Of a stretch of 64,000 nt of DNA, positions 1-64,000 are shown one piece after another; positions within the stretch are counted from its first letter, which is position 1; every line of letters begins with the position of its first letter. Source of the stretch: Gonapodya sp. JEL0774 (taxonomy: Eukaryota); NCBI GenBank assembly GCA_027604505.1, contig JADIIX010000105.1:1-64000 (forward strand), in the 5' to 3' direction. The notes below the pieces were generated by a model that was given only the letters and a program-made list of their open reading frames with translations, did no database searches and was not told the DNA's origin. A program made the position numbers and the translations under genes.

Positions 1-2575
1 TTTCAAATCGAGCCTGCAACTTATTCCAACCCACCTGAACCCCGGTTTTCTTCCTCTCTTCTCCGTCCCACCTCTCCGGTACCACCCCAAACAGCCCGTC
101 CTCATCCTCTCCCTTCTTCCCCACAATTCTTCCGGTCGTGTATAAATGGTGCGCGACAAAATCACCAGGTAGGACACCGGCACGGGTGTGTGGAAGGATC
201 AGCGGGGTGGATTGAAGGACTTCTCGGTGGACAGTAGGGTGAGGGGGAAAGAGGCGCAGTGATTCGAGGATTCTGACATCGGAACGCCACGCCGCGTGAG
301 GTGCGACCATTCGCACAGCATTCGTGATGTTTGAAACAACAGAATGATTAGAGGTCACGTGCCTCCCCCGCTTTCTTTTCCCGAGCGCACAACTCACATA
401 TTCCTAGCCGTCTTGCTCTCTTTGGCAAATTTCTTCCCTTTGCCCTTTTCAGCATCCAGCTCTTTGTGTAACGCCACGGCCTGCTCTGGAGTCTTTGCGA
501 CACACCAGACGGACCACAGGGACGCATTGAGGAGTGGGGGATAGGCTGGCAAGTGCCAGTAGAAGGACGGGGTAGGCGGGAAGAATGTGTGGGGGATGGT
601 CGGGATCAGCAGCATCGAGCTGAGAAAGCAATAGATGTAGGGTGGTATTCCCAATCTTTTTGACTCCCGTGTTGGTCATGTACCTTCAAAGATAAAATTG
701 AATATGGCGTCCCGAGTATCGGCTTTCGTTGGAGGTGAACCGATCGCCAAGGTGTGGGCCTGGTGTGAGATAGACAACGGAGTGATGCAATGAGAAATAT
801 GAGTTACAATAATGTGGAGATAAGCGAAGCTGGGGATCGGAGAATGGAAAATGACAGAGAAGACAATCAAGGGTTCAAACGAACCCAAGTCTTTTCCAAC
901 ACACCTTGTACCACTCCCCTATCCACCCCACGCTCCCATCTTGAACCTTGTCATACTCCGCACCCAACGCCTCCTCTAACCACGCCTCCACCACTTTACA
1001 CTCCCTCTCTATGCGTCCACCTCGTCCGAAGCCCTTCCACCATGGTAGAATCTCCGCAGAGGGCCAGACACTCCAAAAGAGCGTGCGATGGTCTAGTTCA
1101 GCGCACAGGTTGGCAAGAGAGGTGAGTACAGGGTGGGACTCGGTGGTAAGGGGGTATCCCATTGCAGGGGACGGCTCAATAGGGGAGGTGCCGAGAGCAG
1201 CGCGGAGGGTGAGATCGAGAGTGACGCGGGTGAGGAGCGGGGCGAGGTCGAGAGTGTGGGGGTCCGGTGCGAGGTCTCCCGCTGCGGGGGCTGGGGTTGA
1301 CAGGAGTTGGGAGAAGGTGAGAGGTAAGTAGGGGACGAGGGTCGTTAGCGTGGTAGTGTAGTGAGATTTAAATTTCGGAGATGAAAGCGAGGCTGTCATT
1401 TTGGGGCATGTGGAAGGCGAGGTGGAGTTGATAAGTGAAAAGTATGTAGGATTAATGAATCACAATAGCCCAATTCCAGGTTTGCTCGCTGATGCTGCAG
1501 GTCCCACGCTGAAACAACCCCACCCTCATCCACGCTGCATATCCGACCCCGTGTCTCTATCTCGTCAGCAAAGCTCACCGTCCCATATCGCTCTCTTCCC
1601 TTCCCATTCCTTCCCATTCACGTTGGCCAGACCGCGTCCGTACACCCTCTCGCATGCCCGTATGTACCAATTTGGTTTCCCGAGCGCGGTAGCATCTTCG
1701 AGAACGCGAGATAAGTCAGTTTGAGAAGTAGTGAAGAAGAGTTGGTGGAAGGGGAGGGTCAGCCTAAAGGTGGGAACGTGAGAAGCTGGGAAAGGTCGTG
1801 GATGCAATAAAGGGAGATTTAAATAACAAGTCACGGGTGTGGGAATATGTACATTATAGAATTGCGTCGCTTAATGTCGTTTCTTACCGAGTTTTAGAGT
1901 GGAGAAGAGGAGATAGTCATGGACGCTGCGGTGCACGAGTTAGAGGACGGGAGAGCGTCCACCACAAAAGTGAGTACGCCAGATACGAAAAGCGCAATAC
2001 GGAAGAAAGTCATAAACATGTGGGGCCACGGGGGATGGGAAGAAGAGATAAGGCGACACGAGTTCCCATGGTTCATGACCTCGTCAGCGCGCACTCGCTG
2101 AGCCCAATTAATTTCGGAGACTTGGTTTGCCAATTGCTCACTTATAATTGAGGGGCTTTCAAGCATTCCATTTTCCACATTACTTGCAAGGACACCGACG
2201 TTCAAAACACTGTCAGAAGTGGATTTGTGCATCCCAGTCAGACGCAACGCTCCACATCCTGGAATCCATTCGATAGTTCACGTATTCATGCCATCGTGGG
2301 CTTTATCCCATCTCAAATTCTTGTCGCTACTCTCGCAAAACTCACTCGTCTTCACCCAACCTCCAGGCATTCCCCCAGACACCGGACCCTTCTGCCGTTC
2401 GGATTTTCCCACCACGGCCACCTTCTTCAGTGCCAGCCGAGGTAAATAAACCTCTGTCTGGATACGCGAGCACGAGTAGTCCGATTGTCCAGCCTAAAAT
2501 GATGAGAACCACGAGCGGAAGCGGTGTGGTGGTGACAAAATCGACAAGAGTGTCAGGAATGACGAAAAAATCCAT
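1..2575 (-). CDS. Cytochrome P450 (multi-exon; 3' end with heme-Cys motif lies beyond the window start)
   Basis: Spliced minus-strand translation gives an N-terminal TM anchor (LPLVVLIILGWTIGLLVLAYPDR), C-helix region RVYGRGLANVNGKEWEGKR, E-helix LLTRVTLDLTLRAALG, I-helix RDAIFNFIF, K-helix ExxR (ILESLRLFPP, ~241-270) and PERW (~68-80). Exon structure between 1720 and 2345 is uncertain. Confidence 0.9.
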
Positions 2576-2949
2576 CGTGACTGGTGGGGGACGGGCTCGC
2601 TTAGAGAGAAAACTATAATTGGGTTTCACATGAACGTCGGGAACATGAATCACCATAAGTACAAACCAACAGCAATGATAAAATTCTTTTTGCATTATGC
2701 TTCATCAGATCGACCAACATGTTCGTATCTTGAGGTTGCAATCACCGTTCAAGGGCTTTCTGCACATATTCATGAATGTAAACTCATTCACTTTCTATTA
2801 CATAATCTCGCTTCCTTGTGGTTTTTGGCAGTGGAGTTGAGCTGTTGTTTTATTTATGTACTGTGACGATGAAGGATGAGGGAGGTTGAGGGTGTGCACG
2901 TGCTTCTGCAGCCAACCAACAAAGGCCTTATTGTTGCCCGGTCACCCAA

Positions 2950-3852
2950 ATGTCAGTTCCAGTCGCCTCCCCACCCAACATCGAACTGGCAGCGCGAGCT
3001 GTGTCTGGGCCCGCCACATCCAATAAAGACAGGCTCGGTTGGTTTGCAGCGGCATTTGGGGGTAAGGTAGAGCGACCGGGCAAGCCGGGCAAAAAGACTG
3101 GTAGAATCGAGCCGAAAGTCTTTTTTGCAAATGAGAGAACTTTTCTGACTTGGCTGCGGTTTGTGAGTATGCGAACCCATTTCAAGCTGGGCTGGTCTTT
3201 CAATTGATGAGGATACATTGTTGCATTGCGAGGGGACGATTCACCAGAGCCTGATTGCATGGGGAGGCAGTTGTTGGCATCATTGATCCCCCTGGCATTG
3301 TGTCTTTTTGGTGCTCCTGTCCATTTTGGACAATGAAGTTCTTTCAAGTAGCGAGACAAGGACGCATTCCCTCCTAGGGAACCAGCGGCGGCATTGAACT
3401 TGGACATTTTTCTCTGCGTGACGAGAGTATTGAAAAAGCTCGGAAAGCACTCGTCACGAAATTCCCGTTAACCGTGTTCGGCCACCTGGCAACCGTTCAC
3501 AGGGCATCCTCATTGGCGCGTTCTCGCTCGCCCTCCTCAACTTCGCTGACGATCGCATAGGGCAAATTGGAGGTAAATGTCCCCCTCCGAACCTTCCTAT
3601 CCCTCCCTCCCCTCCTTATCACATTCGCTAATGAATTCAATCATCGACTTATTGCACAAAAAAGGCACCATCCTCACTTTCGCCTCCATCTCGATCCTGA
3701 TCTACTCCCTTTACCTTTTTCGCACCCGCAACTCCATGCTCCGCCAAAAAATTGCAGGGCCGTACGAGGCGGAATATGGACCCATCATCATGGTCGCCGT
3801 TTTGTCGACTGCAGTCATGGTCAATTTCGGAATGAGATGGAAGCAAGTGTGA
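2950..3852 (+). CDS. VTC1: Vacuolar transporter chaperone Vtc1 (DUF202), 3 exons
   Basis: [20 protein letters not shown], then [14 protein letters not shown], and GPYEAEYGP followed by the last TM segment. Introns at 3163-3502 and ~3573-3664. Confidence 0.92.
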
Positions 3853-4817
3853 GCATTAGAGTCGGGAGAACTGAATTTGTCCCCAGGAAATGCAAGGTGC
3901 ACAATCTCGGTATGGGTTGGTTTTCGCATTTGGAGGTGCGCAGTTGGTGGTGAATCCACTGCCTACAATTTGTCTGAATTTGGGTGTGAACTTTTGTGGC
4001 CACTTTCACGTTGATTATACCCATCGCATATTCTCTTAGAGCATATTATATATTTTCGCCTAGACTTTGACAAAAGCACAACTATAATAGTCTCATGTAA
4101 TAGGGAGAGGGAGAGAAATGGAAAATATGATGTTCGGTGTTTGCAGAACATCAGACCTACGTATGCTGTTCTGCGACGAATCAGATCAAATTTGCTGGCT
4201 TGTGGTGAAGATTATTTGTTGCCATATTGTTATCAATGCTACCAATTTTCAACCAATTGAACTGATTACAATGTACGGTGTTCGACCAAAGACTGAATGC
4301 ATAGCTAGCGACATAAAACAACTATGTACGAACCATGCGATAACACGTGTAAGATGCATGCTGGACTCACGGGATCAATGCAAGGGGTCGAACTTCTCGT
4401 TCTTCGTGTCTCACACAGCGATTCGCGTCACCTCGTGCGTCCCCTAGCCTGGTGACTGCCATGAATGGTTCGTCTTTATTGCCTCTCTTCTCCTCGCTTT
4501 TGCTCTTTTCCAGGATCTTGTTTGCTTTGAGCTTTGTCCCTCAGCCGTGTGGCGAATTCAGAGCTGTCACCTTTCTCGAAGTATGATCGTGAGCTATAAG
4601 AGGGGACATTTGACTAGTTCACTTGAGTAAAAGTAAACAGAACTGGTGGAACATTAGTCGCGAGATGCATTACCAGGGACGCAATTTGAGTAGAACTGTA
4701 CAGCCACTCCGTTTGGCTTCCGATCAGAGCCACAGAACTTTGTGATGAGGCAGAGTTTGGCTGCCTCCCCCAAGGCATCGCAAATCTTCCCCCAACTATT
4801 CAAGAGGAATCAGAGCA

Positions 4818-7310
4818 ATGACATCCTCAACTACACAAGTCCGCCTCACCGGTACGGATCCTGTCTCCTCCAACCCCTCGAGCAAAATGTTGGGTACCCC
4901 ACCGTTCGGCAGAGATACTGCTCCAAGAGATGTGTCTCGCGAGAGTACTCAAGCCGCACCGAAAGTGATACCAAAAGGAAAAGGAAGCATCCACCTGAGG
5001 GCTGTTATCCTCTTGCTTGTGTTTGCTAAGTGGGTGCATCTTGAAAGATGTACCATTTGGAGACAGCCATCAAACCCAAAATACCAGTGTCATCGTTCTA
5101 GCTGTCATCACTGTTACTATCGGGAGTATCACAAACTCTAATTCCATATCTAGTGCTTTGGCTCAATGTGGGTGGTCGTTTCTCGAGTTGAGCGAGTGAT
5201 ACTATGCCTGATCGTCCCCGCAGCGTCGAACAGCATCGCAACTCTGGCAAAGGGAAGACAATCAGATTCGAGCAAGCTGATTGCTGACGCATTGGGTAAT
5301 TTACTTGACGATTTCAGTCCGAGTTCGATGCGCCCACCTGATCGACCCTGCCCTTCCCCGTGTTTGATGCCTCAAGACCAATTCTTAAATTCGGTATGTG
5401 TACCTTTGATCCTCCGCCCTTGCCAGTTTTACACTCTCACTTGCTTCTCACTTTCAGGCGACTGATTTCCTTTACGCGGTTTCCGGAGGATTCTCTACGG
5501 GAGCAGTAAGCCTACAGAATCTCGATGCTTTTGTTTTCTTTCTCAAGACCACTTTTGATACAGTTGGGCTTAAAGGTGAATGTGACAGTTTGCTCCGGAA
5601 ACTTGAAACACGGATCTCTCAACTATCTCCTTGCAGACCGCATCAAAGCCTGCAGTATTCAATCTTTCACCCCCAGTATTCTTGTGGGGCTTGGATTCGT
5701 CCATGAGTTTGGTCGGGCCGATTATGTCTGGCAATCTGGCGGGGTCAACGTCTCTTCCTGTCCCAAGACATGCCCGACAAACGTCAGCGCAGGGCTTGAC
5801 GTATACATGTGGAATGACACGCTAAGAGGAAACGGAAGTTTTGTGTATAGTGTAAGAGCTTTTATTGCTTTTCCGCAGTGAAGGTACATGATCTTGGCCA
5901 ACTAATATCGGTCCACCATCCACAGGTCCCGATCCCTCCGCCAACATCCATCACGGCACCCCCAGCATCTACTATGCCCCAAAATCAAGTAATTTTTGAG
6001 GCTCCGTCGGTGGCTATTGGTCAGATTCTCCAAGTTATGTCGATGGGCCTGTACAACCCTGCAGGAACACTCGTTGGTGCAGTTTATGAACGTTTTACGG
6101 TGCAAGATCTGTAAGATGGTCCATTTCTTCTCCAAGAAATGCATTTGACCCTTACTGGTTGATTTGGGGCCTTAGGTGCGCTGTGCTGGACAAGGTCAAG
6201 AACTCTTCCACACCCAATTCTCTCTTCTACATCCTTGGACCTGATGCCCGCGTAATCGCCATGTCTAATTTGGGAACTTGGGACCAGCAGCAGACAGCTC
6301 TGACCAAACTCGTCGACCCAGTGACTCAGAATTACGTGCTTAAGACAATATGGGAGTTCCCCAAGAGCAACTATACCCTTTTCAACATATCAGCCGATGC
6401 CATATACTCGTATGCTGGGAAGAACTTAAGCTCGCCCTTTGCGGACTCGGCGTTCTACGTTGATGATTATCTCTTCCAAGTGACCTCGTTCACTTTTATC
6501 GGCTTCAAGTGAGTCGAGCCATTCTGCAGGTGATGGTGCACCGCACCGCACTGCTCTCTGCTCGTTCTTAACCTCACCCTTTGGTGAATAGGTACATCAT
6601 TGTCTCTGGCGCACCTGCCGCAGACTACCTTGGCGACACCATTGCACTCGCCAGCAACCTTAGTGCGACTGGTCGGACGGCACAGATCATCATGATTGTG
6701 TCTGGTAAGTCCCAACACGGCAACAGTTCTTTGCGGGCATCTACTGACAAATCGCCGTATTTCTCGGATTCGTACCTTGTGTATATATGTTCTTATGTTC
6801 TTCCAGCTTGCGTAGTGGCCGTAGTGATGGGCCTCATTTCAATCACCATCACGACGCTGTACGTTGATCGACCTCTTGCAGCTATACTTGTCGCAATGGA
6901 GAAGGCGGTCAAGGTGGGTTCCGCGCAAACCTGAGTTTCAAGTTTCAATTGCATGCTGACGCGCGTTAACTCCCTTGACGACTCCGTGTTTGCGCCATGA
7001 AGTTCGACTTCTCCAGCATTCGCGACGGCAGCATGAAGCGTGCCTCTGCCATCAAGGAGATCAATTCAACACAATCAAGTTTCTTGAGCATGCTCCAAGT
7101 GTTCGCGGACGCGCTTAAGCGTGAGTAATTCAACCAACGACTTAAGGCCTCGAGATTCTCTTCACTTTTCTCTCAATTGAGATTTTGATCTGCTCGTTCA
7201 ACACCTTAGAAAACAAGAACCTCGTCCAGGGCAAGTCTGGATCAAAGAGCGTCAGCGAAAGTGGTGGTGCGGGCTTAGAGTCTTTTTCGATGAGCAAGAG
7301 CGGTTTTTGA
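4818..7310 (+). CDS. Two-TM membrane sensor: extracellular Cache-like domain plus HAMP, no catalytic output domain
   Basis: TM1 IHLRAVILLLVFA..IVLAVITVTI; large extracellular region; TM2; HAMP RPLAAILVAMEKAVK|FDFSSI..IKEINSTQSSFLSML; short Ser/Gly tail ending at TGA 7308-7310. Confidence 0.75.
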
Positions 7311-7583
7311 AAAAGGAGAAGGATAATTTGTTTGGTGGAAGAATGACTTTCAGAACACTGGTGTTCCTAAGTCGCTAAAAGGCGGGGTAATATTCTGCAA
7401 GACTTGAGTCTTCAATTCCATTCCTAACTATAATCAGTATCACTGTATTTTAACCAAAAAAATAATTGCGAGCCCGAAGCATTTAGTTTATGCGTGAGAG
7501 TTGAAAGTGGAACCCTTTAGTTTCTGTGGGTGAGCACCTCAGACTGGGAAGGCCACTGCCCAAATCGCACCTTGTACGCCCTG

Positions 7584-8393
7584 ATGGGAATGTCAAAGCC
7601 CAAACGACGAACGATCAGGTCTCACTGCTCTCTTGCCCTTTCCTCGTCTACCCCGGACGACACCAATACGACTGACCTCGAGACAATCCTTGCGCACGTC
7701 TCGTCATCATCCGACTTCTCCAGAGATGCCGATGGCAAGGATCCCCAAGATGAAATGAACCAACCGCAAGATGAGGACTTCGCGCAATTGCTGGAGCTTG
7801 AATACGGAATCACGGCACCGGGGAGAGGGAGCGGGAGCGGGACGGCGGGGCAACCGCGCGAGGAGTTTACCGCTCTTGAGGGCGAGATAGATTTGGAAGA
7901 ACGGCTTGCTTTGGAGATTAATAGTGCTTCTGAAAATGCGGTGGATCAAGACTCCGAAGACGGGCTCGATGACATTCCCCCTTGTCAGTGCCAAGAAGGG
8001 GATGAAGGACCACTCGAGGGAGATGACACGGATGCTTCTCAAGCTCGTCTTATTGATTTCAATACCCCATTCGACGATACGGTCGCGGCTCCCTTAACTC
8101 CCATGTCCTCAAAGAGCGATATTGAGTTCGAGACCGTTGAACCACCCTCCGCTCCGGAATGGCTGCTGTCTGACCGCGAGCTTATCCGTCACTTACAAAT
8201 GGAGTATGGGGCATACGTGCCTGAAGAGGGTACTCAGGGTGAGAACGGAGGCGGGGAAGATTTTCAAAGTCCAAGTGAAGATGGTTTGGAAGAACTGGTT
8301 TCTACAGGAAGAACTGGTAACGAAGAAAACCTGAATACCTGGACTGACTTTTCGCGAGAAAGTGGCCATCGCCGGTTGCGCAGCAGAATTTAG
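7584..8393 (+). CDS. Hypothetical acidic, probably disordered protein
   Basis: Uninterrupted ~270-codon Asp/Glu-rich ORF with an internal repeated motif (LELEYG / LQMEYG). No family recognised. Confidence 0.55.
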   Translation: MGMSKPKRRTIRSHCSLALSSSTPDDTNTTDLETILAHVSSSSDFSRDADGKDPQDEMNQPQDEDFAQLLELEYGITAPGRGSGSGTAGQPREEFTALEGEIDLEERLALEINSASENAVDQDSEDGLDDIPPCQCQEGDEGPLEGDDTDASQARLIDFNTPFDDTVAAPLTPMSSKSDIEFETVEPPSAPEWLLSDRELIRHLQMEYGAYVPEEGTQGENGGGEDFQSPSEDGLEELVSTGRTGNEENLNTWTDFSRESGHRRLRSRI

Positions 8394-8552
8394 TATCAAA
8401 CGCATTTTGAATACAACGTACGTTCGTGTGCCATTGAAAGCTCGCGTTCTCATCCACTGTGAATCTAACATCGGCAAAGAAAGAGGTTGTGCCGGAGAGC
8501 TCGAGTTTATGATTGTTTTTCATCTCGAGGATGCTGAAATGATCGGTCCCCA

Positions 8553-9936
8553 ATGGCTGACAAGCCCCTTGTCCTGGTTGAAAAGATCAACGGACACGTG
8601 ACAATTATCACCATCAATCGTCCCGGTAAGTCAAGTGCCTGCTGGCGCGGTGTTCCCCATCAATGTCCTGGCGATCGCGATCGGGCATCGGATGTCAAGC
8701 AAGCCGAAAGCATCAATCTGCCTACTCGCACTAATCGTATTGCTGGCATATATAATGTAGAGGTGAAGAATTGCGTCGATGGACCTACCGCAAAGGCATT
8801 AGCGGACGCTTTCAGGGCGTTCGACGCAGATAAGGATGTGAGCTCTTCGTTTGTCAGTTAGGGCCAGCTTTTTTTACAGGCACTGTTCTTTAACGTCATT
8901 TGTCTTTTGTTTCAATTCTATTTTCACCCCGATAAGGCTTATGTGGCGGTCTTGCAAGGAGCGGGAGGATGCTTTTGTGGTGAATATTACATTGACATCG
9001 TTCCCAATTAATAGACAATTAACTGGATTTCCTTTTCGCATACCGCCATTTTCGATACCACACCACGCTACTTCGCAAGCTGGCGCGGACCTACGTGCTC
9101 TCTCCACGCCCAACCGCAACCAAGTGTCTCTCGACCACTCTCACGACGGCCCCATGGGACCCACCCGCATGCACCTCTCCAAGCCTGTCATCGCCTCTGT
9201 GGAGGGCTACGCCGTCGCGGGCGGCCTGGAGTTGGCCGTGTGGTGTGATCTGAGAGTCGCCGCGGAGGATGCGGTGTTTGGCGTGTTTTGTAGGTCCAAG
9301 GGAGTGCCGCTGATTGATGGAGGTGAGGAGAGGTTTTGCAGGACGGTCAGAGAAGTTTTTGGTGTCGTTCAATTTCGAGCACGGACCTTCGTCCAGGTAC
9401 AATCCGTTTACCCCGGCTTGTGGGGCAAAGTTTCGCCCTCGACATGATCCTCACCGGGTACGTGTCCACCTCGCTGTTAATCGTGATACCGGGGCAGCTG
9501 TGCATCACAGACAGTCTGAGAACCTCGATCCCTCCTCTTGCCTTCCACCCCCGTATTTCCCAGACGCCCTGTCTCCGCTACTGAAGGCTTCCACCACGGA
9601 CTGGTCAACCGTCTCTCACCCGCGACCACGTCCACTCTGTCCACGTCGATCGAGCTCGCACGACAAATCGCCTCCCACCCGCAAGTCTGCCTCCGTAATG
9701 ACAGAACGAGTGTGTACAGTGGATTCGGGAACTCGGTGGAGGAAGCATTGAAGATTGAAGTGCAGTTGGGTATGGGAAGTCTTGCGAGCAGTGAACTGCA
9801 GGACGCAGTAAAAAGCTTTTTCGGAGAAAAGAAGAAGGGGGAGGTATGGGGAGTTGAGAATAGAACAGCTACCGGGTTGAAGGAGATGGGATCTGGGAAG
9901 GCACTTGGAGGAACAGGGAAAGGGATGAAGCTGTGA
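8553..9936 (+). CDS. Enoyl-CoA hydratase/isomerase (crotonase family)
   Basis: [77 protein letters not shown]. Confidence 0.93.
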
Positions 9937-10089
9937 TCGTCACAAATTCATAATGTTTTAAATGAGAATCTGAGGTCACCTCCCAGAAGTTGAACACTTG
10001 AAAATGATTTTGTTCGCTAATGCTTTGCTTGGGGTTTACATGAATTATGCAATCGCAGGGCTGATCGTGTACACAAGCTCTCTCTCGTT

Positions 10090-11021
10090 TCACCACCGCC
10101 CATGCCTGGAACAGAAGCGACGATGGTTTTCACTGCAGCAGTGATAACACATTCCATTGACACACTCCACGGCTGCAGTATTCCCACACGGGCACTCCAG
10201 ATCATTCCAGTCGCTACTACTTTCGTTGCTCCAATCCCCTTCCTCACAGCCCCACCTATTTCCACCTCCTTGACGTCGCTTTGGTGGAGGCGGAGTTTTT
10301 GGTACGGGTGGCTTGCAAACTTTGCAAACTCGGACTATCTCCCCCGTTATCTTGATCTTAGCAGGGGTCATGGACCGGGAGAGGCAAAGGCTCTTGCAGT
10401 TCCAGCAAATGCGGCCGAGAAGTGGTAAGACGACTGACATCCAGGTTCTGCGCACATATGAACGAAGAGCAATGCTTTGATGCAAAGGATCGAACAGACA
10501 ATTGCGCTGAACCTACTTGTACTTTATTGCCCTGGGCTTCGGCGGTTTCACGAGGGCCTTTTCTCCAACTTTACGCCACGTTGGGTGGGAATCCAAGATC
10601 TCATACCTCATTTGCATATCGAAAGTCACCATGTCATCTGGTGTCGATGCAGATCGCAACGGGAGGCTCACCATTTTGTCGAGACCAGCATCAGTGAAAC
10701 CAGATGCTTCGGATTCACGAACAAGAACCTGAACAGGCATGCGTAAGGAAAGCATTGATGTAACATATAATGACAACAAGAGCTCAATCACCTTGCAATC
10801 CGGTGTCCAACTTCGGAAGGAAGTCGATCAAACTCTGGCGATGCCACGGCGAGAGCTTCCTGTAGAGGTTTCCCAGACTTGGCAGCACGCACCTTTTTTA
10901 GAGATGCGTGCTTTGGGCTTGACCCGATAAGAGAAGTGACCTGCTTGTCAGGTTCAGCCTGGTCCTTATCCACTTCAACTGGATTCTGAGGGCTTCCACG
11001 CTCCGTGACTGCTGTCAGCAT
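10090..11021 (-). CDS. F-box protein with CxxC pairs and C-terminal Cys/His zinc ribbon (paralog A)
   Basis: FDRLPSEVGHRIAR|FLFVNPKHLVSLMLVSTKW; TWMSVVLPLLGRICWNC; VCKVC; CPCGNTAAVECVNGMCYHCCSENHRRFCSRH. Confidence 0.75.
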
Positions 11022-11304
11022 GGTAAGGCGGGGCTTCAGCTTTGTGTGGAGCTTAGTGAAGCAGAGAAGCTGATGCGGTTTTGTGGCGAATTGGAGAGAG
11101 TGACAGTTTTCGCACGGGGACTAACAATATGACCAACCCGTGCCTGCATTCAAACAAAATTCGTAGGATACTGCAGAATTGGATTCAGATTTCTGAGCAC
11201 GGACACCCTTATCTCAAGTTCAAGTTTCACCGTCCTTCACGGGTTTCGTTCCACGCTCGATTGATCGAAATCGATAACATTATTCAGTCTTCTCGACCTG
11301 GGCC

Positions 11305-12126
11305 ATGACCCCACGGAAGCGAATGCCAACGTTTAACACCATTCCATCGGAGCTTGCGTCCAGGATTATCAGGTGAGCGTGTTGGAATCGCCCAATGTGT
11401 GTGTCTCTCCTTCACGGAACGCTCTCGGCGCTACAGCTTCATGTTCTCTAATCCACATAACCTCAAGTCACTCTTACTTGTTAGCAAGCAATGGTGAGAT
11501 TTTTCGAGCTCTTTGCATCGCCTATCGGGAATCGAAGGTGTGAACGCAGTAGGAAAGTCAAACGCAACCTCGCTGACGACAACATGGATTTTCAAGGTTC
11601 ACTCTCGTGGAATCACACGTGACTTGGGAGTTAGTGGCGAAAAAGCTTGGATTGAGCAATGTCACCCGGAGTGGCCGAGTCCGGTGAGTTTTGGAACGAT
11701 ATGTTCTCCTCATATCCACACTCACCGGTAATTTGAAAACTTACCGATTGCAGCACCTGGATGTCAGCCGTTTTGCTGCGCCTTACACGACTCTGTTGGA
11801 ACTGCCTCACTCTGCAACTCCCCGGAGTCTTCCTTCTTGTGGACCGTCCTGTCCGTCTTTCCACCCACGAGATCCTGCCCGTTTGCAAGGCGTGCTTTGA
11901 AAAAGTTCGCTATTCTCATACAATTACTAGACCCTCTGCTGACTTGGCGACCCCGGGCTTGGCAGATGATTACTCGAATGACGGTGCGTGGTGTACGGAT
12001 GGGGTGCTTTGCAGTGGTTGCTCAAAGAGCCAGGCTGGCGCCGGATGCGCATACAGAATGTGTAAGAGGTGTTGTCCTGGAAAGAGAGGAGGCGGCAAGA
12101 GAACCTGTTGGAAGCACTTTAAATGA
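11305..12126 (+). CDS. F-box protein with CxxC pairs and C-terminal Cys/His zinc ribbon (paralog B)
   Basis: FNTIPSELASRIIS|FMFSNPHNLKSLLLVSKQW; TWMSAVLLRLTRLCWNC; VCKAC; CSGCSKSQAGAGCAYRMCKRCC..CWKH. Three phase-consistent introns. Confidence 0.8.
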
Positions 12127-12451
12127 AGATCATTCGCCGAATCATTAAAAAGGTTGGCGTATGATATTTACATACTTGATTATGTAAGATCGTGTAGTAG
12201 GCAATCAGATAATACTCCCATAAAGTGGAGATCGGTGAGAACTGACTAGAAGAACGCATCGGTTCTCAATCCAACTTTGAAAACAAGCGGCGCACCCAGC
12301 TTCTTGCATGAACAGAATCAAATACTCTTATTCATGCTTTTGCCCTAATATTGTGGTGAGTGGACCGGATTCACTGGTGCGGAGGTTTATTCCGAAGTTG
12401 TTCCGATATAAAGCACAACCAACCTTGGATCACGCTTTTCAGAAATTTGAC

Positions 12452-13330
12452 TCAACTTTTCACTTCCCGATTTATTTCTACTGCACAAAAGTCATCCTCC
12501 TGAACTAGTTTTCGCTCTCCTGTTTGTTCCGAGACCAACCGAAAAACTCCCAACATCGCCATATCACAACCTCCTAACAACCAACACATTCCAGTGTTAG
12601 CCAAAAAGGATCCAGATTTGGCACCCACTATCCAGCACATCGCGTTGTCCACGAACAAACACGCCAATGCTGTCAGTGCGCCGAAGAATACGAGACGGCC
12701 GGCAAATGAGGAAGGGCAGTTCACCTCAGATCTTTATCATGGTAGGGATCACGGTGGGAATCATTAGAACGGCAGCACATCCAACAGTCCCAAGATTAGT
12801 CAGCTCCGAGGTCCAAGGTAAGGGACAGAGTCCGGCGCGGCGGTCGAATTGAAGGTTGAGGAAGAGAATTGCCAAGAAGAGAGTGGGTTGACGCAGACGT
12901 TGGTGACTAAGGAAACCGGTTACGTTGAAGGGCGAGGACTCGAAACAGAGAGCCATAAGATTCAACGCCGAGCACGCCGTGCAGACAATTTCCAGAATGC
13001 GAAATATCTCCCTAACGGGATTGTATTTTGATAATAGATTGTGACAAGCGATGCTTTTGACGTTCATGCAGGCGAAAAAGAGGAGCGCTGGACGTAGATG
13101 GGATGAGTCAGCACCGGTGGAGTGCAGCTTTGACATCCCGATTGCAATCCCTGTCACCTGGAATGGCAAAAGCCATGGATTTCGGATGCCGCGAAGGCCG
13201 ATCAAGGCACCCGCTGCACGTGGTACGGCTGTGGGAGGTGGCTCAGCATTCGGGCAGGACCACTCGTCGAGGGACAAGGTGGAGGAGGTGATGGTGAGTA
13301 GGAGTGAAGGGAGGGAAAGAAGTCACTAAT
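12452..13330 (-). CDS. Possible multi-pass membrane protein (gene model unresolved, possibly degenerate)
   Basis: Adjacent hydrophobic ORFs 12726-13277 and 12452-12724 in different frames. No family recognised. Confidence 0.3.
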
Positions 13331-14033
13331 GAATTCGAGGAGGAAGTGTCAATCGGTTGCCGACCATTTGATGAATATAAAAGCTTGTGTAAATTATTGA
13401 TCGATTCCTGGACCACTACATAACAGAACATCTGTGACGCAGTAACTCCACAAATCTTACATAATTTATATCAGGTATACACTGGAATTGCTAGGAGCAC
13501 GTGGATTGGCCACAATTTCCGCGATACATACTGCAAGGAGATGAGGAAGACTGATCACCTTCCAGTGTTTAGAGTGCGTTATTACTACCAATGCCAATGT
13601 GAGTAGAGTGAGTGCGTTCGTGTTTTGTTGATGGTTCATCTTCATCATCATTCTGCGAAGGACGCAATCGGCGGAGGTGCATGTATTCACGTTAATATGG
13701 AAACGTACCCATTGATGCCGCAATACATGATTGAAGTAGAGCTGATATGGCACTCGCACTCGTATTGCAACCTAATGAAAACACCACAGGACGATGTTTT
13801 GTTCCGGGAATGGAAATGAATGGACTTGTCCTTTTTTCAGGGACCCAACTGCATAAGCCCCATTGACGCACAAGAAATCCTCAGTGCCCAGGAATAGCGG
13901 GCTCAAGACCGTCAAGACCACATTCCATCCGCGACCGAAAAAAGAGTCCTGCATCTGCACTTCGTTTGGGCCGTTGGGTCGTGTCCGTTATTGTTCCTGC
14001 GAAAGTCATCGCCCACAAAGCACGGCTTCCACA

Positions 14034-15271
14034 ATGCCCGCACGCACTCGCACGAAACCATCAACTCTGCCCGCTTGGCTAGTTGCAGCGGCCATCTCCG
14101 TTTTGCTCTTGCTCCCTTCCCATACTCTCGCTTGGGCGAACGAGCCACCATCGCCCCCCGCAAATCCAGACCAATATCTCCCATACTGCCCGACCCCTCC
14201 AAACGTGGACTGGTACCAGTACTGGGGTCGAACCAAAACCGCAGCTGTTCCTTCTAAGCGCCACGAGGTAGCGCCGAGAAACGTTTGTGAACCTCCACCA
14301 CTACCCCCTTGCCCCAACCAGGATTCGTCGTCCGATCCCGGCCCAAACGCGGGGCCCCACGGAGACTCGTGGTACCATGCAAAACGGAGGCGGCACATAT
14401 GCTTGCTGTATTGCAAGCAGGGTGAGGTGTATGGGTGTCTTCCAAAGGTGAGTGACCGAGTTACTGTAGGATCAAACCTTTCGCCCAGAAAGAAGCACTT
14501 CGTTCGCAATGTCGTTAATCAAACCGAGAGGATGAAGGAGATTTTACAGGAGAGGTCAATGGAATTGAGGATTGGATTCCCTTTTTGCGTAGTCTTTTGC
14601 CACAAAATGTTCCTGGCATCGGGGTTTCTGAGCTTTCCCAGAGTAATATGGAACAATCACTGTTCTTGCTAAGCTTTGGCCATTGTACTGCCTTTCTCCA
14701 TCACTGCGACCGCTCCCTCTGACCCCTCGCTGGCCGATATCCAAAGTCCTGGAACGATCCTCCATTCAACTACCCCCCGGCCACCCCTCCTCCTCCACCA
14801 AAAGATGGAGGTGATGGCAAAACTACTGGAGGAGGCAGCGGGACTATTGTTGGAGGAGAGGGCCAGACACCTTCGGCCTCTGGGGGAGGAGGCACTGCGG
14901 GGTCCACCAAGACCGTGACTGGTGCGACAACGGAAGTTGTATCCGGGAAAACCTCTTCACCAACGGCACAGTCCACCTCAGTCTCTATTTCCTCTTCCTA
15001 TTCTTCCCTCTCAACCTCCACACCTGCTGCTTCGCCATCATCCTCTTCTCCATCCTTTCCCTCCGTGTCTCCCACTCCTTCATCAACCCCTCAAAACTCC
15101 ACGTCTGCACCGGCGGATAGACCATTCACCCAATCAACAGGCTTCATTGCCACGGTCTCGGGCATCGGAGCGCTCTTGCTGTTGGGCGGGGGAGTCTGGT
15201 GGGGGGGAGAGCGATGGAGCAGTGCGAGGGTCCGGGATTTGGGAGGAAGGGGTGTACCGGCAACCATCTGA
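14034..15271 (+). CDS. Type I membrane protein: signal peptide, Cys-rich ectodomain with KR sites, Gly/Ser/Thr stalk, TM, short tail
   Basis: WLVAAAISVLLLLPSHTLA signal; Cys-containing exon ending CLPK|gtgagt; second exon SWNDPPFNYPP..Ser/Thr-rich..FIATVSGIGALLLLGGGVWW. Confidence 0.65.
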
Positions 15272-15960
15272 TGGGATGAAAGGACGAAATCAGAGGATGA
15301 CATTTGGCAGTGATCGCAATCGCAGCAATGAGTGAGGGCGACGCGCCCCTTATTTATGGAATTATGGAATGGTCTGTGAATTGATTGATGCTGGTTGATT
15401 GAGTGGTGAAACAGACGGGGCCGCAAAATTGCGTGCGGCACTTGCTGGTCGCCAGTATCCATTCTCAATGAGTGGACGAGCTGATGGTTGGACATTGACT
15501 CGGTGATGATATGCTTTGAAAAGGAGACACAGTGGTGAGCCCGGAATCAGAATTATTTTACCCATTCGAACTTCCTGTGTCGGTGTTGTAGCATACTGTT
15601 TCTCGTCGTTTTCTTGTGTCTTTATTGGAGACGCCGTACTGTTGGGATTTACTTGGTGTTACTGTAATATTATCATGATGTTCGTATAGAAGTGTCACAT
15701 AATAGTAACATCACGGGCCGTACCGAAGTTGCAATGGGGTGTTGGAATAGGCCTGTGGATTTCGCACGGGGAACAACCGACTTCAGGGACTGGTGTCACC
15801 CATAACGTCAAACAACAGGAAATTATAGCACTCAATGATTGTAGTTGGATGCATTAACGTGTGTGTGGTTCATTACAGAATCCTAATCCGTATATAAAGG
15901 AAGAAATACGACATGATGGAAAAAACAAAACAACCTCGTTTTCTCGGTACCCAGGTAGGC

Positions 15961-17782
15961 CTACTCTTTGAGATTCTCGTACTTCGCATTCAGACGCTGT
16001 GAAATCAGGGAAACCGGACCATGATTGGAAGATAGCAAGACAACTCACCGATAGGTTAAACGCACCTTTGAAATCTCTTCACAAAGAATCTCCCACAATC
16101 TTCCGTCGGCTTTGTTTTGTTGTCGATCGGGATAGTAGTGTATCACTGCCTGCCTCACCGTCTTTTTCAAAGTGCCGGATTCGGTCGGCCCCATCACCAG
16201 ACCCTCTCCTTTGGGCGGATGAGTGGCATACACGTGCGTCAGCAGATCCACTGTGCCCTTGTCTGAGGCAGCATCCAGTGCGGCAAGCTCGGATGTAAGC
16301 TGAGCAAGGAAGGGCTCCTTCTCCTTCTGGGCGGCTGTTTGTTCACGCTCAGCGAGATAGGCACGGTGAGCAATCATGGAGTTTGTGGCAAGCTGGTACC
16401 ATGGACGCGTTGTGAGGTCCCGAGGGTACAGGGTCTGGAGAATGATTTCGAGACGGAGATGAGTATACCACCAACCCACGGCACTCCATCCTGGAAAGGA
16501 CACATTTCAACTCACTTGAGCAAGCTCCACACACCTCAGAAAGCATGCATGTGCCCTTCCTGCGTCTTTTAGGACATCCTTCCAGACCCGTCCCATTCTA
16601 CTGAAAGCAATTGCCTCGTTTTCAACATCCAGCTCCCTCGTCAACAGTGCCGACTGTTTGTAGTGATCGTATGCTGCCCATACACCTTCAATAGTGAGCT
16701 CTTCGGAGCCCTTTGTTGCAATATTGAGTATCCTGTCACCGTTTTCCCTTTCGTGCACTGATTGAACGGTTTTTCTCAAGAGTTCCACGTCCTCATGAAG
16801 GGCAAGAATTTCTTCGGTAAGCTCGCTTTCATCGTGTGATCCCCTGGCAAATCGTTCTGCTTGCGACAACGGCTCGTTGATGTCAGCGAGGAGACTCAGA
16901 CACACATAGTGTTTCGGTCTCCCTCCTACAGTGGTTTCCTCACTCTCGCTGATCGAGACAGCCCGATGTAGAATCTTTTGCGCCGTATCCACATACAGTC
17001 TTGCAGCCGGTGCGAACGGAGGTGGGACCGCTGCGTTCCCGTGCGCATCAAAAACTCTGCACAACGACCTCAAGTGCGAGACATGAATCCGCTCGACGTG
17101 CGAGTCGGGAATAGCGTAAATGACAAGTTTGGCGTGATCAAGCACTTGAATTGCGTGCTCTTCGATGGAATCGATCCACTGCTGGGGTTTGGAAGCTCCA
17201 GAGGCAACAAGCCGGTTGCGACCAACAGCGAGAGACAGGTGCAGGAGAGATTCTTTGATGCTATACATGTACGCCGTAAGCTTGCTTCCAGTGAGTATAG
17301 TCTTTACTGGGCCTGGACCGACAAGAGTTACCGTCATGAACTTGGAAACAGCGCGCTTCGTGTCCCACCGTCGGGCTCATCCTCATCATCGGACTCACAG
17401 TCCTCCCACTCATCACTCGCAGAGCGCATTATAGCATCATTGATCGACCGTTCTTCGTCCAGTAAGATTAGTTCCGCAACTCGAAAGTGGGCAAGTGATA
17501 TGTTCTTTAATGTGGACAGGTACTCGTCGGCAGAGCTGGCAAGGTTCAGGGCTTCATAATACTTTTTTAGAGCCTCTTTGTATTTGTATTCACGGGAGGA
17601 AAACCCGAAGCTGGCGGTCTTCCGTTTGGGGAAGGTTTGTGAGTTGGAACAATATCAACAGTCCAGCACCACATGCACGAAGCATACCTTCCCCTGTGAG
17701 TATAAAAGATTGCCCTCCTTCCGAGCTGCGAGATGCGCTTGAGAATTACCGAGCCTGGGCGCCGTGGGTAGATTGATACCAT
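15961..17782 (-). CDS. TPR-repeat protein with C-terminal J-domain-like module
   Basis: RKEGNLLYSQGK..YKEALKKYYEALN (TPR); ENEAIAFSRMGRVWKDVLK; LKKTVRQAVIHYYPDR..WEILCEEISK|RLNAKYENLKE*. The start codon is uncertain. Confidence 0.75.
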
Positions 17783-18060
17783 TTTAGAGCGAACCCAGAC
17801 AGTTATCAAAGGGAACATTCGTTTTCAAACAAGATCGAGCACGGGCTTTGGAGGTCTCGTCTCACATTCTCGTAGATTCAACCAAATGTGGAGGGACGAA
17901 ATAGTTAGCGTGGTTCACCAAGCGTTTGCGGGTCAGCTGTGGGAAGGCATTTGCTGTGGCAAGGAACTCAGTTCGCGTGGACCATGCAAGGGCACGTCGC
18001 ATGCAAGTATTATGTATATTATTTTCGCTCCGCTTCGTTTCGACATTCACCATACAGTTT

Positions 18061-19679
18061 TCAAATCTTGCCCTGCATGTCTAACACATGGTAACCAGAC
18101 CGTGGGAAATGGGTGACCACGTAGAGCCCACGTTCTGTTGCGAGTGGCAAACCAGTTGGATGATGAGAAAAGTCGGAGAGTAGTCACAAGATGCTTGATT
18201 GCTTACCGTTTTTCCAACGAACACTGATTGTGGTTGCATTGCTTCCGTCTGAGGAAAGACCAAAAAGAGTGTTTCGAGCACACATTTGGTAGTGCCAAAT
18301 AGAATGCGTGCACTCACACAACTCCCCCGTTACTACAGGGCCCCTCCCCAACATTGCTTGATCCTCAGGCACCACCCCCACAATATCCCCCACCTTCCTC
18401 CCGTTGGCATCCTTGGGGTCGGTGCCAAGAGACTGCGCAAATGCGCCGCTGCGACTAGCTAGCTCGGCGACGGCGTACGCAGTTTCACTGGAAACAAGTG
18501 GCACATTAGGAACTTCATACGGGTTAGGAGATGTAAAGCCCAGTGATGTGACTCGTTTGTACCAGCGGAATATGTTGGGGTACTTTGGTGGTTGCAAAGT
18601 CAATTCAAAGATGCACAAGCAACTAGCAGAGCACCATTCGGATCAACGCAACGTACATTTTGTTCGTTGAATGTGTTCGGCTCCATAGCAAACATCGCAG
18701 CGAACCGAATCGGAGTCCAGCATTGGACGTCCGCCAAGTGCACGTTCTCGGTGCTCAAAACCCAGCCAGTCTTGCTGGACGCGAGTTGGGTCTCAAGGAA
18801 ATCGAGATGCACACGAAATTGGTCACGAGCACGTGGTTGGTTGGCAACGATTGCCTCAGGGTTGATACCTTAGCAAACCGCGGATGTCTGATAGTTAATT
18901 ATCGGCGTTGTAAAATGCAGATCAAAACCACTCCCAACAGGAACACTCACGTCCGCCACTCAGCTGCTCACGATCTTTGATGAATGCCTGAGGAATCTGC
19001 ACGTCGCTCTTCCATGGCATTAGTCCAACCGCCGCTCCGAAGAACAGCTTGTCACTCCAGACGTGGAGTGCATAGCTCATTCCTTCGTGCTCACCAGAAC
19101 CACGAAGGGACGGTGTAGGGTACCTGGTATTGGAAACATGTGTTCCAAGATTCTCTCGTAGGTACGCAAAGAGCAGCGCTGCACTTTCTGTACCTTCTCT
19201 CTAGCTCACGGATAATGCAATTGGTGTCGCAATACACATCGGCACCAATCTGAAGAATTGGAATCCGACGATAGCCGCCAGAGAGGTCCGGAGTCAAGTT
19301 TCTATAAGAGGAATGACATAACTTTCCGTGAGATTTCTCAGCTAGTTCTCAGCTAACATGGTGTCTGAATTGCAATGAAGACTAATTTTCTCGGAACTTA
19401 CGGTCGGGGCATAATGTTGGACGTCCGATCGTACACCCAATTAATACCCTTGATTTGCAGATAGAGCATAATCTAGACTCAATTCATACAGGCGATTCCA
19501 GCAGATTGTAGCAAAAGACAAGTCATTGAGCAAGATTTCGGTCAAACGGGATCAGTTCAAGATTCCAATGAAAAAAATGGTGATTCCGACAGCACCTTTT
19601 GAGCATACGGACTGCCATCGTAGCCATGAAATATGGGAGTCGAGAGAAGCGTTGATGGATCCGTGATGGTTTCGGGCAT
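18061..19679 (-). CDS. Glutathione S-transferase family protein
   Basis: HGYDGSPYAQK|..IMPRP|..GGYRRIPILQIGADVYCDTNCII; VHLADVQCW; C-terminal VVTHFPRSGY. Confidence 0.88.
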
Positions 19680-20211
19680 TTCGTTTAAAATGTAAAGTTG
19701 TTGGAATCGGGAGGTGTGTTCCGATCCCCATCTCTATGGGGGATCGCGTAGCCACATTCCCCCTAATCCTCCACTCAACAAATATGTACCTGATTCGGTC
19801 ATAAGATTCATTGGGTACGCGAGAAACTCAAGTGTTTCGTTTTTACCTACTAAATGATTTCAAAATCGGAGACAATGAAATGGTCATCAGCTGTGTCTTT
19901 GATGGGACTTAGTATATTTGCGTCCCTCCAACACTCCCACTGACTGTCATCTCGATGTAACGAAGATGGCCCTTATGTGACATCAAAATGGCCAGCCTGA
20001 ATCGAAAATCCGCCATAACTTCTGCGGCAAAGAAGACGTGGCATCTTTCGGCTGAAGTCTCGGCAAAAACTTCGAAAGGAAAAACGGGAGAATCAAATGC
20101 TTGATAAATGCGATTCGAGGATGATTGCTCAGTTCTTCGACCGCAACATCAATCTACACGTGTTTCTGGTCATTCTACAACTGGGCTCCTGCTGGTAATA
20201 TCGTCCTCTCA

Positions 20212-21539
20212 ATGACCAAATCATCCGTCTTCTCCGCCATCCCTCTTTCATCTCTTCCTCCCGGATCGTCCCTTGATGATCTTACCACACCCGTCTCGGT
20301 GGTGCCCAAATTACCTCTCACACGGGCTGCCATTCTTCACCACCTACGGCACCTGATCGTTGCAGAGCGCAACTATGTCGATAATGACCCGGAGCAGGCG
20401 ATGGGTCCCTGGTCAGCCGAAGCAGCTCTGGAAATGGTTGGCCAGGGCACCGATGAGGGCGTTAGAGTAGACGTGGAAGTTGTGGTGGTAGAAGATCCCA
20501 CAAATGACGGTTGCGACGAAACCGCTTCTAGCGTTCTCGCTGGAGTTATCAAAACCACTACAGACTACGGCACTGGCAAGTGCATGCTTACTGTCATGGC
20601 AGATCCAGCACGTGACGTTCTCATGTACCAACAGCTCACGGAGTTTGCAGTGAGGTCAACCAAGAGTTCCTTGGAGGAATCTGTTACCGCGGGCAAATTC
20701 GATGCAAAACTTTCCGTGTGGCTTGATGTTAGTATGGATGCAAGAATTAAATGGTGGGAGGACATTGCGGAGATGAATGGTGCGTCGGCATGATGTGGCA
20801 CTGCTAATGGTGTGGAGCTGAAGCATATCAACTTCCCTCTCGCCACCTCGCTCCGGGTGTATCGCCGTGTCCAGGTCTCACCGCCGTCCGCACGTTCAAA
20901 GTCCTCCGCAAGGACCTCGATCCACTCACAGGTCCTTCACCATCTGGTGACGACTGCTCGGCTCTGGAAAGCACCGACTCCGAATTATCTCGATTGGGGC
21001 TCAAGCTTCGCCCATACGAGTCCTCGAGGGATGCCATTGCAGTGCATGCTTGCCAACAAGAAGCCTTCCGGGACCACTACGGCCACATTAAGGACGAGCC
21101 TTTTGACGCGTGGCTCAAAGATGTTGAAGGCCCGGGGCAAGGATATGACCCGTCTTTGTTCACCATTGCATGGGCAGATTCTGTTCCACCACCAGTGGAG
21201 GTTGACGCACTCCTCCATGCCTCCGCACGGGATCGCCAACCTATCGTTGCTGGTGGCGTACTTGCATACGATCGTGACTACACGGTCCCTGGTAAGGCCT
21301 TCCTCTACCTAGTGTTTGTTCGTCGGGCATTCCGCAACCGTGGAGTGGGTACTGCTCTCCTGCTTAGCACGTTTGCCAAGCTTCGAAGTCGGGGATACAC
21401 CCACGTGGTTCTTGCAGTCGACTCAAACAGCAAGACGAGGGCGGGAGAGATGTATGCGAAGGTGGGAATGTACACTGTGAGGGAGAGGAAGGTGTGGAGA
21501 GTGATTGTGAGGAAGGGCGAGTCTGGGCCTCCGGAGTGA
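20212..21539 (+). CDS. Tandem-GNAT N-acetyltransferase (bacterial-like), single intron
   Basis: EAFRDHYG; acetyl-CoA motif VFVRRAFRNRGVGTALL; LAVDSNSKTRAGEMYAKVGM. One intron at ~20779-20874 joins the two ORFs in phase. Confidence 0.85.
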
Positions 21540-22368
21540 ATGAGCAAGCTATTGAAGTCGGTCAGCTGGGTTGGCAAGATGAATAGACCCAGATTATGGC
21601 AAAATATTCAAAGGTTTGCTGCCAACAGTATCCCGAGGTGAACAAAGGCCAGGAAGCTGAAAGCCAATTTAAACAGTCGACCAACTGAACCCCTCGAGCC
21701 GGATGGGCGAGAAAGGTGGGGACGAAGAACTTGCACTGTCTTTTTGAATTTTGCAACGTACACAACTGCACCACTTGACCAGTGGATTCAACAGCACCGA
21801 TACCAAAGAAAGAAAGAAGTCGATGGCAGTACAAGGATTATATATATGCAGAAGCATATCGTACCGAAGATGCTCTCAAGATTCGAATTGCGTCCATCTC
21901 TGGCGGACCTGTGGATCACAATAGCTCCCATGTAATGTAATAAGCGGAAGGCGATGGCATTGCGTATGGTGACCAGAACCAAAAAATAGAAGTAGATCAA
22001 GGTGGTGACGTTGAGTGACATGCCTAGCAGTAGGTGGATCAGCGTGCAGAGTTTATGCTTCAAAACAAGTCGTGTTCCCACGCAAGAGTTGGTGAAGTCC
22101 GCTCACTACTATTCAAAGCTCAACAACCCAGCAAAAGCAAAATCAAACGTTGTAAAGCATTCTAGAATATTAAACGTCAAAGCTTGTTCGTGGGCAAAAA
22201 AAGCGGGAGACCCCAACCAATCCGAGAGTGTCCGCGACTGTGGCACATTACTGCCCCATTCACCCGTGGTCTCCACCAACTCTCAACGTATCTCAAAATG
22301 CAAGTTCAAGTCCCCACCGTTCGATTATGGCAACTCAAACCCCCGCTCGCCTTCTGAACCGGAAGCTC

Positions 22369-25300
22369 TCACACCTGCGTCCCTCCCACACCCACGCCGC
22401 CCACACCCACGCCGCCGCCCACTTCCTCCACGACCACGGCCGTGACATCCACTCCACCACCCACGATCCCGTTCCCGTTCCCGTTCCCGCTCCCGTTCAC
22501 CTCTCCCTCCTCCTTCTCTTCCTCCTCCCTCTTCCGCCGCTCGACCTCGCCCACACTCAGCATCATGGTCACCCCGAACGCGGCGAGGAGGACAAACGAC
22601 GCGGCGAACATGACGAGTCGTTCCCGGCGGAGGGTGACGAGGTGGCCGTAGAATATGGGGAATGTGAGTTGGGCGACTTTGGGGGGGGGCAGAGGGAGGG
22701 CGGTTGGTCGATTACACGCGTCGTGAAGGTGCGGGTGTCACACCACCGGCAGTGGGTGAAGACTGGAAAAGGCACTATCACAACTCACGGATACCCCCGA
22801 CTCCCTCCACGACCTGCAAAGCGGAAAACACTCTGGCCTGCTGGTCAGCTCCTGCGAGCGTGGACAACAAGCCCCGTGTGGCCGGTGTGCCCAGGGCGTG
22901 ACAGAGCGGGGCGAGGATGACCGAGGCTGTCCCAAGGGGTTGCGTAGTGCGGGTGGACGGTAAAAAAAAAAAAAAAAAAAAAAAGGCAAGGAAAAATGAA
23001 ATCAAGCTTGTGGGAGTGTCCCCCCCCAGATTTCCCAGAAACCTACCGACGACAATGTGCCAACCTTGTGTGGCCAGGGCGAACAGGATGTAAATCACCA
23101 CGTCGCCCAAGAACGCGATCCTGATGAACCACACTTCGTGGGCAGAACCGAGGACGCGCTGCGAAAAACCCAATGTATTTTGATTCACTTTCGGCCTTCA
23201 CGTCCTTCCCGCAAAACGAAAACACAAGCGACACGACACGTCCGGCACTCGCAACCCCCCGCGGACATCCCTCCGGCCACACATGTCGCACCACACCCCT
23301 ACACCTCCACAACCCCCAAACCCGGACCCACCTTCCCCCACCCGACCGCCCACGGCAAGAACCCCACCAAGGCGAACACCTCGCTGACGGCCAAGAGCGA
23401 GATGAACATGCCCAGCTCGAACGCGCCCCAGTCGAATTCGAGACGAGTGTAGAGGACCATGACGACGGTATGGTGTGNNNNNNNNNNCTCAGGGGGGGGG
23501 GGGTGGGGGGGTTGGGTGCGGAGGTGGGATGAACACCTTTAAGCTGCGCCACGACCGCACCGCTATCCACCCGTGCATCCCCGACCTACATACCGGCCCT
23601 CCCTCCCGCTGTCCCGATGGTATACAACAACATGGCCCCCACGAGCACGGTGCGGGCCCAGTTGTCCCCACCAAGGGTGTCCACGAGGTGTTTGACGGGG
23701 GTCCACACACCCACACCGACACCCACACCGCTGGTACCTTCACGAGCCACCACCGACAGCTCGGGAGGCGGGGCGGAGGGGGACGGGGACGGGAGCGTGG
23801 TGGGGCGTTTCGGAGGGTCCCGGACCACGAGCAGGACGTAGACGAGGACGGTGAGGTCGAGCGCGAGGGCGAAGAAGAAGGGGGTGACATTGGAGGAGGA
23901 GAGCTGGAGGGCGGGGGGAAGGGCGGGTGCGTCGGCACGGCACGGCCAGAGACGAAAAAAATGTTGGCGGAAACAAGGCCCGCACCTTGACGATGATCCC
24001 TCCTGCTGCGGGACCGACGAGCATCGAAATCATCTGACGGGTGGGAGGGTGGGAGGGGGTGGGGGGGGGGGGGGGGGGGACCGGGCAAGTGTGTGCGGGT
24101 GGGTGGGTGGGAGGTACGGTGGTGCAGTGAGTCTGGGCCAACCATGCACCACATCACGACCACCCCCGTCCCCATCCCCGTTCCCGGTCCCGTTCCCGTT
24201 CCACCACAACCACACTCCACACCCCGCTTGATCCCGCGCCGCCCCGGTATCCCACTCCCTCCGACGTGCAGTATTTGGGATGTGGAAACTGGAACGGTAC
24301 GGGGGTGATTGAGGATCACCGGTCCACCGGCCACCGGCCACCGTCTACATTGCCCCAGCACGCACTGTGCAGCATGCAGCGTGCCGTACACAAAAAACCG
24401 GCACCTACACAACCCCAAACCACGGGTGAGTCCGTCCGTCGGAGGGAGCACCTCGACGCGACGCGCCCTTCATTTCTTCCGTTCCGTGCCGGTCCCGTTG
24501 TCCCCGGTTTGGACCGGCCTGTTTGGACAGGCGTGAGCGTGAGGAGGGAAGTCGGCCACGTCACACCCACCGCGGCGGATGCATCGCATCCCCTTTCATC
24601 CCCCTCATGCGCCCGCCCCCCATGCCCACCCCACCTGGGGTCACCAACCAACTCACCACCACGGCCTGCACCCTGCCCAACACCACGGTCCTCTCACTCC
24701 CCCTACTCGTCACATCGGCCACGAACCCCAGTACCGCCACGCTCACTGCCCCGGCGCCTCCGAAACACGCAGACCCCGCTGCGGCGGCCACGATGCACCA
24801 GAGTGCCGTGGAGGGGGAAATCACACCCACCACCGGCACGCCACCGCCCCCCACCCCCACGCCCGCTGCGGTGTGCATGGCGACGTACGCGATGACGGTG
24901 TCTGCCACGGTTGCGCCGAAGATGGGGAGGTAGAGGAGCGGAGTGCGTCGGCGGGACCAGCGGGTGTCGGAGAGGTGGGCAAGGAGGGGGACAAGGAGGA
25001 GCGGGGGGAGGGAGGAGGAGATGGACAGGAGGGAGGTCCAGGAGGCGGAGGTGGCTGGGAGGGGCAGGGGGAGGGAGGGGGGGGGGTGAGATGAGCGGGT
25101 GGTGGTGGCCACGAGGCCACGAGCGCGCGCAGCACAGCGCGCCCAATCGCTTGCCACACGTGGACCCACCCTGCACAATCGGCGCGTTACATCTTTCAAA
25201 GTCCGTGTCCGGGGAGGTAGCGGAGTTTGTGGGCGGGAGGCTGGTGGGGGGGGGGGGTGTGGGGGGGGGACGTGAAGTTGGAAGTGGGAAGTGGGAAGGT

Positions 25301-26101
25301 GGAAGTGGGAAGTGGGAACTGTGAAGTGGGCGGGGGCCCGGCGCTCGGGGGCTTGGCGTGGGGGCGGGGGGGGCGGGGGGGGGGGCGCCCCCAACAAAGG
25401 GGAAAGGTGAGGAGTGAGGACGGGGCGAGGGATACTTGCGCTATCCGTCCCGCAATTCGCCCACCAACCTCCACCTTCCGGTTCCCCCCCCCCCCTTCCA
25501 AACTCACACATCGTCACAGACCCACTGTATGATGAGCTGTTGGAGAGGGATGAGGACCGCGAGTTGGCCGATCTGGGGGTGTGTGGGGGGGTTGGGATGG
25601 GGTAGGGAGGGATGGGTGAGAGAGGGGTCACGGGGAGAGAAAAAAAAACAAGGAGGAGGAAGAAGGGGGGCGGTGTCGGGAGAGGTTGATGGGGACGGGA
25701 GCGGTGGACGGGAGGTTGGAGGAGGTGCGGTGTGGAGTCTCACGCGTGGTGGTGTGACCAGACGTGCAGGCCGAGTGGGTTGGGGACACGACACGACCAC
25801 AAGAACTCCAAGAACCGCAAGAACCGCAAGCAGGGCGGGATTGGGAGTGCGGATTGGGCATTTGACTCACCAGGAAGAGGCAGAGAGGGAGTCCGACGAC
25901 GTAGAGGAGCTTTGACCAAGCAGCAGAAGCGGAGTGAGAGATGTGAGAGTTTGAGGGGAAGTCTGAAGGGGAGTCTGAGGAGGGGGCGGAGTCTGGATTG
26001 GGGGGGTGGGCCGAGTTTGGAGTGGGAGCATGAGGGAGCAGCGGAGCCCGGGGGTCGTCTGGGTCATGGGACTGGGACTGGGACTGAGACTGGGACGGCA
26101 T
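22369..26101 (-). CDS. Major facilitator superfamily transporter (SLC46/PCFT-like)
   Basis: Multiple TM exons; LAHLSDTRWSRRRTPLL (motif A-like); GFVADVTSRGSERTVVLG; MLVGPAAGGII; RGLLSTLAGADQQARVFSALQVVE. The model spans an assembly gap. Confidence 0.82.
23478..23487. other. Assembly gap (10 N)
   Basis: Run of N inside the MFS gene, next to a poly-G tract. Confidence 1.
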
Positions 26102-26157
26102 AGCGGATGCCGGAGGGAAGGGGGGAAGGGGGGGCTGCTGAGTGGGCAGACTCCAGA

Positions 26158-26880
26158 TGTCCCGATCGCCGATCCGGATTCCTATTTTCTGTCCCGGTAT
26201 AAAATACTGGGTTTATTTGATGTTGAATATTATTATTATGCCACTTGCGTTGTTGATATCTACATATATCTGTTTGGTGTCCCCCCCCGATTGCGTCGCT
26301 CTGTCCCTTGGTGTCGCAAGAGTCCCGGCACAGGGGTTGTGCCGACCCGCGAACTGAGAATATCGTGATGGTATAATACGAAGAAGCCCACCCCGAGGGC
26401 AAAAGTACCAAATTCGTATCACGATGGATTAGTCCTTATCGTATTGTTGAAGAGGTTTCTCCAGTGACGTATAAAGTACGACACTTGTATACTGGTGCTG
26501 AGACTACGGCGCATGTTCAGCGTCTTCGAAAATTTGAGGCCCACCCACGAATACTCAATGATGCATTGGGTACTTGTTGTGCACGATGATGCAGATCTCG
26601 CAAAACCGCCTTCAGAGATGCGAAAAGCTGAAATAGCAACACCAATTGGTGTAGATCAAGCTGGTGATATTGCTTATTACGAAATGGAAAAGCGTGATTC
26701 ATGAACAAGTAAATAGAACACTTGTTGAATATCTTGTTAAATTTCGGGGTTACGCTGTACCTGAATGGACCGTTGAGGACAACATCTATGGGCAAGATCT
26801 TATCAATGGTGCGAGAATGCACATCTGGCGGGGAATAATGGACGACCCATCAGCCGCCATTCTAGGCTGGCTGGAATGAA
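26158..26880 (+). mobile_element. Degenerate Ty3/Gypsy chromovirus remnant (putative LTR, integrase GPY/F tail, chromodomain)
   Basis: From 26401: KFVSRWISPYRIVEEVSPVTYKVRHL..AHVQRLRKF (GPY/F module). After frameshifts: YYEMEK../EYLVKFRGYAVPEWTVEDNI (chromodomain). In-frame stop at ~26374. TGTCCCG...CGGCACA-bounded LTR-like segment at 26158-26332. Confidence 0.8.
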
Positions 26881-27373
26881 ACATTGTCTTGAAGAGCGAT
26901 GCAATGCTCTATTGCAAGGTCCGTTGACAACAGATCAAACGAAACTAAAGCGCAAATGTGGCGGTGCAAATGCGCGAGCTAAAAAGAACGCAAGCAAAAA
27001 AATAACAATGACAGATCTTTTGCTGTGAAAAGGAGAAGAGTGTGAAGCAAGTGCCACATGAGAGATCTTGTGGGGAATGGTTTCATGAGAACGATCTCGC
27101 TTTGTCCAATGTTGTGCGTCCCCAGACGTGAAGACTCCACACACCAGCTATAGAAATGAAGATTTGGATGTAATTATCAACAACAATGAATTGTTGTGTG
27201 TAGTAAAAAATTCCAATGAGCTCTTAGCTCTCACGGCCTTGCAATGAGCGCAAAGCTTCACCCTGCACGTTCAATTCTCGGGCTTCACACAGGTTGTCTG
27301 CCAAGCAAACAGAGCATCAGTGCACCCCAGCTGACCATGTGATGGACTTCCATCATAAATAGGAAAGCTGAAA

Positions 27374-27642
27374 TGTGACAGGATTTGGTGTGAAGAGCAC
27401 AAGAGAAACTCGACTGGGGACAGCAGCAGCAGAAAAACGCGATCTCGAATTCCGGATCGATTCCTCCTCCTCCCATCCCACACAGTGGAAGTAAAAGAGT
27501 TATAGTTGTATGTATATGTATATAGTAAGTAAGTGTTAGTTCGTTCCGCGCTGGACGTGTGCTGTGGTCCATATGTGCTGCGGTCGTCCCTGGTGTGCCA
27601 ACCCTCTGTGGCCACTCGGCTGCTTTCTTTCGTCACCGCACA
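27374..27642 (+). mobile_element. Possible degenerate LTR
   Basis: TG...CA-bounded with an AT-rich core. Short motifs (TCCGGAT..TTCCT; GTCCC(T)TGGTGT..CAA) are shared with 26158-26332. Confidence 0.3.
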
Positions 27643-27953
27643 CGCACGCAGACAATTCGAGGGTTGATCGCATCGAGAGTGTCTCCCAGCGAGCGGACCG
27701 ATCAGAAGGGGTGACTCCTCCTCCTCTCCCTGGCATCGATCGATCGCAGGTCCCCCGTGTCTCCCACGTGCCACTCTCGTCCTGGCACGGCCAAAGGCTC
27801 CACTCCACCCACTCCAGCACCTACTCTCCCGTCCACCGCCTTCCCCCCCATTCCCTCATTCCCTATCACCCCCATCCACCTACCCCATCCCCCAATTCCC
27901 CCATCCCCACCTTTCCCCATCCACCTTCCCCCTTCTCCCCATCCCCACCACCC

Positions 27954-30472
27954 ATGCCGTCTCCCACCTCTCTCCCCCATCCCGCCCCTTACAACCCCCT
28001 CCTCCCCTTCCTCTCGTCCCTCCCGCACGCCCTCTTCCTCGACGGCGGCCTCGCCACGGAGCTCGAGGCAATGGGGAAAGACCTCGCCGACACCTTGTGG
28101 TCCGCAAAGGTCCTGTTTGAAGACCCCAACGCCATCAAGCGTGTTCACATGGACTATTTCAAAGCGGGGGCTCAGGTCGCCACGACGGCCAGTTATCAGG
28201 GAAGGTGAGTGGAGGTGAGCGAAGCGAACCGGAGACCGGCCCGGTGCGACCGTCGGGCCCGAGCGGAGTGAGCGAAGCGAACGGAGTCAGCATCTGCGGG
28301 CTTTGCCCCACTGAAAGAGAGTTCAGCGGTCCGTAAGGGCCAATGACCCATATCACCGGTCCATGTAAAATTTGGCCGCCCTGAGAGACTTCCCCCCCTT
28401 GTCTTCCGCACACCCCTTTGACCTCTTCGCACCTCTTCCAACCTTTCACACCGTTCCCCCCGTCCCCCATCCGAACCCGTCCCCACCGGTCGCAACCCCG
28501 TCGGTCTCGTCTCCAGCGTCACGGGATTCATGAACCGAGGATTCTCAAGGACAGAGGCCGTCGAGTTGATCAGGCTGTGAGTATGTTATGTTTTCTTCTC
28601 CCTGCCGGTGGCCGGTTTCGACAGGGTGAGGGAGGGCGTGTAGGGCGTGGAGGGGGTCATGTGACATTGTGGCGGGTGGGGTGGGATTTGTCCAACGCTG
28701 TAGTTTTCCACGTCGGACGAGGTTTTCAAGAGGTCTTTCGAGAGGGTGAAAGATGGGTCGGGGGGGAGAAGAGTGCGGAGCACGGAGCACGGAGCACGGA
28801 GCACGGAGCACGGAGCACGGGTTTTGTACTGTTGTGGTAGAAGTGGATGTGGACGCGTGGTAGCGTGGGATTTGGTTGGGGCATTGGACGGGGGGTTGAC
28901 GTGGCGAGACTCCCGGACCGTCCTCGTTCTGGATTCCCTTCCATCCTAAAACTCGCACCTCCCACCCCCTGTTGTGGTTGGGAGTGGATGCGGACGCCTG
29001 GTAGCGTAGGATTGGGGCATTGGAGGGGGGTTGACGTGGCGAGACCCGGACAGTACTCGTTCTGGATTCCCTTCCATCCTAAAACTCGCCCTTTCCCACC
29101 CCGTCACCCCTCACCCTCCCTCTTCTTCCCGCCCCAGCTCCGCCGACCTCGCCTTCTCCGCCCGCGCTGCTCACCTCACCTCCCTCCCGCACCCCCCGCC
29201 CCTCCTTCCTCTCATCGCCCTCTCCTCAGGCCCCTACGGCGCCACCCTTCACGACGGGTCCGAGTACACGGGCGCCTACGTGCCCACCACAACACCGGAG
29301 ACGTTGGCGCAGTTCCATAGGGAGCGGTGCGAGGTGTTGGTGGGGGAGGCGAGGAGGTGGGATGGGGAGGAGGAGGGAGGGGGCATGGCAGGCGGAAAGG
29401 GCGCCTGGTTCGTGGCGGTGGAAACCGTGCCCGCCGTGGCCGAGGCCCGCGCGGCCCTGTCGGTGTTTGCCCCCTCCCCTGCCTCCTCCACCTCCACCCC
29501 GCCCCCGCTCTCTTCCATCCCCGTCCTCCTCTCCTTCTCCTACGCCCCCTCAGGCGCCACCACGAGCTACGGGGACACACCCGCCGCCGTGGCCCGCGCC
29601 GTCCGCGACGCACTCGACGACGGAGTCAATTTGGTCGCGGTCGGGGTGAATTGCTCCCCGCCCGGGGTCGTACGCAGGGTCCTGGCGGAGTTGAGGAAAG
29701 AGTTGGACCTGGTCGGCGTGCAGGTGGACGCACGGGGTGGCGGTGTGCACGGCGCCGAACCCGCACCAGCACCAGCACCCCGCTTCTCCATCTCCCTCGT
29801 GGCGTACCCCAACCGCGGCGAAGTGTACGACGTGGTTCACAACGCGTGGCACCAGGCGGCCGAGTCCACCGGAGCCGGCGGGGTAGAGGCGGGCTCGGAA
29901 CAGGGATTCGCAAAGACGGCCGTCGGGTGGTGGGAAGAGGGGTGTAGGGTTGTCGGAGGGTGGTGAGTAGGCTCGTGTGTGGCGGGGGGGAGGGGGCAGG
30001 CGGGACGGCGGGACGGCGGGTTGTGTGTGGTGGGGGTTGGGGTTGGGGTTGGGGGGTTTTCTCGGCCAACAGTCGTGTCGTACAATGCGTGCACCGCGTC
30101 GCGGTTATGGCCATGTGTGACGCCCGTGCTGCTCCCACCTAACCGCCCCGTTTCCCGTTCCCCCTTTCCCTGCATCCCCTTCTCACCACCCCCGCCACCA
30201 GCTGCAGAACCACTCCTGGCCACATCAGAGCTGTCCGGGCCGCGTTGGAGGAGCGGGCGGCGAGGGGATACGGGGTGCAGAGGGTGGGGGCGGGGGCGGG
30301 GGAGGGGGAGGTGTCCAAGGACAAGGCCAAGGGAAGCGGCGGGAACGAGGTCGGTGTGACACACGAGGTCAAGGGAAACGCAACGAGCGGCACAAACGGG
30401 ACGAACGGGACGCACGGCACGGGTGGCACGGGTGGCAAGGGTGTCACGTCCCCCTCCCCCGCCCCATCCTAG
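27954..30472 (+). CDS. Homocysteine S-methyltransferase (SAM4/MHT1/MmuM family)
   Basis: FLDGGLATELE..LWSA, TTASYQ, SGPYGATLHDGSEYTGAY, AVETVP, GVNC, YPNRGEVYD, VVGGC|CRTTPGHI. All three Zn-binding Cys are present. Confidence 0.95.
28776..28820 (+). repeat. Heptamer tandem repeat (CGGAGCA)x6.4 in intron 2 of the methyltransferase
   Basis: Directly visible in the sequence. Confidence 0.95.
28829..29101 (+). repeat. ~138-bp tandem duplication (2 copies) in the same intron
   Basis: CTGTTGTGGT..GTGGATG..GGGCATTGGA..GTTGACGTGGCGAGAC..CTCGTTCTGGATTCCCTTCCATCCTAAAACTCGC occurs twice. Confidence 0.9.
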
Positions 30473-31314
30473 CACCTGAGCACCGGTGGTGTGCGTGTGG
30501 GTGTGCGTGTGGAGTCCCCCCCCCTCGCACAATGTGTTGCAAGGGTCGTGGGTGGTGGTGCTTCGTTGTAGATCTGCCATCCGCCGTGCCTTGGGGACCA
30601 CACGATTCGATACGGTCTTGAATTTTTTTGGGGGGGTGAGCGGCTCGGGGCTAGGCGGGGTGGGTGGGCTGGGGGAGCTGGGGGAGCTGGGACTGTGGGA
30701 AGCACTGGACGGGGGACATGGTGGGAACCTGAGTGTACGGGTAGAGTAGAATTTGCGTCTAGAACTACCTTATTCCCCCCCGCCAACGCGCACACGCAGT
30801 TCGGTACTCGCTGCTATTAAGGGTTTGGTGTGTGTTCGCCCGCCCCCCCCCGCCCCCCCCCCCCCCGTCCACCACCACCTCCCCAGTCAATGGTGTGATT
30901 GAGATATGTGACTGAGTGAGGGGGGGGGCCAGAAAGGGGGAACGGCAAACGCGGACGAGGATGGAACAGGCACAGGAACTACGAATCGGGGGGAATTGCC
31001 AGGATGCAGTTTTTGGTTGGATGAGTGGGTAGACGACATAGAGCATTGAAGGTTGTACGAGGTTCGGCTTCTCGGGTGAAAAGAAAAGTGAATCAGCGCA
31101 GGCAGTGAGATGAACAGCCATCGCACGTCGGTGACCACCGAACTGATCACGGATCGCATTTACATTTTTGATGCACGTTCGTACGTTGTTTTTTTTGCGG
31201 CCGATTTTGTTTGCCCCTATTCCTGATCAACAGTGCGAGCAATCTTACGATGGTAGTGTTACAATTTCTCGGAACAAGCCCTGTGGACCACAAACAATGT
31301 GTTATGAAATAGAG

Positions 31315-31989
31315 TGAGTGTTCGTTTCCGTACTACCAGTGTAACTTTGCACGAACCACAAGTGGTCCACGTACCTTCACATCGACAAGTTCAGGACCCC
31401 GTGGGAGTACGGGCCAGGTCGACGAGCTGCCAAAATCGACGTGCCCTCCACCTTTTGGTAAGGGACAGGAGCTACGAGCTCCTATGTTGATGAGAAAGGG
31501 ACCTTTGTGAGAATGGCCAGGTCGGCGAGTTTGATCACTATGTGACCAGGATGTATGGGAAAAGAGCCAGAGCTGCGAGCTTAGACATGGACCTGCTCAG
31601 AACGACGCGGAACGAATGGCAAAACAGCTGTGATCACACACACGGAACAAAGCATAAAAGATCTGGCCAGTGTACCTTGAAAGTATGCCGATCCACGCAC
31701 CGAAAGCTGAGCCGTCCTCACATGGCACTTCAACGTTACCGGAATCATGTTGGCACGAGCCAGGATCTCGAGAGTTCAAGTCAATGTGATCCACAGCTCT
31801 GGTTGAAAGACTGGTGCCTCGCTCCAGTGGAATTCCTGCCGTGGGGATCGGATTGACGCAAAAATTTTGATTCAAAGCCCACGCTGGTGTCCCTCCGGGA
31901 CATGATCTGTCAGTGTACCTACCAAGCGAAGTGATCATCAAGAGTGCAAGAAGGAGAGTGAGAGCTAAAGTATGAACCGTGGCATTCAT
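31315..31989 (-). CDS. Possible small secreted protein
   Basis: Signal-like MNATVHTLALTLLLALLMITSLG followed by GT-AG introns and a Cys-containing exon. The 3' end is uncertain. Confidence 0.3.
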
Positions 31990-33128
31990 GCCCGGGCGAA
32001 CTCTACTACGGTTCTTACCTCTCGCGATTGATGCGGCTGATGTCTCCACGACCGCGTACCTCCGTACGAATAGAAAAGGAAGATAGTATTGGAGCGCAAA
32101 ATGGGGTGGAGTTTATGAAACGTCCAGTTCTTGATCTTTGAAGGAACCATCCGAATGCGATTCCGGAAAAGCCAAGTGCCCACGCTATCTGCAAACTCAG
32201 GACATGTGCACATTATGAAAGTTCTGATTTCGATATACAGAATCGATTTGAGCAAGCTCCGCGACACCGCCGTTGAAAGGATGACCGAATGACAACAGAC
32301 TCGTTGTCCAACACGTAATCATCTTACATCGCGGACGATAGATGGTACTCAAAATATAGTGGAACCCATTACGGACGTACGCGTTCGTGCAGTACCATTG
32401 TAGATGTTGTTCGCGAGGATATATCTCCACGATACCTTTGTGCATTTTGGAAAAGCCCGCCAGCATGCTCAAACCGTCAATGTAACACACCGGGATTTGG
32501 TCCAACGGAGCCAATGGTACTCCGCGAGAAAGAGGGAAGGTAAGACTTAATGATGTTTGTTTTACTTTATAGCTTGAGACGAGCGTGAAAGATCGGTGGC
32601 AACTATTATTTAGTGTTCTCATTGCAAAAAGAATTATTGGTGAGAGTCCGCTCCACCAATGCTCAAGGAGCATTAGTAAGGGTTGCAAGTTAGTTGCAAG
32701 CTATCACCTTCCAAGCGTTGAATGGGACGACAGACGACATTGAAACTGCCAGGGGGGGACCATCCCACATATGTCAGTATTCCTGTTTACTAGCATGCGC
32801 TGGAAGACGCTTACTGTAATTGAACGGAACGTGCCGGCGTGTACTTGCTGCCATGTGGTCAGCTCTGGAATGCCCATCTGAACCAGTGAAAGGCACCAGG
32901 AGAATCAAATAATTAAGCTGCTGGTTTCGATAAAGATCCACTGGGCGTGTATGCATTGGTATAATAATTGTGAATTTATGTTATGGTGATTTGCAAGGGT
33001 TCCCTTATGAACCTGACCAGGCTGAGGACAAGATGAGTCGTGCTTTCTCGACTCAAAAATTCTGCATCTGCCGCCAATCTACCTATTCCACTGTTCCTGC
33101 CCAGAAAAAACAAACGCGAATTCATTTA

Positions 33129-36100
33129 ATGCTTTCGGCAACGGGCCCAATTGCCCCATTTACCGCGCAGAGTCCCGACGGCGACGGGGACGTCGAGATG
33201 GCAGAAGCAGACTCGGACGCCCGCGAAGTGACGGGAGCAGGGGACGCGGCCGGCGCCAGTTTGGGTAGCGCCGCTGACATGAAACCGCGTGCTAGTGTTG
33301 ACGGAGAGGCAAAGGAGCCCCGGCGTCGGTTCCTTGGCGGAACGGCGGGGGGGTCGTCTTCGTCGTCGTCGTTTGCGGGTAAACAGAGCCGTCGGCGCGC
33401 ACGGCCTCCACCATTGTCTCTGCCTGCGCAGAGACCACATTCTGTAGCCGTGTCGCACTCGTCGGACCAGCCATGGTTTGCCTCGGCGCCCGCTTCCGCG
33501 CAAACCGGTGCATCTGCGACCGCTACTACTGCCTTGTCTTCATGCTCCGCCTCAGCTCTACCTCCTCTTCCTCCCTTCTCCTTTAATTCTGTGTCAGGAG
33601 GAGCTTCTGCCCCACCTTCCTCGTCCGCATCTTCGCCCTCGGCCTCATCCCCTGCTCAGCCACAACCTCGCCGTATACTCAACCCCTCCCTGCACCGGAA
33701 CTCATGGCACGGTCAAGGCTCCGCCAAGCAGCACGCGTCTTCTTCGTCTTCTTCCGTGGCGTCACCTTCCTCTGCTGACGCCCACGCTCAAGCTCGTCCG
33801 CCATCCCTCGCGTCCTCCCTCTCGTCGCTCTCATCGTTTTCCGCACTCTCCGCACTCGCATCATCTGCAGCCTCATCTTTACTCAATGCTTCCTTTTCTT
33901 TTCGCCGTAACTCCCACGCCCACCAGCCGCCGCTAGCTCCACCGGCACTCCCGTCTCCTGGCCCTCCAGACTCCCCTTCGTCCCTCTCTGCGCCTTCACC
34001 TTACCCTCAGTCCTCTTCCGCTGCTCCTGATCCGCGTCGTCTGTCCGTGGGCTCTTTTGACTCGATCCTATACTCTCCCGTACCCCGTCCTGTGACTCAT
34101 CAGCATACCATCGGGTGTCCGGCACCTCCTTCTCCCACTGGCTCGCCTTTCCCTCTAACACTACCACCCTCAGTACTCTCTTCTCCCACCAACAACTTGA
34201 CCAACTCCTCAGCCCGGCCACCCCGTTCCCAACACCCGTCTCCCGCCTCCTATCCACCGCACGAACTGTTACAGAAGATCATTTCCTATCTTCCCCCTCC
34301 GGATTCAACTCCACTCTCCCTGATCTCTACAAACCCACCGGCACCGGGTCATCTTTTCTCCCTGACCTTGGTCAACTCTGCGTGGTACTATGCTGCCGCG
34401 GAGGCTCTTTGGCGTGACCCTCATTGGAGGGACATTGGCGCGTTCGAGAAGTGGGTGAGCGGTGTGGAGTGGGCAAGAAGAGGGGTGAAGGAAGGAAGAG
34501 CCATGACAGCGAGGACAGGCAGGGTGGTAGGGATGGTGCCGGGACTGGGAGCGATGGTGGAAGTCAATGGTGGGAAAGGAGGCTCATTGGGTCTCGTGCA
34601 TTCTGGAGAAGCTTTGGCATCCGTGCCGGCTGTAAACAAAAATCTTCCCATCGCCAAAGGCAAGGGAAAGCCGAAATCGAATGGACAATTTGGACTCGTT
34701 TCGTCTGTCTCGTCAAGTTACGTCACCCACAGCTCCATTCTGAGTGCAGTTGTCGAAGGAGAGCCTACTTCGGCGCCAGTCAGGCCAAGGAGCAGAGCGA
34801 GTGGAAGTGGGAGGGAGAAGGGGAAGGAAAAGGTCCAGGTGAGTTTGGTTCACGACTGAAGGAAATGGAGCATAGAAGGTCCCCTTGGGGTGACTGGAAG
34901 GTTAAGAAAACGTCGACGTTCCGTGAACCCTGGAGCGAAGTTTGCTTCAATCGAAGAAATCATTGTAAAGCTTTGCGTCACATCAATATCTCTGAACCCC
35001 TCCCTGCAGGCACCCTCCCCATATGGACGATCCGGCCCTGCCCTCCTGCGCCGTGTGTGCTTCCGGCGCACACCGCATCTCGTCGAGTATATCCGGGACG
35101 ATCATATGGCCAGACTTTCGGGAGCGTTCGGGGGAGTGCGAGAAGTGGACATGAGTGGTGAGTTGAGTTTCGGGGTTGTGTGTTACAGATAAACTTGGAG
35201 CTTTGTGCGGTGTAATGGCATGCGACTCACTAGTTTGATTGGTCGCTGTATAGGATGTAAGAACTTAACAGATGCGGGTGTGACGGAATTTGTCTCAGCG
35301 TGAGTGGGTCACAACAGTCATGAAGTATGGAGCAGTACCACTCAGAATGAATCCCCGACACATCACAGCACCCCCACCTACATCACCTCGCTTCAACTTT
35401 CCCATATTCCACACCTTTCTGACCCACTCTGCCTCGCCTTGTCCCTGTTCCTGGCACCTCACCGCCGCTTGGAGCGCCTCAGCCTGCGCTCGTGCGGCCA
35501 TGTATCCGACGCCGGCGTCGCCTCTATTTCATCAAGTTTAGGTCCAACTCTGCGCTATTTGGACGTTTCTGGATGCCGGCGGGTGACGGACCATGGGCTC
35601 GCAGCAGTGGTGAGGGGCGTATGCGCTGCGGGAAGGTTGAGAGAGTTGAGGGCGAGTGGACTGGCCAGAGTCACGAGGGCGGCATTGAAGGGTGCCTGCG
35701 AGAGACTATCGATCGGGTGTCCGGAGCTGATGTCGCTTGAGTTTTCTATACCCGCTCCTCCCGCAACGCAGAGGGACCACACGTACTACTCGATGCCTGT
35801 GCGTGCCATGAGCAACATTGCAGAGATTAGTTTGAGGGAGTGCGGTGGAGGTGTGACGGATGCGGTTGTCAAAACGCTTGCGGATGCGTGTGGAGATGGG
35901 ATGAAGGGAATCGCACTCAGGGGTGCGACGGCCCTCACGACAGCAGGGGTGGAATCCCTTTTGTCAGCGTGCCCCGGGTTGTGCAAAATCGACTTCCGTG
36001 GCTGTCGTCGGGTGGACGATCTGACAATTCTGGCGCTCGCCCTGTCGAGTTGCGCCGAAAATCTTGTCAGCCTCGATCTGGGGTCCACGCTTATTACCGA

Positions 36101-36746
36101 CGGGTCTCTATACGCACTCGAAGTGGGCGTTGGCCCTCGTCCGGGCTCGGATCCAGTGCGGGTGGCCAAGGCCGCGAGCTGCGCGTTCCCGAAACTCCAG
36201 AAGCTCGGTCTGTCAGATTTGGACCGTGTGAGCTTTGAAGGTATTTTTGCTGTCGCCCGACATCTCGCGCCCGTGATATGGGCACCAGATTGGTCCGTCA
36301 GCCGCGGAGGCGTTCTTGAAGAGGTGGATGTGTCGGGTATCCCGGACTTGGATCCTCGCCGTGCTGCCGCAATCTACGCACAAGGTGTACCATTACCAGT
36401 ACAGCCACTTGCTGGGTGGCCGCCGAATCCGGCGCCTGTAAATGTGGGACAAGTGCCAGGTGGGCAGGTTGGAGCTGGTGGCGGGAACTGGGCAGTGGCG
36501 AATGCGATGTTGCCGATCGCCCAATTTGTACAGAACGCTGTCGGTGCCGGTACCGTGACCGCAAATGTTGCGGGATTGGTGCAAAGGCCCTCCAGGCCGA
36601 CCGAAGAGTGGATCGAGGGCTTGTTGGATGTCCCTGAGAGGGTTGGGTCGGCGAGGGGGGAGTACAGATGGTGGTGTGCATTAAAGGGAGAGAAATGGAA
36701 AAGGGTTGTACAAGAGGCGTGGGCCAGGAAGGTGCGACGGGTGTGA
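33129..36746 (+). CDS. F-box / leucine-rich repeat (RNI-like, cysteine-containing LRR) protein
   Basis: Ser/Pro-rich N-terminus; F-box PPHELLQKIISYL..LTLVNSAWYYAAAEALWRDP; LRR-CC repeats LERLSLRSCGHVSDAGV, LRYLDVSGCRRVTDHGL, IDFRGCRRVDDLTI. Confidence 0.85.
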
Positions 36747-37264
36747 AAAGGAACACGCAACAACGATAATGACTGAACACGACAACAGCAGCCACCTCTC
36801 ACATTCTTTACCTCTGCACCACTCCGTACTGTGGAATAACTTCTTACGGGACGGACAGTCGTCGACCTGGGTCATTCATTACCCCTCACAATCCAAAATC
36901 GAAAATGCATGCCCTGTCCAACCTATTCAATCCATTCACGGAACACCTTTCAAGAAACACATTGGACAAGTGAATCGAGCCTTTAGTTGTGTGCCACTGT
37001 ACTGTGAGACGACGATGATACGTTGACTCTTGTTTTAATTTCTGACTGGGAAAACTTAATGCTTGTCTGATAATGTACATACAACCGTAGAGAGGAAAAT
37101 TGTAGATTCCGTGGTTTTTACAGTAAAAGCATTATTAGGTAGCAAAATCACATGCCTGGGCGAGGCCCGGCGCGGTGCGAATGAGTTTCGTCATCGAGTC
37201 CTGCGAGCGCACGCACAGAATCACGAGACGTCAATTCAATTCAATTCAACTCAAAAATTAGAAC

Positions 37265-38867
37265 ATGGGTGACCCAATTCCGTTTGATATCCCACCCTCT
37301 CGCACTGTCTCATCAGGCGCTCCAACCGCGACTTCCACCTCCAGGACGGAAATCCCCTTTTCGTCGCAATCTTGGGACTAAGCATCATTTTATTCTTCTC
37401 CGCAAGTCTTTGTCTGTATGCTGTGGTGCTCTCTTGCACTAGACGCAGACAGGGGTCCGGTGCAACAGCTCACGAAAACCAACAGCGGATAACACCTGAG
37501 GACAGGGGCTGGTTTTTACCCATCGATGAAGCATCAATCCCGTTAATACAATTTCAGAAACCGCATTCAAAGATTATCTCCTGGCTTTACTGGGCGGGAA
37601 GGGGTCAACCCACTTCAGGATCGACACCTGTTCTCAGCCCATCCATCCGTACCCTTCAAAATCGCCTGGAACGCTGGTGTCAATATCATCAACCTCAACC
37701 TCCGCATAGCTATTGTTTGGGAACGATTCCTGACTCCCCCGTAGATCGAGATCCACCAAAAACCCCTCTGACGCTTTGTTCGAGCTCATCAAGTTCGACT
37801 GTCGTCCACGAGACTCCAAGTGAGGTCTTTTTGACTCCAATACAATCCTCTGAAGGGAACCTTAAGTGTCTGGCAGATGGAGACTTCACCACGGGTGAGA
37901 GGGAGGAGGCCAGTAATGAACACCGCCACGAGAACAGTGGCTTGTTCCGGGGTCCCAATTATGGATTTGGAGGTGTATCCATTCACGGAGGGACTGCATT
38001 GACGTTTCTTATGCCGAGATCTGAAAGGAGTGTGTTCGCAGATCTAGCAGCGCCTTCGCAAGGAAATAGACTCGACCGGGACCCGTAGGAGAAGCATCAA
38101 TATTTTGAGGTTCAACTCTCCGAGATTGGCGCTGTTGGGGCCGAATACGTTTCTGGAGTTGAATCCGCGGTCAACAGATTCGCAACTCATCGCGCTCGCA
38201 GTGGACAAGGCACGAGAAATCTTGGGAACACACGAAGTCACAGCCAAGAGTCTGCTGAAGTGATTGAAATGTCGGCAGATAACGTGGCGGGACAAGGTTC
38301 TTTGAATCACTTCCGTGTTGCACAAAGGTCACTAGCTTCGATGGCAGCACGTGTTGCATCTGTGCGATCAACTCCGAGTCTATTCCTACCAAGGGCGGGA
38401 GATACAAACGTCATGATTGCTGTGGGGTTTGTGAGGTGAATACCACCACGATTCCCAATATGCGCCGGGCCGACAATTGATATTGTACTTCCAACACCTG
38501 CAGTCATCCATATCCTTACTTTCTCTTGCCAGGCCGCTACGCTTCTTCTGTGGCCGTAATTTCAACCGGTGCTTCTTGGTACCTGACCTCCCGGTCGTCA
38601 TCGACCTCGTTCCAGACGAAGTTGCCAGGCGAACCACCTCGTCAAGGTGACACAATTGGCGTTGGGATTGGCCCAGAAGGCTTTTGGGTCACCGCCAACG
38701 AAAATTTGATACAAACTTTAACAGGCAAGGACTTAGGGGACACAGACTGGAGATTCCGTATTGAGTGTGCTGTTGGAACGGTTTGGCATCCGTGTGTTGG
38801 AGCAAATGGAGCTTGTCAGATGCTCGCGTCGCTCGGCTCATGGAATGATATTCCTGGGGGTGGATGA
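37265..38867 (+). pseudogene. Ssh4/Ear1-like TM + SPRY domain gene with an in-frame TAG (and a possible frameshift)
   Basis: TM LFVAILGLSIILFF; ERSVFADLAAP; *EKHQYFEVQL; MIAVGFVS|HPYPYFLLPGRYASSVAV; QGDTIGVGI; WHPCVGANGAC. TAG at 38086-38088. Confidence 0.6.
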
Positions 38868-39120
38868 AGAGAAGGTGGGATGGGAGACATGTTGCAGTGA
38901 GATCGCCACCATATGTGTCCCTAGTTGAACAGCTTTGCATCAAACTGTTCGCTGTTGTATTACGGAGCGACTGTATCTTAATAAAACCGTGATGGGCTCC
39001 TGAACGCGGAACGTTGCGAAGACCAACTTCGCACACGGTTCTTCGCACATGCCGATCAAAGGCAGGGACTGTTTTAATATCTCCAATATTGAACGTTAAC
39101 GTCAAGCAGCTTGGATTTTA

Positions 39121-41577
39121 ATGATGGATGTTCCCTCTCAAGCTCCGTCCAGTAGATTGGCGACTCTCGACACCCCGACTCTGCAGTCCGGGAAGTCTTC
39201 GCAACCACCCTCCGATCCTCCACCTCACATGAAGAACAGTCTGCGCCTTAGAACAGTCATTGTATTACAGGTGTTCTTGAAGTGAGCTGGACTTCCGATA
39301 TGTAAGGGGTGGTACTGTGACTAATCAATCTGGCAGTGTCGCTCTGGTTGCAATTCTTCTGACAGTAGTAGCAGTCGTATTCATGCGGTACACGAACACC
39401 GAAGCGATTGATCAAGGTGATATCCGATAGAATCTGATCTCTTGAATGAGTCAGACAACTCAATACTTCAAATGGCACGATGACAGGGACTACTAGCATC
39501 CAAACACTCGCGACGACTATTCAGCGAGAAATGTCTCGCTCATTAATGAGCCAGCTTCAGAACTATCTCTCCAAAGTAGGGGAAGTTTTGCCAAATCGTG
39601 TGAAAGTCAGAAAATTATGAATAACCCATCACCCACAGTGCGAGGCATACGGAAACTCCACAGCAGCTATGTTAAGTGCAACAAAGGGAGCACTTGATCC
39701 TACTGATCCTGAGTGAGGCTTCCGCCAGGAAATTGTCGAAATATCGCGACTGCTAATCGGTTATGTTTCATCAGTACGATCATTCCGTGGATGAAGAAAA
39801 CCTTAGTCGCCCTTGACATAGAAATTTCTTTTGTACATTTCGGCAACAACCGGACACTTGATGATTTTGGTACAGGAATCATACCGTACAGCGTGGGAAA
39901 CATTGGTGAGAATGAAGATATTCCGATCCGGAAGATCATTATCATTTCCCAAACACCTGTGTTTGCCTTCAAGTTTTAACCCCTGGGAAACGGTCATACT
40001 GGCTTGTCTACGCGACTCAAACAGCTCGACAAGCATGTCAACTCTGTCCTGTTGCCACTACTGGCACAAATCAAACATTTTACGAGTTGAAAGACGACAT
40101 GACCCCCGGGGCGTTCGGATACCAGGTTGGACCAGGTTGGACCTTCAAAACTCGGCCTTGGTGGTGAGCCTCGCGATATTGAAACGCCAGTATTAGCTTC
40201 AGTTTCAAGAATCCCACCTCCAGGATTGCCGCGGACGGGAGGCCTGCTGGATCTCCCGTCATGACAGAGCCCTACCTATCAACTGCCGGAACAGCAGTCA
40301 AACTCATTTCTCAATCTCTTTCGTACCCCCTATACTATCCTAATAGCACTTATTTGGGCGTGCTAAGTATCGTGATTCCGGCTTCTGTTATGAGCAGGTT
40401 TCTCGACAAGTCACAACTGTCCGCGACACCCAATACGCTAATTTATTTGATCGGACAGAAGGGGGAGGTGCTGGGTCGTACGGGAGCGTTGGCCAATGGA
40501 TCGGTACGACGGGGTTTTCCGTACCGCCGTTGAGAACTTCACTAAAAACCGTAATTCAGGATCTAACCACAACCGTCGCAGGCACAACCGCGATTAAGAC
40601 CATCTGGGACTACGACCGAGCATCCTATCCACTTATTAATATCTCCTCTAGTGCCATTTTCCAGCAGTCCGGTGGAAACCTCGCAACACTGACTGGAGAA
40701 TACTCCTTCGCGACCTCGGGCAACCAGTACCTATTCCAATATTCCACATACAAGCAGTCGGGATATCAATGGATCTTAGTTTCTGGAGCAGTGAGTATCT
40801 GAATGATTCTTGCGTCGAATATTTGGATTACGACTGATCCAAATGTTGGTCCTGTCCTGATCAGCCAGCAACGGATTACCTCGCCAATACGTTGGAGTTG
40901 CAAAGTCATCTTGGGGATCGCTTATTTATCATGAGCGTCCTTTTAATTATTATCGGTACGCGGCGTGCTCATTGCTTGGTTGTGTGGAAGGACACTGAGC
41001 ACTGTCCATTGACCGTCAGCGGTTCTTCTGATACTTATCTTGAGTCCCGTTTCTCTGATTCTGACTGAGTTAACTATTTCTCGGCCTATCAACCGGATGA
41101 TTGGGGCAATGGAAAAAGGTTCCGTTCGTGTGCATTTTGTTACTTAAAGAAGATGTGTTGGAACACAGCAATACTCTCCAACAGCAACAAGGATGGACTT
41201 TTCTGATGTTCGCGGTGGTGTTCGTGAACCGCATTCTCTAGTCCAAGAAGTTTCAAATATTCAAGCCGTGTTTATCAATATGTTAAAGACGTTTGCGGAT
41301 GTTATAAAAGGTTTGTGCCGTCTAGCCTACTTCCGGCCATCCAGTGAAGTTGACTATTTTATTTTATGAGCCAGGCAGTAAACATACCCTCGGCAAGTCT
41401 CCTGTTACGATGCCTCCAACAATTGTAGCAAGAACATTCCAGTCTCGCCTCGATCCACAGCCGTCCCCATCGCGCTTTTTGAGTGCGGATATGGCGAGTG
41501 ACGCGGAAAGTGGATTTGCCATTTCCAGGAGCGTAAATCAAGCCGAGAGTGGGCTCGCAATGTCCAGGACTGAGTGA
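39121..41577 (+). CDS. Two-TM membrane sensor: dCache-like domain plus HAMP, no output domain (paralog of 4818-7310)
   Basis: LRLRTVIVLQVFL; Cache-like MTEPYLSTAG..SLSYPLYYPNSTYLGVLSIVI; HAMP RPINRMIGAMEK|ATRMDFS..QEVSNIQAVFINML. Confidence 0.78.
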
Positions 41578-42360
41578 TGACTTGCCTGCCGTGAGGAGGA
41601 CTTTGTTGTGAAAAGTCAGAGATCCGTACCGAAGAATTACTTATCATTAGCATACACGTATTTATGGTTGTCTACACGCAGTTACATGTTTTAAGACGTG
41701 GATAGCTCACCTTTTTCACATTGGACTGTGCATCCACATGCTACCAATTTAGGGTCACTCGCCTTTTCTCCTTCTCTCATTCCGTGTATCCGATTCCCAA
41801 CCACGATTCATCCGCCTCCATCAGTGGTGGATTGCATATTTGTCGATTGGATTGCACAATCTCCGTGAGTCTCTTCTTCTTGCCCTCCAGTTCTCCCATG
41901 AGCAGGAACTTTCCATTCTGATTTTGATCGAGTGACGCGAAGCATCCTCATCTGTGGGCGTAAGCAGATCCCACGAGATTCAAAAGGGGAGAGCATACGG
42001 CGTATCTTCACCATACTTAGTCCGTCATGGGTGGATCCCTCGGTCCAAAGTTTCGTTTCACCTCCAGAGATTTTTAATCGGCGATTGCGGAATGCCTGAG
42101 ACGCCACCACCACCACAGTGCGGAAGAATGTGTATTTTCTCATCCTTCCGAACGAATCTCTCGCATACGCTTGCTCTTCATCCCGTGTCAGTTCTGACCA
42201 GTGGTCCCTTCTCTTTTTGCCTCTCCAAACCGTTCACCTTTAGCAGTTCACCATCATAATGTATCTCGCTCCCCTCTTCGGCTTCGAATCATAGAGTTTG
42301 TCTTTCAAGGTGAGCATGTACCGCCTCTTGGTTGCGCCATTCGGACTTCGCACATCGCAC

Positions 42361-42443
42361 CTCTATGATGAACAAATTCACAACAACAAAGACAAGCATA
42401 TGTCCGACGCAACGGTTGAGGAGAAAGTAAAAGGTCTGAGAGA
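42361..42443 (+). ncRNA. snR74: C/D box snoRNA snR74/U27 homolog (guide for 18S Am28, yeast numbering)
   Basis: Box C ATGATGA at 42365; guide AGACAAGCATATG antisense to 18S CAUAUGCUUGUCU; D' CCGA at 42404 (+5 rule hits A28); C' TGAGGA; box D CTGA at 42436; terminal stem; intronic. Confidence 0.9.
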
Positions 42444-42690
42444 TGTTGATGATGGAATGGACTTGCGGAGAACTCGAGCCGCCTGCCTCTCGTCTGCCTT
42501 CATTTTTTGTGTTTCCTTCGCCCAAAACTGACCTCCCAATCCCCCCGCAGTTGCCCGAATGAACAAACTGATCGCGGACTATCAACTACTCGAATGACTA
42601 TATCGAGTCGATTCTATTCAGCGGGTGAGTTCCATACCGGCGATCTTCCCCGTGGTTTGCGAATGCGAATCGCTCGCTTGTCGTGTGTTT

Positions 42691-42790
42691 CTGGTATGAT
42701 GATACTCCAAATCACGATGGTCTTCCGAACGCATTGACGAACACGCCCGAACTATCAGCTCACGAACAAACCCCGGGCATAATCTGATTT
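42691..42790 (+). ncRNA. snR73: C/D box snoRNA snR73/U35 homolog, copy 1 (guide for 25S Cm2959, yeast numbering)
   Basis: Box C ATGATGA at 42696; guide TCACGATGGTCT antisense to LSU AGACCGUCGUGA; D' CCGA at 42725; C' TGACGA; box D CTGA at 42784; flanking stem TGTGTTTC/GAGACACA. Confidence 0.88.
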
Positions 42791-43036
42791 GAGACACAGG
42801 GCAAGACGCGTTTGGCATTCTTGCAGAGCGTCTCGAATTTGTTGACCTGCAGAAAGAATATGATTTGCTGACCACTTCATTGTGCTCCTGCAGATCCAAA
42901 TCCACCTCCCAGAAGTCCAGAAGTCCAAAAAAGAAAACATGAAACCTTCAATGAACACTAGAGACATCTAGTTTAGAAGGTTGAAAAGTGAGTTCAAGTT
43001 GCGGTAACAGAAGGTCCATTGCCACAGGCGGTCCGC

Positions 43037-43136
43037 TCTGTGTGATGATACACCAAATCACGATGGTCTTCCGAACACCTTGACGAACACGCCCGAACTA
43101 TCAGCTCACAAACAAACCCGGGCATAATCTGATGGA
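43037..43136 (+). ncRNA. snR73: C/D box snoRNA snR73/U35 homolog, copy 2
   Basis: Box C GTGATGA at 43042; same guide; D' CCGA at 43071; box D CTGA at 43129; different flanking stem (CAGGC..TCCG/CGGG..GCCTG). Confidence 0.88.
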
Positions 43137-44267
43137 GAACGGGCCTGCCTGACATCTTTGGACAGTGAAACAGAACACTTGCCAATTCAACGCGTTTGAC
43201 TATTTTGCATGCTCTCACCAAGTGTTTCTTCTCTCTCTCTCGTTTCCTTCAATCCCTTGGTCCACACAAGCACAGACAGTACTCCAATGAAGCAGAATCA
43301 GCACATCTACATCCAGTTGGAGTTATCGGTTTGGGCGAGTGTCAAAGCGTCGTTCACGGAATACCCGAATGATAAATTCAAGATGGATTCGACAGCCACA
43401 CGCAGTTCAAAGAACAAATGGCTTGCGGTTTTCCAGTGAAAGCGCATGAGCTGTCGTTAATGGAATTCTGCTCCGACCGTTTTTGTTTTGGCTTGAGAGA
43501 TGTACATACTCACGCATGAGTACATAATACACAGCGCTGATGTGTCTTTGAAAGTACCATCCACGTGGCGTCGCAGCCTTCCAAATAAAGCAAGTTTTCA
43601 AATGTCTAGTAAATCAGATGAAGATACATGGAGATGCTCCAATTTGAGATTGTTCTCGTGGATACTATTGCTATATGAAGATGAGAACGCCGGCAGCCGT
43701 CACGCCTATCAAACGGAAAGAATTATCTGACCGCTATGTATCAAATTTGTGTTACAGCGAGATGCTATTGGCTGTCACATTACTTTTATAATTTCTGACA
43801 CCGACGGCAGATGGTGTGCGGGCGAGTGCAAATTCACAGGCGACTTTTATTTGAGATATCACCTCATCCGGAGAGGGGAAAACAAGCGCATAATTTGGTG
43901 CAAGAATGGGCGTCGTGGGCTGTGTTTTCTTGGTCCGTGTTTTGAGGACCAAGGGTGGCTGTGTGGCACCGAGTGGATTCCGTCGAGGCGGGGACTCCAC
44001 CTAAGCAATACAGAAAAGCGGTGCATGAGCGTAAAGAAAGCAGCAGCAAACTTGTCAGTGAATTTGTCGCCGCGATATCTGCGGGATTGTTGTTGAAACT
44101 AATTCTGTTTTCCAAATTTGTTCATAGCGGTGTTTGGCTCCTCAGAACCGTTGATCCCTGATTATCGCTGTATGCAGTCCTCCCACTTTTCTCCGACTTC
44201 GCAAACATCAAGTAACACTCCAAACCGGCGTGGAGCAAACAGGAGCGAGTTGTCTCTGGACTCCACG

Positions 44268-46186
44268 ATGCCTTCTGTGACGCAACCGCTTCTCCAGGGC
44301 GCGGAAAATGCCGTGAGTTTGAAATGCTCACCATCCCAGGGGATCCACCCATCCTGGCCTTGTTCTGAGTCGAATTGTTTCGCGAAGCAGCCCCCAGCAG
44401 TTCCCCCACCACTACCATCGGCAGACTTTCTTTCCCGCCATTATTTTGGCCGCCCTTCCACCGCCTCTGATGCCCGCGCATCAACGTCAATTGACCTTGC
44501 CGAGCCATCTTACGATTCTTCGGATGACCTAGCGTCTAATGCATCCCTTCTACGTCCAGCAGCGCGCCTAGCAGCGGCTGACGGGATGATTGAGCTCCCA
44601 GTCCAGAGAGCGCTTCCTTCCCGTAGGTGGCTCTTGGTGGCGGGTGCCCTCAGCGCACTACTCCTTATCGGAGCTGGTGTAGCGGGAGTGGTAGTGTGGA
44701 AAAAGAAGGAAAACGTCGCACCATCCTCCGCGATGGTGCTCAACTCGGCATCTGGCGTAGGCAACGGGTTTGGGAGCAACAGTACTCTCAACGCGACACT
44801 CGCACCGGCGAACACTACCTCAACAGCGCTCCTCAAACCATCCACCACCGCATTGCGATCTACTGCTCAAATATCTACCACTGCCGTGACTACGACTGTC
44901 AACACCACCGTTCCTGCTACATCGACACCAACGACCACGACGATCATACAGACAACAACAGAGGTCGTGCGAACGACCACACGTGCCAGACCGAGCTCCA
45001 CCACGGCACCATCCCCTCCTCCCCCATCGTTTGCTCCCAACGCCCCTTTCGGTGAGTTTCGCACAACTGCGACAACGTCAATGCGACCAACTCAGAGCTT
45101 TCCAACCCCCGTCTGCAGGCGTGTTCAACTCATGCAACCAACCTGGTGTCGTCGCAATCACGTTTGATGGTAGGTCGTTTTGGCGATCCAAATTTTTCTC
45201 AAGGTGACAATCAGCTCAACAATAATTACATGCGACTTAGATGGTCCCTTTGCATACACACCCGCTTTGCTCGATTTGCTGGACAGGGAAGGCGTGAAAG
45301 CCACATTTTTTGTGGTACGTCTTCATTTCAAAGTGTTGTGCAGCCACCCCAATCCGGTGTTCGTCACTAACGCCCGTCTCCACGTCTCTCAGAACGGAAG
45401 AAATCAAGGCAATCTTAATGACCCTTACTACGCTGGCATGATGCAGCGGGCCGCGGGAGCGGGACACTGCATAGGATCTCAGTACGTACCCATCTTGGAC
45501 TTACACGGCACTTTGAGTTCTCCCTCACACTCTCCCACCGTCCACGCGTCTACCTACAGCACGTGGAGTCACCGCGACCTGACGACACTGAACGACGATG
45601 TCCTTCGTAGCGAAATCAGCCAAATCGAGGATTCTTTCGTCCAGCTCCTCGGAAAAAAACCTTCCTTCCTCAGACCACCATATGTGAGATCGACCGCTTT
45701 GAAGTAATCCGACTGGGCAGCTCTTTAGCAAACTCTTTTTCCTACAGGGCTCCTATAATCAGCATACACTCGACGTGATTGCAAGTTTTGGTTACTCGTC
45801 TGTAGTTATCTGGAATTACGACACAGATGGTGAGTGGAGAAGAGAGGCGTCACACATTGCGAACTCACTCCATGCATACACGTGACAATTAGATTGGGCC
45901 CATCCCCAAGATGTTGGGGCAAGCTTGGGTGTTTACCAGAACGCACTCAACAACCAGAGCCCCCAGAGGTATGTCGTCTCAAACATCCAATCATGTCCCT
46001 CGTCTCAACACGTGCATCCCCTCCACCCCGTACCTGCACCACAGTGGGAACATTTTGATACTCGACCACGATGTAGTTCCAACCGTGACCACCCTGATCC
46101 AGCAGGCCATTGACGCCGTTCAGAGCAGAGGTGGATGGCGGTTTGTCTCCATGGACGAGTGTCTCGGCCGACCGTGCTACCGATAG
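44268..46186 (+). CDS. CE4 chitin/polysaccharide deacetylase with N-terminal TM anchor and Thr-rich stalk
   Basis: AITFD|DGP, KATFFV|NG, IGSH|TWSH, RPPY|G, WNYDTD|DW, LDHD, FVSMDECLG. Confidence 0.93.
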
Positions 46187-46665
46187 AACGGGCTCGCCGG
46201 AATGGAACCGCTCTGATTTGAATTTCGAGTGGCATTCCAGCTGCTGCAAACTGCTATATTATTTGGACCTAAGGACATATTGCATGCTCGTGGATGACTT
46301 CACCCCAATATGTAATTTGCATATCATAGATATTATTCGTATGGTGTTATCTTTACATACATACTATCAATTGTATTTAGACTCATTAAGATAACCCTTC
46401 GGGTTCAAACGCCATTCGATCATGTTGTAACACAACACGGAGACTCCTCTTGGACCGATTGCGGCTCAAAAATCAAGATGTATTTGAATTGCCACGCGTC
46501 CTTTTTCTGGTTAACGATTTGCTAAACTGTAAATAAATAGAGCAACTGCTTTTTTTTACATCGTTTCCCCAGTACGAGGCACGGACGTCTACCGAGATGT
46601 ATCTACTGAGGGGACCCAATGGAGTGAGGGTAGCACCGGCACCCAATGAACAAGGAGCTACATAC

Positions 46666-49600
46666 CTAAGTATTAGTAGTGTTTGACGTTGTGCTTGTCA
46701 AAACTGCAGTAGTGGGCTTGCTTGGCCTGTGGGAAAGGCAACATGTTCTCATCACAGTTGAGCACCAAAGGCATTTTTTGAAAACATACACCGTTGTTAC
46801 CACTGCACGAGTAGTCGTCACATCGGTATCAGTGGAAGTTACCACAGGAGTAACCTCAGTCGTTGCGATCGCGGTAGACGTGACAGCTCTGTAAACCGAC
46901 ACGATTCTTAAACGCACAGATCACGCAGATTTACAGCAAGCGCAAACACCTACTGTGTCGTAGAGAAAGACGTGGTGGCAGCAGGAGCCGGAATCACACT
47001 TTCCCCGGTGCAGCAGCGTTGGAAGTAGCCCGGACCTTTGTTCACACTGATGCCGTATTTCGTGACACTCTTGAGCCAGTCCGTATTATTAAAGAAAGTG
47101 TCGAGTGTGAACCCAGTGGTCGTCTGGTGCACCCACGATGGGCGCTGTGATACATCGGCCCCAGGGCCGCTGTTGGTGCCAACGACTTCCCAGTAGTTGG
47201 AGTCATTGAAAGCGGTGGAACTCATGGGAATGAATCCAATTGGTACGACTGAAGACGGCATGTACACGTTCTGGAATGTTGCAGCAGATAGAGTACCCCA
47301 AGAGCGCGCCAAATACACGTTTGTGTTGGGGTCCGCTGAATGTTGTCGACAATATTCCTTTGAATGAGTCCCCAAGCGAAGCAAGACTTCATTATTTACT
47401 TACCGGAAATCGAGCTGTCGTAAATCCAGAACCACGAGTTTGCTCGAGTCGCCGGGCTGGGTGTCGCTCCATTCGCAACAACATAGCCATTTTGGATCTT
47501 GTCTGTTCCATTCATGCGTTTTGCGCGGTTGCCGACATGAAACTGTGCGTTCTGGAAGATTGCACGACCATAACCCCACACGAAGTCCACTGGATGGAAA
47601 TTGAAAGATGACGTCTGTGAGTGAGTGCTGAACGTAGAACGATTCACATTTGATGAAACAGTCCTCACCATCTCCGAAAACGTAGATCTGGCGCAGAAAT
47701 TTTGTTCACATGATGATTGTCAAGATATGGATATCAAGAACAAGACAGTTCGGGTGGACTCACGTTGTTGAACCAATGATTCGTTCCGTAGTAGCTAAGC
47801 AACGTGTCTTGCCACGATATAAAATGGCAATTCTCGATGTAAGAATTGTCACCTCTGAAGTAGAAAGCAGGAGCTACAGTGAGGTGGGAATGGAAATATA
47901 TCAATCGGGCGAAGAATGACACAGCGACTCATTGCATCGATGCGTGCCTTGGACTGCAGATGCATTCAGAGGCGCAGTGTTCTCAAACCGGATATCGAAG
48001 GCCTTGAAGTAATTTCCTTTCACCCGGACAGTTGCGGATTCGAAACTTGCGCTGGATGCTCCTGGATTGAGAGCTTGCCAGAGGGGGTTGTTCAAGTAAT
48101 ACGAAATCGTGGTTTTGTCCCATCCATCCCCCACAAGAGTGACGTGATCTTTAAAAATGGTAATCTGAGAGTCGCTGTAGTTGCCCGCTCTAATATAAAC
48201 CACGACTTCCTGCGTGTTGGAAGCAGGGATACTGTCGATGGCCGGTTGAATGCTCCTAAAGTTGCCCGAGCCGTCCTGCGCAACAACAATAGCAGAAGAG
48301 GGAACGTTTTGAGGAAGTGTTACAGGGCCTGTCGCAGGAATAGACGTTGTTATCCCGGCAACAGTAGTTGGAAAAATTTCAGCTACTGTTGTAGTTGATG
48401 TGGTGCTGTATCGACGGGTTAATTAAACACTTCACTATGGGGACGCAAACTTGTGAAAGTAGTCACGTACATCACATTGGTGGTCGCTTCCGCAAAAGCC
48501 GTGGTGCTGTTTCGAAAGAGCACTTCACTGCACAACTCCGACGCCGCAACCTCGTGAAAGTCGAAACTCACATCCCATTCGCAATCAATGTTGTCGAGGA
48601 ACTTGTAGTCGCATCTGTTGTTGAAGAGTCAGCGCTTGAGGAAGCAGCAGTCGTACTAGGGTTTGCCGGCCTGAGGGAACGTGGAATCAGATTCGCTGAT
48701 GATTCTTTAGGGCACCAAGATTGTGAGCTCACTGTGTGGTTATTGTTGTTGTTGTGGGGGGCGCTGCTACCACCGGTTGGTTAGTGCAGCAGCGTTGGAA
48801 GTAACCGACACCCTGATTGACACTAATGCCGTACTTGGTCACGCTCTTCAGCCAAGCCGTGTTGTTGAAGAACGTATCAAGTGTAAAGCCGGTCATGGTT
48901 TGATGAACATAGGAAAGACGATGCGAGACGTCAGCTCCTGGGCCAGAGTTCGTACCGACTACCTCGAAGTAGTTTGTGTCATTCGGGGCACCAGAGCTCA
49001 TGGGAATGAACCCAGCAGGAACCACAGAAGCTGGCATATAGAGTCCTTGGAACGTTGCAGCTGATAGAGTACCCCACGGACGACCCAGGTACACATTAAC
49101 GTTGTCATCCGCTGCCAGCACGGCGTCATAAGCTCAACAAAAAGTCCAAACAAACACAAAATCTCTTCCGCACCTGAGATGGAGCTGTTATAGAGCCAGA
49201 ACCAAGAGTTTGCTTTGTCCGCCGACTTTGGATCTGCTCCGTTTGCCACCACGTAGCCGTTTCTTGTCTTGTCAGTTCCGTTCATACGTTTCGCCCGGTT
49301 GCCAACATGGAATTGAGAGTTCTGGAACATGGCCCGACCGTAGCCCCAAACGAAGTCAACTATGTTTGAAGTAGAGAGTCTTCTAATCAACGGAGAGGTC
49401 TGCTCATAAACGGAAGCGACACTCACCATCTCCGAAGACATAAACCTGCGAGACGTGGGACAAAGCAAACATGAGTAGCCAAAATAAAAGTTTGCAGGTT
49501 CTTGTCAAATAAACCTACGTTGTTAAACAATTGGTTGGTTCCGGTGTAACTGAGAAGGGTGTCCTGCCAAGAAACGAAGTAGCAATTTTCAATGTAGGAG

Positions 49601-52600
49601 TTGTCTCCTCTCATGTAGAATGCAGGAGCTGTCGAAGAAAAATTAGCGTGAGTTGTTTGCGCACCGGAAGATTACTTTGAGCAATCGGACGCCCCAAGAC
49701 TTGGATGATACCTTGGGCTGAGGACGTATTGACAGGTCCCGTGTTCTCGAACCGAATGTCAAAAGCCTTGAAATAATTGGCTTTCACCCTCACTGTAGCG
49801 GACTCGAAACTTGCTCCCCCCTGGCCAGGGTTCAGTGCAGACCAAAGCGCTAATGGCAGTATAGATATAGACGATTTACGACTTTGAAAGAAACAAGGGC
49901 CAACAACACAACTTACGGTTATTTAGAAAGTAGGATATGGTGGTTTTGTCCCATCCATCTCCGACAAGGGTAACGAAATCTTTCGTGATGAAGATCTGGG
50001 ATGTGCTATAGTTACCACTTTTAATGTAAACCACAACTTCTTGCGTGTTTGGACTTGGAATACTGTCGATCGCTGGTTGAATGCTCGTGAAGTCACCGGT
50101 ACCATCTTGAGAAACTACGATTGCATTAGCGGGAAGATTCAGAGGACGGGGTAACGATGGCGCGATAGTGATTGTGGCGGTAGTAGTAGCGGCGGCCCTG
50201 TCGAGGCAAAAGGCTTACTCAGCTATCTCGGACCACGGCATTTGTGGATACGGAGAATACGCACGTGGCGGTAGAGGTCACGATAGTCGTAACGAATGTG
50301 GTGACATCCACTGAAGTAGTGGGCGTGGGTAAACTGGTACAAACGCGGTGATACAGAGTGAGAAAGCAGTTGAACAATGTCGCATAATGACAACTCACTC
50401 TGAAGTTGACGACATCCCAGGGAGCAAGCAAACATCTGGAAGTGGGGCGTAGCCGGTGCAGTTAGGAGTTCCTTGGATGAAGACATTTGTGAAAGAGAAG
50501 CCACTGCATGCTCCGGGGTAGCACAGTATGTAGACCGAATTGTTCGCGCCCGGAGCCAAAGTACCCTGAACGTTGGTGTACGAGACATTCGAAATGGGAA
50601 TACCACCAGACGGGTTGCCTGTCGGGCCTCCATTCAAATAGTCTTGCTGGATGACGATACCGAATCCCGTAATGCCAATCAAGGTGATGTCCTTGTAAAT
50701 TACGTTCGACACGTAGCCTCCCGTAGCTCCGACCACGGTCTTGATCCGCAAGCCGTTGAGGTGGGCCTCAACCGTGCAATTGGCAATGTACACCTGAGTG
50801 AAGGAAACAGTAATGAAACGCCAAGCCCGAAGACAAGACCGCCACAGACCCCGGGGTGAATGAAGTTCCTCACATTAGTAACGACCTGACCATCCTTGAT
50901 GGATCCGATCGAGACACCGTGACCACCATAGCAGTAGTTGTTGATGAACGTGACGTTATTTCCCCTGTTGATGGCAAGGCAGTCATCTTGGTTTCGGACA
51001 AAGTTGTTTCGGATTGTGATGTTGTCCGCCGAAACATCTGGTTGCATAAATTTGGCGAGGTAAGTGAAACTCGCCAGTGCCAACGCGGACATAAGACGTG
51101 AAACATTGTGCTTACCAAAAGCGTCAGTGTTGTGACCAAGTTCCAATCCATCTGGTCCGAGAGCGAAGCCGTCTGAGTTGTCAACGGTGATTCCCTCAAA
51201 GGTCGTACCGGAGCCTCCAACGCTGAAAATGTGTACAGGCGAGTTGTGAATGGTGATTCCCCGGACAATCGAGTTCCCCGTGAGAGTCGAACGGAACATT
51301 TTTGGTTTTGGGACGCCACCGTTTGCGCCAATACCTGTTCCAAAGGTTTTAGATTGCAGACTTGCTGATGACACAGAGTAAGGAACGTCTCACCATCCCA
51401 GTAAAGCGGGCCATTTCCTTCAAATGTCCCTCCAGTACCGTCAAAGAGTACATCGGAGCCGGCGATGGTGAAGAGATAATTGGTGCTGTTGAGCGTCTCA
51501 GACTTTGCAAATGTCACTGTGCCACGGAGCTTGACAACAGTGCCAGGCCTCAGTGTGGCCATGCTTATCTTGGTCTCCGCAGGCACTGTGAAGGGGCCCT
51601 GGATCGTGATGTCAGTGTACGGCATGCACGCGGCAAATCCATTCCACGCAGTAACCGTGCACTGAAGAGAGCATTCCGCATAAGCCTTATCAAAAAATAA
51701 AGATATTGGGAGATTTCAAACCCGACTCACTGGTCCTGAAACCGTTGTAGTGGCCGTTTTGGTCGTTTTTGTTGTCGTGGGAGTGAAGGACTGGATGGTG
51801 GTGGTGGCGCTGATCGGTCAAGATATTGAGATCAAACAGCGACTCAGAGTTTGGGAGACCAAGCAAAAAGACGTGTCGCAATTTGTACTTTGCTATGAAT
51901 ACCACTCACTCAGTCGAAGTAGCTGTTGCACTCGTTGTAATGGCAGTCGTGCTACAAACAAAAGTCCGGGGTATAAGTGCCCACCCCAAGTACCAGACAG
52001 TCTCACAACACTCACGATTCCACAGTGGTTGTTGTTGCCACCGTGCTCGTTGTCGAGATCTCGGTGGTGGTCACTGGAAGTGCAGGCAGCAAGCAAACAT
52101 CGGGAAGTGGGGCGTAGCCGGTGCAGTTAGGAGTTCCTTGGATGAAGACATTTGTGAAAGAGAAGCCACTGCATGCTCCGGGGTAGCACAGTATGTAGAC
52201 CGAATTGTTCGCGCCCGGAGCCAAAGTACCCTGAACGTTGGTGTACGAGACATTCGAAATGGGAATACCACCAGACGGGTTGCCTGTCGGGCCTCCATTC
52301 AAATAGTCTTGCTGGATGACGATACCGAATCCCGTAATGCCAATCAAGGTGATGTCCTTGTAAATTACGTTCGACACGTAGCCTCCCGTAGCTCCGACCA
52401 CGGTCTTGATCCGCAAGCCGTTGAGGTGGGCCTCAACCGTACAGTTCCCAACGTAGACGTTGGAAACAATTTGATTGGTGTTCACCGAACCGATCGAAAT
52501 CCCGTGACCGCCGTAACAATAGTTGTTGACGAAGGTGATGTTGTTGCCGCTGTTGATGGCGATACAGTCATCTTGGTTTCGAATATAGCTGTTTCGAATA

Positions 52601-55539
52601 ACAATGTCATTAGCTCCTACGTCTACATGTGAAATTCAGTTTTGGTCGACGGGAAGGTCAGGAGCTTTGGAACCGAAACGCTATAAACCAGTCTCTTACC
52701 AAATGCGTCAGTGTTGTGACCTAATTCCAGTCCATTAGAGCCAATAATAAAACCATCAGAATTGTCAATTTTTATATCCTCGAAGACCGTTCCAGCACCA
52801 GCAACACTGAAAACGTGAACTGGCGAGTTGTGAATGGTGATGCCGCGAACGACTGAGTTGCCAGTGAGCTTTGCGCGGAAAAACTTGGGCTTTGGTACAC
52901 CGCCATTAGCACCCAGACCTATAAAAGGAGTGAGCTTGTGCTGATTGTGTTGTTGATTCCGAAATGCGAAATCTTACCGTCCCAGTACAGGGGACCATTT
53001 CCCTCAAAAGTTCCTTCTGATCCATCAAATACAATGTTTGAACCAGCAATCGTGAAGAGAAAGTTGCCGTTGCCAAGATTATTTGACTTATTGAAGGTTA
53101 TAGTCCCTTGGAGTTTGACTTTCGTATCCGGTTTCAGAGTGGCCATGCTGATCGTGGTTTCGGAGGGGACGGTGAATGGACCTTGAATTGTAATGTCAGT
53201 GTATGGCATGCAACCGGCAAAGCCATTATACGCGGTAACAGTGCACTGTTGGCACAAAGAATGTCTCTCCGATTATGGGCGGGAAAGGAGCAGAAAACAC
53301 TTTCAAAACTCACTGGTCCCGAAGCCGTTGTCGAAGTAACTTTTGTTTTTGTGGTTGTGGGAGTCAGGGTCGTCCTGTCAACCAAACGTTTGTCAACTTG
53401 CGCTGAATTTTAAGTGCTGAGATCGAACTCACGATTCCGGGGCCACTGTGGTGGTTGTGACGTCGGTCGTCGTCAGCGACAACGACCACGACGTGGTAGT
53501 TTCGCTGCAAATAAAGGCGGGAGAAACTTAAGTCTCGGAACCCAACAGTGTGACTAGGGAGAGGGAGCAAACTACGCTTACATTGCAGTGGTAGATGTTA
53601 CGCTGCTCGTCGAAGGCGTTTCTGTTGTCAAGCTGCTCGTTGACGGCGTTACTGTTGTCAAGGTGCTTGTCGATGGCGTCACTGTTGTTAAGCTGCTGGT
53701 CTTCGGTAGCGCGGTTGTCAAGCTACTTGTTGAGGGAGTTGTGGTCCGGCGGCTGGATGCGAAAATTGTTGCGGAAATACGTAAATGTCAGCATGATGGG
53801 AGCCATTGTAAAGCAGCATCCATCTACACAAGAACTCCTTGAGCTAAACGACGCTACTTACTTCACAACGTTTGTACTGGACTTAGTTACCGTCGCTGTT
53901 GCCGTTCTGAAAGATGACGAATCCAGACACAGGGCTTTGTAAAAGCACGCGGGCAGAACCTATACCAAATCCTCAGTTCTTACTTTGTCGTACTTTTCCT
54001 CGTTTTGGTCACAGTTCGGGTGGTCGTCGATGACCTGGTGGTCCCCAATTCGAAAATTCGAAATTAGGATGGAACATAGTACTCTGAGTCTCATACTCAC
54101 TTCAGAGTGCTAGTTCTGGTTTTGGTAGCAGAATGCGTTGACGTGACAGTCTTGGTGGTGGTGGACTTGGTGGAAGTGGTGCGAGTTGTCGAGGTGCCAC
54201 CAATCCCTGTACAACGGTGAAAGTGAGCCACTGTGATTTCACGAAAAACGCTGAGCATCATCCCACCATAAGGATACCAAGAAACGCAGCTCCAAGCCTG
54301 TATTCATCAACCAATACAGAGAGTTCAGTTCAGTTGGTAAGAGCAACTTTGGCGTGGTCAGTAGAGATCACCACTTACCCCCCAATCGGCGAAGTCCTGC
54401 TGCGTGAGCTTTTTACCAGCAACATATGCTGCATGAATCGAATCACAAGTGCGCACGGTGGTCGTGGTTGCTTTGGGTGGGAGCTTTGCTGTGGTCGCGC
54501 CAATACCTGGGGGACAGATGCAATTCAACGAGTTTGTTCACGGACACGAAAAATTTGTAAGAGGGGGGAAAACTTACCTTGCGGAAACCAAATAGAGCAA
54601 GACCAGGCCTTCAGAAAATCACAAGCCAAGCCACAAAGTTTGTACCAATCCCGACCAAATTTTTTTTTCCCCAACAGGTGAACTACTCACCGCCCAGTCA
54701 CTATAATCCTGAGCGGTCATCTTTTTGCCAGATTTGTATCCTGCGTATATACTGTCACATGTGCGTACAGTCGTACTGGTTATGCGGAAATTGTACAACA
54801 GTTGCAAATGGAGCAAGCAACCATCGAGAAGAGAAAATTTTCAGAGAACAACTCTCCAAAATTATTCTCAATATCCAAATGATTGACTCACGTAGATGTT
54901 TTGGAGGACGTTCTACTGGAGTGATAATGGAGAGTGTCAGAGTAACGGATCAGCGACAGATTTAGTGTAGCTTGACTCCCAAACCGGGTAGCTTGACTCC
55001 CAGAACTCACGTGGTAGATCGTCTGGTTCTCAGTGAAGATGAATCGTCGGGAAATTTGGGAGTATGTTTTGGACGCATAGGCGACAAGAATGAACAATAA
55101 GGGGTCACAATCACGCACGTGATAGCTTCTCATGGTATGCGGAATGTAGCGTTCACTCACGTGGTGGTGCTCGCGCGTTTACGGAGTTGCTCACTGAGCC
55201 ATGGCCACCAAGAGCTCGCGTCACTTTTTCATTACAATGGCAATGGTGATTGCGAAAAGACGCAAGTAGAAATTTGCCGATGTGAAATGTTCCGCCGGAT
55301 CAAGTCAGGCGGGGCGGAGGAGGAAGGATCGGCGGGTTTCATTGGGAGACGTTGTGGGTATCAGGCACAAGAACCGCTGAAAACATTAACCACTCAATGA
55401 TGATTCCTCACCCTTCTTGGCGTTTCTGCAAATCGGAAGCTGGGGGAGGTGCATCATCGTCTTGGGCATTAACCAAGGCCGTTGAGAGGACACAGAGGAG
55501 CGTGATGCAGAGGAAGAGCCGATTACTTCCCCTACGCAT
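46666..55539 (-). CDS. Secreted multi-domain pectinase: 2x Trp/Cys module, 2x GH28 endopolygalacturonase, 2x CE8 pectin methylesterase
   Basis: Signal MRRGSNRLFLCITLLCVLSTALVNA. Both GH28 domains have HNTDAFD, NQDDC, GGHG and LRIKT. Both CE8 domains have DGxGxFxSIQPAID, WQDTLL, VDFVWG and YLGRPW/YLARSW. Linker exons splice in phase with GT-AG introns. Confidence 0.88.
53594..53745 (-). repeat. 30-bp (10-aa) coding tandem repeat, ~5 copies, TPSTSSLTTV-like
   Basis: TTPSTSSLTT/ALPKTSSLTT/VTPSTSTLTT/VTPSTSSLTT/ETPSTSSVTS in the pectinase linker. Confidence 0.85.
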
Positions 55540-56432
55540 CGGATGGGATGAGGATGGGACGAGGGGGATTGATGATGGCTCGGTTTTGATACAAGTAACG
55601 TTGGTGTTTCTCGCAAGGTATGTGTTCAGGAGTTATGTTTTTATTGTGCCAAGCGGGGGCGGCTATTTTCAGGTAGTTTTATGCTTGGGACACAGTCGGC
55701 GCCCCCTGACTCCCCTCGGAAAAACCCCAGAACCAAACACCGCACATATTCCTTTTCTGCTTCTGTGGTTATCGGCATTTCACTCGTATTTCTCGGAGAG
55801 ACGCCTCGTGCTCTTTAACCGCTTTGTATCCTGATTTGAATATTCCCACGATCACTATCCGACAGAGGGTGCAGCTGGATCTGCAGTCAACGAAGCGTGT
55901 CACAATTGGAAGTAGCTTGACTCCAGCACTTTGGTGTAGCAGGCTGTCTGAGCGGGAGCCGTTGAGAGAAGACGATACTCCGTTTGACGTGTCACAAAGA
56001 GACGCGACATGCGAGGACGCAGAGAGAGTGAGAAGGTTCTGATCTATTTGAGAGTTTAAGTGATTTGACTCCCTCTGAACAGCCAAATTATCATGCAACG
56101 CCGGGACCAATGACCGCACTGTGCCTTAGTTTGAGGTGGACCTCGATTCCGTGTGAAATATATGGCAAAGACGATGGTAATTAATTCTTGAAACTGATTT
56201 TGACACGCTTCAACAGAGCGTCAATTCACGAAGACCATATCCTGTCCGAGGTGCGATGATATTCCCGACCTACTATTACTAACGTGAGCTTATATTTTGT
56301 TTCTCTCCATCACCGCGGTGGAGGGTTCCATTCTATAGTTTTCTGTTTGTTCATGCAGTATTTCAGTCCGTATGCATGAGTTTGGCCGGCAAGCGCATGG
56401 ATAAAGATGATCGATCACTTTACAACAACCAC

Positions 56433-58857
56433 ATGATGGCACCCTTGGGCCCACGACGCCGGCCTCAGTTTTTGGTGACATGTAATAACGTTGAGCTCAC
56501 GCAGCTGCCGTTTCTCACGGGGCTCTATTATCTCAAGTGGAAGATCAGGACAATCGGGGGTGGAAGCGGAAAGTCCCCAAAGTGAGAATCCAACAGCGAC
56601 AACGGGGTTTTATTTAGAGAAATATGGCGGCTGATTGTGTGCGCCTGTGGAGGATGCAGAACACACGCTGACATTTCTTGCTTGCCATTCCCCTTTTCGT
56701 CAACTTGAAAGAGTGTCCCCGATCGACCACACAGTGTCATGGACGGGATGGAGTCTCTCCTCCCACTTTAGCACTGCAGTCGGTCGTGAGTCGCTTTTGC
56801 TTCCAGCTGAGCTCTGCATCACTGTCAAGCAGGAACTCAGTGAGAGCAAAATCGTTCTGGGCGAGGTCCGTCTCAATCTCAGCTGCTTCGCAAGGAAGGG
56901 GCCCGAACCGATAAAGCGAAGTATGCTACTACAGAGCTCTAGGATTAATACGTTCATCAATGTAAGCAGTCGTGCGGAAGGGGGTTCATCACCGCTCAGT
57001 GCCTGATCAACAGAATGATACAACCAACGCGAAGTTCTCCATCCACGTCGACCTCGTCGGTAACAGTGACGTAATATTTATTGCACCACCGCTTTCGGCG
57101 CTTACAAATGCGTGGCAGGAGCACAATGGGTCGGATTACGAGGAAGAGATGGTTGGGGAGAACGTGAGTAGCATGGTAACGGACATGGCGTTAATGTTGG
57201 TGCGCAAGAGAAAACGAAATAGAGCCGACGACAAACGCGTTTGAGGGTGGGCTGTTGTTGGTTATCGTGCAGTTTCTCGGAATCGGACAGGAGTCACGGC
57301 TTTCTCCAGGTGATGCTGAAAGCACCGGACTTTTTCAAACGGTGTTGCCGACGTGACTGAAGATACTTACCTGTTCTGTATGGACAACGGTTATCATTTC
57401 ACTGGGTGATTGTACTTGCATCCAACACTATTTCCGCTAATGTTGTAAGGTCCCAGGCCCTCCCCTATCATTTGGCTTGTCCTCGACGCCGGTGCACCGC
57501 GATTCGTTATCTGGGCAGAGGTGAGTTGCTATTGACTTAACGGAGTGGCGCTATAGTGTGAATCAAATGTAACCTTACCACCGCACCTCCTGCACCTGAT
57601 GTTGCTATTTCTCAATCACTGAATGCTCCGTCAACTCACTCAATGTGTAGCTCCCCAAGCAGTGTCCCATCTCCCCTCCCCGGGCGCCCTCGCTCGGCCA
57701 CCACAAACTCGACTCACGGGAGCACGAAATCCAAAACCTTGAGTCCCTACAACGTGCCGAGCAATTCTCCGCTGTCGAGGTCCGCGCAAGCCGCTGCCAA
57801 TGCTGCCCTCGCTGCCATAGCCCATGCCAACGCTTCCATGGCCCTCTCCACAGGAGGTGGAATGGAGTCTAATGGACTTGCGTCTCCCCCGTCGGCGGTA
57901 TCGGCGAACAGTGCTGCGACGTGGTCTTCATCTACCACATCCCCGATTCCAATCACGCTAACGACGCCATCATCGAGTGTTCCCCCAGTGGCTCTCTCGG
58001 CGGGCTCCTCCTCGGAATCCATCGGTGCGGGAGGGTCTGCGCTCGTGGTCGGTTTGTCGTCGGGGGGTACTCCTGGGAGTCGGACACCAGGGGATGTACT
58101 GAGTGAGCTTACACCCTCAAAAGTGCAAGCGTCGGTTCCGTCTATGGCGTCGCCATCCTCCGTGGGATCGGGATCTCCAAGCATATCCAACTTGCATCAT
58201 CAGCAGGCTAGTTCACAGCAACAACAGCAGGCGAAGAAAATCCTTTCCTCAGCGTCGTCGGCAGCATCTTCGGCGGTATCGGCATTGTATGCCGCGGTGG
58301 GGGGTCTTGCGGGCGGGTCAGGTGTATCACCAGGGATGCCAATTGGAGGACATGGAGGCAATGTGGGCGGGGCAGGTGCCGGTGGAAGCACGGGTATGGT
58401 TGGGCATGGGGGTTCTGTGCGTCCAGAAGAAGTAGTGGAGGCAGTGTTTGCAGAGTTGGGAATGGAATGGCCCAAGGTTCGTGGTGCTGCCAGTAAAGAG
58501 AATGGAGTTAGCGCGGGTACGGTGGGGTCAACTGATGTGGCGAATTCGTCAACCTCGACGGCAACAACTCGTGGCAGCTCCGCGAATGTTGTGACTAAAT
58601 CCTTGCAATCCCTCGTTCCCACGAAGGACCAGGAAGCATCAGTGGACGAGAATGACCCTCCGGGAAAATTTGTTTGGAATGGGAACCCTGACGGTTTGCC
58701 GAGGTGGTCACGGCTAGATCGGAACGTGTGGAGAGAGGACCGAGAGCATTGGGCGTATGTGCCCCCTGTGGACAAGGAGGAAGACGAGGACTTACCGGCT
58801 TTGCTTAAATCAGGAAGCGGATTGAAAAGGTTTGGAGTGGTGATTAGCGGTCAGTGA
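56433..58857 (+). CDS. NT-C2 (EEIG1/EHBP1 N-terminal C2) domain protein with low-complexity C-terminus
   Basis: ELTQLPFLTGLYYLKWK, DHTVSW, ITVKQE..LGEVRLNLSCFA..RSMLLQSSRINTFI; Ser/Gly-rich tail with PEEVVEAVF. Confidence 0.8.
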
Positions 58858-59034
58858 GACCAGCTGACTTTCTGATCTGAAGCAGAAAGCGCTCTTCTAT
58901 GCAATATTCTTTAGTCTTTCTCGTATTTACATTTTGTGAAAGTCCTTTCCACAAACGAAACTGTGTCCAGCCCCAGCAGCTTGCGAATATATTGAGTTCT
59001 GTCCACGAATCTGCCTCCCCCAACACCGCGAGTG

Positions 59035-61933
59035 ATGACTTCACAGAAAATAGCATGGGTTCGCAATGCGAGTGGCCGCTATGCATCGCGTGACAGGGTC
59101 GCAGCGGACTTGGAGGCCGCAATGAAAGCTTTCCCACACATGCAGCCGGCACTGGAGACTCCCTTGCGTGAGTATCGGCAGAACGCTGAAACACTCGGAA
59201 TACCCCTTTGAAAGGGTCGGAGAATTGAGGGTGAAAACGTGGACTTTTGGGCGACGTGGCCTCGTAATCCTGTTTCCAGGCTCGCGACAATCCACATATA
59301 AATCGTCCTTCTCCTTGGTTTGACCGACCTCTCTGTTTGGTGTTGCTGATAGCCCAACCTGATCCCCATGCTGGATTCGAAATGATCAAACTCGACGGCA
59401 CCATTCCCGTGTTCTGGAGAACGGATTCGTTCAACGTCCCCATCGTTCTTTACGTGCCGCCAACCTACCCGCAAGCTCCCCCTAGGATCAGAATCAAGCC
59501 CACGGCATCTATGCAAATTAGAACGGGCCCTGCAGTGCCCCACGAGTCGGGCGAGGTGGTCATGCCATACCTGGTTCAGTGGTCACAGCAGAGAGAAGTG
59601 AGTTTCGCGAAGAGACTCAGGGTGACGCTACACTGGGACGCTGGGGCATGAAGAACGAAAATTTTTCTTTGAGTTAGAGGGTGTCTCGGTGGTGATGATC
59701 TATCGAACAGCTGAGGAGATGGGCGACATCCACTCTACCCACAACACGTACCAACAGAAGTCCAACCCCGATGCCAGAATCTCAGCTTTTTCTCACATCA
59801 TGCGCATATTGCAATGTGCTTCTATCATTTTCGCGAGGTTATTTGCCGAATCCGAAACTGACTATTCGACACCGACCATCCAGCCCCCACCCGCTTATCC
59901 TGCCAGCCCACCCCGCCCACCTCCCGCTCCTGCACCCATGCCCCCTCAATCATCGCCTATTGTTGAAGCACTTCGCTTGGCCAAAGCCGCGTTCGAGCAG
60001 CAGATTCCCGTTTACACGAAGAGGAGCAATCCCCAAGTAAGTTTCTCGTGTGTTAGTAGGGATGAGCGTGCCAGTTGATGTGGCGGGAACGATGGGGGAT
60101 ACTTTACAGGAAGCATCAAACATGAGTTTTCCTCGGCTCCAACAAATCCATGAAATCTATTGAAGTAAATTCTCTTTTTCATGAATGATTGGAGCGGGAG
60201 AATTTCTTGGTGTCTTCCTGGGCGAAAATGCAGCCGTGCCTGCATACCGAGTCCATCGTTATGCTTGTGATGAATGATGGAATCGGGTACCAGAGTGACT
60301 GAAGCAGCTCCCACACGCCGTCGTGTTTTGAATGTTGGTTGTTCTAACACCCTCCTCTCAGCCTGCACAGCCCTCCCAACGCTCCAATCCGCCACCTCCT
60401 CAAGTAAACCAACCTTCTCAGCCTCCTCCGCCTGCGCAACCCGCACCCCTGTACCCCTCAAACCCTGCGAACCCCTCAAATCCCCCTCAAAATTGGGGCC
60501 AACAGCAACCTCCTCCACCTAACCAAGCACCTTCTCAACTAGGTGCGCGGCCAACCATGTTACCCCAGCCACAACCTACATACCCGCGGCCAGACATCCA
60601 GTACCCACAGCAGCCTTTCACGAGTGCCACTGGCCCCGCCCTACCATCAAATCGACCTGTGCTTGGATCCGCTTCAGGACCTTCCTTCCCAGCGTACCCT
60701 CCCCCGCCACCTCACCTCCAACAGTATGACATCAGGCCAATGTACCCTGCACCAAACGCAAATCCCCTACCAGAACGACGTCCGCCACCTCCGCCGCCAC
60801 GGGTCCCGACAAGTGGCTCGGGCGGTTCGACCCCAGAATTGAACGCGCTTCCCCAACCGCCACAGAGCCCCCCTCCCGGTCCTGCCGCCTACTCTCGGCC
60901 GAACGTTTCCAATTACGAACCCCTCTCAGCAACTGGATCCGCACCTGGTGTCCTCGGACGTCGCCCTGCACCCCCACCCCCTATGTCAGACCGCTCCCGA
61001 GAGCTGAGGGAAGTCGTTGCGGAAAGAGTGAAGAGGAGAGCGCTCCAGGTTGCAAAGCAGGCGGATATGATGGCTAGACAAGCCTGGATCGCGGAGGAGG
61101 AGTTGAAGAAGGTACGGGAGAAAGTGAAGGCGATGGAGGATGTCGAGGTGGGTTCTGTGCCGAATGGCTCTGTGGGAGATTTAATGCTGGAATTTTGAAA
61201 CGCCAATTACATTTGGAGATTGTTGACTCCAGAGAAACGATTTTGCGCGTTGTCTAACACCATCGCGGGAGAAACTTTGGGGACTGAAGCCCACATCTTG
61301 ACATCTTCTGAAACCGTCAGCCAAATGATTTACTCCTCCAACTCCCGAACCACAGAAACGCGCTCTCGCCAATAGTCAAGTTATTCGGAGCGCACTCCCA
61401 CCTCTCTCCCGACTTCTCGCCACCGTGGCCACCCTCCTTGTAGACCCAGATGATGTCGTTCTCGTACCTACGCCGTTGCATGCTCAGGCGGTCGATCTCG
61501 TGGCGGAAGATTGGGCGCTGGAGGATACCATGGTGCAGGCGCAAAGCTTAGTGGGTAAGGTAGATGGCGGAGTTGGCTTGGTATTGAAGGTGAGTTGAGT
61601 AGTGGGAAGGGGAAAAGTGTGGATAGCTCGCTATACATGCATGGTTGTGTTTTGTTCTTCTTCTGAGTTGGTTCTCCCCCTTTAATGCACACGTATTTGT
61701 GTGCATATTTTTTAGAAACTTCGAGAGCTCGCTAAGGAGCAATTTGAACTCCGAGGTGAGAACATTTAGTGGTGACGACGCCTTTTGAGAATCCGCTCAA
61801 TCCCTTCTCGACAATCTCTCCCTGTCTGAATGCCGATCGTTCACAACGACCAGTGCTCATGGAGAGGTGCAAGGAAGAGTTGGTGGCACACGCCGGACAG
61901 GCATCTGTTCCGAGCCAAATCGGTGTGCGGTGA
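59035..61933 (+). CDS. VPS23: ESCRT-I subunit Vps23/TSG101
   Basis: UEV: LDGTIPVFWRTDSFNVPIVLYVPPTYPQAPP..GEVVMPYL. Pro-rich region and coiled coil. Steadiness box: DPDDVVLVPTPLHAQAVDLVAEDWALEDTM..LK|KLRELAKEQFELR|VLMER. Confidence 0.9.
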
Positions 61934-62527
61934 TCTAAATCTGACACCCCGAGGAATCGGAGGCAGCCAACCGCCACACGCTGTCGAGATGTTGTTCGAC
62001 TCCAGGAGTTCTGGGATTATTATGTATCCAGGTAGCATACGAGAGAGTTCCACCGACAAAGATGCGAGACGAATTGTGAGAGTGCATGATTCTGTCGCTA
62101 CTGATATTGTGCGCAAAATGAGTCCGGAAACTACTATCGGTCGTACACATCTTGCAACTTAACTCTATTGACAAAATTTCCACTTGTGGATTGGAGTTGC
62201 AAAGGCGAGTACCGCGAGCGCCGAATACAATATTGTACCACGACACCGACTCAGTACCCAATCACTTCATCCAGAGATTACCAGGAGAATCGTAAGTATA
62301 TATATGATACTAAGTACAGTACGCAATGAGGTATTACTGTGAATCCATCAGCAGCTTATAATACGACTTCTAAAACAAGAATAAATAACAACAACGAATC
62401 AGGCTGAACACCGTAAAATTGGGGGTGGTTATACCCCTCAGGTCCTAATTGCTCGTCCATTCCGATAAGTAAACTTGCCGCCTCTCCCAGTTTCACCACA
62501 GTTCACGGAGCTCCCAACCGTCGCCGA

Positions 62528-64000
62528 TCATCTGTAGCACGCTCGATGGAGACACCTATCCATTGTTACAAATCTCCACCCTCCTGCTGCACGAATCGCG
62601 GCTACGGCTTGCGTGATTATGTCATTAATAATTGGTACCTGGCAAAGTGGGACAGATTCTCAAACGACAGGGAAGCAGAGGCATCTCTCGTTGATCACTC
62701 ACAACATCATGATCGAGCGAGAGAATGTTGCCCCTACAAGTCATTAAGCCACACGGCATAACGGTGAGCGCAGATGTGACGACAATTTCTTTCATTCGCC
62801 GTACTCACGTTGCCGGATTTGTGTTCCGAAGAGCTGCTTGAAAAACGGCGACGCTCGCTTGAACATTCGTAGGATTATTCCAGTCTTGACAGTTTGAACG
62901 ATGAGTAACGTATGCTCTTCGCTGCTCCTTTGAAAGGCAATCCCCCACTCAGAACTCACCACCTGTGTCTTGGTTCCATATCACCATTGCCCCATACCCC
63001 ATGCCAGACACAATGCTCGTGATACGACTGTCGTATGCACCCTACTCGCCGTCGGCCCAAATGAGATGACGATGCCGCTATCTATTTACTTAGTCTCTAC
63101 TCACATAAGGTGGTCGGAAAAAGTTCGGCCTTCTCCCAATCAGTCGTTGAAGCGCCTCTTCCACTTGTGCTAATTGGGAACGCACTCCATCTTCAGTCAA
63201 TGTAAGGAGGTTAACATGGTTCCAAGTGCTAGCATTGACGAGTGGGGGATAAGGGTGGGGGGCAGGGGGGGTAAAGGATGGTGAGAAAGTCCGGAAACCG
63301 TGGAACTGTGGCTTTGAACAGTTCGAAATGTGTGGCGACCGTTGACTCACTGTGATGCAATGCAGTGTCCTGAATTGTGGGCGCGCTGTACCATGCCACC
63401 ATAAAAGGGGTCGTTTAGGTTTCCTTGATTGTTTCCATTCTGTGGAGGGGCGTGCGCATCAGTTCCGCTACAACAACATTCGATATGAGCTCCTCTCACC
63501 ACAAAGAACGTCGCTCGAACTCCCAAACGGTCCAAGAGATCGAGGAGGCCCGGTGTGAACCTCCCGGGACCATCTTGAGGGGGAAGGGAATTGATAGTTT
63601 GAGTTTGTAAGTAGGAGAATCAAAGTGATTCAAGTATTCAAGTCATGGCATGGCAAAGATTCTCATTCACTCACCATCAAATGTGAGAGCAACCATGCCC
63701 GGTTCGACACACGAATACGCAACGCCTATTGAAATGCCGTACTCAGATGGGTTACAATCATCCGGTAACTGGTGTTCATGTACTCACCAAATCCAAGAAA
63801 CGGTCCATTATATCCCACACCTTCACCTGACGAAGGGGGAGGGGGAGGAGGGGGGGGAGGAGGGAACCCAGGAGCCCTCGTCGTCGTTCGAGGAGCAACT
63901 GTGGATGTTGCGGTGGTCGTGGCCGTCGAGGTCACCCGAGTTGTGGTCGTTCGGGTTGTCGAAGAGGTCGTGCTTCAAGCGAATTTGGGTTTTCGGTTAA
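62528..64000 (-). CDS. CE4 chitin/polysaccharide deacetylase (paralog of 44268-46186; 5' end beyond the window)
   Basis: ALTFD|DGP, RATFFV|NG, IASH|TWNH, RPPY, LDHDV, GGWRFVTMDRCLHRACYR*. Confidence 0.92.

What the first reader, a model, noticed from the sequence alone, without database searches (positions are those of the whole stretch)
46666..55539. Single-polypeptide pectin disassembly line: GH28-GH28-CE8-CE8 fusion
Seen: what looks like four pectinase genes splices into one reading frame. The junctions checked base by base keep phase with canonical GT-AG introns: N-terminal linker to GH28-1 (~52085-53245), to GH28-2 (~50420-51661), to CE8-1 (~48785-50135), to CE8-2 (~47005-48300). There is one signal peptide (ATG 55539), two KR sites (LQKR, LRKR) and roughly 38 introns by my count, and all four domains keep their catalytic motifs. 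Established: CE8 demethylesterifies homogalacturonan, producing the substrate of GH28, and fungal GH28 and CE8 enzymes are normally separate single-domain proteins. Inference: a covalently linked, substrate-channelling pectinase on O-glycosylated Thr-rich tethers, useful in water where free enzymes diffuse apart.
Basis: partly seen in the sequence, partly recalled or inferred. Interest (0 to 1): 0.92.

Follow-up and report, generated by a model that had tools for sequence, protein, structure and literature searches.

The report
Four-domain chytrid pectinase with uncharted module
In a water-living fungus, four pectin-digesting enzyme domains lie in one reading frame and are likely made as a single secreted protein; such fusions are known elsewhere, but this one also carries two copies of an uncatalogued small module, shared by many unrelated sugar-degrading enzymes of these fungi, that probably helps tether them.

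Summary
A 39-exon, 38-intron model (55539 to 46666, minus strand) gives one open 1956-aa frame: signal peptide, Thr-rich stalk, GH28, GH28, CE8, CE8, with catalytic motifs in all four domains. A public gene model (Gonapodya sp. JEL0774) has the same inter-domain junctions. No internal domain has its own signal peptide, and the three inter-domain linkers have no KR/RR sites. The G. prolifera orthologues of the GH28 and CE8 are consecutive accessions on one scaffold. No transcript evidence was available.

The novelty claim is overstated: GH28+CE8 chains are already reported from Penicillium oxalicum and Bifidobacterium. 'Channelling' is better read as proximity synergy.

(1) Two copies of a ~37-aa Cys2/Trp-rich, predicted helical module with no Pfam or PDB match; it recurs in 11 other proteins, all from Gonapodya or two other chytrids, including GH5, GH7, GH16, CE4 and a six-CE8 chain. 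(2) All 18 linker introns are phase 2 and none of the other 20 are, so domains are shuffle-ready cassettes. (3) A 338-bp identical tract is shared by the two GH28s.

Verdict: new variant of a known kind; the module is the lead worth testing.

The parts
46666..55539 (-). Whole gene, 39 exons / 38 introns, 1956-aa open frame
   Evidence: public model P0001 agrees at 1788 positions
55412..55539 (-). Exon 1: predicted signal peptide (about aa 1-25) and start of propeptide with LQKR
   Evidence: hydropathy peak 3.16 at aa 8; cleavage site judged by eye, no dedicated predictor run; absent from the public model
54892..55193 (-). Micro-exons 2-4 (LRKR site and start of Thr-rich stalk)
   Evidence: sequence reading only; all flanking introns are phase 2, so skipping them keeps frame
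54505..54765 (-). Module repeat 1 (aa 70-105), Cys2/Trp-rich, split by introns 5 and 6
54205..54453 (-). Module repeat 2 (aa 123-158), same intron positions (introns 7, 8)
53314..54204 (-). Thr/Ser-rich N-terminal stalk (exons 9-14), includes a 30-nt tandem repeat at 53596-53745
52093..53245 (-). GH28-1, endo-polygalacturonase-like domain (aa 327-665)
   Evidence: Pfam PF00295; endo-PG structures at E 1e-70 to 1e-53; motifs
51662..52092 (-). Linker L1, 66 aa, 45% Thr, no dibasic site (introns 17-19)
50428..51661 (-). GH28-2 (aa 732-1070), 83% identical to GH28-1, has one extra intron (50873-50794)
50140..50427 (-). Linker L2 (GH28-2 to CE8-1), 52 aa, introns 23-24, no signal peptide or dibasic site
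48786..50139 (-). CE8-1, pectin methylesterase-like domain (aa 1123-1456)
   Evidence: Pfam PF01095; motifs
48309..48785 (-). Linker L3, 95 aa, introns 30-32
47010..48308 (-). CE8-2 (aa 1552-1885), 81% identical to CE8-1, one GC-AG intron (47947-47874)
46666..47009 (-). Thr-rich C-terminal tail, 71 aa, and stop
50438..50775 (.). 338-bp tract identical to 52103-52440 (3' part of GH28-2)
52103..52440 (.). 338-bp tract identical to 50438-50775 (3' part of GH28-1)

Best explanation
The locus holds two GH28 and two CE8 domains in one spliceable reading frame behind one predicted signal peptide, and is likely expressed as a single secreted ~200-kDa pectinase whose CE8 domains would strip methyl esters from homogalacturonan for the tethered GH28 domains to cut, while two N-terminal modules probably hold it on a surface. 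Shown: the frame, the motifs, the linkers, the absence of internal signal peptides and dibasic sites, and the module's presence on unrelated carbohydrate-active enzymes. From established knowledge: CE8 makes the GH28 substrate; KR sites in a propeptide are Kex2-type; Thr-rich linkers of fungal enzymes are O-glycosylated. Inferred: full-length transcript; proximity synergy rather than channelling; the module as a carbohydrate-binding or anchoring unit (about 0.55, against 0.2 for a dockerin-like protein tag); assembly of the gene by shuffling and tandem duplication of cassettes bounded by phase-2 introns, followed by recent gene conversion between the two GH28 3' ends.
For: Open 1956-aa frame. 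Same junctions in public model P0001. Linker exons Thr/Ser-rich only in the model frame, 16 of 16. Rival-start scan: 0 in-frame ATG paths within 450 nt upstream of GH28-1, GH28-2 and CE8-2; 5 for CE8-1, best hydropathy 1.9 against 3.1 for the true N-terminus. Only 256-421 nt between each in-donor stop and the next domain. G. prolifera KXS19005 (GH28) and KXS19004 (CE8 fragment) are consecutive accessions, both on a 758,273-bp contig, and are the closest relatives of the window's domains (trees, support 100/100 and 99/94). The N-terminus of KXS19005 matches an off-frame reading of linker exon 19 (score 38; null 99.9th percentile 34, maximum 40 of 3000), so it too seems to sit behind a linker. 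The same organism has a public model with 3 modules and 6 CE8 domains (P0253). Introns: 18 of 18 in linkers are phase 2, 0 of 20 elsewhere. Module: 10 hits among 1.84 billion representatives, 8 Gonapodya and 2 other chytrids, plus G. prolifera GH5 KXS18945.
Against: No transcript or protein evidence for the full-length product. The public model is weak support by itself: 3 other Gonapodya models seen here look like merges of unrelated neighbours (P0013 GH28+kinase, P0255 modules+histidine kinase, P0256 WD40+CE4). G. prolifera is annotated as separate, partial GH28 and CE8 proteins, and its DNA could not be read. In the trees the two window copies group together to the exclusion of the G. prolifera copy (92/81 and 83/58, unstarred), so the 2+2 form may be confined to this lineage. 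The off-frame match did not exceed the null maximum. The phase statistic is inflated because duplicated introns are not independent. The module's function has no direct evidence.
Confidence: 0.78

Rival explanations
1. One gene, but the main products are shorter: retention or intronic polyadenylation at phase-2 GTGAG introns, or skipping of whole in-phase cassettes, yields module-GH28, module-GH28-GH28 or other subsets.
For: Every domain lies in a cassette bounded by phase-2 introns, and the donors after the first three domains carry an in-frame TGA. The public model already skips exons 10-11 and stops in intron 37.
Against: The TGA is a by-product of the GTGAG donor in phase 2. The linker exons downstream of each domain keep a Thr/Ser-rich frame, as expected if they are translated.
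Confidence: 0.12
2. A polyprotein: the chain is secreted whole or in part and then cut in the linkers into free GH28 and CE8 enzymes, so the fusion serves co-expression and fixed 1:1 stoichiometry rather than tethering.
For: Long low-complexity linkers (52-95 aa); a six-CE8 chain in the same organism is hard to explain by synergy between different activities.
Against: No KR, RR, KK or RK in L1, L2 or L3; the two KR sites lie only in the propeptide. Thr-rich linkers are usually protected by O-glycans (established knowledge).
Confidence: 0.12
3. Four separate tandem genes that a gene caller and the reader merged.
For: Merged models do occur in these genomes (P0013, P0255, P0256). G. prolifera is annotated with the GH28 and CE8 apart. 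Five ATG paths reach CE8-1 in frame.
Against: No signal peptide for three of four domains, gaps of only 256-421 nt filled with Thr-rich in-frame exons and top-ranked splice sites. The merged models cited join unrelated functions, unlike here.
Confidence: 0.03
4. The 2+2 order is an assembly join through the 338-bp identical repeat; the real genome has a GH28-GH28 gene and a GH28-CE8-CE8 gene at different places.
For: A perfect 338-bp repeat amid copies otherwise about 50% different at third positions; no reads could be laid.
Against: With only two copies the path is unique; a misjoin needs a third copy elsewhere, which could not be checked as no genome is held. The GH28-to-CE8 and CE8-to-CE8 junctions lie in unique sequence, so the fusion itself survives this rival. 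Gene conversion explains the tract, which begins 18 nt after an intron that only GH28-2 has.
Confidence: 0.05

Closest known systems
Bifunctional pectinase of Penicillium oxalicum SX6 (Tu et al. 2014, doi 10.1007/s00253-014-5533-x)
   Same: [quoted passage not shown]
   Different: One domain of each, and CE8 before GH28 as I recall (recalled, not checked). Here two of each with GH28 first, from Gonapodya-specific GH28 and CE8 clades, so an independent origin is likely.
Bacterial GH28+CE8 proteins (Bifidobacterium asteroides PME, PMC11322527; hits P0136, P0143, P0171)
   Same: GH28 and CE8 in one secreted chain (passages); GH28 before CE8 in the three hits.
   Different: Single domains, short linkers, about 30% identity to the window CE8, far away in the tree.
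Fungal GH28 endo-polygalacturonases (PDB 6kve, 1czf, 1hg8) and CE8 pectinesterases (1xg2, 1gq8)
   Same: Domain families and catalytic motifs.
   Different: These are single-domain. The window CE8s are closer to a Neocallimastix CE8-CBM1 protein (42%, 100/99) than to anything else listed outside Gonapodya.
Fungal non-catalytic dockerin (CBM10) of Neocallimastigomycota cellulosomes
   Same: Small modules attached to many unrelated carbohydrate-active enzymes in a zoosporic fungus, with reduced diffusion in liquid proposed as the benefit (PMC6690862 section 9 read). Their ~40-aa size, Cys/Trp content and tandem copies are recalled.
   Different: No Pfam match to CBM_10 for any of 12 aligned members; the module is predicted helical; no scaffoldin partner is known or was found.
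Fungal CBM1 / chytrid CBM5 and CBM18 on O-glycosylated linkers
   Same: Small aromatic-rich modules joined by a Thr-rich linker to catalytic domains (CBM5 passages, PMC12115818; CBM1 on P0122 and P0254; CBM18 recalled).
   Different: No sequence match to these families; P0254 carries both CBM1 and three copies of the new module, so the two are distinct.

Membership tests
GH28 endo-polygalacturonase | PF00295 above the curated cut-off | tested here: met
   P0001 480 bits in total; separate exons of both copies hit
GH28 endo-polygalacturonase | NTD, DD, GHG, RIK and conserved Tyr | tested here: met
   all five in both copies; alignment to 6kve
GH28 endo-polygalacturonase | Endo-hydrolysis of polygalacturonate | not testable with these tools
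   inferred from best solved relatives, all endo-PG or PG
CE8 pectin methylesterase | PF01095 above cut-off; QAxA, QDT, DF, RxW motifs | tested here: met
   292 bits, 2 stretches; motifs in both copies
CE8 pectin methylesterase | Methanol release from pectin; processive or random mode | not testable with these tools
   needs an assay
Bifunctional PME-PG pectinase | CE8 and GH28 in one open frame with one signal peptide | tested here: met
Bifunctional PME-PG pectinase | One transcript and one mature polypeptide with both activities | not testable with these tools
   no reads could be laid on the locus
Kex2-cleaved polyprotein | Dibasic sites between domains | tested here: not met
   none in L1, L2, L3
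Fungal dockerin (CBM10) | Sequence match to the CBM_10 profile | tested here: not met
   0 of 12 aligned members matched it at E up to 10
Fungal dockerin (CBM10) | Shared fold | tested here: inconclusive
   no Foldseek match at E 0.001; best VIA Z 3.0, rmsd 4.0, 64 aligned
Fungal dockerin (CBM10) | Tandem copies on many unrelated secreted carbohydrate-active enzymes | tested here: met
   1-4 copies on GH5, GH7, GH16, CE4, CE8 and GH28 proteins
Fungal dockerin (CBM10) | Binds a scaffoldin | not testable with these tools
   no candidate partner identified
Carbohydrate-binding module (general) | Discrete folded non-catalytic unit with conserved aromatics, linked to a catalytic domain | tested here: met
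   conserved Trp, Cys and Asp columns; model pLDDT 83 for a G. prolifera double repeat
Carbohydrate-binding module (general) | Demonstrated glycan binding | not testable with these tools
   needs pull-down or glycan array

The most novel reading that the evidence does not exclude
The 37-aa module is a dockerin-like or cell-wall-anchoring tag that aerobic zoosporic fungi evolved independently of the rumen-fungal cellulosome. Gonapodya uses it, together with phase-2 exon cassettes that string catalytic domains into chains of four to six, to keep a whole polysaccharide-degrading arsenal on its own surface in water.
Probability: 0.2. Interest if true: 0.85.

Novelty: new variant of a known kind. 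Interest (0 to 1): 0.58.

Why it matters
The fusion alone adds a 2+2 variant, probably of independent origin, to known PME-PG enzymes, and offers a natural construct for measuring tethering synergy on methylated pectin. The module matters more. A small predicted-helical unit without Pfam or PDB match, repeated on six families of carbohydrate-active enzymes in Gonapodya and present in two other chytrids, is either a new carbohydrate-binding module family or a second fungal docking system outside the rumen. Either result bears on how early aquatic fungi kept secreted enzymes near the cell, and it can be tested with a 40-80-residue construct. The strict phase-2 rule for linker introns gives a concrete mechanism for building multi-domain enzymes in a fungus.

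Tried and rejected
RNA runs: none was listed for the 9-kb stretch; this is no evidence either way, and no reads were laid. No whole genome is held, so other copies of the repeat and of the module in this assembly were seen only through public protein models. Metagenome scan with the module: 1 of 397 pattern matches passed, L001, a gene-dense prokaryote-like contig matching only 20 residues of the module; rejected as chance. ESM Atlas: no feature hits for either module query, and structure rows all had TM below 0.5. PDB by sequence: 1 hit at E 0.73, rejected. Fold searches: no match at E 0.001, best Z 3.0 among 48,161 chains; neither shows that the fold is new. Pfam on the module: best E 0.018, scattered, rejected. 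Literature: 'GH28-CE8 / CE8-GH28 / GH28-GH28' 0 papers; domain-phrase search 0; strain name 3 unrelated papers, listing only; Gonapodya+dockerin 11 papers, 8 listed, and the two I opened do not describe the module in the parts read; searches gave nothing on this protein (listings only, apart from the papers named elsewhere). The library lacks most subscription journals, and the supplements of PMC4494064 could not be read; they may list these Gonapodya pectinases. Earlier scan findings: none in 3 look-ups. Internal ATG starts and Kex2 processing between domains were considered and rejected. No complex prediction was run, as no partner for the module is known. The catalytic domains were not folded.
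Full report
Observation. I rebuilt the gene by hand from the minus strand. Thirty-eight introns (37 GT-AG, one GC-AG at 47947-47874) join 39 exons from ATG 55539 to TAG 46666 into 5871 nt and 1956 aa with one stop. The order is predicted signal peptide, propeptide with LQKR and LRKR, Thr-rich stalk, GH28-1 (aa 327-665), 66-aa linker, GH28-2 (732-1070), 52-aa linker, CE8-1 (1123-1456), 95-aa linker, CE8-2 (1552-1885) and a 71-aa tail. Pfam confirms the families, the best solved relatives are fungal endo-polygalacturonases and plant pectinesterases, and all catalytic motifs are present.

Is it one gene? A search with exon 17 returned a public model, P0001 (HDU93_000413, Gonapodya sp. JEL0774, 1814 aa), identical over the query and the only one of 120 listed hits (of 202) with both Pfam families. 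It agrees with my model at 1788 positions and all inter-domain junctions. That alone is weak, because three other Gonapodya models seen here appear to merge unrelated neighbours (P0013, P0255, P0256). The sequence evidence is stronger. All 16 linker exons are richest in Thr+Ser in the model frame. The linker splice sites rank near the top under a matrix trained on homology-anchored introns. No ATG within 450 nt reaches GH28-1, GH28-2 or CE8-2 in frame, and the five paths to CE8-1 are weakly hydrophobic (1.9 or less, against 3.1). The three 'in-intron stops' are the TGA within phase-2 GTGAG donors. No transcript data were available, so the full-length mRNA remains inferred.

Second species. The closest relatives of the window's GH28 and CE8 domains are G. 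prolifera KXS19005 and KXS19004 (support 100/100 and 99/94; trees of 20 and 21 rows chosen from the hits, the GH28 tree on the unconverted N-terminal part only). They are consecutive accessions, both on a 758,273-bp contig. KXS19005 has no evident signal peptide, and its N-terminus matches an off-frame reading of linker exon 19 (score 38; null 99.9th percentile 34, maximum 40). I infer that a linker-GH28-CE8 locus is shared and mis-annotated there. Its copy number is unknown: KXS19005 resembles GH28-2 at 30 and GH28-1 at 15 of 57 differing sites, yet the tree groups the two window copies together (92/81).

How it was built. All 18 introns within linkers are phase 2, and none of the other 20 is (Fisher p 3e-11, inflated by duplication). 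Each catalytic domain, and the module pair, therefore sits in a symmetric cassette that can be duplicated or skipped in frame; exon-phase symmetry is a recognised signature of shuffling (PMC3632108, start of abstract only). The two GH28s (83% identical) and two CE8s (81%) differ at about half of third positions, so the duplications are old, except for 338 bp that are identical between the GH28 3' ends (50438-50775 and 52103-52440). Recent gene conversion is the likely cause. A misjoin through this repeat cannot be excluded, but the GH28-CE8 and CE8-CE8 junctions lie outside it.

The N-terminal region holds two copies of a ~37-aa unit (aa 70-105 and 123-158) with two Cys, three Trp and conserved Asp. 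A word search found it in a G. prolifera GH5, KXS18945, four times (1 hit among 17 candidates). A profile search of 1.84 billion representatives found 10 proteins: 8 from Gonapodya, 1 Cladochytrium tenue and 1 Zopfochytrium polystomum. They carry GH16+CBM1, GH7, CE4 (three proteins), six CE8 domains (P0253, same organism), or no carbohydrate-active domain (four proteins, one of them a likely merge with a histidine kinase). Copies run from 1 to 4 per protein, and in 5 of the 11 other proteins the first copy directly follows a KR or RR site. No Pfam family fits, nor any PDB sequence. AlphaFold2 on a G. prolifera double repeat with a 12-row alignment gives two helices per unit, mean pLDDT 83, pTM 0.52, with no clear structural match.

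Mechanism. Most likely the chain is secreted, trimmed at the propeptide KR sites and O-glycosylated on its linkers (established knowledge, not tested). CE8 would de-esterify homogalacturonan and the tethered GH28 would cut the cleared stretches. This is proximity synergy: open-cleft enzymes on flexible tethers cannot channel in the strict sense. The linkers lack dibasic sites, which argues against a Kex2 polyprotein. The module rides on enzymes for pectin, cellulose, beta-glucan and probably chitin, so a pectin-specific role is unlikely. I put about 0.55 on a carbohydrate-binding or wall-anchoring module, 0.2 on a dockerin-like protein tag, and the rest on other roles. Proteins made only of repeats fit a lectin-like unit better than a dockerin.

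Comparison with what is known. A PME+PG two-domain enzyme from Penicillium oxalicum SX6 is published (title in reference lists; paper not held), Bifidobacterium has a GH28+CE8 chain (passages of PMC11322527), and 3 of 120 listed CE8 hits (of 152) carry both families. Gonapodya is known to be rich in pectinases and to grow on pectin (PMC4494064 abstract and passages; PMC6690862 passages and section 9); the passages read mention no fused forms. I found no 2+2 chain and no description of the module, within a library that lacks most subscription journals. The CE8 search covered only proteins under 997 aa and the GH28 search 315-2000 aa, by shared words, so other long fusions can have been missed.

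Verdict. The feature is real; the fusion is a new variant of a known kind and deserves less than 0.92. The uncatalogued module and the phase-2 cassette rule lift it above routine. Interest 0.58.

Noticed in passing
P0253 (KAJ3338682.1, same organism, another contig): Public model of 2398 aa with three modules and six CE8 domains. Domains 1-3 keep WQDT and DFxWG (58-70% identical to the window CE8s); domains 4-6 lack the QDT aspartate and may be non-catalytic pectin binders. Residues about 160-330 look like an off-frame Thr-rich linker.
   Followed up: partly
window 44103-45707 (+): Convergent neighbour: a hydrophobic segment, a Thr-rich stalk and a polysaccharide deacetylase (PF01522) region, probably one membrane-anchored CE4 gene.
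   Followed up: no
window 50794-50873: Intron present in GH28-2 and absent from GH28-1; the identical 338-bp tract begins 18 nt after it.
   Followed up: partly
window 47874-47947: GC-AG intron in CE8-2 whose counterpart in CE8-1 (49711-49629) is GT-AG.
   Followed up: yes
P0259, P0260: Cladochytrium tenue and Zopfochytrium polystomum proteins with 3-4 divergent copies of the module and no Pfam domain; possible lectin-like or adhesive proteins.
   Followed up: no
P0013, P0255, P0256: Public Gonapodya models that seem to merge unrelated neighbouring genes (GH28+kinase, modules+histidine kinase, WD40+CE4).
   Followed up: no
window 8842-9447, 20808-21539, 27540-29966, 32934-36746 (+): Ordinary genes by Pfam: enoyl-CoA hydratase, GNAT acetyltransferase, homocysteine S-methyltransferase, F-box/LRR (7 of 28 frames scanned had a hit).
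   Followed up: no
window 22001-26000 and 28001-30000: G+C rises to 0.60-0.66 against about 0.49 around the pectinase gene; a 10-N gap lies at 23478-23487.
   Followed up: no
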